Source: a virus | Lineage: Duplodnaviria; Heunggongvirae; Uroviricota; Caudoviricetes | Direction: 5' to 3' (one strand) | Virus record (IMG/VR): IMGVR_UViG_2565956724_000008 | Coordinates: 1-47,980 of that record | Length of the DNA stretch: 47,980 bases | Shown here: one piece after another, positions 1-47,980 of the stretch | Layout: each line of letters starts with the position of its first letter | Numbering within the stretch: position 1 is the first letter of the stretch | Program-made: the position numbers and the translations under genes | The notes under the pieces: model-generated | What the model was told of the DNA's origin: nothing | Database searches by the model: none | The model's input: the letters and a program-made list of their open reading frames with translations, nothing else

Positions 1-318
1 ATGAAAAAGATAGCTGCTATATCATTAATTAGTATTTTTATTATGTCTGGTTGTGCTGTGCATAATGATGAGACAAGTATCGGTAAATTTGGTCTTGCAT
101 ATAAAAGTAATATTCAGCGTAAACTCGATAACCAATACTACACCGAAGCCGAAGCTTCTTTAGCCAGGGGTAGAATATCTGGTGCAGAAAATATAGTAAA
201 AAATGATGCAACTCATTTCTGTGTTACTCAGGGCAAAAAAATGCAAATAGTTGAGCTGAAGACAGAAGGTGTAGGATTACATGGTGTCGCTCGTCTGACA
301 TTCAAATGTGGAGAGTGA
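1..318 (+). CDS. putative small lipoprotein; host flank outside the prophage att core
   Basis: ORF from ATG at window start; N-terminal signal peptide with lipobox-like MSGC; AT-rich; lies outside the att core at 478..504. Family not recognised. Confidence 0.5.
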   Translation: MKKIAAISLISIFIMSGCAVHNDETSIGKFGLAYKSNIQRKLDNQYYTEAEASLARGRISGAENIVKNDATHFCVTQGKKMQIVELKTEGVGLHGVARLTFKCGE

Positions 319-380
319 GAATATTTTTTGGTAAGCGTCAAATATGCGCGTTCTGGCTGTGCGTAGCCGGAACCTGTGGG

Positions 381-413
381 AGCACGATGCCGATAAGTGA
401 AAGGCATCGTGCT
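381..413. repeat. perfect 11-bp stem / 11-nt loop inverted repeat (agcacgatgcc...ggcatcgtgct)
   Basis: Read directly from sequence; no T-run on either side, so not a classic intrinsic terminator. Confidence 0.4.
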
Positions 414-477
414 ATGAAGGAGGATTCTATCGATGTGGTCAATGGAAGACGGTTACCAGAGATAGGGCTTATGCATA

Positions 478-504
478 AAAAAATAAGCCCGTGTAAGGGA
501 GATT
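478..504. other. P2-type attachment site core (prophage/host junction)
   Basis: Sequence aaaaaataagcccgtgtaagggagatt matches the phage P2 att core as I recall it; located about 80 bp beyond the int stop, as expected for a P2 prophage end. Confidence 0.5.
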
Positions 505-583
505 TAGGGTGTCACCAGTAGGGGCTTTCAACGGTACAATGCGGGTTTGAGCGGCATAAATTACCACTGAAAGCCCTTAAACG

Positions 584-1597
584 TTACTCTACTGTGGACA
601 CTGTGTGGACACTCTCGGCCTCAGTACCACCTCTTAGCGGATTAAGAGAAATGGCGTCCTGAAGGTACTCTGGCGCAAAATGAGCGTAAACCATAGTTTG
701 CTCAATCCGCGTGTGACCTAGTATCCGTTGTAGCGTGATAATACTTCCTCCATTAATCATGAAATGAGTGGCAAAGCTGTGCCTTAGTGCATGTGTGGCT
801 TGCCCCATTGGCAAATCCGGTTTTATTGCTTTCATTGTTCGTCTGAAGCGAGGGTAATCAGCATCAGGGAATAAAAAACCTCGTTTGTTATCCGCGATCA
901 TTTTGGCAACAGCCTCTGAGATCGGGACGGTGCGTGGTTTGTTTGTTTTCGTTTTAACAAACGTGACGCGGTTATGGATGATATTTTCTGCTTTCAAACG
1001 AGCTGCTTCTCCCCAACGTGCTCCAGTACTCAGGCAAAGAATCGCAATCTTTTTGTTGTCGCCGTCAAGAGCAGCAAGCAGTAAGGCAATTTCTTCCTGC
1101 GTGAGATAGCCTGTGTCTGGTTTTTCCTCCTTAAGCCTTTTTGTCCCTCTGATAGGGTGCTCACCAAAGAATAACTCCGCTTCAATCAGGGCTGTAAACA
1201 TGCCGCTAATACATGTTAAATCACGATTGATACTCGAAGGTTTAATACCCTGACTTCTTCGGGTGGCGCAGTACTGGCTGATAAGCGATTTCGTAATTTG
1301 AAATGCGCATGGGTCATTCGTTATTTTTGTGAAGATTTCAATTTTTCCAAGATTAGATTTCCCATGCTCTTCGTGTTTACCCTTTAAATCCCACCAGATC
1401 TGTGTCAGCTCCGACAGACGTCGCTTGTCTGTTGGTTTTGATAGCCATTCTTTATTGTGGTGGTTGTACAACGTGTATTTCTCGAAAGCGACAGCTTCGC
1501 TTTTCTTATCAAACTTCCTACGGATGCGTTTTCCATTACGTCCAGTAGGGCGGATGTCCACTTCATATCGACCATCATCGAGTTTTTTGATTGCCAT
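584..1597 (-). CDS. int: tyrosine integrase (P2 Int-like)
   Basis: 337 aa, the same length as P2 Int; C-terminal HxLRHxxAT...Y catalytic region (ATHALRHSFATHF...VYAHF); adjacent to att core. Confidence 0.9.
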   Translation of the reverse strand: MAIKKLDDGRYEVDIRPTGRNGKRIRRKFDKKSEAVAFEKYTLYNHHNKEWLSKPTDKRRLSELTQIWWDLKGKHEEHGKSNLGKIEIFTKITNDPCAFQITKSLISQYCATRRSQGIKPSSINRDLTCISGMFTALIEAELFFGEHPIRGTKRLKEEKPDTGYLTQEEIALLLAALDGDNKKIAILCLSTGARWGEAARLKAENIIHNRVTFVKTKTNKPRTVPISEAVAKMIADNKRGFLFPDADYPRFRRTMKAIKPDLPMGQATHALRHSFATHFMINGGSIITLQRILGHTRIEQTMVYAHFAPEYLQDAISLNPLRGGTEAESVHTVSTVE

Positions 1598-1712
1598 CAG
1601 AAAACCCTCCGAGTGGTGTGTTTTTTTGCGACTACTAATCGCTTTTTTCGTGGTGGCTGAAATTTAGCCACCAATAGTAGGCACTTGTGATGAATATATT
1701 CACGATGAATTG

Positions 1713-2012
1713 TTAACCAGTCTTTTGACCGGAGTGGGGCGACGTTGTTTCGTTTTGCCCAAAGTGTGCGAGAGCGGGCGCAATTTGCCCGGACTCAGGA
1801 GCGATCTGATTGGTCATGAACCATAAAGTGTATTTGGTGAATTGTGGGGTCTGCAGGATGTTCATCATGACATCTGTTGGAGGTGTTGAACGACCACTTT
1901 CATAGTAACTCAGCGTGCCATACGGAACCCCTGTTAAATCAGCAAGTTGTTGTCTGCTCAAATACTCTGATTTTCGCATTAAGACTATCTTCTCGCTTAT
2001 CGTGTTTGACAT
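1713..2012 (-). CDS. C: immunity repressor C (P2 C-like, HTH)
   Basis: 99 aa as in P2 C; HTH-like segment (LSRQQLADLTGVPYGTLSYYE); divergent from cox across an operator-bearing intergenic region. Confidence 0.85.
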   Translation of the reverse strand: MSNTISEKIVLMRKSEYLSRQQLADLTGVPYGTLSYYESGRSTPPTDVMMNILQTPQFTKYTLWFMTNQIAPESGQIAPALAHFGQNETTSPHSGQKTG

Positions 2013-2015
2013 GGT

Positions 2016-2045
2016 GTTTAGATCTCAATAGTATTTAGTTTAGAT
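2016..2045. promoter_or_regulatory. C-repressor operator-like direct repeats (two GTTTAGAT copies spaced 22 bp) in the Pe/Pc switch region
   Basis: GTTTAGAT at 2016..2023 and 2038..2045 read from sequence, with an A/T-rich -10-like stretch between; matches the known P2 architecture of two 8-bp direct-repeat operators flanking the Pe -10. Confidence 0.5.
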
Positions 2046-2126
2046 GTAGATTGTTTAGTGCTTGGATGTGGGCACTAAAAGGCATTATAAGACATTAAAC
2101 GCAATTCATGAGGGCTAGAGGACGAC

Positions 2127-2402
2127 ATGAGCAAGCAAGTAACACTCATGACTGATGCGATTCCTTATCAGGAGTTCGCAAAACTAATAGGAAAATCGAC
2201 AGGAGCGGTTCGTCGGATGATCGATAAAGGAAAGCTGCCTGTAATTGATATGACCGATCCACAATCAGCTTCAGGTCGTGCTGGTGAATATTGGGTATAC
2301 CTTCCGGCATGGAATAACGGACTAAAACTGGCTTATGAAAGCCGACCTAAAGAGATTCGTGACGGCTGGTTGATGTGGTTAGGTCTCGGTGAACCACGTT
2401 AA
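2127..2402 (+). CDS. cox: Cox excisionase / transcriptional repressor of Pc
   Basis: 91 aa as in P2 Cox; first gene of the early rightward operon, opposite C. Confidence 0.85.
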   Translation: MSKQVTLMTDAIPYQEFAKLIGKSTGAVRRMIDKGKLPVIDMTDPQSASGRAGEYWVYLPAWNNGLKLAYESRPKEIRDGWLMWLGLGEPR

Positions 2403-2583
2403 GGAGAACCGTATGAATGAGCCTCGTTGTATTGCTCAGTTACTGCGTAACGAAAGCCCCAGGGCGATTGACTTCACCATCACCCACGGTAAGGGGCGTA
2501 AGGGAATCATTATCCGCACCAAAAAACAGAGTCCGTTAAAAAAGGCTCTGACCTTTCTGAAAAGCCGGAGGGTATGGAAATGA
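2389..2583 (+). CDS. hypothetical early protein (P2 orf78 position)
   Basis: Small basic ORF between cox and B, overlapping both gene ends; true start may be the internal MNEPRC. Confidence 0.45.
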   Translation: MNHVKENRMNEPRCIAQLLRNESPRAIDFTITHGKGRKGIIIRTKKQSPLKKALTFLKSRRVWK

Positions 2584-3080
2584 CAGTGATGACGCTCAAT
2601 CTCGTTGAAAAACAGCCAGCAGCTATGCGCCGGATAATTGGTAAGCATCTTGCCGTTCCTCGCTGGCAAGATACATGTGATTATTATAATCAGATGATGG
2701 AGCGCGAACGGCTAACAGTTTGCTTTCATGCGCAGTTAAAACAGCGTCACGCAACGATGCGTTTTGAAGAAATGAACGACGTCGAACGTGAACGACTGGT
2801 ATGTGCAATTGATGAATTGCGTGGGGCATTCTCAAAACGTCGTCAGGTCGGTGCAAGTGAGTATGCATATATTAGTTTTTTAACAGTCAGTCAGCGTCGT
2901 ACTTTATTTATGCATGCCGGATTGACTGAAAAAGAATTTAACCAGCCATACTGGCGAATTAATGAAGAGTCATGTTACTGGCGTGATGCTTTATTCCGTG
3001 CATTACGTGAATTATTCAGCCTGTTTGAGTATGCACCGACAATTCTGACGTCGGTAAAACCAGAGCAATATCTGCATTAA
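2574..3080 (+). CDS. B: replication protein B (P2 B-like, helicase-loader function)
   Basis: 168 aa versus P2 B of about 166 aa; position between cox and A. Confidence 0.75.
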   Translation: MEMTVMTLNLVEKQPAAMRRIIGKHLAVPRWQDTCDYYNQMMERERLTVCFHAQLKQRHATMRFEEMNDVERERLVCAIDELRGAFSKRRQVGASEYAYISFLTVSQRRTLFMHAGLTEKEFNQPYWRINEESCYWRDALFRALRELFSLFEYAPTILTSVKPEQYLH

Positions 3081-3143
3081 GTAATTAACCAGAGTTTTTA
3101 ACGCACTTAATCGTGCGGGGCTTCTTTTTGCCTGGAGAAAGTT

Positions 3144-3368
3144 ATGCATACAGTTTCTGAAAATCAGTGCGGTAAATACGCATTACTGCTGCAACAGGCC
3201 AGAACCGAAGCACAGGCCGACGCTGCGACGCGCTTTTCTTCTCATCTTGATGCCATGATTCGCCACATCACAAAGGCGGAGTTATCCCGCGTGGAGATAG
3301 TCGAGCTGCTCAGTCAGGAGTCGGAAAAATTTCACAATATCGGATTGTCTCGCGGGGAGGTGCTTTGA
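3144..3368 (+). CDS. hypothetical early protein (P2 orf80 position)
   Basis: 74-aa ORF in the B-to-A early operon, good coding context. Confidence 0.55.
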
Positions 3369-3670
3369 TGTCCTGTTCTCGTTCAGTTGTATTACTGAAT
3401 AACGCCTTAAAAATCGCCGTTATGAAAAATGGCGATTTGTCTCTTATTCAACTTGGTCTTGATAAAGAAAAACGCGAAATAACTGAGTCTGTTATCGCGA
3501 TTTATCAGAACGAATTAAACCTCCTGTCTGATGTGGTCAATTTGCTTGTTAAACGCGCTGTGTTTCACAAGCAAATCTCCTCCGTGGATGAACTGACGAA
3601 ATTAACGACAGAAATCGCCAGCTATTGCGCTGATGAATTTAAAAACCTTAACGACAAAAGGAACTGGTAA
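3365..3670 (+). CDS. hypothetical early protein (P2 orf81 position)
   Basis: 101-aa ORF; start overlaps the previous stop (ATGA), suggesting translational coupling. Confidence 0.55.
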
Positions 3671-3894
3671 TGCCGGACAACGTAGATTTTATTCAGGCAC
3701 AACAGGCTGAATTACTGGAGCGCCAGATTAACGCGGCAAGGGTAAAACATTGCGGTGCTTCTGCGATGGTTTGCGAAGAGTGTGACGCGCCAATACCTGC
3801 TGCCCGTCGTGCGGCTTATCCGTCAGCCACGCGTTGTGTTTCCTGTCAGTCAGTTTTTGAAGCAAAAAACAAACATTACCGGAGAACGGCATGA
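3670..3894 (+). CDS. TraR/DksA-family C4 zinc-finger protein (P2 orf82 position)
   Basis: 74 aa with CEEC...(17 aa)...CVSC four-cysteine motif typical of the TraR/DksA family. Confidence 0.65.
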   Translation: MPDNVDFIQAQQAELLERQINAARVKHCGASAMVCEECDAPIPAARRAAYPSATRCVSCQSVFEAKNKHYRRTA

Positions 3895-4166
3895 GTATTC
3901 GTATTGAAATTGGCGAACGTTATGTCGTTACCAGTGACAGCTTTCAGTTTATTCTCCACGAGAAAAAGAGAGCTGAAAGCGGTAAAAACGCCGGTCAGGA
4001 ATGGCTGGCGGTGGTTGGTTATTACCCGAAATTAAGCCAGCTCGTTTCCGGCCTGATGCATCACGATATTCTGACCGGAAGCGCAAAGTCTTTTGCTGAT
4101 TTAAACGCGCAGGTTGAGCAAATCAGCAAGCGTTGTTCAGAGGCTTTTGGCTCATATGGCCGTTAA
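3891..4166 (+). CDS. hypothetical early protein (P2 orf83 position)
   Basis: 91-aa ORF immediately upstream of and overlapping the A start. Confidence 0.55.
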   Translation: MSIRIEIGERYVVTSDSFQFILHEKKRAESGKNAGQEWLAVVGYYPKLSQLVSGLMHHDILTGSAKSFADLNAQVEQISKRCSEAFGSYGR

Positions 4167-6429
4167 AGCCTCCGGGCGTTTTGTCCCTCCGTCAGCATTT
4201 GCCGCAGGCACCGGTAAGACGTTTACCGGTGCTTATGCATGGAACGCGCCACGCGAGGCCGTCGGGCGCGAAAGACCCCTTACACGTGACGAGATGCGTC
4301 AGGTGCAAGGTGTTTTATCCACGATTAACCGCCTGCCTTACTTTTTGCGCTCGCTGTTTACTTCACGCTATGACTACATCCGGCGCAATAAAAGCCCGGT
4401 GCACGGGTTTTATTTCCTCACATCCACTTTTCAGCGTCGTTTATGGCCGCGCATTGAGCGTGTGAATCAGCGCCATGAAATGAACACCGACGCGTCGTTG
4501 CTGTTTCTGGCAGAGCGTGATCACTATGCGCGCCTGCCGGGAATGAATGACAAGGAGCTGAAAAAGTTTGCCGCCCGTATCTCATCGCAGCTTTTCATGA
4601 TGTATGAGGAACTCAGCGATGCCTGGGTGGATGCGCATGGCGAAAAAGAATCACTGTTTACGGATGAGGCTCAGGATCACCTGTATGGTCATGTTGCTGG
4701 CGCTGCACGAGCTTTCAATATTTCCCCTCTCTACTGGAAAAAATACCGTAAAAGACAGATGACCACGAGGCAGGCATATTCTGCCATTGCCCGTCTGTTT
4801 AACGATGAGTGGTGGACTCATCAGCTTAAAGGCCAGCGTATGCGCTGGCATGAAGCGTTACTGATAGCTGTCGGGGAGGTCAATAAAGACCGTTCTCCTT
4901 ATGCCAGTAAACACGCCATTCGTGATGTGCGTGCGCGCCGCCAGGCAAATCTGGAATTTCTTAAATCGTGTGACCTTGAAAACAGGGAAACCGGCGAGCG
5001 CATCGACCTTATCAGTAAGGTGATGGGCAGTATTTCTAATCCTGAAATTCGCCGGATGGAGCTGATGAACACCATTGCCGGTATTGAGCGTTACGCCGCT
5101 GCAGAGGGTGATGTGGGGATGTTTATCACGCTGACCGCGCCGTCAAAGTATCACCCGACACGTCAGGTAGGAAAAGGCGAAAGTAAAACCGTGCAGCTTA
5201 ATCACGGCTGGAACGATGAGGCATTTAATCCAAAGGATGCGCAGCGTTATCTCTGCCGTATCTGGAGCCTGATGCGCACGGCATTCAAGGATAATGATTT
5301 ACAGGTCTACGGTTTGCGTGTCGTCGAGCCACACCACGACGGAACGCCGCACTGGCATATGATGCTTTTTTGTAATTCACGCCAGCGTAACCAGATTATC
5401 GAAATCATGCGTCGCTATGCGCTCAAAGAGGATGGCGACGAAAGAGGAGCCGCGCGAAACCGTTTTCAGGCAAAACACCTTAACCGGGGCGGTGCTGCGG
5501 GATATATCGCGAAATACATTTCAAAAAACATCGACGGCTATGCACTGGATGGTCAGCTCGATAACGACACCGGCAGGCCGCTGAAAGACACTGCAGCGGC
5601 TGTTACCGCATGGGCGTCAACGTGGCGCATCCCGCAATTTAAAACGGTTGGCCTGCCGACAATGGGGGCTTACCGTGAACTACGCAAATTGCCGCGCGGC
5701 GTCAGCATTGCTGATGAGTTTGACGAGCGCGTCGAGGCTGCACGCGCCGCCGCAGACAGTGGTGATTTTGCGTTGTATATCAGCGCGCAGGGTGGGGCAA
5801 ATGTCCCGCGCGATTGTCAGACTGTCAGAGTCGCCCGTAGCCCGTCGGATGAAGTTAACGAGTACGAGGAAGAAGTCGAGAGAGTGGTCGGCATTTACGC
5901 GCCGCATCTCGGCGCGCGTCATATTCATATCACCAGAACGACGGACTGGCGCATTGTGCCGAAAGTTCCGGTCGTTGAGCCTTTGACTTTAAAAAGCGGC
6001 ATCGCCGCGCCTCGGAGTCCTGTCAATAACTGTGGAAAGCTCACTGGTGGTGATACTTCGTTACCGGCTCCCACACCTTCTGAGCACGCCGCAGCAGTGC
6101 TTAATCTGGTAGATGACGGTGTTATCGAATGGAATGACCCGGAGGTCGTGAGAGCGCTCAGAAGTGCATTAAAACACGGCCTGAGAAGACCAAACCGTCA
6201 GCAAAGAAACGGAAGCCCGTTAAAACCGCATGAAATAGCGCCATCGGCCAGACTGACCCGGTCGGAACGAATGCAAATTACCCGTATCCGCGTTGACCTT
6301 ACTCAGAACGGTATCAGGCCTCAGCGATGGGAGCTTGAGGCGCTGGCGCGTGGGGCAACTGTAAATTATGACGGGAAAAAATTCACGTATCCGGTTGCTG
6401 ATGAGTGGTCGGGATTTTCCTCAAACTAA
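4156..6429 (+). CDS. A: rolling-circle replication initiator endonuclease A
   Basis: Long ORF; I place the start at in-frame ATG 4156 (MAVKASGRF..., as in P2 A) rather than ORF-track 4114; P2 A is about 761 aa. Contains HxH-type (PHWHMM) and YIAKYISK motifs of rolling-circle Rep proteins. Confidence 0.9.
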   Translation: MAVKASGRFVPPSAFAAGTGKTFTGAYAWNAPREAVGRERPLTRDEMRQVQGVLSTINRLPYFLRSLFTSRYDYIRRNKSPVHGFYFLTSTFQRRLWPRIERVNQRHEMNTDASLLFLAERDHYARLPGMNDKELKKFAARISSQLFMMYEELSDAWVDAHGEKESLFTDEAQDHLYGHVAGAARAFNISPLYWKKYRKRQMTTRQAYSAIARLFNDEWWTHQLKGQRMRWHEALLIAVGEVNKDRSPYASKHAIRDVRARRQANLEFLKSCDLENRETGERIDLISKVMGSISNPEIRRMELMNTIAGIERYAAAEGDVGMFITLTAPSKYHPTRQVGKGESKTVQLNHGWNDEAFNPKDAQRYLCRIWSLMRTAFKDNDLQVYGLRVVEPHHDGTPHWHMMLFCNSRQRNQIIEIMRRYALKEDGDERGAARNRFQAKHLNRGGAAGYIAKYISKNIDGYALDGQLDNDTGRPLKDTAAAVTAWASTWRIPQFKTVGLPTMGAYRELRKLPRGVSIADEFDERVEAARAAADSGDFALYISAQGGANVPRDCQTVRVARSPSDEVNEYEEEVERVVGIYAPHLGARHIHITRTTDWRIVPKVPVVEPLTLKSGIAAPRSPVNNCGKLTGGDTSLPAPTPSEHAAAVLNLVDDGVIEWNDPEVVRALRSALKHGLRRPNRQQRNGSPLKPHEIAPSARLTRSERMQITRIRVDLTQNGIRPQRWELEALARGATVNYDGKKFTYPVADEWSGFSSN

Positions 6430-6601
6430 TAATGGTGTTTGACAAAGAGATGTTGATGAGACTAAGAATTTTATTTATCTGTATAACCATTCGGTTAGAG
6501 TACAATAGTTTCGAGTGATATGAATAAAAATAACGGCTAAGTTTTCAACATGCGATTGTTATGGGTTGGATTAAGGATAAGTAACTATATGAAATAATAT
6601 A

Positions 6602-6634
6602 GGGCAAGAAGGTGTTCTTGCCCTTTGTTTATTT
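6602..6634. terminator. bidirectional rho-independent terminator between convergent A and SIR2 genes
   Basis: gggcaagaa-ggtg-ttcttgccc hairpin followed by tttgtttattt on + and by a T-rich run on -; read directly. Confidence 0.6.
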
Positions 6635-9227
6635 AAGCGGCAATTTCCATATTGCTTTTATATTTTAAGAGAGCGTTTTGGGGAACTGCTGGCCAAGCTA
6701 AGAATCTATAATAGTTCATATAATCTTTTTCTATCAGGTTTTTTAGTTGTTTGTTTGCTTTAAATTCATCGTCAAGTAAAAAGAATGCACACATGGCTGC
6801 ATCACCTTTTGAATTGTTATGTGCTAAAACTGAATTTATGTCGTTTTCTTTAATGTCTTGATTGTCTTTTTTCTTGGCAACTTCTCTGTTTATTATTAAG
6901 ACATCTCTCTCTCTGTAGTCTTTAATTTTGTCAAGGTTTTCATTGACTATATTAATTGTTTCTTTATAGTTTCCTGCAAGCAGGTTGGTATAAGCTTTGC
7001 CTAAAATATAATTACTGAATCCATAACCTTTATCATAAGCTTCATCAAGAAGTTCTATCGCTTTTTTGAAATCACTGTTTAAAGATGCAATATCGGATTT
7101 TAATTTCAGAATGGTAATTTCTGATTTGTTTCTTGGCAGGCTGTCAATAAACTCTTCTGCCAGTTTGATGTTGTTTTTATTAATTAATAATATGTCCACA
7201 ATACTATCCGCATGATTACTCTTCCACGGATGATTCATGGCTTCTTTAGCTAATTCAATGCCTGCATTAATGTCTCTGTTGCAGCCTATCTCATATCGAG
7301 CTTTAAATATAATGAAAGGAGCAATTCTTGCAATGTCGCCCTCTTCTTCATATTTATCAATGAAGCCTTTCATTAAACTGGGAGTGTTTTCATCGAAGTC
7401 TGTTTCAAATAAAGACAGGTGTAGTTTTGTTAAATATCTTAATATGTTTCTCTTTTTGTTTTTCGATGACGTTTTGTAAATGTTGGATAATGTTTCTATG
7501 CACAATAATGTTTTTTCTTTTTTTTGTAATGCACAAGTAAAATCAGTGTATAACGACAAATATGTATCGTGGGTAGGGTTGATTTCATTTATTTGGTCGA
7601 GCATTTCTTGTATTAAATTATTACAATCTTTCTTATCATAGCTTGATTGATGTTTTATCATTATTGCGTCATATTTTATTCTCCAAGCGATATTGTCTAG
7701 ATCGCTACTTTGGAGTAAGCTCTTATCAATTAGGTTATGTATTTCATCAAAGGTTATTAATCCCTCGTCATGATTTTCCAGATGAAGAATAGCAATTCTG
7801 CTTAAATGATTCTTAAGGTTTATGCTATATGGGAATTTTTCTAGCAATCCCTTAAGGTAATGTATTTTTTCCTTTAGATCTGTGAATATGTTTGTTCTTG
7901 ATAGGGCGTAATTTATATTAAACTCATCAAGAGCGATAAGTTTATCACTGATTTCTAATGCAGACTTTGTATCTTTTTGTTCTTCTTTTATTTCAATTAG
8001 CCTGCGCAGGTATTTGGATTTTATATTGTCATTATCAGCGTTATCGATTAATTCCTTTAGTTTTGTCTCAGCGCTTAAATATTTTTTGTTTCTAATGAGG
8101 TTGTCAATGTATAACAAATTCTTGAAATTTTCTTCAGGGATCTTTTGATCGTCTAAGTCATTTTGGGATAACTCATTTATTAATGATGATATGTCATGTG
8201 TTAGAGTGTATCTTTTTAATTTTGAAAGATCGGATTTGATAATGTCATTTTTAGATAATTTGTACTCATCAGTTATAAAATTTTGGATCATCATCTCTCT
8301 TTTTGTGGATTTTTGATTCCCTCCAAAAGAGAGTGCGCAACCTAATTCAAGGGCTAGTTCTGCCATTAACTCATCAAAGCCTTCTATTTCTACCCAATAA
8401 ACTTTCTCTTGACCTAGAAGCCTAATTAGTTCTGGTGGGATGGCGTCATTTTGTCTTACGCACCAATATACCCCATTCCGTAGGTAATCGTCCTGTTTTA
8501 ATAAATGTTTTAAAACATCCATGATAGAGCTGTCATTGCCAGCATAACCAACAAAAATAATCCCGTATTCTTTAGTGAATTCAGTTAGTTTTTCACGAGT
8601 GTTACCTTCTAATGACTCGGTTTCTTTTAAAGAGCTTTTTATGCTATCAAATAGATAATCACCATGTAATTTTATTATTTTGGGTCTTGAAGAAGTAATT
8701 GAGACGCCTTTAATTGATGAGTCATGTGCGCATAATAATGGTCTGTCAGAAGAAAATTGATAAAATGCTTCATTTATTAAATCGTCAAAATTTGTTGTGA
8801 AGACAGTATCAAAAAACTTTGATTCAAATAGTTCAACGAGATAAGCATATCCAATTGAAGGTAATTTTTTGTCTACTTGAAGCTCAACAAATCTTCTGCG
8901 TTGAGATGGGAGATCAAATTTCTTTTCAAAAAGAGAGGAGTATTCATTGTTTGGGTCGTACCAGACTGGATGGTTTTTGGATAGCCATTTTTTAGCTTCT
9001 TCGGCATCGATATATTCTTCATTGGATAGTCTTGTGTATATCTCTTCTCTCCATTTTGCAACTAACTCTTGACCAGTTTTTATTCCTGATGTAACGGATG
9101 CACCAGCACCAAGAAAGAGTGAATAGTTAGGTGATGTACCTGATTTGATTTTTATATAATCAGCTAAATCTTTAACTGTTCTTTTTTTGGCAACCAGTTG
9201 TTCCTTGGTAGTATCACGATCAGACAT
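6633..9227 (-). CDS. SIR2-domain protein with long C-terminal helical-repeat region; candidate anti-phage NADase (DSR-like) in the P2 tin/old slot
   Basis: 864 aa; N-terminal motifs FLGAGASVTSG, TTNFDDL and KLHGDY match the sirtuin-like Rossmann NAD-binding fold; C-terminal ~550 aa is K/N/I/L/E-rich with TPR-like appearance; gene visibly AT-rich compared with flanking phage genes; GGAGGG Shine-Dalgarno before the ATG. Confidence 0.7.
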   Translation of the reverse strand: MSDRDTTKEQLVAKKRTVKDLADYIKIKSGTSPNYSLFLGAGASVTSGIKTGQELVAKWREEIYTRLSNEEYIDAEEAKKWLSKNHPVWYDPNNEYSSLFEKKFDLPSQRRRFVELQVDKKLPSIGYAYLVELFESKFFDTVFTTNFDDLINEAFYQFSSDRPLLCAHDSSIKGVSITSSRPKIIKLHGDYLFDSIKSSLKETESLEGNTREKLTEFTKEYGIIFVGYAGNDSSIMDVLKHLLKQDDYLRNGVYWCVRQNDAIPPELIRLLGQEKVYWVEIEGFDELMAELALELGCALSFGGNQKSTKREMMIQNFITDEYKLSKNDIIKSDLSKLKRYTLTHDISSLINELSQNDLDDQKIPEENFKNLLYIDNLIRNKKYLSAETKLKELIDNADNDNIKSKYLRRLIEIKEEQKDTKSALEISDKLIALDEFNINYALSRTNIFTDLKEKIHYLKGLLEKFPYSINLKNHLSRIAILHLENHDEGLITFDEIHNLIDKSLLQSSDLDNIAWRIKYDAIMIKHQSSYDKKDCNNLIQEMLDQINEINPTHDTYLSLYTDFTCALQKKEKTLLCIETLSNIYKTSSKNKKRNILRYLTKLHLSLFETDFDENTPSLMKGFIDKYEEEGDIARIAPFIIFKARYEIGCNRDINAGIELAKEAMNHPWKSNHADSIVDILLINKNNIKLAEEFIDSLPRNKSEITILKLKSDIASLNSDFKKAIELLDEAYDKGYGFSNYILGKAYTNLLAGNYKETINIVNENLDKIKDYRERDVLIINREVAKKKDNQDIKENDINSVLAHNNSKGDAAMCAFFLLDDEFKANKQLKNLIEKDYMNYYRFLAWPAVPQNALLKYKSNMEIAA

Positions 9228-9532
9228 TTTCCCTCCATAAATTATGCTGTGTGAAGTAAGAATAATCCTAGGTATGGCTATTTTTACATGAAATTCAATG
9301 GGTTTTCGTTTTTCTTATTTGCATTTTGTGACTGAGATCAAGCTATGAGGGAGAAATACTTTTTTATTGTTCGCTAGAGGCTAATTAGCTTGTACTAATA
9401 GTTTATGATGTACCATAGCGTTGAATGATTTTGCATGCATTTGTCAGATGCTTACTAATGTTGTTATGTCAGAGCTGGTGCGCTTTAGGTTATTTCATGC
9501 AACTGCATTAAAACCGTCTCATGAAGCGGGCG

Positions 9533-9551
9533 GGCGAGGCGGGGAAAGCAC
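9533..9551. other. cos cohesive-end site (P2-type 19 nt)
   Basis: ggcgaggcggggaaagcac matches the P2 cohesive-end sequence as I recall it; lies between the cargo gene and Q, as in P2. Confidence 0.55.
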
Positions 9552-9720
9552 TGCGCGCTGGCGGTGGTGCTGATTTTATTTTTTCAGCGTCTGAGCGCGT
9601 CGTGATGGCGTTTAGATTGTTCGCCGGGGCGTTGGTGTGTCTGTGGGATGTTTTGTGCGGTGGTGAGCGTGTGAGGGCGTGATGGCGGGTTGTAAAAAAG
9701 CCGCCCGCAGGCGGCGATGT

Positions 9721-10755
9721 TCAGCCGTTGTCAGTGTCCAGTGAGTAGTTTTTAAAGCGGATGACCTCCTGACCGAGCCAGCCGTTTATCTCGCGGATCC
9801 TGTCCTGTAGCGGGATAAGTTCATTGCGGACAAAGACCTTTGCCACTTTCTCAATATCACCCAGCGACCCGACGTTCTCCGGCTTGCCGCCCATCAACTG
9901 AAAGGGGATGCGGTGCGCGTCCAGCAGGTCAGCGGCGCTGGCTTTTTTGATATTAAAAAAATCGTCCTTCGTTGCCACTTCACTGAGCGGGATAATTTTA
10001 ATGCCGTCGGCTTTCCCCTGCGGGGCATAGAGAAACAGATTTTTAAAGTTGTTGCGGCCTTTCGACTTGACCATGTTTTCGCGAAGCATTTCGATATCGT
10101 TGCGATCCTGCACGGCATCAGTGACGTACATGATGTATCCGGCATGTGCGCCATTTTCGTAATACTTGCGGCGGAACAGCGTGGCCGACTCATTCAGCCA
10201 GGCAGAGTTAAGGGCGCTGAGATATTCCGGCAGGCCGTACAGCTCCTGATTAATATCCGGCTCCAGCAGGTGAAACACGGAGCCGGGCGCGAAGGCTGTC
10301 GGCTCGTTGAAGGACGGCACCCACCAGTAAACATCCTCTTCCACACCACGGCGGGTATATTTTGCCGGTGAGGTTTCCAGCCTGATAACTTTACCGGTGG
10401 TGCTGTAACGCTTTTCCAGAAATGCATTACCAAATACCAGAAAATCCAGCACAAAGCGGCTGAAATCCTGCTGGGAAAGCCATGGATGCGGGATAAATGT
10501 CGAGGCCAGAATATTACGTTTGACGTAAATCGGTGAGCTGTGATGCACGGCAGCACGCAGGCTTTTTGCCAGACCGGTAAAGCTGACCGGCGGCTCATAC
10601 CATCTGCCGTTACTGATGCATTCGACGTAATCCAGAATGTCACGGCGGTCGAGCACCGGCACCGGCTCACCAAAGGTGAATGCCTCCATTTTCGGGGCGC
10701 TGGCAGTCATTTTTTTTGCCGCAGGTTGCGGTGTTTTCCCTTTTTTCTTGCTCAT
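9721..10755 (-). CDS. Q: portal protein Q
   Basis: 344 aa as in P2 Q; N-terminus MSKKKGKTPQPAAKK; first gene after cos. Confidence 0.9.
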   Translation of the reverse strand: MSKKKGKTPQPAAKKMTASAPKMEAFTFGEPVPVLDRRDILDYVECISNGRWYEPPVSFTGLAKSLRAAVHHSSPIYVKRNILASTFIPHPWLSQQDFSRFVLDFLVFGNAFLEKRYSTTGKVIRLETSPAKYTRRGVEEDVYWWVPSFNEPTAFAPGSVFHLLEPDINQELYGLPEYLSALNSAWLNESATLFRRKYYENGAHAGYIMYVTDAVQDRNDIEMLRENMVKSKGRNNFKNLFLYAPQGKADGIKIIPLSEVATKDDFFNIKKASAADLLDAHRIPFQLMGGKPENVGSLGDIEKVAKVFVRNELIPLQDRIREINGWLGQEVIRFKNYSLDTDNG

Positions 10756-12527
10756 CAGTAAAACTCCAGAATGGTGGATGTCAGCGGGGTGCTGATACCG
10801 GCGGTGAGTGGCTCATTTAACAGAGCGTGCATGGTCGCCCAGGCGAGGTCGGCGTGGCTGGCTTCCTCGCTGCGGCTGGCCTCATAGGTGGCGCTGCGTC
10901 CGCTGCTGGTCATGGTCTTGCGGATAGCCATAAACGAGCTGGTGATGTCGGTGGCGCTGACGTCATATTCCAGACAGCCACGGCGAATAACGTCTTTTGC
11001 CTTGAGCACCATTGCGGTTTTCATTTCCGGCGTGTAGCGGATGTCGCGCGCGGCGGGATAGAACGAGCGCACGAGCTGGAACACGCCGACACCGAGGCCG
11101 GTGGCATCAATACCGATGTATTCGACGTTGTATTTTTCGGTGAGTTTGCGGATGGATTCCGCCTGGGTGGCAAAGTCCATGCCTTTCCACTGGTGACGCT
11201 CAAGTATTCTGAATTTGCCACCGGCCACCACCGGTGGTGCCAGCACCACGCATCCGGCGCTGTCGCCACGGTGTGACGGGTCGTAACCAATCCATACTGG
11301 GCGGGAGCCGAACGGATTCGCGGCAAACGGCGCATAGTCTTCCCATTCTTCCAGCGTGTCGACCATGCAGCGTTGCAGCTCCTCGAACGGGAACACCGAC
11401 GCCTTGTCGTCAACAAATTCACACATGAACAGGTTTTTAAAATCGTCGGCGCTGTTTTCACGTTTGAGCTGCTCAATGTCGAACAGCGTGCAGCCACCTT
11501 TCAGGGCGTCCTCAATGGTGACAATCTGCCGCCACTGGCCGTCCGCACAGAGAAGCCCACCGGCAAGGGCGTTATGACTGACGTCGATTTCCACGCGTTC
11601 GGCGGCGCTGGCGCGTCCCCGGTTGAACAGTTCACCTGACCAGAACGGGTAGGCGTCGTGCGCCAGCGTGGACGGGGTGGAGAAATAGGTCGAGCGCAGG
11701 TGACTCTGTGAGGCCATACCTGATGCCACCTTACGCAGTACCTGAAAATTCGGGATCCAGAAAATCTCGTCGACGTACAGGTCGCCGTTATGGCTCTGCG
11801 CGGTGTTGGAGTTGGTGCCGAGAAAAATCAGTTTTGCGCCGTTATTGCCCAGGACAATCGGGTCACCGGTCAGGTCAACGTCAACCAGACGGGCAAAGGC
11901 GATGATGTATTCGCGGAACACATACGCCTGCGTTTTACTGGCCGACAGAAAAATCTGGTTATGGCCGGTTTTCAGGGCGCGCAGCAGTGCCTCGCGGGAA
12001 AAATAAAACGTCGCGCCAATCTGGCGGGATTTCAGGATATCGCGGATGCGGTGCTCAAGCCCGGCGCGATACCAGTGCAACTGATAGTCGAAAGACTGCT
12101 CAAAGAAAATCTGCTCCAGCTTTTCGATGGCCTCGTCACTGAAAAAATTCTTTTTCGGTTTGCGACGCCCGCCTTTGTTGCGGTTAGCGACGTTCGGATT
12201 AAGGTCTGCCTCGTTGCCGGTCTGACTGTAACGGTTGACCCGTGCCAGTCGTTCAATCTGGCGTCCGAGCAGATCAATTTCCTTGAAGTCACCGCCGGTT
12301 TTCTGCGGTTTGATGATGAGCTGGGTCAGCCGCGCTTCCAGACTCATTTCGACACGGCTGATGGGGGCAACGCTGTCCCAGCCGTCGCGCTGTTTCCAGC
12401 TCTGCACCGTCGGGCGTTTCATCTGCAACATGGCGGCAATCTGCGGCACGGAAAACCCCTGCCAGTACAGCAGCGCCGCCTGACGACGCGGGTCGTGTAA
12501 AAGAGTGGTGTCTGTGGTGATGGTCAT
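10755..12527 (-). CDS. P: terminase large (ATPase) subunit P
   Basis: Start placed at in-frame ATG (MTITTDTT...), giving 590 aa as in P2 P; the ORF track extends it 10 codons upstream to 12557. Confidence 0.85.
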   Translation of the reverse strand: MTITTDTTLLHDPRRQAALLYWQGFSVPQIAAMLQMKRPTVQSWKQRDGWDSVAPISRVEMSLEARLTQLIIKPQKTGGDFKEIDLLGRQIERLARVNRYSQTGNEADLNPNVANRNKGGRRKPKKNFFSDEAIEKLEQIFFEQSFDYQLHWYRAGLEHRIRDILKSRQIGATFYFSREALLRALKTGHNQIFLSASKTQAYVFREYIIAFARLVDVDLTGDPIVLGNNGAKLIFLGTNSNTAQSHNGDLYVDEIFWIPNFQVLRKVASGMASQSHLRSTYFSTPSTLAHDAYPFWSGELFNRGRASAAERVEIDVSHNALAGGLLCADGQWRQIVTIEDALKGGCTLFDIEQLKRENSADDFKNLFMCEFVDDKASVFPFEELQRCMVDTLEEWEDYAPFAANPFGSRPVWIGYDPSHRGDSAGCVVLAPPVVAGGKFRILERHQWKGMDFATQAESIRKLTEKYNVEYIGIDATGLGVGVFQLVRSFYPAARDIRYTPEMKTAMVLKAKDVIRRGCLEYDVSATDITSSFMAIRKTMTSSGRSATYEASRSEEASHADLAWATMHALLNEPLTAGISTPLTSTILEFY

Positions 12528-12700
12528 GAATACCTCGCCGTGATGAATACACGGCAAGGCTACTGAGTCGCGCCCCGCGATTCGCTAAGGTGCTGTTGTG
12601 TCAGTGATAAGCCATCCGGGACTGATGGCGGAGGATGCGCATCGTCGGGAAACTGATGCCGACATGTGACTCCTCTAATCACTATTCAGGACTCCTGACA

Positions 12701-13555
12701 ATGGCAAAAAAAGTCTCAAAATTCTTTCGTATCGGCGTTGAGGGTGACACCTGTGACGGGCGTGTCATCAGTGCGCAGGATATTCAGGAAATGGCCGAAA
12801 CCTTTGACCCGCGTGTCTATGGTTGCCGCATTAACCTGGAACATCTGCGCGGCATCCTGCCTGACGGTATTTTTAAGCGTTATGGCGATGTGACCGAACT
12901 GAAGGCCGAAAAGATTGACGATGATTCGGCGCTGAAAGGCAAATGGGCGCTGTTTGCGAAAATCACCCCGACCGATGACCTTATCGCGATGAACAAGGCC
13001 GCGCAGAAGGTCTATACCTCAATGGAAATTCAGCCGAACTTTGCCAATACCGGCAAATGTTATCTGGTGGGTCTGGCCGTCACCGATGACCCGGCAAGCC
13101 TCGGCACGGAATACCTGGAATTCTGCCGCACGGCAAAACACAACCCCCTGAACCGCTTCAAATTAAGCCCTGAAAACCTGATTTCAGTGGCAACGCCCGT
13201 TGAGCTGGAATTTGAAGACCTGCCTGAAACCGTGTTCACCGCCCTGACCGAAAAGGTGAAGTCCATTTTTGGCCGCAAACAGGCCAGCGATGACGCCCGT
13301 CTGAATGACGTGCATGAAGCGGTGACCGCTGTTGCTGAACATGTGCAGGAAAAACTGAGCGCCACTGAGCAGCGCCTCGCTGAGATGGAAACCGCTTTTT
13401 CCGCACTTAAGCAGGATGTGACTGACAGGGCGGATGAAACCAGCCAGGCATTCACCCGCCTGAAAAACAGTCTCGACCACACCGAAAGTCTGACCCAGCA
13501 GCGCCGCAGCAAGGCCACCGGTGGTGGCGGTGACGCCCTGATGACGAACTGCTGA
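12701..13555 (+). CDS. O: capsid scaffolding protein O
   Basis: Start placed at MAKKVSKFF (ATG 12701), giving 284 aa as in P2 O; the ORF track starts at 12635. Confidence 0.85.
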   Translation: MAKKVSKFFRIGVEGDTCDGRVISAQDIQEMAETFDPRVYGCRINLEHLRGILPDGIFKRYGDVTELKAEKIDDDSALKGKWALFAKITPTDDLIAMNKAAQKVYTSMEIQPNFANTGKCYLVGLAVTDDPASLGTEYLEFCRTAKHNPLNRFKLSPENLISVATPVELEFEDLPETVFTALTEKVKSIFGRKQASDDARLNDVHEAVTAVAEHVQEKLSATEQRLAEMETAFSALKQDVTDRADETSQAFTRLKNSLDHTESLTQQRRSKATGGGGDALMTNC

Positions 13556-13613
13556 CCGGCGTCAGTCAGTCCGGGAAAACCTTCACGATTAACCCTTAAT
13601 TTCAGGAAAAACT

Positions 13614-14687
13614 ATGCGCCAGGAAACCCGCTTTAAATTTAATGCCTACCTGTCCCGTGTTGCCGAACTGAACGGCATCGACGCCGGTGATGTGTCGAAA
13701 AAATTCACCGTTGAACCGTCGGTCACCCAGACCCTGATGAACACCATGCAGGAGTCCTCTGACTTTCTGACCCGCATCAACATTGTGCCGGTCAGCGAAA
13801 TGAAAGGGGAAAAAATTGGCATCGGTGTCACCGGCTCCATCGCCAGCACCACCGACACCGCCGGTGGCACCGAGCGTCAGCCGAAGGACTTCTCGAAGCT
13901 GGCGTCAAACAAGTACGAATGCGACCAGATTAACTTCGATTTTTATATCCGCTACAAAACGCTGGACCTGTGGGCGCGTTATCAGGATTTCCAGCTCCGT
14001 GTCCGTAACGCCATTATCAAACGCCAGTCCCTTGATTTAATCATGGCCGGTTTTAACGGCGTGAGGCGTGCCGAAACCTCTGACCGCAGCAGCAATCCGA
14101 TGCTGCAGGATGTGGCGGTCGGCTGGCTGCAGAAATACCGCAATGAAGCCCCGGCGCGCGTGATGAGCAAGGTCACTGACGAGGAAGGGCACACCACCTC
14201 TGAGGTTATCCGCGTGGGTAAGGGCGGTGATTATGCCAGCCTTGACGCACTGGTGATGGATGCGACCAACAACCTGATTGAGCCGTGGTATCAGGAAGAC
14301 CCTGACCTTGTGGTGGTTGTGGGACGTCAGCTACTGGCGGACAAGTATTTTCCCATCGTCAACAAGGAGCAGGACAACAGCGAAATGCTGGCCGCTGACG
14401 TCATCATCAGCCAGAAACGCATCGGTAACCTGCCGGCGGTACGCGTCCCGTACTTTCCGGCGGATGCGATGCTCATCACAAAGCTGGAAAACCTGTCCAT
14501 CTACTACATGGATGACAGCCATCGCCGCGTGATTGAGGAAAACCCGAAACTCGACCGCGTGGAGAACTACGAGTCAATGAACATTGATTACGTGGTGGAA
14601 GACTACGCCGCCGGTTGTCTGGTGGAAAAAATTAAGGTCGGTGATTTCTCCACACTGGCTAAAGCGACCGCAGAGCCGGGAGCGTAA
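13614..14687 (+). CDS. N: major capsid protein N
   Basis: 357 aa as in P2 N; follows the scaffold gene. Confidence 0.9.
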   Translation: MRQETRFKFNAYLSRVAELNGIDAGDVSKKFTVEPSVTQTLMNTMQESSDFLTRINIVPVSEMKGEKIGIGVTGSIASTTDTAGGTERQPKDFSKLASNKYECDQINFDFYIRYKTLDLWARYQDFQLRVRNAIIKRQSLDLIMAGFNGVRRAETSDRSSNPMLQDVAVGWLQKYRNEAPARVMSKVTDEEGHTTSEVIRVGKGGDYASLDALVMDATNNLIEPWYQEDPDLVVVVGRQLLADKYFPIVNKEQDNSEMLAADVIISQKRIGNLPAVRVPYFPADAMLITKLENLSIYYMDDSHRRVIEENPKLDRVENYESMNIDYVVEDYAAGCLVEKIKVGDFSTLAKATAEPGA

Positions 14688-14690
14688 CCG

Positions 14691-15434
14691 ATGACGAGTC
14701 CCGCACAGCGCCACATGATGCGGGTCTCGGCAGCGATGACCGCGCAGCGGGAAGCCGCCCCGCTGCGACATGCAACTGTCTATGAGCAGATGCTGGTTAA
14801 GCTCGCCGCAGACCAGCGCACACTGAAAGCGATTTATTCAAAAGAGCTGAAGGCCGCGAAAAAACGCGAACTGCTGCCGTTCTGGTTGCCGTGGGTGAAC
14901 GGCGTGCTGGAGCAGGGCAAAGGTGCACAGGATGACATTCTGATGACGGTCATGCTGTGGCGTCTGGATACCGGCGATATTGCCGGTGCGCTGGAGATTG
15001 CCCGTTATGCCCTGAAGTACGGTCTGACCATGCCGGGTAAACACCGCCGTACCCCGCCGTACATGTTCACCGAGGAGGTAGCGCTCGCGGCCATGCGCGC
15101 TCACGCTGCCGGTGAGTCTGTGGATACCCGCCTGCTGACGGAGACCCTTGAACTGACCGCCACGGCTGACATGCCTGATGAAGTGCGCGCAAAGCTGCAC
15201 AAAATCACCGGTCTGTTTCTGCGTGACGGTGGTGATGCCGCCGGTGCGCTGGCTCACCTGCAACGTGCGACACAGCTCGACTGTCAGGCAGGCGTCAAAA
15301 AAGAGATTGAACGACTGGAGCGGGAGCTGAAACCGAAGCCGGAGCCGCAGCCCAAAGCGGCCACCCGCGCCCCGCGTAAGATCCGGAGCGTGACACCGGC
15401 AAAACGTGGACGCCCGAAAAAGAAAGCCAGTTAA
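14691..15434 (+). CDS. M: terminase small (endonuclease) subunit M
   Basis: 247 aa as in P2 M; basic C-terminal tail. Confidence 0.85.
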   Translation: MTSPAQRHMMRVSAAMTAQREAAPLRHATVYEQMLVKLAADQRTLKAIYSKELKAAKKRELLPFWLPWVNGVLEQGKGAQDDILMTVMLWRLDTGDIAGALEIARYALKYGLTMPGKHRRTPPYMFTEEVALAAMRAHAAGESVDTRLLTETLELTATADMPDEVRAKLHKITGLFLRDGGDAAGALAHLQRATQLDCQAGVKKEIERLERELKPKPEPQPKAATRAPRKIRSVTPAKRGRPKKKAS

Positions 15435-15533
15435 CAACCGAATGCGCCCCGCGCCAGGGCGGCACGCCGGTCAGTGAGGGTGAATCACCTGACACTGCAC
15501 CGGCGTCCACCGCCCGACTTTTCAGAGGTAGTC

Positions 15534-16043
15534 ATGATGACGCTGATTATTCCGCGAAAGGAGGCTCCCGTGTCCGGTGAGGGTACGGTGGTCATCCCGC
15601 AACCGGCAGGCGACGAGCCGGTGATTAAAAACACGTTCTTTTTTCCCGATATCGACCCGAAGCGCGTCCGGGAACGTATGCGCCTTGAGCAGACCGTCGC
15701 CCCCGCCCGTCTGCGTGAGGCCATCAAGTCAGGCATGGCGGAGACGAATGCGGAGCTGTACGAGTACCGCGAACAGAAAATTGCCGCCGGTTTTACGCGT
15801 CTGGCGGACGTCCCGGCGGACGACATCGACGGTGAAAGCATCAAAGTTTTTTACTACGAGCGCGCCGTGTGTGCGATGGCGACCGCGTCGCTTTATGAAC
15901 GTTATCGCGGTGTGGATGCCAGTGCAAAAGGCGACAAGAAGGCCGACAGCATTGACAGCACCATTGATGAGCTGTGGCGGGATATGCGCTGGGCAGTGGC
16001 GCGCATCCAGGGCAAGCCGCGCTGCATCGTGAGTCAAATCTGA
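15534..16043 (+). CDS. L: head completion/stabilisation protein L
   Basis: Start placed at MMTLIIPRKE (ATG 15534), giving 169 aa as in P2 L. Confidence 0.8.
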   Translation: MMTLIIPRKEAPVSGEGTVVIPQPAGDEPVIKNTFFFPDIDPKRVRERMRLEQTVAPARLREAIKSGMAETNAELYEYREQKIAAGFTRLADVPADDIDGESIKVFYYERAVCAMATASLYERYRGVDASAKGDKKADSIDSTIDELWRDMRWAVARIQGKPRCIVSQI

Positions 16044-16246
16044 TGAAGACCTTTGCGCTACAGGGCGACACGCTCGACGCCATTTGTGTCCGGTATTACG
16101 GGCGCACTGAGGGCGTGGTTGAGACCGTGCTCGCCGCAAATCCGGGACTGGCTGAACTGGGTGCGGTGTTGCCGCACGGCACCGCCGTCGAACTGCCCGA
16201 CGTTCAGACCGCGCCCGTGGCTGAAACTGTCAATCTGTGGGAGTAA
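16043..16246 (+). CDS. X: tail protein X
   Basis: Start placed at MKTFALQGD (ATG 16043, overlapping the L stop), giving 67 aa as in P2 X. Confidence 0.8.
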   Translation: MKTFALQGDTLDAICVRYYGRTEGVVETVLAANPGLAELGAVLPHGTAVELPDVQTAPVAETVNLWE

Positions 16247-16249
16247 CGC

Positions 16250-16531
16250 ATGACAGCAGAAGAAAAAAGCGTCCTGTCGCTTTTCATGATTGGGGTGCTG
16301 ATTGTTGTCGGCAAGGTGCTTGCCGGTGGTGAACCCATCACCCCGCGTCTGTTTATCGGGCGCATGTTGCTCGGTGGTTTTGTCTCGATGGTTGCCGGTG
16401 TTGTTCTGGTGCAGTTTCCTGACCTGTCACTGCCTGCGGTGTGCGGTATCGGCTCCATGCTGGGTATCGCCGGTTATCAGGTGATTGAGATTGCCATTCA
16501 GCGCCGTTTTAAGGGCAGGGGGAAACAGTAA
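16250..16531 (+). CDS. Y: holin Y
   Basis: 93 aa; hydrophobic transmembrane segments; first gene of the lysis cassette as in P2. Confidence 0.8.
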   Translation: MTAEEKSVLSLFMIGVLIVVGKVLAGGEPITPRLFIGRMLLGGFVSMVAGVVLVQFPDLSLPAVCGIGSMLGIAGYQVIEIAIQRRFKGRGKQ

Positions 16532-17028
16532 TGCCGGTAATTAACACGCATCAGAATATCGCGGCCTTTCTCGACATGCTGGCCGTGTCCGAAGGGACGG
16601 CGAATCATCCGCTGACGAAAAACCGGGGCTATGACGTGATAGTCACCGGACTGGACGGGAAGCCGGAAATTTTCACTGACTACAGTGACCACCCGTTCGC
16701 GCATGGCCGACCGGCGAAGGTGTTTAACCGTCGCGGTGAAAAATCCACGGCCTCCGGTCGCTATCAGCAGCTTTACCTGTTCTGGCCGCACTACCGCAAA
16801 CAGCTTGCCCTGCCGGATTTCAGTCCGTTGTCACAGGACAGGCTCGCCATTCAGTTGATCCGCGAACGCGGTGCACTGGATGACATCCGGGCGGGACGCA
16901 TTGAGCGCGCTATTTCACGCTGTCGCAATATCTGGGCGTCCCTGCCGGGTGCCGGTTACGGTCAGCGTGAGCATTCACTGGAAAAACTGGTCACCGTCTG
17001 GCGTACCGCCGGCGGTGTACCAGCTTAA
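16531..17028 (+). CDS. K: endolysin K
   Basis: 165 aa as in P2 K; follows the holin. Confidence 0.8.
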   Translation: MPVINTHQNIAAFLDMLAVSEGTANHPLTKNRGYDVIVTGLDGKPEIFTDYSDHPFAHGRPAKVFNRRGEKSTASGRYQQLYLFWPHYRKQLALPDFSPLSQDRLAIQLIRERGALDDIRAGRIERAISRCRNIWASLPGAGYGQREHSLEKLVTVWRTAGGVPA

Positions 17029-17042
17029 ACGGAGTAAACACC

Positions 17043-17468
17043 ATGAAGAAATTATCCCTTTCACTGATGCTGAATGTGTCGCTGGCGCTGATGCTGGCAC
17101 TGTCCCTGATTTACCCGCAGAGCGTGGCCGTCAATTTTGTCGCCGCCTGGGCGATTCTGGCGACGGTTATCTGTGTGGTTGCCGGTGGTGTCGGCGTGTA
17201 TGCCACTGAGTATGTGCTGGAACGCTACGGGCGGGAGCTGCCACCGGAATCGCTGGCCGTGAAGATTGTCACGTCGCTGTTTTTGCAGCCGGTGCCGTGG
17301 CGCAGGCGGGCGGCGGCTCTGGTAGTGATGGTGGCGACGTTTATCTCGCTGGTCGCTGCCGGGTGGATTTTTACCGCGCTGATTTATCTTGTGGCGTCGC
17401 TGTTTTTCCGGCTGATACGTAAAGCCTGTCGTCAGCGTCTTGAGGGGCGGGAACTATGTCAAAGCTGA
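17043..17468 (+). CDS. lysA: lysis-timing membrane protein LysA
   Basis: 141 aa, multiple hydrophobic helices; P2 lysA position. Confidence 0.75.
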   Translation: MKKLSLSLMLNVSLALMLALSLIYPQSVAVNFVAAWAILATVICVVAGGVGVYATEYVLERYGRELPPESLAVKIVTSLFLQPVPWRRRAAALVVMVATFISLVAAGWIFTALIYLVASLFFRLIRKACRQRLEGRELCQS

Positions 17469-17881
17469 TGATTGTGCTGGTCGTGTTGTTATCGCTGGCG
17501 GTGACCGGTCTGTTTCTGGTGAAACACAAAAATGCCAGCCTGCGCGCCTCGCTGGACAGGGCGAATAACGTCGCCAGTGAACAGCAGACGACCATCACCA
17601 TGCTGAAAAATCAGCTTCATGTTGCCATCACCAGGGCAGACAAAAACGAGCTGGCGCAGGTGGCACTGCGTCAGGAACTGGAGAACGCGGCGAAGCGTGA
17701 AGCACAGCGCGAGAAAACCATCACGAGGTTACTGAATGAAAACGAAGATTTTCGCCGCTGGTACGGCGCTGGCCTGCCTGATGCTGTGCGCCGGTTGCAC
17801 CAGCGCCCGGCCTGCACCGACGCCAGTGATTGTCGCCAACGCCTGCCCGAAAGTGAGCCTTTGCCCGATGCCGGGCAGTGA
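17456..17881 (+). CDS. lysB: i-spanin (Rz-like) LysB
   Basis: 141 aa; N-terminal transmembrane helix followed by a charged coiled-coil-like region. Confidence 0.75.
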   Translation: MSKLMIVLVVLLSLAVTGLFLVKHKNASLRASLDRANNVASEQQTTITMLKNQLHVAITRADKNELAQVALRQELENAAKREAQREKTITRLLNENEDFRRWYGAGLPDAVRRLHQRPACTDASDCRQRLPESEPLPDAGQ

Positions 17882-18026
17882 CCCGGAGACGAACGGCGAT
17901 TTAAGTGCCGATATCCGACAGCTTGAGAACGCGCTGGCACGCTGTGCCAGCCAGGTAAAAATGATTAAACACTGTCAGGACGAAAACGATGCTCAAACCC
18001 GACAGCCTGCGCAGGGCGCTGACTGA
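17736..18026 (+). CDS. lysC: o-spanin (Rz1-like lipoprotein) LysC, embedded in/overlapping lysB
   Basis: 96 aa; signal peptide with lipobox LCAGC, proline-rich; sits in the +1 frame over the lysB 3' end. Confidence 0.7.
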   Translation: MKTKIFAAGTALACLMLCAGCTSARPAPTPVIVANACPKVSLCPMPGSDPETNGDLSADIRQLENALARCASQVKMIKHCQDENDAQTRQPAQGAD

Positions 18027-18456
18027 TGCCGTCACGGTGCTGAAAACCAGTCCCGAGATGCTGCGGATATTCGTGGATAACGGGAGTATTGCCTCCACGC
18101 TGGCGACGTCGTTGTCATTCGAAAAGCGTTACACGCTCAATGTGATTGTGACCGACTTTACCGGTGATTTTGACCTGCTCATCGTGCCGGTGCTGGCGTG
18201 GCTGCGGGAAAATCAGCCCGACATCATGACCACCGATGAAGGCCAGAAAAAGGGCTTCACGTTTTATGCGGACATCAACAATGACAGCAGCTTTGATATC
18301 AGCATCAGCCTGATGCTGACCGAGCGCACGCTGGTCAGTGAGGTGGACGGCGCGCTGCATGTGAAGAATATCCCGGAACCTCCGCCGCCGGAGCCGGTCA
18401 CCCGCCCGGTGGAGCTGTATATCAATGGCGAACTGGTGAGCAAGTGGGATGAATGA
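17989..18456 (+). CDS. R: tail completion protein R
   Basis: 155 aa as in P2 R. Confidence 0.8.
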   Translation: MLKPDSLRRALTDAVTVLKTSPEMLRIFVDNGSIASTLATSLSFEKRYTLNVIVTDFTGDFDLLIVPVLAWLRENQPDIMTTDEGQKKGFTFYADINNDSSFDISISLMLTERTLVSEVDGALHVKNIPEPPPPEPVTRPVELYINGELVSKWDE

Positions 18457-18907
18457 GTTTAAGCGTTTTGAAGACCGGCTGACCGGACTGATTGAGTCGC
18501 TGTCACCGTCAGGGCGTCGGCGACTGGCGGTAGATATTGCGAAGAAGCTGCGCCAGCGCCAGCAGCAGCGAATTAAATTACAAAAAGCCCCGGATGGTAC
18601 GCCGTATGTACCGAGAAAAAACCAACCAGTACGAAATAAGAAAGGCCGGATAAAGCGGGAAATGTTTGTGAAATTACGCACTAACCGGTTTATGAAAGCA
18701 ACAGGTAGCGAGAGTGCGGCGGTGGTGGCGTTTGCCAGCGGAGTACAACGAATTGCGCGAGTACATCAATTAGGGCTTAGGGATAAGCCGGGGCGTAATA
18801 GTGCTGTGGTGGAATATCCTGTTCGTGAGTTATTTGGTTTTGACAAGGAATCTATACAATTGATAGAAAGGGAGTTATTAGTGATTCTATCGAAAGATGT
18901 TATATGA
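18449..18907 (+). CDS. S: tail completion protein S
   Basis: 152 aa (P2 S about 150 aa); precedes the cargo slot and V. Confidence 0.8.
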   Translation: MNEFKRFEDRLTGLIESLSPSGRRRLAVDIAKKLRQRQQQRIKLQKAPDGTPYVPRKNQPVRNKKGRIKREMFVKLRTNRFMKATGSESAAVVAFASGVQRIARVHQLGLRDKPGRNSAVVEYPVRELFGFDKESIQLIERELLVILSKDVI

Positions 18908-19659
18908 GACGGGTGTTTGTGGATAAAAAGTTTTCCATTTTGAGAAAAAGAGTAAAGCATTCTCAAAAGAAAGTTATGGATTGTATTATTGCTGACCATA
19001 ATGCTGATATATGTGTGTTATGCGGGAGTTCTGACGATATTACTCGTGAGCACATTATTCCTCAGTGGGCCTTTGAGTCAAATGCTGAAAAATCTTTAAT
19101 TAATAAAAAGAATAATCAGTCAACTCATTACATTAAAGCCACTGTACCAGCATGCAGAGTGTGCAATTCTGATTTGCTGGGAGTGTTTGAGTATAACCTG
19201 AAGAAATTTCTTACGGAAAAGAGAGGGGAGGAGTTAACAGATTATGAGTATGATTGCATCATATGGTGGTTGCAATACATGGGTTTTAAGTTGCAATTAA
19301 TGGATTTGCGGAACCGCTTTCTCAGGTATAAAGGTGGTGATTATATCCCGTTTCTTGCAAACTTCCCGGTTGCAATGTTTTGGGGGAATGTCGATACGAC
19401 GCCGGGGGATGTCTTCAGGATTATACGAAAATCGCGACGCAATCTGATGTCGAAATGGAAGGATAAAAAACATAATTCTTTGATGGTTTTTGAAACATCA
19501 AACAAGAGTTTTCATTTCTTTCATAAGGTTGATGAATTTATTTTTATTGAAATTCCTCAGGTTAAGAAGGCGTTTTTCTTCTTTTTTAATAAAGAATTTG
19601 ACAGCCATGATTTAGCTCATGAGGAGTGTATGAAGATTATAGAGAAGTGCTACAACTAA
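18904..19659 (+). CDS. HNH-motif protein, AT-rich cargo gene in the S-V slot (P2 orf30 position)
   Basis: 251 aa; CVLCG...REHIIPQW...CRVCN fits a CxxC/H/N/CxxC HNH nuclease motif; visibly AT-rich against GC-rich neighbours; start overlaps the S stop. Confidence 0.6.
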   Translation: MRRVFVDKKFSILRKRVKHSQKKVMDCIIADHNADICVLCGSSDDITREHIIPQWAFESNAEKSLINKKNNQSTHYIKATVPACRVCNSDLLGVFEYNLKKFLTEKRGEELTDYEYDCIIWWLQYMGFKLQLMDLRNRFLRYKGGDYIPFLANFPVAMFWGNVDTTPGDVFRIIRKSRRNLMSKWKDKKHNSLMVFETSNKSFHFFHKVDEFIFIEIPQVKKAFFFFFNKEFDSHDLAHEECMKIIEKCYN

Positions 19660-19736
19660 TATTTGTTATGTTGTGTCACAGCTGACAGAACCCTCCATGA
19701 TTGCTGCTGGTATCGTCCAGCGGCATCCTTCCCGTT

Positions 19737-20372
19737 ATGAACACTCTCGCAAATATTCAGGAACTCGCGCGCGCACTGCGCAATATGATTCGCACCGGCG
19801 TTATCGTCGAAACCGACCTTAACGCCGGTCGCTGCCGTGTGCAGACCGGCGGCATGTGCACCGACTGGCTTCAGTGGTTGACCCATCGTGCCGGGCGTTC
19901 GCGTACATGGTGGGCACCTTCCGTGGGGGAACAGGTGCTGATTCTGGCCGTGGGCGGTGAACTTGACACGGCGTTTGTTCTGCCGGGGATTTATTCCGGT
20001 GATAACCCCGCGCCGTCTGCGTCGGCGGATGCCCTGTATATCCGTTTCCCTGACGGGGCGGTGATTGAGTATGAACCCGAAACCAGTGCACTCATGGTAA
20101 GCGGAATTAAAACGGCCAGCGTGACGGCTTCTGATTCTGTTACTGCCACGGTGCCGGTGGTCATGGTGAAAGCATCAACCCGCATCACCATGGACGCACC
20201 GGAGGTGGTCTGCACCAACAGGCTGATTACCGACACGCTGGAAGTGCAGAAGGGCGGGACGATGCGCGGCAACATTGAACACACCGGCGGTGAACTCTCA
20301 TCAAACGGTAAGGTACTGCATACCCATAAACACCCCGGCGACAGCGGCGGCACAACCGGGAGTCCTCTATGA
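19737..20372 (+). CDS. V: baseplate spike/assembly protein V
   Basis: Start placed at MNTLANIQEL (ATG 19737), giving 211 aa as in P2 V. Confidence 0.85.
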   Translation: MNTLANIQELARALRNMIRTGVIVETDLNAGRCRVQTGGMCTDWLQWLTHRAGRSRTWWAPSVGEQVLILAVGGELDTAFVLPGIYSGDNPAPSASADALYIRFPDGAVIEYEPETSALMVSGIKTASVTASDSVTATVPVVMVKASTRITMDAPEVVCTNRLITDTLEVQKGGTMRGNIEHTGGELSSNGKVLHTHKHPGDSGGTTGSPL

Positions 20373-20716
20373 CAGCGCGTTATCTCGGAATGAATCGCAG
20401 TGATGGCCTGACTGTCACTGACCTTGAGCATATCAGCCAGAGTATCGGCGATATCCTGCGCACACCGGTCGGCTCACGGGTGATGCGTCGTGATTACGGC
20501 TCGTTGCTGGCGTCAATGATTGACCAGCCGCAGACCCCGGCGCTTGAGTTGCAGATTAAGGTCGCCTGTTACATGGCCGTGCTGAAATGGGAACCCCGCG
20601 TCACCCTGTCATCCGTCACCACGGCGCGCAGTTTTGACGGGCGAATGACGGTCACGTTAACCGGCCAGCACAACGACACCGGCCAGCCACTTTCGTTAAC
20701 CATCCCTGTGAGTTGA
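20369..20716 (+). CDS. W: baseplate protein W (gp25-like)
   Basis: 115 aa as in P2 W. Confidence 0.85.
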   Translation: MTARYLGMNRSDGLTVTDLEHISQSIGDILRTPVGSRVMRRDYGSLLASMIDQPQTPALELQIKVACYMAVLKWEPRVTLSSVTTARSFDGRMTVTLTGQHNDTGQPLSLTIPVS

Positions 20717-20720
20717 AACC

Positions 20721-21629
20721 ATGCCGATTATCGACCTGAACCAGCTACCCGCACCGGATGTGGTCGAGGAGCTGGACTTTGAAACCATTCTTGCCGAACG
20801 CAAGGCGACACTGATTTCCCTTTACCCGGAAGACCAGCAGGAGGCGGTCGCCCGTACCCTGACGCTGGAATCTGAGCCTCTCGTCAAACTGCTGGAGGAA
20901 AATGCTTATCGTGAGCTTATCTGGCGTCAGCGTGTGAATGAGGCTGCACGGGCGGTGATGCTGGCCTGTGCCGCCGGTAATGACCTTGATGTGATTGGTG
21001 CCAATTACAACACCACACGCCTGATTATCACCCCGGCAGATGATTCGACCCTCCCGCCGACACCGGCCGTGATGGAATCTGACACCGATTATCGTCTGCG
21101 TATTCAGCAGGCGTTTGAAGGTTTAAGCGTCGCCGGGTCGGTGGGGGCCTATCAGTATCATGGTCGAAGTGCCGACGGGCGTGTCGCAGATATCTCTGTC
21201 ACCAGTCCTTCTCCGGCCTGCGTCACCATCTCTGTGCTGTCACGTGAAAATAACGGTGTGGCATCCGAAGACCTGCTGGCGGTGGTGCGCAACGCCCTTA
21301 ATGGTGAGGACGTCAGACCGGTGGCCGACCGTGTGACCGTGCAGTCTGCCGTCATCGTTGAATACCAGATAAATGCCACGCTTTACCTTTACCCTGGCCC
21401 CGAAAGCGAACCCATTCGCGCTGCCGCCGTGAAAAAACTGGAAGCGTATATCACGGCACAGCACCGGCTGGGGCGCGACATCCGACTGTCTGCCATTTAT
21501 GCCGCTTTGCATGTGGAAGGCGTGCAGCGTGTCGAACTGGCTGCACCGCTGGCCGACATCGTGCTCAACAATACGCAGGCGTCTTTCTGTACCGAATACA
21601 GCGTCGTGACCGGAGGCTCGGATGAGTGA
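20721..21629 (+). CDS. J: baseplate protein J
   Basis: 302 aa as in P2 J. Confidence 0.85.
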   Translation: MPIIDLNQLPAPDVVEELDFETILAERKATLISLYPEDQQEAVARTLTLESEPLVKLLEENAYRELIWRQRVNEAARAVMLACAAGNDLDVIGANYNTTRLIITPADDSTLPPTPAVMESDTDYRLRIQQAFEGLSVAGSVGAYQYHGRSADGRVADISVTSPSPACVTISVLSRENNGVASEDLLAVVRNALNGEDVRPVADRVTVQSAVIVEYQINATLYLYPGPESEPIRAAAVKKLEAYITAQHRLGRDIRLSAIYAALHVEGVQRVELAAPLADIVLNNTQASFCTEYSVVTGGSDE

Positions 21630-22233
21630 TTCGCGACTGCTGCCGACCGGCTCATCACCGCTTGAAGTCGCTGCCGCAAAAGCCTGTGCGGAAATTGAAA
21701 AAACGCCGGTCAGTATTCGTGAGCTGTGGAACCCGGACACCTGCCCGGCAAATCTGCTGCCGTGGCTGGCGTGGTCATTTTCGGTTGACCGCTGGGATGA
21801 TAAGTGGCCGGAAGCGACAAAACGCGCTGTTATCCGCGATGCGTATTTCATTCACTGCCATAAGGGCACTATAGGCGCAATCCGGCGTGTGGTGGAGCCG
21901 CTCGGCTATCTGATTGAGGTGAGGGAGTGGTGGCAGCTCAACGAGGAGCCGGGGACGTTCCGCATCGTTGTTGGCGTGCTTGAGCAGGGTATTACCGAGG
22001 AAATGTATCAGGAGCTGGAGCGCCTCGTTGCTGATGCAAAACCGGCAAGCCGCCATCTGACGGGACTGGCTATCAGTTTAAGTACAACCGGCAACATTTT
22101 TGCCGGTGCGGGATGCTATCACGGTGACGCCCTGACGGTTTATCCCTACACCCCGGAGGCCATTATTGTCGGAGGGGATTATTTCCCGGCCTCGGCCATT
22201 CATTTAATTGATAACCTGAGAGTAAACGCATGA
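21622..22233 (+). CDS. I: baseplate/tail protein I
   Basis: 203 aa in the P2 I position immediately upstream of the tail fibre gene (P2 I is shorter). Confidence 0.75.
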   Translation: MSDSRLLPTGSSPLEVAAAKACAEIEKTPVSIRELWNPDTCPANLLPWLAWSFSVDRWDDKWPEATKRAVIRDAYFIHCHKGTIGAIRRVVEPLGYLIEVREWWQLNEEPGTFRIVVGVLEQGITEEMYQELERLVADAKPASRHLTGLAISLSTTGNIFAGAGCYHGDALTVYPYTPEAIIVGGDYFPASAIHLIDNLRVNA

Positions 22234-23537
22234 CAGTGAAATACTACGCCATTCTGACTAATCAGGGCGCAGCACGGCTGGCTAACGCGACGATGCTCGG
22301 CAGTAAGCTGAATCTGACGCAAATGGCCGTTGGTGATGCGAATGGTGTCTTGCCGACACCAGACCCGGCACAGACAAAACTGATTAACCAGAAACGCATC
22401 GCGCCGCTGAATCTTCTGAGTGTTGACCCGAACAACCAGAGCCAGATTATTGCGGAGCAAATCATCCCTGAGAACGAGGGCGGATTCTGGATCCGTGAGA
22501 TTGGGCTTTATGATGATGAAGGCGTACTCATTGCGGTGGCGAACTGCCCGGAAACGTACAAACCGCAGTTGCAGGAAGGCAGTGGTCGTACCCAGACTAT
22601 CCGCATGATTCTGGTTGTCACGAATACCGAAGCTATTACGCTGAAAATCGACCCGTCGGTGGTACTGGCGACCCGTAAATACGTGGATGATGAAGTCCTG
22701 GAATTAAGGCTGTATGTGGATGACCAGATGAGAAACCACATTGCCGCACAGGATCCTCATACCCAGTATGCACAGAAATATAATCCGACATTTACCGGAG
22801 AACCAAAAGCGCCGACGCCTGCCGCAGGGAATAACACCACGCGGATTGCGACCACTGAGTTTGTTCAGGCCGCTATTACCGCTCTGATTAACGGTGCGCC
22901 AGCCACGCTGGACACACTGAAAGAAATTGCCGCAGCCATTAACAATGACCCGAAATTCAGTACCACCATTAACAATGCGCTGTCAGGTAAGCAGCCACTG
23001 GATGAGACGCTGACTCATTTGAGTGGAAAGGATGTTGCCGGTCTTCTCGCATACCTTGGTTTGGGAGAAGGCTCTGCATTACCTGTTGGTGTGCCTGTTC
23101 CATGGCCTTCAGCCACACCGCCAACAGGCTGGCTGAAATGCAACGGTGCGGCTTTTTCTGCTGAAGAATACCCGGAACTGGCAAAGGCTTATCCGACAAA
23201 TAAATTGCCTGATTTACGTGGTGAGTTTATTCGTGGCTGGGATGACGGGCGCGGTATTGATGCAGGACGTGTTTTATTGAGCATTCAGACAGGGATGCTG
23301 GAAAAACACCGCCATATTGTTGTTGCCAATGATGGTTACGACACAAAAGATGAATGGGAACTGGCTACGATTTTCAAAAAGACATACACACAAGGACGGG
23401 GACTTGATGCCGCAAATACAGGAGGGAGTCTGATCCCATCACCGACACTTCATTCACGAGGGAGTATCGGTAATACTGGCGGGAGTGAAACCCGTCCACG
23501 AAATATTGCATTTAACTATATCGTGAGGGCTGCATAA
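22230..23537 (+). CDS. H: tail fibre protein H (constant N-terminal part plus variable tip Sv)
   Basis: 435 aa; N-terminal region resembles P2 H (MAVGD..., ELGLYDD...LIAVAN); C-terminal ~155 aa has a Mu/P1 S-like tail-collar pattern (PVPWPSATPPTGWLKCNGAAFS...). The constant/variable boundary falls at the hix-like site. Confidence 0.85.
   Translation: MTVKYYAILTNQGAARLANATMLGSKLNLTQMAVGDANGVLPTPDPAQTKLINQKRIAPLNLLSVDPNNQSQIIAEQIIPENEGGFWIREIGLYDDEGVLIAVANCPETYKPQLQEGSGRTQTIRMILVVTNTEAITLKIDPSVVLATRKYVDDEVLELRLYVDDQMRNHIAAQDPHTQYAQKYNPTFTGEPKAPTPAAGNNTTRIATTEFVQAAITALINGAPATLDTLKEIAAAINNDPKFSTTINNALSGKQPLDETLTHLSGKDVAGLLAYLGLGEGSALPVGVPVPWPSATPPTGWLKCNGAAFSAEEYPELAKAYPTNKLPDLRGEFIRGWDDGRGIDAGRVLLSIQTGMLEKHRHIVVANDGYDTKDEWELATIFKKTYTQGRGLDAANTGGSLIPSPTLHSRGSIGNTGGSETRPRNIAFNYIVRAA
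23044..23069. other. hix/gix-like 26-bp invertase crossover site (left)
   Basis: TTCTCGCATACC-TT-GGTTTGGGAGAA: two 12-bp imperfectly palindromic half-sites around a 2-bp core, close to Hin hixL (TTCTTGAAAACCAAGGTTTTTGATAA, recalled); arm symmetry ends 1 bp after it. Confidence 0.6.
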
Positions 23538-24139
23538 TGGATAACGCCGTATTAAATAGCGAGCTTATTGCCACGAAGGCGGGGAATATTACCGTCTATA
23601 ACTATGATGGTAAAACTCGGGAATATATTTCTACTTCAAATGAATATCTTGCCATTGGTGTCGGTATCCCTGCATATTCCTGTCTGGATGAACCTGGTAT
23701 ACATAAGGCGGGTTATGCTATCTGCCGTTCGATGGATTTAAACTCATGGGAATATGTGCCAGACCATCGCGGTGAAATCGTCTATAACACCGAAACGGGA
23801 GACGCCAAAGAAATCACAGCTCCGGGTGATTATCCTGAAAATACAACCACTATCGCCCCGTTAACGCCATTCGATAAATGGGATGGTAAGAAATGGGTGA
23901 CCGATACTGAGGCACAGCATAGCGCCGCAGTAGACGCGGCAGAAGCACTGCGTCAGTCACTGATTGATACTGCAATGGCTTCCATCAGTCTGATTCAACT
24001 GAAATTGCAGGCCGGGCGGAAGCTGACGCAGGCAGAAACCACCCGACTTAACGCTGTGCTGGATTACATTGACGCGGTGACGGCAACAGATACGAGCACC
24101 GCGCCGGATGTCATCTGGCCTGAACTGCCGGAGGCGTAG
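23537..24139 (+). CDS. G: tail fibre assembly protein (P2 G / Mu U-like)
   Basis: 200 aa immediately downstream of H; C-terminus ...APDVIWPELPEA is typical of tail-fibre-assembly chaperones. Confidence 0.75.
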   Translation: MDNAVLNSELIATKAGNITVYNYDGKTREYISTSNEYLAIGVGIPAYSCLDEPGIHKAGYAICRSMDLNSWEYVPDHRGEIVYNTETGDAKEITAPGDYPENTTTIAPLTPFDKWDGKKWVTDTEAQHSAAVDAAEALRQSLIDTAMASISLIQLKLQAGRKLTQAETTRLNAVLDYIDAVTATDTSTAPDVIWPELPEA

Positions 24140-24551
24140 GCCATTCAATATCTGGCGCACCGGAAGTATCGACCAGTTCCAGTGCGTCCAGGTAATCCAG
24201 CCACAAATTATATTGCGCCAGTTCGTCACCTTTCAGACGACCAATAGCCGCTTTACCAGGCCATTGTTTACTGTTCATATAATCGTTGGCCTGATTAATC
24301 AATTGCTGCTTCTCCAGTTCGGCTGCAGCAATTTGTTCCTCATGTGTTGGTGGTGGAATTTCGGACCATGCAGGAAAACCATTTTCTCCAGCGATACGGA
24401 TTTTTCCTTTCGGCGGTAATCCGGAAAACTCAATATACACTTGCTCATCAACTTCAACAGCATCATCTGGCCATGAGTCAGCTTGAGTGTAATCCTCTTT
24501 CATCTCCAGCGGATAGAAAGAGTTTGTAGTCGCGGAATATATGTAATTCAT
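24111..24551 (-). CDS. alternative tail fibre assembly protein (Mu U'-like)
   Basis: 146 aa, convergent with G and overlapping its 3' end by 29 bp; C-terminus ...APDIEWPTPPA resembles that of G; GGAG ribosome-binding site upstream. Confidence 0.7.
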   Translation of the reverse strand: MNYIYSATTNSFYPLEMKEDYTQADSWPDDAVEVDEQVYIEFSGLPPKGKIRIAGENGFPAWSEIPPPTHEEQIAAAELEKQQLINQANDYMNSKQWPGKAAIGRLKGDELAQYNLWLDYLDALELVDTSGAPDIEWPTPPAVQAR

Positions 24552-24572
24552 TTTTCACTCCATATAGCTAAA

Positions 24573-25751
24573 TTAACAGCCTAACGCTAAAAATGAAGCG
24601 CCGAGGCCAGGATTACTGGCTCTGGATATAAATTTAACCGGGTCGGGACTAAAACCTGCACAGGCAATATAACCAACAGCCCCGCTATCTGGTGTATAGT
24701 CTTGTGAGACCAAAACACGCAGACATCTGTTTGGAAATGCAATTGGGAAATGGGTTACTACATCCTGTGCAATGCCTGGAGCGCCGATTGAGCCCCACTG
24801 AAGAATAAAACCTGATGGTAATTTTTGATATCCAGTACCTGAAACAGAAAGCGTGAAGCTACCCATATCAGGTATCTGATTCGCCCCTGTCCCTACATTC
24901 CTTTTAGCCGCTTCTCCCAAACCAAGGTATGCGAGAAGACCGGCAACATCCTTTCCACTCAAATGAGTCAGCGTCTCATCCAGTGGCTGCTTACCTGACA
25001 GCGCATTGTTAATGGTGGTACTGAATTTCGGGTCATTGTTAATGGCTGCGGCAATTTCTTTCAGTGTGTCCAGCGTGGCTGGCGCACCGTTAATCAGAGC
25101 GGTAATAGCGGCCTGAACAAACTCAGTGGTCGCAATCCGCGTGGTGTTATTCCCTGCGGCAGGCGTCGGCGCTTTTGGTTCTCCGGTAAATGTCGGATTA
25201 TATTTCTGTGCATACTGGGTATGAGGATCCTGTGCGGCAATGTGGTTTCTCATCTGGTCATCCACATACAGCCTTAATTCCAGGACTTCATCATCCACGT
25301 ATTTACGGGTCGCCAGTACCACCGACGGGTCGATTTTCAGCGTAATAGCTTCGGTATTCGTGACAACCAGAATCATGCGGATAGTCTGGGTACGACCACT
25401 GCCTTCCTGCAACTGCGGTTTGTACGTTTCCGGGCAGTTCGCCACCGCAATGAGTACGCCTTCATCATCATAAAGCCCAATCTCACGGATCCAGAATCCG
25501 CCCTCGTTCTCAGGGATGATTTGCTCCGCAATAATCTGGCTCTGGTTGTTCGGGTCAACACTCAGAAGATTCAGCGGCGCGATGCGTTTCTGGTTAATCA
25601 GTTTTGTCTGTGCCGGGTCTGGTGTCGGCAAGACACCATTCGCATCACCAACGGCCATTTGCGTCAGATTCAGCTTACTGCCGAGCATCGTCGCGTTAGC
25701 CAGCCGTGCTGCGCCCTGATTAGTCAGAATGGCGTAGTATTTCACTGTCAT
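24573..25751 (-). CDS. H: tail fibre protein H with alternative variable tip (Sv')
   Basis: 392 aa; N-terminal ~280 aa identical to the left-arm H, C-terminal ~112 aa unrelated to Sv; the switch occurs exactly at the right hix-like site. Confidence 0.8.
24912..24937. other. hix/gix-like 26-bp invertase crossover site (right, inverted)
   Basis: Reverse complement of the site at 23044..23069. Confidence 0.6.
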
Positions 25752-26359
25752 GCGTTTACTCTCAGGTTATCAATTAAATGAATGGCCGAGGCCGGGAAAT
25801 AATCCCCTCCGACAATAATGGCCTCCGGGGTGTAGGGATAAACCGTCAGGGCGTCACCGTGATAGCATCCCGCACCGGCAAAAATGTTGCCGGTTGTACT
25901 TAAACTGATAGCCAGTCCCGTCAGATGGCGGCTTGCCGGTTTTGCATCAGCAACGAGGCGCTCCAGCTCCTGATACATTTCCTCGGTAATACCCTGCTCA
26001 AGCACGCCAACAACGATGCGGAACGTCCCCGGCTCCTCGTTGAGCTGCCACCACTCCCTCACCTCAATCAGATAGCCGAGCGGCTCCACCACACGCCGGA
26101 TTGCGCCTATAGTGCCCTTATGGCAGTGAATGAAATACGCATCGCGGATAACAGCGCGTTTTGTCGCTTCCGGCCACTTATCATCCCAGCGGTCAACCGA
26201 AAATGACCACGCCAGCCACGGCAGCAGATTTGCCGGGCAGGTGTCCGGGTTCCACAGCTCACGAATACTGACCGGCGTTTTTTCAATTTCCGCACAGGCT
26301 TTTGCGGCAGCGACTTCAAGCGGTGATGAGCCGGTCGGCAGCAGTCGCGAATCACTCAT
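25748..26359 (-). CDS. I: baseplate/tail protein I (mirror copy)
   Basis: Mirror of 21622..22233; identical translation. Confidence 0.75.
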
Positions 26360-27260
26360 CCGAGCCTCCGGTCACGACGCTGTATTCGGTACAGAAAGAC
26401 GCCTGCGTATTGTTGAGCACGATGTCGGCCAGCGGTGCAGCCAGTTCGACACGCTGCACGCCTTCCACATGCAAAGCGGCATAAATGGCAGACAGTCGGA
26501 TGTCGCGCCCCAGCCGGTGCTGTGCCGTGATATACGCTTCCAGTTTTTTCACGGCGGCAGCGCGAATGGGTTCGCTTTCGGGGCCAGGGTAAAGGTAAAG
26601 CGTGGCATTTATCTGGTATTCAACGATGACGGCAGACTGCACGGTCACACGGTCGGCCACCGGTCTGACGTCCTCACCATTAAGGGCGTTGCGCACCACC
26701 GCCAGCAGGTCTTCGGATGCCACACCGTTATTTTCACGTGACAGCACAGAGATGGTGACGCAGGCCGGAGAAGGACTGGTGACAGAGATATCTGCGACAC
26801 GCCCGTCGGCACTTCGACCATGATACTGATAGGCCCCCACCGACCCGGCGACGCTTAAACCTTCAAACGCCTGCTGAATACGCAGACGATAATCGGTGTC
26901 AGATTCCATCACGGCCGGTGTCGGCGGGAGGGTCGAATCATCTGCCGGGGTGATAATCAGGCGTGTGGTGTTGTAATTGGCACCAATCACATCAAGGTCA
27001 TTACCGGCGGCACAGGCCAGCATCACCGCCCGTGCAGCCTCATTCACACGCTGACGCCAGATAAGCTCACGATAAGCATTTTCCTCCAGCAGTTTGACGA
27101 GAGGCTCAGATTCCAGCGTCAGGGTACGGGCGACCGCCTCCTGCTGGTCTTCCGGGTAAAGGGAAATCAGTGTCGCCTTGCGTTCGGCAAGAATGGTTTC
27201 AAAGTCCAGCTCCTCGACCACATCCGGTGCGGGTAGCTGGTTCAGGTCGATAATCGGCAT
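26352..27260 (-). CDS. J: baseplate protein J (mirror copy)
   Basis: Mirror of 20721..21629; identical translation. Confidence 0.85.
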   Translation of the reverse strand: MPIIDLNQLPAPDVVEELDFETILAERKATLISLYPEDQQEAVARTLTLESEPLVKLLEENAYRELIWRQRVNEAARAVMLACAAGNDLDVIGANYNTTRLIITPADDSTLPPTPAVMESDTDYRLRIQQAFEGLSVAGSVGAYQYHGRSADGRVADISVTSPSPACVTISVLSRENNGVASEDLLAVVRNALNGEDVRPVADRVTVQSAVIVEYQINATLYLYPGPESEPIRAAAVKKLEAYITAQHRLGRDIRLSAIYAALHVEGVQRVELAAPLADIVLNNTQASFCTEYSVVTGGSDE

Positions 27261-27264
27261 GGTT

Positions 27265-27612
27265 TCAACTCACAGGGATGGTTAACGAAAGTGGCTGGCC
27301 GGTGTCGTTGTGCTGGCCGGTTAACGTGACCGTCATTCGCCCGTCAAAACTGCGCGCCGTGGTGACGGATGACAGGGTGACGCGGGGTTCCCATTTCAGC
27401 ACGGCCATGTAACAGGCGACCTTAATCTGCAACTCAAGCGCCGGGGTCTGCGGCTGGTCAATCATTGACGCCAGCAACGAGCCGTAATCACGACGCATCA
27501 CCCGTGAGCCGACCGGTGTGCGCAGGATATCGCCGATACTCTGGCTGATATGCTCAAGGTCAGTGACAGTCAGGCCATCACTGCGATTCATTCCGAGATA
27601 ACGCGCTGTCAT
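27265..27612 (-). CDS. W: baseplate protein W (mirror copy)
   Basis: Mirror of 20369..20716; identical translation. Confidence 0.85.
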   Translation of the reverse strand: MTARYLGMNRSDGLTVTDLEHISQSIGDILRTPVGSRVMRRDYGSLLASMIDQPQTPALELQIKVACYMAVLKWEPRVTLSSVTTARSFDGRMTVTLTGQHNDTGQPLSLTIPVS

Positions 27613-28244
27613 AGAGGACTCCCGGTTGTGCCGCCGCTGTCGCCGGGGTGTTTATGGGTATGCAGTACCTTACCGTTTGATGAGAGTTCACCGCCGGTGT
27701 GTTCAATGTTGCCGCGCATCGTCCCGCCCTTCTGCACTTCCAGCGTGTCGGTAATCAGCCTGTTGGTGCAGACCACCTCCGGTGCGTCCATGGTGATGCG
27801 GGTTGATGCTTTCACCATGACCACCGGCACCGTGGCAGTAACAGAATCAGAAGCCGTCACGCTGGCCGTTTTAATTCCGCTTACCATGAGTGCACTGGTT
27901 TCGGGTTCATACTCAATCACCGCCCCGTCAGGGAAACGGATATACAGGGCATCCGCCGACGCAGACGGCGCGGGGTTATCACCGGAATAAATCCCCGGCA
28001 GAACAAACGCCGTGTCAAGTTCACCGCCCACGGCCAGAATCAGCACCTGTTCCCCCACGGAAGGTGCCCACCATGTACGCGAACGCCCGGCACGATGGGT
28101 CAACCACTGAAGCCAGTCGGTGCACATGCCGCCGGTCTGCACACGGCAGCGACCGGCGTTAAGGTCGGTTTCGACGATAACGCCGGTGCGAATCATATTG
28201 CGCAGTGCGCGCGCGAGTTCCTGAATATTTGCGAGAGTGTTCAT
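27609..28244 (-). CDS. V: baseplate spike/assembly protein V (mirror copy)
   Basis: Mirror of 19737..20372. Confidence 0.85.
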   Translation of the reverse strand: MNTLANIQELARALRNMIRTGVIVETDLNAGRCRVQTGGMCTDWLQWLTHRAGRSRTWWAPSVGEQVLILAVGGELDTAFVLPGIYSGDNPAPSASADALYIRFPDGAVIEYEPETSALMVSGIKTASVTASDSVTATVPVVMVKASTRITMDAPEVVCTNRLITDTLEVQKGGTMRGNIEHTGGELSSNGKVLHTHKHPGDSGGTTGSPL

Positions 28245-28321
28245 AACGGGAAGGATGCCGCTGGACGATACCAGCAGCAATCATGGAGGGTTCTGTCAGC
28301 TGTGACACAACATAACAAATA

Positions 28322-29077
28322 TTAGTTGTAGCACTTCTCTATAATCTTCATACACTCCTCATGAGCTAAATCATGGCTGTCAAATTCTTTATTAAAAAAG
28401 AAGAAAAACGCCTTCTTAACCTGAGGAATTTCAATAAAAATAAATTCATCAACCTTATGAAAGAAATGAAAACTCTTGTTTGATGTTTCAAAAACCATCA
28501 AAGAATTATGTTTTTTATCCTTCCATTTCGACATCAGATTGCGTCGCGATTTTCGTATAATCCTGAAGACATCCCCCGGCGTCGTATCGACATTCCCCCA
28601 AAACATTGCAACCGGGAAGTTTGCAAGAAACGGGATATAATCACCACCTTTATACCTGAGAAAGCGGTTCCGCAAATCCATTAATTGCAACTTAAAACCC
28701 ATGTATTGCAACCACCATATGATGCAATCATACTCATAATCTGTTAACTCCTCCCCTCTCTTTTCCGTAAGAAATTTCTTCAGGTTATACTCAAACACTC
28801 CCAGCAAATCAGAATTGCACACTCTGCATGCTGGTACAGTGGCTTTAATGTAATGAGTTGACTGATTATTCTTTTTATTAATTAAAGATTTTTCAGCATT
28901 TGACTCAAAGGCCCACTGAGGAATAATGTGCTCACGAGTAATATCGTCAGAACTCCCGCATAACACACATATATCAGCATTATGGTCAGCAATAATACAA
29001 TCCATAACTTTCTTTTGAGAATGCTTTACTCTTTTTCTCAAAATGGAAAACTTTTTATCCACAAACACCCGTCTCAT
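28322..29077 (-). CDS. HNH-motif AT-rich cargo protein (mirror copy)
   Basis: Mirror of 18904..19659; identical translation. Confidence 0.6.
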   Translation of the reverse strand: MRRVFVDKKFSILRKRVKHSQKKVMDCIIADHNADICVLCGSSDDITREHIIPQWAFESNAEKSLINKKNNQSTHYIKATVPACRVCNSDLLGVFEYNLKKFLTEKRGEELTDYEYDCIIWWLQYMGFKLQLMDLRNRFLRYKGGDYIPFLANFPVAMFWGNVDTTPGDVFRIIRKSRRNLMSKWKDKKHNSLMVFETSNKSFHFFHKVDEFIFIEIPQVKKAFFFFFNKEFDSHDLAHEECMKIIEKCYN

Positions 29078-29532
29078 ATAACATCTTTCGATAGAATCAC
29101 TAATAACTCCCTTTCTATCAATTGTATAGATTCCTTGTCAAAACCAAATAACTCACGAACAGGATATTCCACCACAGCACTATTACGCCCCGGCTTATCC
29201 CTAAGCCCTAATTGATGTACTCGCGCAATTCGTTGTACTCCGCTGGCAAACGCCACCACCGCCGCACTCTCGCTACCTGTTGCTTTCATAAACCGGTTAG
29301 TGCGTAATTTCACAAACATTTCCCGCTTTATCCGGCCTTTCTTATTTCGTACTGGTTGGTTTTTTCTCGGTACATACGGCGTACCATCCGGGGCTTTTTG
29401 TAATTTAATTCGCTGCTGCTGGCGCTGGCGCAGCTTCTTCGCAATATCTACCGCCAGTCGCCGACGCCCTGACGGTGACAGCGACTCAATCAGTCCGGTC
29501 AGCCGGTCTTCAAAACGCTTAAACTCATTCAT
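29074..29532 (-). CDS. S: tail completion protein S (mirror copy)
   Basis: Mirror of 18449..18907. Confidence 0.8.
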   Translation of the reverse strand: MNEFKRFEDRLTGLIESLSPSGRRRLAVDIAKKLRQRQQQRIKLQKAPDGTPYVPRKNQPVRNKKGRIKREMFVKLRTNRFMKATGSESAAVVAFASGVQRIARVHQLGLRDKPGRNSAVVEYPVRELFGFDKESIQLIERELLVILSKDVI

Positions 29533-29992
29533 CCCACTTGCTCACCAGTTCGCCATTGATATACAGCTCCACCGGGCGGGTGACCGGCTCCGGCGGCGGA
29601 GGTTCCGGGATATTCTTCACATGCAGCGCGCCGTCCACCTCACTGACCAGCGTGCGCTCGGTCAGCATCAGGCTGATGCTGATATCAAAGCTGCTGTCAT
29701 TGTTGATGTCCGCATAAAACGTGAAGCCCTTTTTCTGGCCTTCATCGGTGGTCATGATGTCGGGCTGATTTTCCCGCAGCCACGCCAGCACCGGCACGAT
29801 GAGCAGGTCAAAATCACCGGTAAAGTCGGTCACAATCACATTGAGCGTGTAACGCTTTTCGAATGACAACGACGTCGCCAGCGTGGAGGCAATACTCCCG
29901 TTATCCACGAATATCCGCAGCATCTCGGGACTGGTTTTCAGCACCGTGACGGCATCAGTCAGCGCCCTGCGCAGGCTGTCGGGTTTGAGCAT
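29525..29992 (-). CDS. R: tail completion protein R (mirror copy)
   Basis: Mirror of 17989..18456. Confidence 0.8.
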   Translation of the reverse strand: MLKPDSLRRALTDAVTVLKTSPEMLRIFVDNGSIASTLATSLSFEKRYTLNVIVTDFTGDFDLLIVPVLAWLRENQPDIMTTDEGQKKGFTFYADINNDSSFDISISLMLTERTLVSEVDGALHVKNIPEPPPPEPVTRPVELYINGELVSKWDE

Positions 29993-30245
29993 CGTTTTCG
30001 TCCTGACAGTGTTTAATCATTTTTACCTGGCTGGCACAGCGTGCCAGCGCGTTCTCAAGCTGTCGGATATCGGCACTTAAATCGCCGTTCGTCTCCGGGT
30101 CACTGCCCGGCATCGGGCAAAGGCTCACTTTCGGGCAGGCGTTGGCGACAATCACTGGCGTCGGTGCAGGCCGGGCGCTGGTGCAACCGGCGCACAGCAT
30201 CAGGCAGGCCAGCGCCGTACCAGCGGCGAAAATCTTCGTTTTCAT
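29955..30245 (-). CDS. lysC: o-spanin LysC (mirror copy)
   Basis: Mirror of 17736..18026. Confidence 0.7.
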   Translation of the reverse strand: MKTKIFAAGTALACLMLCAGCTSARPAPTPVIVANACPKVSLCPMPGSDPETNGDLSADIRQLENALARCASQVKMIKHCQDENDAQTRQPAQGAD

Positions 30246-30525
30246 TCAGTAACCTCGTGATGGTTTTCTCGCGCTGTGCTTCACGCTTCGCCGCGTTCTC
30301 CAGTTCCTGACGCAGTGCCACCTGCGCCAGCTCGTTTTTGTCTGCCCTGGTGATGGCAACATGAAGCTGATTTTTCAGCATGGTGATGGTCGTCTGCTGT
30401 TCACTGGCGACGTTATTCGCCCTGTCCAGCGAGGCGCGCAGGCTGGCATTTTTGTGTTTCACCAGAAACAGACCGGTCACCGCCAGCGATAACAACACGA
30501 CCAGCACAATCATCAGCTTTGACAT
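30100..30525 (-). CDS. lysB: i-spanin LysB (mirror copy)
   Basis: Mirror of 17456..17881. Confidence 0.75.
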   Translation of the reverse strand: MSKLMIVLVVLLSLAVTGLFLVKHKNASLRASLDRANNVASEQQTTITMLKNQLHVAITRADKNELAQVALRQELENAAKREAQREKTITRLLNENEDFRRWYGAGLPDAVRRLHQRPACTDASDCRQRLPESEPLPDAGQ

Positions 30526-30938
30526 AGTTCCCGCCCCTCAAGACGCTGACGACAGGCTTTACGTATCAGCCGGAAAAACAGCGACGCCACAAGATAAATC
30601 AGCGCGGTAAAAATCCACCCGGCAGCGACCAGCGAGATAAACGTCGCCACCATCACTACCAGAGCCGCCGCCCGCCTGCGCCACGGCACCGGCTGCAAAA
30701 ACAGCGACGTGACAATCTTCACGGCCAGCGATTCCGGTGGCAGCTCCCGCCCGTAGCGTTCCAGCACATACTCAGTGGCATACACGCCGACACCACCGGC
30801 AACCACACAGATAACCGTCGCCAGAATCGCCCAGGCGGCGACAAAATTGACGGCCACGCTCTGCGGGTAAATCAGGGACAGTGCCAGCATCAGCGCCAGC
30901 GACACATTCAGCATCAGTGAAAGGGATAATTTCTTCAT
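30513..30938 (-). CDS. lysA: LysA membrane protein (mirror copy)
   Basis: Mirror of 17043..17468. Confidence 0.75.
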   Translation of the reverse strand: MKKLSLSLMLNVSLALMLALSLIYPQSVAVNFVAAWAILATVICVVAGGVGVYATEYVLERYGRELPPESLAVKIVTSLFLQPVPWRRRAAALVVMVATFISLVAAGWIFTALIYLVASLFFRLIRKACRQRLEGRELCQS

Positions 30939-30952
30939 GGTGTTTACTCCGT

Positions 30953-31450
30953 TTAAGCTGGTACACCGCCGGCGGTACGCCAGACGGTGACCAGTTTTTC
31001 CAGTGAATGCTCACGCTGACCGTAACCGGCACCCGGCAGGGACGCCCAGATATTGCGACAGCGTGAAATAGCGCGCTCAATGCGTCCCGCCCGGATGTCA
31101 TCCAGTGCACCGCGTTCGCGGATCAACTGAATGGCGAGCCTGTCCTGTGACAACGGACTGAAATCCGGCAGGGCAAGCTGTTTGCGGTAGTGCGGCCAGA
31201 ACAGGTAAAGCTGCTGATAGCGACCGGAGGCCGTGGATTTTTCACCGCGACGGTTAAACACCTTCGCCGGTCGGCCATGCGCGAACGGGTGGTCACTGTA
31301 GTCAGTGAAAATTTCCGGCTTCCCGTCCAGTCCGGTGACTATCACGTCATAGCCCCGGTTTTTCGTCAGCGGATGATTCGCCGTCCCTTCGGACACGGCC
31401 AGCATGTCGAGAAAGGCCGCGATATTCTGATGCGTGTTAATTACCGGCAT
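30953..31450 (-). CDS. K: endolysin K (mirror copy)
   Basis: Mirror of 16531..17028. Confidence 0.8.
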   Translation of the reverse strand: MPVINTHQNIAAFLDMLAVSEGTANHPLTKNRGYDVIVTGLDGKPEIFTDYSDHPFAHGRPAKVFNRRGEKSTASGRYQQLYLFWPHYRKQLALPDFSPLSQDRLAIQLIRERGALDDIRAGRIERAISRCRNIWASLPGAGYGQREHSLEKLVTVWRTAGGVPA

Positions 31451-31731
31451 TACTGTTTCCCCCTGCCCTTAAAACGGCGCTGAATGGCAATCTCAATCAC
31501 CTGATAACCGGCGATACCCAGCATGGAGCCGATACCGCACACCGCAGGCAGTGACAGGTCAGGAAACTGCACCAGAACAACACCGGCAACCATCGAGACA
31601 AAACCACCGAGCAACATGCGCCCGATAAACAGACGCGGGGTGATGGGTTCACCACCGGCAAGCACCTTGCCGACAACAATCAGCACCCCAATCATGAAAA
31701 GCGACAGGACGCTTTTTTCTTCTGCTGTCAT
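31450..31731 (-). CDS. Y: holin Y (mirror copy)
   Basis: Mirror of 16250..16531. Confidence 0.8.
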   Translation of the reverse strand: MTAEEKSVLSLFMIGVLIVVGKVLAGGEPITPRLFIGRMLLGGFVSMVAGVVLVQFPDLSLPAVCGIGSMLGIAGYQVIEIAIQRRFKGRGKQ

Positions 31732-31734
31732 GCG

Positions 31735-31938
31735 TTACTCCCACAGATTGACAGTTTCAGCCACGGGCGCGGTCTGAACGTCGGGCAGTTCGACGGCGGT
31801 GCCGTGCGGCAACACCGCACCCAGTTCAGCCAGTCCCGGATTTGCGGCGAGCACGGTCTCAACCACGCCCTCAGTGCGCCCGTAATACCGGACACAAATG
31901 GCGTCGAGCGTGTCGCCCTGTAGCGCAAAGGTCTTCAT
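31735..31938 (-). CDS. X: tail protein X (mirror copy)
   Basis: Mirror of 16043..16246. Confidence 0.8.
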   Translation of the reverse strand: MKTFALQGDTLDAICVRYYGRTEGVVETVLAANPGLAELGAVLPHGTAVELPDVQTAPVAETVNLWE

Positions 31939-32447
31939 CAGATTTGACTCACGATGCAGCGCGGCTTGCCCTGGATGCGCGCCACTGCCCAGCGCATATC
32001 CCGCCACAGCTCATCAATGGTGCTGTCAATGCTGTCGGCCTTCTTGTCGCCTTTTGCACTGGCATCCACACCGCGATAACGTTCATAAAGCGACGCGGTC
32101 GCCATCGCACACACGGCGCGCTCGTAGTAAAAAACTTTGATGCTTTCACCGTCGATGTCGTCCGCCGGGACGTCCGCCAGACGCGTAAAACCGGCGGCAA
32201 TTTTCTGTTCGCGGTACTCGTACAGCTCCGCATTCGTCTCCGCCATGCCTGACTTGATGGCCTCACGCAGACGGGCGGGGGCGACGGTCTGCTCAAGGCG
32301 CATACGTTCCCGGACGCGCTTCGGGTCGATATCGGGAAAAAAGAACGTGTTTTTAATCACCGGCTCGTCGCCTGCCGGTTGCGGGATGACCACCGTACCC
32401 TCACCGGACACGGGAGCCTCCTTTCGCGGAATAATCAGCGTCATCAT
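31938..32447 (-). CDS. L: head completion protein L (mirror copy)
   Basis: Mirror of 15534..16043. Confidence 0.8.
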   Translation of the reverse strand: MMTLIIPRKEAPVSGEGTVVIPQPAGDEPVIKNTFFFPDIDPKRVRERMRLEQTVAPARLREAIKSGMAETNAELYEYREQKIAAGFTRLADVPADDIDGESIKVFYYERAVCAMATASLYERYRGVDASAKGDKKADSIDSTIDELWRDMRWAVARIQGKPRCIVSQI

Positions 32448-32546
32448 GACTACCTCTGAAAAGTCGGGCGGTGGACGCCGGTGCAGTGTCAGGTGATTCA
32501 CCCTCACTGACCGGCGTGCCGCCCTGGCGCGGGGCGCATTCGGTTG

Positions 32547-33290
32547 TTAACTGGCTTTCTTTTTCGGGCGTCCACGTTTTGCCGGTGTCACGCTCCGGAT
32601 CTTACGCGGGGCGCGGGTGGCCGCTTTGGGCTGCGGCTCCGGCTTCGGTTTCAGCTCCCGCTCCAGTCGTTCAATCTCTTTTTTGACGCCTGCCTGACAG
32701 TCGAGCTGTGTCGCACGTTGCAGGTGAGCCAGCGCACCGGCGGCATCACCACCGTCACGCAGAAACAGACCGGTGATTTTGTGCAGCTTTGCGCGCACTT
32801 CATCAGGCATGTCAGCCGTGGCGGTCAGTTCAAGGGTCTCCGTCAGCAGGCGGGTATCCACAGACTCACCGGCAGCGTGAGCGCGCATGGCCGCGAGCGC
32901 TACCTCCTCGGTGAACATGTACGGCGGGGTACGGCGGTGTTTACCCGGCATGGTCAGACCGTACTTCAGGGCATAACGGGCAATCTCCAGCGCACCGGCA
33001 ATATCGCCGGTATCCAGACGCCACAGCATGACCGTCATCAGAATGTCATCCTGTGCACCTTTGCCCTGCTCCAGCACGCCGTTCACCCACGGCAACCAGA
33101 ACGGCAGCAGTTCGCGTTTTTTCGCGGCCTTCAGCTCTTTTGAATAAATCGCTTTCAGTGTGCGCTGGTCTGCGGCGAGCTTAACCAGCATCTGCTCATA
33201 GACAGTTGCATGTCGCAGCGGGGCGGCTTCCCGCTGCGCGGTCATCGCTGCCGAGACCCGCATCATGTGGCGCTGTGCGGGACTCGTCAT
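32547..33290 (-). CDS. M: terminase small subunit M (mirror copy)
   Basis: Mirror of 14691..15434. Confidence 0.85.
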   Translation of the reverse strand: MTSPAQRHMMRVSAAMTAQREAAPLRHATVYEQMLVKLAADQRTLKAIYSKELKAAKKRELLPFWLPWVNGVLEQGKGAQDDILMTVMLWRLDTGDIAGALEIARYALKYGLTMPGKHRRTPPYMFTEEVALAAMRAHAAGESVDTRLLTETLELTATADMPDEVRAKLHKITGLFLRDGGDAAGALAHLQRATQLDCQAGVKKEIERLERELKPKPEPQPKAATRAPRKIRSVTPAKRGRPKKKAS

Positions 33291-33293
33291 CGG

Positions 33294-34367
33294 TTACGCT
33301 CCCGGCTCTGCGGTCGCTTTAGCCAGTGTGGAGAAATCACCGACCTTAATTTTTTCCACCAGACAACCGGCGGCGTAGTCTTCCACCACGTAATCAATGT
33401 TCATTGACTCGTAGTTCTCCACGCGGTCGAGTTTCGGGTTTTCCTCAATCACGCGGCGATGGCTGTCATCCATGTAGTAGATGGACAGGTTTTCCAGCTT
33501 TGTGATGAGCATCGCATCCGCCGGAAAGTACGGGACGCGTACCGCCGGCAGGTTACCGATGCGTTTCTGGCTGATGATGACGTCAGCGGCCAGCATTTCG
33601 CTGTTGTCCTGCTCCTTGTTGACGATGGGAAAATACTTGTCCGCCAGTAGCTGACGTCCCACAACCACCACAAGGTCAGGGTCTTCCTGATACCACGGCT
33701 CAATCAGGTTGTTGGTCGCATCCATCACCAGTGCGTCAAGGCTGGCATAATCACCGCCCTTACCCACGCGGATAACCTCAGAGGTGGTGTGCCCTTCCTC
33801 GTCAGTGACCTTGCTCATCACGCGCGCCGGGGCTTCATTGCGGTATTTCTGCAGCCAGCCGACCGCCACATCCTGCAGCATCGGATTGCTGCTGCGGTCA
33901 GAGGTTTCGGCACGCCTCACGCCGTTAAAACCGGCCATGATTAAATCAAGGGACTGGCGTTTGATAATGGCGTTACGGACACGGAGCTGGAAATCCTGAT
34001 AACGCGCCCACAGGTCCAGCGTTTTGTAGCGGATATAAAAATCGAAGTTAATCTGGTCGCATTCGTACTTGTTTGACGCCAGCTTCGAGAAGTCCTTCGG
34101 CTGACGCTCGGTGCCACCGGCGGTGTCGGTGGTGCTGGCGATGGAGCCGGTGACACCGATGCCAATTTTTTCCCCTTTCATTTCGCTGACCGGCACAATG
34201 TTGATGCGGGTCAGAAAGTCAGAGGACTCCTGCATGGTGTTCATCAGGGTCTGGGTGACCGACGGTTCAACGGTGAATTTTTTCGACACATCACCGGCGT
34301 CGATGCCGTTCAGTTCGGCAACACGGGACAGGTAGGCATTAAATTTAAAGCGGGTTTCCTGGCGCAT
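33294..34367 (-). CDS. N: major capsid protein N (mirror copy)
   Basis: Mirror of 13614..14687. Confidence 0.9.
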   Translation of the reverse strand: MRQETRFKFNAYLSRVAELNGIDAGDVSKKFTVEPSVTQTLMNTMQESSDFLTRINIVPVSEMKGEKIGIGVTGSIASTTDTAGGTERQPKDFSKLASNKYECDQINFDFYIRYKTLDLWARYQDFQLRVRNAIIKRQSLDLIMAGFNGVRRAETSDRSSNPMLQDVAVGWLQKYRNEAPARVMSKVTDEEGHTTSEVIRVGKGGDYASLDALVMDATNNLIEPWYQEDPDLVVVVGRQLLADKYFPIVNKEQDNSEMLAADVIISQKRIGNLPAVRVPYFPADAMLITKLENLSIYYMDDSHRRVIEENPKLDRVENYESMNIDYVVEDYAAGCLVEKIKVGDFSTLAKATAEPGA

Positions 34368-34425
34368 AGTTTTTCCTGAAATTAAGGGTTAATCGTGAAG
34401 GTTTTCCCGGACTGACTGACGCCGG

Positions 34426-35280
34426 TCAGCAGTTCGTCATCAGGGCGTCACCGCCACCACCGGTGGCCTTGCTGCGGCGCTGCTGGGTCAGACTTTCGGT
34501 GTGGTCGAGACTGTTTTTCAGGCGGGTGAATGCCTGGCTGGTTTCATCCGCCCTGTCAGTCACATCCTGCTTAAGTGCGGAAAAAGCGGTTTCCATCTCA
34601 GCGAGGCGCTGCTCAGTGGCGCTCAGTTTTTCCTGCACATGTTCAGCAACAGCGGTCACCGCTTCATGCACGTCATTCAGACGGGCGTCATCGCTGGCCT
34701 GTTTGCGGCCAAAAATGGACTTCACCTTTTCGGTCAGGGCGGTGAACACGGTTTCAGGCAGGTCTTCAAATTCCAGCTCAACGGGCGTTGCCACTGAAAT
34801 CAGGTTTTCAGGGCTTAATTTGAAGCGGTTCAGGGGGTTGTGTTTTGCCGTGCGGCAGAATTCCAGGTATTCCGTGCCGAGGCTTGCCGGGTCATCGGTG
34901 ACGGCCAGACCCACCAGATAACATTTGCCGGTATTGGCAAAGTTCGGCTGAATTTCCATTGAGGTATAGACCTTCTGCGCGGCCTTGTTCATCGCGATAA
35001 GGTCATCGGTCGGGGTGATTTTCGCAAACAGCGCCCATTTGCCTTTCAGCGCCGAATCATCGTCAATCTTTTCGGCCTTCAGTTCGGTCACATCGCCATA
35101 ACGCTTAAAAATACCGTCAGGCAGGATGCCGCGCAGATGTTCCAGGTTAATGCGGCAACCATAGACACGCGGGTCAAAGGTTTCGGCCATTTCCTGAATA
35201 TCCTGCGCACTGATGACACGCCCGTCACAGGTGTCACCCTCAACGCCGATACGAAAGAATTTTGAGACTTTTTTTGCCAT
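34426..35280 (-). CDS. O: capsid scaffolding protein O (mirror copy)
   Basis: Mirror of 12701..13555. Confidence 0.85.
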   Translation of the reverse strand: MAKKVSKFFRIGVEGDTCDGRVISAQDIQEMAETFDPRVYGCRINLEHLRGILPDGIFKRYGDVTELKAEKIDDDSALKGKWALFAKITPTDDLIAMNKAAQKVYTSMEIQPNFANTGKCYLVGLAVTDDPASLGTEYLEFCRTAKHNPLNRFKLSPENLISVATPVELEFEDLPETVFTALTEKVKSIFGRKQASDDARLNDVHEAVTAVAEHVQEKLSATEQRLAEMETAFSALKQDVTDRADETSQAFTRLKNSLDHTESLTQQRRSKATGGGGDALMTNC

Positions 35281-35453
35281 TGTCAGGAGTCCTGAATAGT
35301 GATTAGAGGAGTCACATGTCGGCATCAGTTTCCCGACGATGCGCATCCTCCGCCATCAGTCCCGGATGGCTTATCACTGACACAACAGCACCTTAGCGAA
35401 TCGCGGGGCGCGACTCAGTAGCCTTGCCGTGTATTCATCACGGCGAGGTATTC

Positions 35454-37226
35454 ATGACCATCACCACAGACACCACTCTTTTACACGACCCGCGTCGTCA
35501 GGCGGCGCTGCTGTACTGGCAGGGGTTTTCCGTGCCGCAGATTGCCGCCATGTTGCAGATGAAACGCCCGACGGTGCAGAGCTGGAAACAGCGCGACGGC
35601 TGGGACAGCGTTGCCCCCATCAGCCGTGTCGAAATGAGTCTGGAAGCGCGGCTGACCCAGCTCATCATCAAACCGCAGAAAACCGGCGGTGACTTCAAGG
35701 AAATTGATCTGCTCGGACGCCAGATTGAACGACTGGCACGGGTCAACCGTTACAGTCAGACCGGCAACGAGGCAGACCTTAATCCGAACGTCGCTAACCG
35801 CAACAAAGGCGGGCGTCGCAAACCGAAAAAGAATTTTTTCAGTGACGAGGCCATCGAAAAGCTGGAGCAGATTTTCTTTGAGCAGTCTTTCGACTATCAG
35901 TTGCACTGGTATCGCGCCGGGCTTGAGCACCGCATCCGCGATATCCTGAAATCCCGCCAGATTGGCGCGACGTTTTATTTTTCCCGCGAGGCACTGCTGC
36001 GCGCCCTGAAAACCGGCCATAACCAGATTTTTCTGTCGGCCAGTAAAACGCAGGCGTATGTGTTCCGCGAATACATCATCGCCTTTGCCCGTCTGGTTGA
36101 CGTTGACCTGACCGGTGACCCGATTGTCCTGGGCAATAACGGCGCAAAACTGATTTTTCTCGGCACCAACTCCAACACCGCGCAGAGCCATAACGGCGAC
36201 CTGTACGTCGACGAGATTTTCTGGATCCCGAATTTTCAGGTACTGCGTAAGGTGGCATCAGGTATGGCCTCACAGAGTCACCTGCGCTCGACCTATTTCT
36301 CCACCCCGTCCACGCTGGCGCACGACGCCTACCCGTTCTGGTCAGGTGAACTGTTCAACCGGGGACGCGCCAGCGCCGCCGAACGCGTGGAAATCGACGT
36401 CAGTCATAACGCCCTTGCCGGTGGGCTTCTCTGTGCGGACGGCCAGTGGCGGCAGATTGTCACCATTGAGGACGCCCTGAAAGGTGGCTGCACGCTGTTC
36501 GACATTGAGCAGCTCAAACGTGAAAACAGCGCCGACGATTTTAAAAACCTGTTCATGTGTGAATTTGTTGACGACAAGGCGTCGGTGTTCCCGTTCGAGG
36601 AGCTGCAACGCTGCATGGTCGACACGCTGGAAGAATGGGAAGACTATGCGCCGTTTGCCGCGAATCCGTTCGGCTCCCGCCCAGTATGGATTGGTTACGA
36701 CCCGTCACACCGTGGCGACAGCGCCGGATGCGTGGTGCTGGCACCACCGGTGGTGGCCGGTGGCAAATTCAGAATACTTGAGCGTCACCAGTGGAAAGGC
36801 ATGGACTTTGCCACCCAGGCGGAATCCATCCGCAAACTCACCGAAAAATACAACGTCGAATACATCGGTATTGATGCCACCGGCCTCGGTGTCGGCGTGT
36901 TCCAGCTCGTGCGCTCGTTCTATCCCGCCGCGCGCGACATCCGCTACACGCCGGAAATGAAAACCGCAATGGTGCTCAAGGCAAAAGACGTTATTCGCCG
37001 TGGCTGTCTGGAATATGACGTCAGCGCCACCGACATCACCAGCTCGTTTATGGCTATCCGCAAGACCATGACCAGCAGCGGACGCAGCGCCACCTATGAG
37101 GCCAGCCGCAGCGAGGAAGCCAGCCACGCCGACCTCGCCTGGGCGACCATGCACGCTCTGTTAAATGAGCCACTCACCGCCGGTATCAGCACCCCGCTGA
37201 CATCCACCATTCTGGAGTTTTACTGA
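35454..37226 (+). CDS. P: terminase large subunit P (mirror copy)
   Basis: Mirror of 10755..12527; ATG at 35454 checked in sequence. Confidence 0.85.
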   Translation: MTITTDTTLLHDPRRQAALLYWQGFSVPQIAAMLQMKRPTVQSWKQRDGWDSVAPISRVEMSLEARLTQLIIKPQKTGGDFKEIDLLGRQIERLARVNRYSQTGNEADLNPNVANRNKGGRRKPKKNFFSDEAIEKLEQIFFEQSFDYQLHWYRAGLEHRIRDILKSRQIGATFYFSREALLRALKTGHNQIFLSASKTQAYVFREYIIAFARLVDVDLTGDPIVLGNNGAKLIFLGTNSNTAQSHNGDLYVDEIFWIPNFQVLRKVASGMASQSHLRSTYFSTPSTLAHDAYPFWSGELFNRGRASAAERVEIDVSHNALAGGLLCADGQWRQIVTIEDALKGGCTLFDIEQLKRENSADDFKNLFMCEFVDDKASVFPFEELQRCMVDTLEEWEDYAPFAANPFGSRPVWIGYDPSHRGDSAGCVVLAPPVVAGGKFRILERHQWKGMDFATQAESIRKLTEKYNVEYIGIDATGLGVGVFQLVRSFYPAARDIRYTPEMKTAMVLKAKDVIRRGCLEYDVSATDITSSFMAIRKTMTSSGRSATYEASRSEEASHADLAWATMHALLNEPLTAGISTPLTSTILEFY

Positions 37227-38260
37227 TGAGCAAGAAAAAAGGGAAAACACCGCAACCTGCGGCAAAAAAAATGACTGCCAGCGCCCCGAAAATGGAGGCA
37301 TTCACCTTTGGTGAGCCGGTGCCGGTGCTCGACCGCCGTGACATTCTGGATTACGTCGAATGCATCAGTAACGGCAGATGGTATGAGCCGCCGGTCAGCT
37401 TTACCGGTCTGGCAAAAAGCCTGCGTGCTGCCGTGCATCACAGCTCACCGATTTACGTCAAACGTAATATTCTGGCCTCGACATTTATCCCGCATCCATG
37501 GCTTTCCCAGCAGGATTTCAGCCGCTTTGTGCTGGATTTTCTGGTATTTGGTAATGCATTTCTGGAAAAGCGTTACAGCACCACCGGTAAAGTTATCAGG
37601 CTGGAAACCTCACCGGCAAAATATACCCGCCGTGGTGTGGAAGAGGATGTTTACTGGTGGGTGCCGTCCTTCAACGAGCCGACAGCCTTCGCGCCCGGCT
37701 CCGTGTTTCACCTGCTGGAGCCGGATATTAATCAGGAGCTGTACGGCCTGCCGGAATATCTCAGCGCCCTTAACTCTGCCTGGCTGAATGAGTCGGCCAC
37801 GCTGTTCCGCCGCAAGTATTACGAAAATGGCGCACATGCCGGATACATCATGTACGTCACTGATGCCGTGCAGGATCGCAACGATATCGAAATGCTTCGC
37901 GAAAACATGGTCAAGTCGAAAGGCCGCAACAACTTTAAAAATCTGTTTCTCTATGCCCCGCAGGGGAAAGCCGACGGCATTAAAATTATCCCGCTCAGTG
38001 AAGTGGCAACGAAGGACGATTTTTTTAATATCAAAAAAGCCAGCGCCGCTGACCTGCTGGACGCGCACCGCATCCCCTTTCAGTTGATGGGCGGCAAGCC
38101 GGAGAACGTCGGGTCGCTGGGTGATATTGAGAAAGTGGCAAAGGTCTTTGTCCGCAATGAACTTATCCCGCTACAGGACAGGATCCGCGAGATAAACGGC
38201 TGGCTCGGTCAGGAGGTCATCCGCTTTAAAAACTACTCACTGGACACTGACAACGGCTGA
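37226..38260 (+). CDS. Q: portal protein Q (mirror copy)
   Basis: Mirror of 9721..10755. Confidence 0.9.
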   Translation: MSKKKGKTPQPAAKKMTASAPKMEAFTFGEPVPVLDRRDILDYVECISNGRWYEPPVSFTGLAKSLRAAVHHSSPIYVKRNILASTFIPHPWLSQQDFSRFVLDFLVFGNAFLEKRYSTTGKVIRLETSPAKYTRRGVEEDVYWWVPSFNEPTAFAPGSVFHLLEPDINQELYGLPEYLSALNSAWLNESATLFRRKYYENGAHAGYIMYVTDAVQDRNDIEMLRENMVKSKGRNNFKNLFLYAPQGKADGIKIIPLSEVATKDDFFNIKKASAADLLDAHRIPFQLMGGKPENVGSLGDIEKVAKVFVRNELIPLQDRIREINGWLGQEVIRFKNYSLDTDNG

Positions 38261-38429
38261 ACATCGCCGCCTGCGGGCGGCTTTTTTACAACCCGCCATC
38301 ACGCCCTCACACGCTCACCACCGCACAAAACATCCCACAGACACACCAACGCCCCGGCGAACAATCTAAACGCCATCACGACGCGCTCAGACGCTGAAAA
38401 AATAAAATCAGCACCACCGCCAGCGCGCA

Positions 38430-38448
38430 GTGCTTTCCCCGCCTCGCC
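38430..38448. other. cos cohesive-end site (mirror copy)
   Basis: gtgctttccccgcctcgcc, the reverse complement of the left-arm cos; checked in sequence. Confidence 0.55.
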
Positions 38449-38753
38449 CGCCCGCTTCATGAGACGGTTTTAATGCAGTTGCATGAAATAACCTAAAGCG
38501 CACCAGCTCTGACATAACAACATTAGTAAGCATCTGACAAATGCATGCAAAATCATTCAACGCTATGGTACATCATAAACTATTAGTACAAGCTAATTAG
38601 CCTCTAGCGAACAATAAAAAAGTATTTCTCCCTCATAGCTTGATCTCAGTCACAAAATGCAAATAAGAAAAACGAAAACCCATTGAATTTCATGTAAAAA
38701 TAGCCATACCTAGGATTATTCTTACTTCACACAGCATAATTTATGGAGGGAAA

Positions 38754-41348
38754 ATGTCTGATCGTGATACTACCAAGGAACAACTGGTTGCCAAAAAAAG
38801 AACAGTTAAAGATTTAGCTGATTATATAAAAATCAAATCAGGTACATCACCTAACTATTCACTCTTTCTTGGTGCTGGTGCATCCGTTACATCAGGAATA
38901 AAAACTGGTCAAGAGTTAGTTGCAAAATGGAGAGAAGAGATATACACAAGACTATCCAATGAAGAATATATCGATGCCGAAGAAGCTAAAAAATGGCTAT
39001 CCAAAAACCATCCAGTCTGGTACGACCCAAACAATGAATACTCCTCTCTTTTTGAAAAGAAATTTGATCTCCCATCTCAACGCAGAAGATTTGTTGAGCT
39101 TCAAGTAGACAAAAAATTACCTTCAATTGGATATGCTTATCTCGTTGAACTATTTGAATCAAAGTTTTTTGATACTGTCTTCACAACAAATTTTGACGAT
39201 TTAATAAATGAAGCATTTTATCAATTTTCTTCTGACAGACCATTATTATGCGCACATGACTCATCAATTAAAGGCGTCTCAATTACTTCTTCAAGACCCA
39301 AAATAATAAAATTACATGGTGATTATCTATTTGATAGCATAAAAAGCTCTTTAAAAGAAACCGAGTCATTAGAAGGTAACACTCGTGAAAAACTAACTGA
39401 ATTCACTAAAGAATACGGGATTATTTTTGTTGGTTATGCTGGCAATGACAGCTCTATCATGGATGTTTTAAAACATTTATTAAAACAGGACGATTACCTA
39501 CGGAATGGGGTATATTGGTGCGTAAGACAAAATGACGCCATCCCACCAGAACTAATTAGGCTTCTAGGTCAAGAGAAAGTTTATTGGGTAGAAATAGAAG
39601 GCTTTGATGAGTTAATGGCAGAACTAGCCCTTGAATTAGGTTGCGCACTCTCTTTTGGAGGGAATCAAAAATCCACAAAAAGAGAGATGATGATCCAAAA
39701 TTTTATAACTGATGAGTACAAATTATCTAAAAATGACATTATCAAATCCGATCTTTCAAAATTAAAAAGATACACTCTAACACATGACATATCATCATTA
39801 ATAAATGAGTTATCCCAAAATGACTTAGACGATCAAAAGATCCCTGAAGAAAATTTCAAGAATTTGTTATACATTGACAACCTCATTAGAAACAAAAAAT
39901 ATTTAAGCGCTGAGACAAAACTAAAGGAATTAATCGATAACGCTGATAATGACAATATAAAATCCAAATACCTGCGCAGGCTAATTGAAATAAAAGAAGA
40001 ACAAAAAGATACAAAGTCTGCATTAGAAATCAGTGATAAACTTATCGCTCTTGATGAGTTTAATATAAATTACGCCCTATCAAGAACAAACATATTCACA
40101 GATCTAAAGGAAAAAATACATTACCTTAAGGGATTGCTAGAAAAATTCCCATATAGCATAAACCTTAAGAATCATTTAAGCAGAATTGCTATTCTTCATC
40201 TGGAAAATCATGACGAGGGATTAATAACCTTTGATGAAATACATAACCTAATTGATAAGAGCTTACTCCAAAGTAGCGATCTAGACAATATCGCTTGGAG
40301 AATAAAATATGACGCAATAATGATAAAACATCAATCAAGCTATGATAAGAAAGATTGTAATAATTTAATACAAGAAATGCTCGACCAAATAAATGAAATC
40401 AACCCTACCCACGATACATATTTGTCGTTATACACTGATTTTACTTGTGCATTACAAAAAAAAGAAAAAACATTATTGTGCATAGAAACATTATCCAACA
40501 TTTACAAAACGTCATCGAAAAACAAAAAGAGAAACATATTAAGATATTTAACAAAACTACACCTGTCTTTATTTGAAACAGACTTCGATGAAAACACTCC
40601 CAGTTTAATGAAAGGCTTCATTGATAAATATGAAGAAGAGGGCGACATTGCAAGAATTGCTCCTTTCATTATATTTAAAGCTCGATATGAGATAGGCTGC
40701 AACAGAGACATTAATGCAGGCATTGAATTAGCTAAAGAAGCCATGAATCATCCGTGGAAGAGTAATCATGCGGATAGTATTGTGGACATATTATTAATTA
40801 ATAAAAACAACATCAAACTGGCAGAAGAGTTTATTGACAGCCTGCCAAGAAACAAATCAGAAATTACCATTCTGAAATTAAAATCCGATATTGCATCTTT
40901 AAACAGTGATTTCAAAAAAGCGATAGAACTTCTTGATGAAGCTTATGATAAAGGTTATGGATTCAGTAATTATATTTTAGGCAAAGCTTATACCAACCTG
41001 CTTGCAGGAAACTATAAAGAAACAATTAATATAGTCAATGAAAACCTTGACAAAATTAAAGACTACAGAGAGAGAGATGTCTTAATAATAAACAGAGAAG
41101 TTGCCAAGAAAAAAGACAATCAAGACATTAAAGAAAACGACATAAATTCAGTTTTAGCACATAACAATTCAAAAGGTGATGCAGCCATGTGTGCATTCTT
41201 TTTACTTGACGATGAATTTAAAGCAAACAAACAACTAAAAAACCTGATAGAAAAAGATTATATGAACTATTATAGATTCTTAGCTTGGCCAGCAGTTCCC
41301 CAAAACGCTCTCTTAAAATATAAAAGCAATATGGAAATTGCCGCTTAA
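38754..41348 (+). CDS. SIR2-domain candidate defence protein (mirror copy)
   Basis: Mirror of 6633..9227; identical 864-aa translation. Confidence 0.7.
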   Translation: MSDRDTTKEQLVAKKRTVKDLADYIKIKSGTSPNYSLFLGAGASVTSGIKTGQELVAKWREEIYTRLSNEEYIDAEEAKKWLSKNHPVWYDPNNEYSSLFEKKFDLPSQRRRFVELQVDKKLPSIGYAYLVELFESKFFDTVFTTNFDDLINEAFYQFSSDRPLLCAHDSSIKGVSITSSRPKIIKLHGDYLFDSIKSSLKETESLEGNTREKLTEFTKEYGIIFVGYAGNDSSIMDVLKHLLKQDDYLRNGVYWCVRQNDAIPPELIRLLGQEKVYWVEIEGFDELMAELALELGCALSFGGNQKSTKREMMIQNFITDEYKLSKNDIIKSDLSKLKRYTLTHDISSLINELSQNDLDDQKIPEENFKNLLYIDNLIRNKKYLSAETKLKELIDNADNDNIKSKYLRRLIEIKEEQKDTKSALEISDKLIALDEFNINYALSRTNIFTDLKEKIHYLKGLLEKFPYSINLKNHLSRIAILHLENHDEGLITFDEIHNLIDKSLLQSSDLDNIAWRIKYDAIMIKHQSSYDKKDCNNLIQEMLDQINEINPTHDTYLSLYTDFTCALQKKEKTLLCIETLSNIYKTSSKNKKRNILRYLTKLHLSLFETDFDENTPSLMKGFIDKYEEEGDIARIAPFIIFKARYEIGCNRDINAGIELAKEAMNHPWKSNHADSIVDILLINKNNIKLAEEFIDSLPRNKSEITILKLKSDIASLNSDFKKAIELLDEAYDKGYGFSNYILGKAYTNLLAGNYKETINIVNENLDKIKDYRERDVLIINREVAKKKDNQDIKENDINSVLAHNNSKGDAAMCAFFLLDDEFKANKQLKNLIEKDYMNYYRFLAWPAVPQNALLKYKSNMEIAA

Positions 41349-41379
41349 ATAAACAAAGGGCAAGAACACCTTCTTGCCC
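41347..41379. terminator. bidirectional terminator (mirror copy)
   Basis: Mirror of 6602..6634. Confidence 0.6.
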
Positions 41380-41551
41380 TATATTATTTCATATAGTTAC
41401 TTATCCTTAATCCAACCCATAACAATCGCATGTTGAAAACTTAGCCGTTATTTTTATTCATATCACTCGAAACTATTGTACTCTAACCGAATGGTTATAC
41501 AGATAAATAAAATTCTTAGTCTCATCAACATCTCTTTGTCAAACACCATTA

Positions 41552-43825
41552 TTAGTTTGAGGAAAATCCCGACCACTCATCAGCAACCGGATACGTGAAT
41601 TTTTTCCCGTCATAATTTACAGTTGCCCCACGCGCCAGCGCCTCAAGCTCCCATCGCTGAGGCCTGATACCGTTCTGAGTAAGGTCAACGCGGATACGGG
41701 TAATTTGCATTCGTTCCGACCGGGTCAGTCTGGCCGATGGCGCTATTTCATGCGGTTTTAACGGGCTTCCGTTTCTTTGCTGACGGTTTGGTCTTCTCAG
41801 GCCGTGTTTTAATGCACTTCTGAGCGCTCTCACGACCTCCGGGTCATTCCATTCGATAACACCGTCATCTACCAGATTAAGCACTGCTGCGGCGTGCTCA
41901 GAAGGTGTGGGAGCCGGTAACGAAGTATCACCACCAGTGAGCTTTCCACAGTTATTGACAGGACTCCGAGGCGCGGCGATGCCGCTTTTTAAAGTCAAAG
42001 GCTCAACGACCGGAACTTTCGGCACAATGCGCCAGTCCGTCGTTCTGGTGATATGAATATGACGCGCGCCGAGATGCGGCGCGTAAATGCCGACCACTCT
42101 CTCGACTTCTTCCTCGTACTCGTTAACTTCATCCGACGGGCTACGGGCGACTCTGACAGTCTGACAATCGCGCGGGACATTTGCCCCACCCTGCGCGCTG
42201 ATATACAACGCAAAATCACCACTGTCTGCGGCGGCGCGTGCAGCCTCGACGCGCTCGTCAAACTCATCAGCAATGCTGACGCCGCGCGGCAATTTGCGTA
42301 GTTCACGGTAAGCCCCCATTGTCGGCAGGCCAACCGTTTTAAATTGCGGGATGCGCCACGTTGACGCCCATGCGGTAACAGCCGCTGCAGTGTCTTTCAG
42401 CGGCCTGCCGGTGTCGTTATCGAGCTGACCATCCAGTGCATAGCCGTCGATGTTTTTTGAAATGTATTTCGCGATATATCCCGCAGCACCGCCCCGGTTA
42501 AGGTGTTTTGCCTGAAAACGGTTTCGCGCGGCTCCTCTTTCGTCGCCATCCTCTTTGAGCGCATAGCGACGCATGATTTCGATAATCTGGTTACGCTGGC
42601 GTGAATTACAAAAAAGCATCATATGCCAGTGCGGCGTTCCGTCGTGGTGTGGCTCGACGACACGCAAACCGTAGACCTGTAAATCATTATCCTTGAATGC
42701 CGTGCGCATCAGGCTCCAGATACGGCAGAGATAACGCTGCGCATCCTTTGGATTAAATGCCTCATCGTTCCAGCCGTGATTAAGCTGCACGGTTTTACTT
42801 TCGCCTTTTCCTACCTGACGTGTCGGGTGATACTTTGACGGCGCGGTCAGCGTGATAAACATCCCCACATCACCCTCTGCAGCGGCGTAACGCTCAATAC
42901 CGGCAATGGTGTTCATCAGCTCCATCCGGCGAATTTCAGGATTAGAAATACTGCCCATCACCTTACTGATAAGGTCGATGCGCTCGCCGGTTTCCCTGTT
43001 TTCAAGGTCACACGATTTAAGAAATTCCAGATTTGCCTGGCGGCGCGCACGCACATCACGAATGGCGTGTTTACTGGCATAAGGAGAACGGTCTTTATTG
43101 ACCTCCCCGACAGCTATCAGTAACGCTTCATGCCAGCGCATACGCTGGCCTTTAAGCTGATGAGTCCACCACTCATCGTTAAACAGACGGGCAATGGCAG
43201 AATATGCCTGCCTCGTGGTCATCTGTCTTTTACGGTATTTTTTCCAGTAGAGAGGGGAAATATTGAAAGCTCGTGCAGCGCCAGCAACATGACCATACAG
43301 GTGATCCTGAGCCTCATCCGTAAACAGTGATTCTTTTTCGCCATGCGCATCCACCCAGGCATCGCTGAGTTCCTCATACATCATGAAAAGCTGCGATGAG
43401 ATACGGGCGGCAAACTTTTTCAGCTCCTTGTCATTCATTCCCGGCAGGCGCGCATAGTGATCACGCTCTGCCAGAAACAGCAACGACGCGTCGGTGTTCA
43501 TTTCATGGCGCTGATTCACACGCTCAATGCGCGGCCATAAACGACGCTGAAAAGTGGATGTGAGGAAATAAAACCCGTGCACCGGGCTTTTATTGCGCCG
43601 GATGTAGTCATAGCGTGAAGTAAACAGCGAGCGCAAAAAGTAAGGCAGGCGGTTAATCGTGGATAAAACACCTTGCACCTGACGCATCTCGTCACGTGTA
43701 AGGGGTCTTTCGCGCCCGACGGCCTCGCGTGGCGCGTTCCATGCATAAGCACCGGTAAACGTCTTACCGGTGCCTGCGGCAAATGCTGACGGAGGGACAA
43801 AACGCCCGGAGGCTTTAACGGCCAT
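41552..43825 (-). CDS. A: replication initiator A (mirror copy)
   Basis: Mirror of 4156..6429. Confidence 0.9.
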   Translation of the reverse strand: MAVKASGRFVPPSAFAAGTGKTFTGAYAWNAPREAVGRERPLTRDEMRQVQGVLSTINRLPYFLRSLFTSRYDYIRRNKSPVHGFYFLTSTFQRRLWPRIERVNQRHEMNTDASLLFLAERDHYARLPGMNDKELKKFAARISSQLFMMYEELSDAWVDAHGEKESLFTDEAQDHLYGHVAGAARAFNISPLYWKKYRKRQMTTRQAYSAIARLFNDEWWTHQLKGQRMRWHEALLIAVGEVNKDRSPYASKHAIRDVRARRQANLEFLKSCDLENRETGERIDLISKVMGSISNPEIRRMELMNTIAGIERYAAAEGDVGMFITLTAPSKYHPTRQVGKGESKTVQLNHGWNDEAFNPKDAQRYLCRIWSLMRTAFKDNDLQVYGLRVVEPHHDGTPHWHMMLFCNSRQRNQIIEIMRRYALKEDGDERGAARNRFQAKHLNRGGAAGYIAKYISKNIDGYALDGQLDNDTGRPLKDTAAAVTAWASTWRIPQFKTVGLPTMGAYRELRKLPRGVSIADEFDERVEAARAAADSGDFALYISAQGGANVPRDCQTVRVARSPSDEVNEYEEEVERVVGIYAPHLGARHIHITRTTDWRIVPKVPVVEPLTLKSGIAAPRSPVNNCGKLTGGDTSLPAPTPSEHAAAVLNLVDDGVIEWNDPEVVRALRSALKHGLRRPNRQQRNGSPLKPHEIAPSARLTRSERMQITRIRVDLTQNGIRPQRWELEALARGATVNYDGKKFTYPVADEWSGFSSN

Positions 43826-44090
43826 ATGAGCCAAAAGCCTCTGAACAACGCTTGCTGATTTGCTCAACCTGCGCGTTTAAATCAGCAAAAGACTTTGCGC
43901 TTCCGGTCAGAATATCGTGATGCATCAGGCCGGAAACGAGCTGGCTTAATTTCGGGTAATAACCAACCACCGCCAGCCATTCCTGACCGGCGTTTTTACC
44001 GCTTTCAGCTCTCTTTTTCTCGTGGAGAATAAACTGAAAGCTGTCACTGGTAACGACATAACGTTCGCCAATTTCAATACGAATACTCAT
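43815..44090 (-). CDS. hypothetical early protein, orf83 position (mirror copy)
   Basis: Mirror of 3891..4166. Confidence 0.55.
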   Translation of the reverse strand: MSIRIEIGERYVVTSDSFQFILHEKKRAESGKNAGQEWLAVVGYYPKLSQLVSGLMHHDILTGSAKSFADLNAQVEQISKRCSEAFGSYGR

Positions 44091-44311
44091 GCCGTTCTCC
44101 GGTAATGTTTGTTTTTTGCTTCAAAAACTGACTGACAGGAAACACAACGCGTGGCTGACGGATAAGCCGCACGACGGGCAGCAGGTATTGGCGCGTCACA
44201 CTCTTCGCAAACCATCGCAGAAGCACCGCAATGTTTTACCCTTGCCGCGTTAATCTGGCGCTCCAGTAATTCAGCCTGTTGTGCCTGAATAAAATCTACG
44301 TTGTCCGGCAT
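44087..44311 (-). CDS. TraR/DksA-family zinc-finger protein (mirror copy)
   Basis: Mirror of 3670..3894. Confidence 0.65.
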   Translation of the reverse strand: MPDNVDFIQAQQAELLERQINAARVKHCGASAMVCEECDAPIPAARRAAYPSATRCVSCQSVFEAKNKHYRRTA

Positions 44312-44616
44312 TACCAGTTCCTTTTGTCGTTAAGGTTTTTAAATTCATCAGCGCAATAGCTGGCGATTTCTGTCGTTAATTTCGTCAGTTCATCCACGGA
44401 GGAGATTTGCTTGTGAAACACAGCGCGTTTAACAAGCAAATTGACCACATCAGACAGGAGGTTTAATTCGTTCTGATAAATCGCGATAACAGACTCAGTT
44501 ATTTCGCGTTTTTCTTTATCAAGACCAAGTTGAATAAGAGACAAATCGCCATTTTTCATAACGGCGATTTTTAAGGCGTTATTCAGTAATACAACTGAAC
44601 GAGAACAGGACATCAA
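44311..44616 (-). CDS. hypothetical early protein, orf81 position (mirror copy)
   Basis: Mirror of 3365..3670. Confidence 0.55.
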
Positions 44617-44837
44617 AGCACCTCCCCGCGAGACAATCCGATATTGTGAAATTTTTCCGACTCCTGACTGAGCAGCTCGACTATCTCCACGCGGGATAAC
44701 TCCGCCTTTGTGATGTGGCGAATCATGGCATCAAGATGAGAAGAAAAGCGCGTCGCAGCGTCGGCCTGTGCTTCGGTTCTGGCCTGTTGCAGCAGTAATG
44801 CGTATTTACCGCACTGATTTTCAGAAACTGTATGCAT
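44613..44837 (-). CDS. hypothetical early protein, orf80 position (mirror copy)
   Basis: Mirror of 3144..3368. Confidence 0.55.
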
Positions 44838-44900
44838 AACTTTCTCCAGGCAAAAAGAAGCCCCGCACGATTAAGTGCGTTAAAAACTCTGGTTAATTAC

Positions 44901-45407
44901 TTAATGCAGATATTGCTCTGGTTTTACCGACGTCAGAATTGTCGGTGCATACTCAAACAGGCTGAATAATTCACGTAATGCACGGAATAAAGCATCACGC
45001 CAGTAACATGACTCTTCATTAATTCGCCAGTATGGCTGGTTAAATTCTTTTTCAGTCAATCCGGCATGCATAAATAAAGTACGACGCTGACTGACTGTTA
45101 AAAAACTAATATATGCATACTCACTTGCACCGACCTGACGACGTTTTGAGAATGCCCCACGCAATTCATCAATTGCACATACCAGTCGTTCACGTTCGAC
45201 GTCGTTCATTTCTTCAAAACGCATCGTTGCGTGACGCTGTTTTAACTGCGCATGAAAGCAAACTGTTAGCCGTTCGCGCTCCATCATCTGATTATAATAA
45301 TCACATGTATCTTGCCAGCGAGGAACGGCAAGATGCTTACCAATTATCCGGCGCATAGCTGCTGGCTGTTTTTCAACGAGATTGAGCGTCATCACTGTCA
45401 TTTCCAT
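44901..45407 (-). CDS. B: replication protein B (mirror copy)
   Basis: Mirror of 2574..3080. Confidence 0.75.
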   Translation of the reverse strand: MEMTVMTLNLVEKQPAAMRRIIGKHLAVPRWQDTCDYYNQMMERERLTVCFHAQLKQRHATMRFEEMNDVERERLVCAIDELRGAFSKRRQVGASEYAYISFLTVSQRRTLFMHAGLTEKEFNQPYWRINEESCYWRDALFRALRELFSLFEYAPTILTSVKPEQYLH

Positions 45408-45592
45408 ACCCTCCGGCTTTTCAGAAAGGTCAGAGCCTTTTTTAACGGACTCTGTTTTTTGGTGCGGATAATGATTCCCTTACGCCCCTTACCGTGGGTG
45501 ATGGTGAAGTCAATCGCCCTGGGGCTTTCGTTACGCAGTAACTGAGCAATACAACGAGGCTCATTCATACGGTTCTCCTTAACGTGGTTCAC
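45398..45592 (-). CDS. hypothetical early protein, orf78 position (mirror copy)
   Basis: Mirror of 2389..2583. Confidence 0.45.
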   Translation of the reverse strand: MNHVKENRMNEPRCIAQLLRNESPRAIDFTITHGKGRKGIIIRTKKQSPLKKALTFLKSRRVWK

Positions 45593-45854
45593 CGAGACCT
45601 AACCACATCAACCAGCCGTCACGAATCTCTTTAGGTCGGCTTTCATAAGCCAGTTTTAGTCCGTTATTCCATGCCGGAAGGTATACCCAATATTCACCAG
45701 CACGACCTGAAGCTGATTGTGGATCGGTCATATCAATTACAGGCAGCTTTCCTTTATCGATCATCCGACGAACCGCTCCTGTCGATTTTCCTATTAGTTT
45801 TGCGAACTCCTGATAAGGAATCGCATCAGTCATGAGTGTTACTTGCTTGCTCAT
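45579..45854 (-). CDS. cox: Cox (mirror copy)
   Basis: Mirror of 2127..2402. Confidence 0.85.
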   Translation of the reverse strand: MSKQVTLMTDAIPYQEFAKLIGKSTGAVRRMIDKGKLPVIDMTDPQSASGRAGEYWVYLPAWNNGLKLAYESRPKEIRDGWLMWLGLGEPR

Positions 45855-45935
45855 GTCGTCCTCTAGCCCTCATGAATTGCGTTTAATGTCTTATAATGCC
45901 TTTTAGTGCCCACATCCAAGCACTAAACAATCTAC

Positions 45936-45965
45936 ATCTAAACTAAATACTATTGAGATCTAAAC
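45936..45965. promoter_or_regulatory. C-operator-like direct repeats in Pe/Pc region (mirror copy)
   Basis: Mirror of 2016..2045. Confidence 0.5.
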
Positions 45966-45968
45966 ACC

Positions 45969-46268
45969 ATGTCAAACACGATAAGCGAGAAGATAGTCTT
46001 AATGCGAAAATCAGAGTATTTGAGCAGACAACAACTTGCTGATTTAACAGGGGTTCCGTATGGCACGCTGAGTTACTATGAAAGTGGTCGTTCAACACCT
46101 CCAACAGATGTCATGATGAACATCCTGCAGACCCCACAATTCACCAAATACACTTTATGGTTCATGACCAATCAGATCGCTCCTGAGTCCGGGCAAATTG
46201 CGCCCGCTCTCGCACACTTTGGGCAAAACGAAACAACGTCGCCCCACTCCGGTCAAAAGACTGGTTAA
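45969..46268 (+). CDS. C: immunity repressor C (mirror copy)
   Basis: Mirror of 1713..2012. Confidence 0.85.
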   Translation: MSNTISEKIVLMRKSEYLSRQQLADLTGVPYGTLSYYESGRSTPPTDVMMNILQTPQFTKYTLWFMTNQIAPESGQIAPALAHFGQNETTSPHSGQKTG

Positions 46269-46383
46269 CAATTCATCGTGAATATATTCATCACAAGTGC
46301 CTACTATTGGTGGCTAAATTTCAGCCACCACGAAAAAAGCGATTAGTAGTCGCAAAAAAACACACCACTCGGAGGGTTTTCTG

Positions 46384-47397
46384 ATGGCAATCAAAAAACT
46401 CGATGATGGTCGATATGAAGTGGACATCCGCCCTACTGGACGTAATGGAAAACGCATCCGTAGGAAGTTTGATAAGAAAAGCGAAGCTGTCGCTTTCGAG
46501 AAATACACGTTGTACAACCACCACAATAAAGAATGGCTATCAAAACCAACAGACAAGCGACGTCTGTCGGAGCTGACACAGATCTGGTGGGATTTAAAGG
46601 GTAAACACGAAGAGCATGGGAAATCTAATCTTGGAAAAATTGAAATCTTCACAAAAATAACGAATGACCCATGCGCATTTCAAATTACGAAATCGCTTAT
46701 CAGCCAGTACTGCGCCACCCGAAGAAGTCAGGGTATTAAACCTTCGAGTATCAATCGTGATTTAACATGTATTAGCGGCATGTTTACAGCCCTGATTGAA
46801 GCGGAGTTATTCTTTGGTGAGCACCCTATCAGAGGGACAAAAAGGCTTAAGGAGGAAAAACCAGACACAGGCTATCTCACGCAGGAAGAAATTGCCTTAC
46901 TGCTTGCTGCTCTTGACGGCGACAACAAAAAGATTGCGATTCTTTGCCTGAGTACTGGAGCACGTTGGGGAGAAGCAGCTCGTTTGAAAGCAGAAAATAT
47001 CATCCATAACCGCGTCACGTTTGTTAAAACGAAAACAAACAAACCACGCACCGTCCCGATCTCAGAGGCTGTTGCCAAAATGATCGCGGATAACAAACGA
47101 GGTTTTTTATTCCCTGATGCTGATTACCCTCGCTTCAGACGAACAATGAAAGCAATAAAACCGGATTTGCCAATGGGGCAAGCCACACATGCACTAAGGC
47201 ACAGCTTTGCCACTCATTTCATGATTAATGGAGGAAGTATTATCACGCTACAACGGATACTAGGTCACACGCGGATTGAGCAAACTATGGTTTACGCTCA
47301 TTTTGCGCCAGAGTACCTTCAGGACGCCATTTCTCTTAATCCGCTAAGAGGTGGTACTGAGGCCGAGAGTGTCCACACAGTGTCCACAGTAGAGTAA
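46384..47397 (+). CDS. int: tyrosine integrase (mirror copy)
   Basis: Mirror of 584..1597. Confidence 0.9.
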   Translation: MAIKKLDDGRYEVDIRPTGRNGKRIRRKFDKKSEAVAFEKYTLYNHHNKEWLSKPTDKRRLSELTQIWWDLKGKHEEHGKSNLGKIEIFTKITNDPCAFQITKSLISQYCATRRSQGIKPSSINRDLTCISGMFTALIEAELFFGEHPIRGTKRLKEEKPDTGYLTQEEIALLLAALDGDNKKIAILCLSTGARWGEAARLKAENIIHNRVTFVKTKTNKPRTVPISEAVAKMIADNKRGFLFPDADYPRFRRTMKAIKPDLPMGQATHALRHSFATHFMINGGSIITLQRILGHTRIEQTMVYAHFAPEYLQDAISLNPLRGGTEAESVHTVSTVE

Positions 47398-47476
47398 CGT
47401 TTAAGGGCTTTCAGTGGTAATTTATGCCGCTCAAACCCGCATTGTACCGTTGAAAGCCCCTACTGGTGACACCCTA

Positions 47477-47503
47477 AATCTCCCTTACACGGGCTTATTT
47501 TTT
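47477..47503. other. P2-type att core (mirror copy)
   Basis: Mirror of 478..504. Confidence 0.5.
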
Positions 47504-47662
47504 TATGCATAAGCCCTATCTCTGGTAACCGTCTTCCATTGACCACATCGATAGAATCCTCCTTCATAGCACGATGCCTTTCACTTATCGGCATCGTGCT
47601 CCCACAGGTTCCGGCTACGCACAGCCAGAACGCGCATATTTGACGCTTACCAAAAAATATTC

Positions 47663-47980
47663 TCACTCTCCACATTTGAATGTCAGACGAGCGACACCAT
47701 GTAATCCTACACCTTCTGTCTTCAGCTCAACTATTTGCATTTTTTTGCCCTGAGTAACACAGAAATGAGTTGCATCATTTTTTACTATATTTTCTGCACC
47801 AGATATTCTACCCCTGGCTAAAGAAGCTTCGGCTTCGGTGTAGTATTGGTTATCGAGTTTACGCTGAATATTACTTTTATATGCAAGACCAAATTTACCG
47901 ATACTTGTCTCATCATTATGCACAGCACAACCAGACATAATAAAAATACTAATTAATGATATAGCAGCTATCTTTTTCAT
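47663..47980 (-). CDS. putative host lipoprotein (mirror copy)
   Basis: Mirror of 1..318; the last 20 nt of the window are the exact reverse complement of the first 20 nt. Confidence 0.5.
   Translation of the reverse strand: MKKIAAISLISIFIMSGCAVHNDETSIGKFGLAYKSNIQRKLDNQYYTEAEASLARGRISGAENIVKNDATHFCVTQGKKMQIVELKTEGVGLHGVARLTFKCGE

Follow-up and report, generated by a model that had tools for sequence, protein, structure and literature searches.

The G segment of Mu, with its invertase Gin, and the C segment of P1, with Cin, share one organization. A constant N-terminal part of the tail fibre is joined to alternative tips, the tips are served by convergent tip-chaperone pairs, and the invertase gene adjoins a segment bounded by 26-bp sites with a 2-bp core. 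The P segment of e14 in Escherichia coli K-12 belongs with PinE and displays pix sites and the gene pairs stfE/tfaE and stfP/tfaP. For the P2-like prophages of both E. coli and Salmonella, invertase-driven tail-fibre switching is likewise already well described. Fels-2 of Salmonella LT2 and its P2-like relatives have in common the gene order J-I-H-chaperone / chaperone'-tip' / invertase-FI-FII. A Gin-family invertase is likewise found in the P2-like phages pro483, S164, 'P2' of O157:H43 T22 and SEN8 and in prophages of EPEC E2348/69 and EC958. Measurements on cultures document inversion in such prophages (PMC4272514), and a table of their 26-bp sites is available (PMC4134206).

The locus described here is found in a stretch of 47,980 nt, referred to as the window, and appears in biological terms to be an ordinary member of this group. 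At 23044-24937 a cassette had been proposed on the model of Mu G, P1 C and e14 P, and the genes, the tips and the alignment of the sites all bear this out. The constant N-terminus of the fibre is encoded outside the segment and reads in frame into alternative C-terminal tips encoded within it. One tip has a Collar domain and the other a Gp53-like_C domain; each is followed by its own assembly chaperone gene of the Caudo_TAP type, and the two modules are convergent (Table 1). The segment is 1.87 kb long, compared with 3.0 kb in Mu and 4.2 kb in P1.

Table 1. Features of the window, with positions counted from its first nucleotide
Feature	Position	Strand	Description
Left palindrome arm	1..23070	+	Identical to reverse complement of 24911-47980
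Host gene yegR, left arm	1-318		Followed by left two-thirds of P2-like prophage
H, switch state A	22230..23537	+	435 aa; constant first 280 aa (Phage_tail_fib N-terminal domain) and last 155 aa Collar-domain tip (Sv)
H-side 26-bp site	23044..23069	+	TTCTCGCATACC TT GGTTTGGGAGAA; inside H reading frame
Outer half-site, H side	23044-23055		
Core dinucleotide, H side	23056-23057		
Inner half-site, H side	23058-23069		
Invertible segment interior	23071..24910	.	Two tips and two chaperone genes; unique; both orientations in complete genomes
Chaperone for tip A	23537..24139	+	200 aa, tfaE-like, Caudo_TAP
Chaperone for tip B	24111..24551	-	146 aa, Caudo_TAP
H'	24573-25751	-	392 aa; first 280 aa common with H
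Alternative tip Sv'	24573..24923	-	About 112 variable aa, Gp53-like_C domain
Mirror arm	24911..47980	-	Occupies place of true right flank (invertase, FI, FII, E, T, U, D, ogr, attR)
Right-hand site as written	24912..24937	-	Exact mirrored copy of H-side site

The 435-aa H protein is the same as that of E. coli PE144. The two H reading frames had been predicted to change tip at the crossover site, and they do: beyond the common 280 residues, H and H' diverge immediately past it. In nature the Sv' sequence stands as a promoterless fragment in state A and is joined to the H constant part in state B. The layout of the cassette is the same as that of the e14 P segment, and the start of tip A is 92% and chaperone A, at the DNA level, 88% identical to e14 stfE/tfaE. 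The second module of e14 differs from the gp53-like tip and 146-aa chaperone found here, and e14 is a defective lambdoid element, whereas the element that carries the present cassette is an intact-looking P2-like prophage. Relative to the Fels-2 group, the only differences are allelic ones in tips and sites. A P2-type baseplate was correctly recognized in the original prediction, which described a Mu-type switch grafted onto it; the combination is not new, as it is present in Fels-2, pro483, S164 and others (PMC4272514; PMC4134206).

The crossover sites are of a known type. In an alignment check set beforehand against sites from annotated records, the H-side site matches e14 pixL at 23/26 positions, P1 cixR at 21/26 and Mu gix at 17/26, and its inner half and core are identical to both pixL and pixR (14/14). 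In natural loci the two sites of the cassette match each other at 21/26 positions; the inner half and the core are identical and the outer halves differ. On the invertase side the natural site equals e14 pixR at 26/26 positions: in real genomes its outer half, at the place of 24926-24937, reads CGTTTATGAAAA and leads into the invertase gene. Two identical 26-bp boundary sequences in inverted orientation had been reported for the window, and both are present. Their identity, however, is not a property of the locus, because the right-hand copy arises from mirroring. No further crossover sites were found inside the segment, of the kind that form a multi-inversion shufflon in one EPEC P2-like prophage.

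What sets the window apart is a mirror symmetry that extends over its full length. A self-comparison of the whole window showed that the two arms, each of 23,070 nt, form a perfect inverted repeat with 0 mismatches, so that only 23071..24910 is unique and the 26-bp repeat is merely the inner end of the arms. In the natural locus, unlike Mu and P1, the inverted repeat is the 26-bp site only, and the H-side site matches the Mu and P1 sites at 17-21/26 positions. Beyond yegR the left arm carries the prophage genes int, C, cox, B, A, a SIR2 accessory gene, Q, P, O, N, M, L, X, the lysis genes, R, S, a 251-aa open reading frame, V, W, J, I and the constant part of H. The P2 gene order is thus present from int to H; the genes from FI to ogr, which are present in relatives, are absent, and this absence is attributed to an assembly artefact. 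FI-D DNA compared with the window gave no match. The palindrome had gone unnoticed in the earlier reading of the sequence. A replicative head-to-head phage dimer was considered as its source and rejected because host yegR lies in both arms.

Comparison with relatives shows what normally lies to the right of the segment. The E. coli PE144 cassette is 99.8% identical and continues past the segment with TTCTCCCAAACC AA CGTTTATGAAAA; after the site come a protein with Resolvase and HTH_7 domains and then sheath, tube, E, T, U and D. The neighbours are the same in KW21, where the segment is in the flipped state. In complete E. coli genomes with the cassette, a gene for a 197-aa serine invertase of the Gin/Pin type lies close to the right-hand end of the segment, at a distance of about 55 bp (less than 60 bp), and is followed by FI to D. 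This invertase, WP_000905107.1, matches Mu Gin (PDB 3UJ3) with E = 1e-94; its identity is 78% to P1 Cin and 84% to the Fels-2 invertase. All of the natural copies inspected have this gene as the immediate right-hand neighbour of the segment. The identical 392-aa H' is encoded at 8 distinct places and the invertase stands alongside in 7 of them. The sole exception, NCBI scaffold KI538795.1, has 100% identity to the window.

The window departs from the real right flank exactly past the core dinucleotide. Its left junction is the H junction of PE144, and its right junction is the reverse complement of the H junction of KW21. By this comparison the two junctions are the H-side junctions of the two switch states. 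Complete E. coli genomes hold the segment in both states, state A in approximately 43 and state B in 39, and study-mates GPEC1209 and GPEC1210 are among the genomes counted for the two orientations. The palindromic layout is found in 0 of 5,426 complete E. coli genomes. The best matches among them occur in both orientations and all end at 66% of the query, which corresponds to one arm plus the segment.

Hairpin or fold-back artefacts at invertible DNA have perfect mirrored arms set on the inversion site and lack the true flank. These sequence hallmarks are present here: exact mirrored arms, a pivot at the inversion site, extension into host DNA and absence from finished genomes. It has been reported that actively flipping prophage tail-fibre segments yield spurious contigs; artefactual duplications were warned of in that study and hairpin artefacts were screened for (PMC4134206). 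In a literature search on palindromic or hairpin contigs, this was the only paper bearing on such a class of artefact. Structure and comparison together suggest that the window is an artefact and that one of its two arms is to be regarded as an assembly duplicate. Very probably, what lies next to yegR is a P2-like prophage with an ordinary switch of the Pin/Gin type, and the window represents a chimeric assembly path.

In such a switch the invertase would bind the two 26-bp sites, probably with the help of a Fis-bound enhancer in the 5' end of its own gene, cut at the central TT/AA dinucleotide and flip about 1.87 kb. The tip joined to the 280-aa constant part of H would then be either the Collar-domain one, with the 200-aa chaperone, or the gp53-like one, with the 146-aa chaperone. 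An assembler could have come from H across the state-A junction into the segment, passed out of it at the state-B H junction read as reverse complement, and retraced prophage and host flank backwards. The outcome would be a 23,070-nt perfect mirror that omits the invertase and the tail genes. A path of H-constant, segment and H-constant in reverse complement is most simply explained by reads holding both orientations. The chimeric junctions suggest that both were present in the sequenced DNA of the strain, and that a single path holds the two H-side junctions is most simply read as an indirect sign of switching in the culture that was sequenced.

The state-B junction could alternatively stem from a second, near-identical P2-like prophage in the same genome, with the segment itself in a single orientation and the two loci merged by the assembler. 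Related sequence occurs at a median of 2 places in E. coli genomes that match the region, which gives this proposal some basis. It requires identity across the constant part of H and the Sv' tip, however, and high-frequency switching in culture has been documented for such loci (PMC4134206; PMC4272514). There is only a slim chance that a second prophage is the source, and even then the window would still be an artefact with an invertase next door.

The original prediction stated that the window has no serine recombinase, and this is correct: a tblastn search of the window with a Gin-type invertase gave no match even at E<=10. Three causes had been offered, namely a trans-acting invertase, loss of the gene or misassembly. 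It is the last-listed of these that provides the answer. At the right-hand site the record doubles back on its own reverse complement, which is why the window is without an invertase. The other two causes find no support; every natural copy examined carries the adjacent gene. The missing invertase thus appears to be an artefact, and the strain's own gene is probably intact.

A true orphan cassette, with the adjacent gene lost and the segment either locked in one orientation or inverted in trans by a Pin-family enzyme encoded elsewhere in the genome, does have a precedent. Inversion in trans has been inferred for the Phi4 segment of EC958, whose invertase is truncated (PMC4134206). The window shows no such invertase, and the 14/14 agreement with e14 pix in inner half and core suggests that PinE-type enzymes could plausibly act on the sites. 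Nevertheless, an orphan cassette is very improbable. The gene is present in all close relatives, the fold-back fully accounts for its absence with mirrored sequence occupying its place, and a frozen segment would not provide both H-side junctions.

It has also to be asked whether the palindrome is real. It would then be a chromosomal inverted duplication of at least 23 kb, formed when H-side sites of sister chromosomes in opposite states were joined by the invertase or by template switching, with loss of the tail genes. The junction falls exactly at the crossover core, as in a recombinase product, and the public scaffold KI538795.1 (GCA_000495075.1) is continuous, with no N gap at the right end of the window; on the left, 8.9 kb of the scaffold precede the window. 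Against this stands the lack of the layout in the 5,426 complete genomes, and a 0-mismatch mirrored arm that includes host DNA is what is expected from an assembler walking back along one graph path. Another assembly of identical sequence, Logan contig SRR958580_4 (100% identical to the window), apparently has no read-through; by coordinate arithmetic only, it would end at about 23111, roughly 40 nt inside the segment, a point given little weight here. Gin/Hin-type invertases, moreover, strongly disfavour intermolecular reactions. A real inverted duplication is accordingly hard to credit. Its specific form, in which exchange between sister chromosomes catalysed by the invertase would create a real palindrome of 48 kb or longer, with a giant inverted duplication of host DNA and half a prophage and deletion of the tail genes, is harder still to credit.

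With regard to control of the switch, the enhancer and Fis steps proposed above are drawn by analogy from the Gin/Hin/Cin literature. The window does not contain such an enhancer. Its homologous region, judged by the annotated P1 cin enhancer (+19 to +90), shows conservation in both PE144 and KW21, although this is coding sequence, so that constraint confounds the comparison. Mean column identity in the alignment of this region is 88% over the first 120 nt of the invertase gene, a value subject to the same confounding by coding constraint.

The probable chimeric path calls for caution in the use of the draft scaffold KI538795.1, which seems to hold a mirrored duplicate of about 23 kb at the invertible segment. 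Such a duplicate would give rise to a false orphan switch and to duplicated prophage genes. The mirror is located within a 1.3-Mb public scaffold and not in a separate small contig.

The 47,980-nt window is a perfect palindrome. In a direct comparison, reverse-complementing 24911..47980 gave positions 1..23070 without a single mismatch; only 23071..24910 (1,840 nt) is unique. An inverted-repeat finder returned arms that reached the edge of the region supplied. Of a P2-like prophage, the arms carry the left two-thirds (int, C, cox, B, A, a SIR2 accessory gene, Q, P, O, N, M, L, X, lysis genes, R, S, V, W, J, I and H). Their outer ends hold the host gene yegR, and the mirror therefore reaches beyond phage DNA. 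The 26-bp inverted sites of the original prediction are present at both boundaries of the cassette, but they are merely the inner end of this 23,070-nt mirror.

The cassette itself has all the features that had been named: sites, tip switch, alternative tips and convergent chaperones. The first 280 residues, which form a P2-type Phage_tail_fib N-terminal domain, are common to the tail-fibre genes H and H'; the two diverge directly past the crossover site, so that both frames change tip there as proposed. The tips, which flank the two convergent Caudo_TAP chaperone genes, differ in domain, one being Collar and the other Gp53-like_C. A search for extra crossover sites within the segment found none. 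An 18-nt inverted repeat (89%) at the chaperone overlap, 24058-24075 / 24184-24201, is not a crossover site; it reflects the homologous C-terminal coding ends of the two chaperones, and a counterpart is also found in e14.

Coordinates of the cassette and accessory features in the window
Feature	Position	Strand	Basis or context
Crossover site TTCTCGCATACC-TT-GGTTTGGGAGAA	23044-23069	+	sequence match
Reverse complement of TTCTCGCATACC-TT-GGTTTGGGAGAA	24912-24937	-	sequence match
H gene, 435 aa	22230-23537	+	ORF
H' gene, 392 aa	24573-25751	-	ORF
Chaperone gene, Caudo_TAP	23537-24139	+	domain match
Chaperone gene, Caudo_TAP	24111-24551	-	domain match
SIR2_2-domain protein, 864 aa	6633-9227	-	domain match
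SIR2_2-domain protein, mirrored copy	38754-41348	+	
251-aa ORF	18904-19659	+	inserted between gpS and gpV
251-aa ORF, mirrored copy	28322-29077	-	

The same cassette is found in complete E. coli genomes. In PE144, where identity to the window cassette is 99.8%, TTCTCCCAAACC AA CGTTTATGAAAA comes directly after the segment and, ∼55 bp further on, a 197-aa 'recombinase family protein' and then tail sheath, tube, E, tape measure, U and D. The recombinase, a protein with Resolvase and HTH_7 domains, hits Mu Gin (PDB 3UJ3) at E = 1e-94; its identity is 78% with P1 Cin and 84% with the Fels-2 invertase. The natural inverted repeat is only 27 nt long, at 81%; the two sites have identical inner half-sites and core and different outer half-sites. 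In KW21 the segment is flipped; its chaperone proteins have the accessions seen in PE144, and the same invertase lies beside it. State A occurs in ∼43 complete E. coli genomes and the state-B H junction in 39, as expected for a freely flipping segment. GPEC1209 (state A) and GPEC1210 (state B), with the segment at 99.7% identity, show both states of the switch in nature; they are chicken isolates, apparently of one study to judge by strain names and consecutive accessions.

Comparison with these loci accounts for the window. Its left junction, H constant part into tip Sv, is the H-side junction of PE144 (state A), and its right junction, segment into mirrored arm, is the reverse complement of the KW21 H-side junction (state B); the window has no invertase-side junction, be it of state A or of state B. 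Departure from the true right flank comes exactly past the central AA dinucleotide, where only 15 nt are shared. Judged by typical k-mer lengths, this pivot would be too short for an assembler to cross without spanning reads, so the data must have included k-mers of the state-B junction. Most simply, both orientations were present in the sequenced culture; a second near-identical prophage supplying the state-B junction is less likely. The assembler would have followed an invalid path through the inversion bubble (H-constant, segment, reverse-complemented H-constant) and then run back along the prophage and the host flank. That the giant inverted duplication is real is most improbable. When a 2 kb arm, the segment and a 2 kb mirrored arm were searched against 5,426 complete E. 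coli genomes, none covered at least 80% of the query; the best matches, some state A and some state B, with GPEC1209 and GPEC1210 among them, all end at 66%, one arm plus segment.

The original prediction reported no invertase gene, and tblastn with a Gin-type query indeed gave no match in the window even at E<=10. That this marks a true orphan cassette is very unlikely. The identical 392-aa H' is present in many assemblies, and the invertase adjoins it in seven of the eight distinct places shown. The sole exception, scaffold KI538795.1 of GCA_000495075.1, has mirrored baseplate genes instead; it is 100% identical to the window across 13,179 nt, centre included, and the coordinates place the window at 8877-56856 in this 1.33-Mb scaffold. 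The missing invertase is thus very probably an assembly artefact: of the loss, trans action and misassembly that had been offered, the palindrome and the invertase-bearing flank in PE144 and KW21 favour the last. An independent assembly, Logan SRR958580 contig 4 (50,492 nt), is 100% identical to window 1-16429 and the host flank. By coordinate arithmetic it would stop ∼40 nt into the segment, consistent with the assembly graph branching at the switch. Beyond the right end of the window, KI538795.1 runs on into yegS without Ns (locus L034, 19227 onward), which makes the window an excerpt from a longer record; leftward, the mirror may extend past the window edge. Both ends of the window fall exactly on the yegR start codon (1-318 and 47663-47980).

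The cassette is real and of an ordinary, previously known kind. Fels-2 has the same annotated gene order (J-I-H-chaperone / chaperone'-tip' / invertase-FI-FII), near-identical invertases occur in the P2-like phages S164, pro483, 'P2' from O157:H43 and SEN8, and in e14 stfE/tfaE the tip A start is 92% and the tip A chaperone 88% identical. The predicted resemblance of the 26-bp sites to known invertase crossover sites holds for pix, cix and gix. With sites from annotated records aligned to the window H-side site, e14 pixL matches at 23/26 and pixR at 21/26 (inner half and core 14/14 in both), P1 cixR at 21/26, cixL at 18/26 and Mu gix at 17/26; in the natural locus, the site on the invertase side agrees with e14 pixR at 26/26. 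Inversion has been measured in P2-like prophages of EPEC cultures (PMC4272514). Work on the EC958 prophages tabulated 26-bp sites, reported that flipping tail-fibre segments give rise to spurious contigs and warned of artefactual duplications; it also inferred trans-inversion for a prophage whose invertase is truncated, and the trans proposal is therefore not new either (PMC4134206).

The part of the invertase gene that is homologous to the annotated P1 enhancer, which lies outside the window, is conserved in PE144 and KW21; as it is coding sequence, coding constraint may account for this. The anatomy, the sites, the adjoining invertase in relatives and both natural orientations are observed; the steps of the switch are drawn from Gin, Hin and Cin. 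The invertase would bind both sites, assemble with a Fis-bound enhancer, cut at the 2-bp core and undergo subunit rotation. Flipping ∼1.87 kb would join the H constant 280 aa to one tip or the other, with the matching chaperone co-expressed and the silent tip lacking a start of its own.

The 864-aa SIR2_2 protein probably serves as anti-phage defence cargo encoded by a single gene. Over ∼300 aa at the N-terminus it matches the PADLOC Aga_SIR2-PNTD1-PNTD2 / pAgo-associated SIR2 models (5e-59), and the gene, with a GC content of only 31-33%, lies between gpA and the portal gene, a P2 accessory slot that in other alleles of the prophage holds a reverse transcriptase, OLD-TOPRIM, SIR2+DUF87, HNH or DprA-like gene. 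The 251-aa ORF also has a lower GC content (∼44%) and no match in Pfam or PADLOC. In KW21 the gpS-gpV slot holds an 'ATP-binding protein', and this prophage lineage may thus have a second site of variable cargo.
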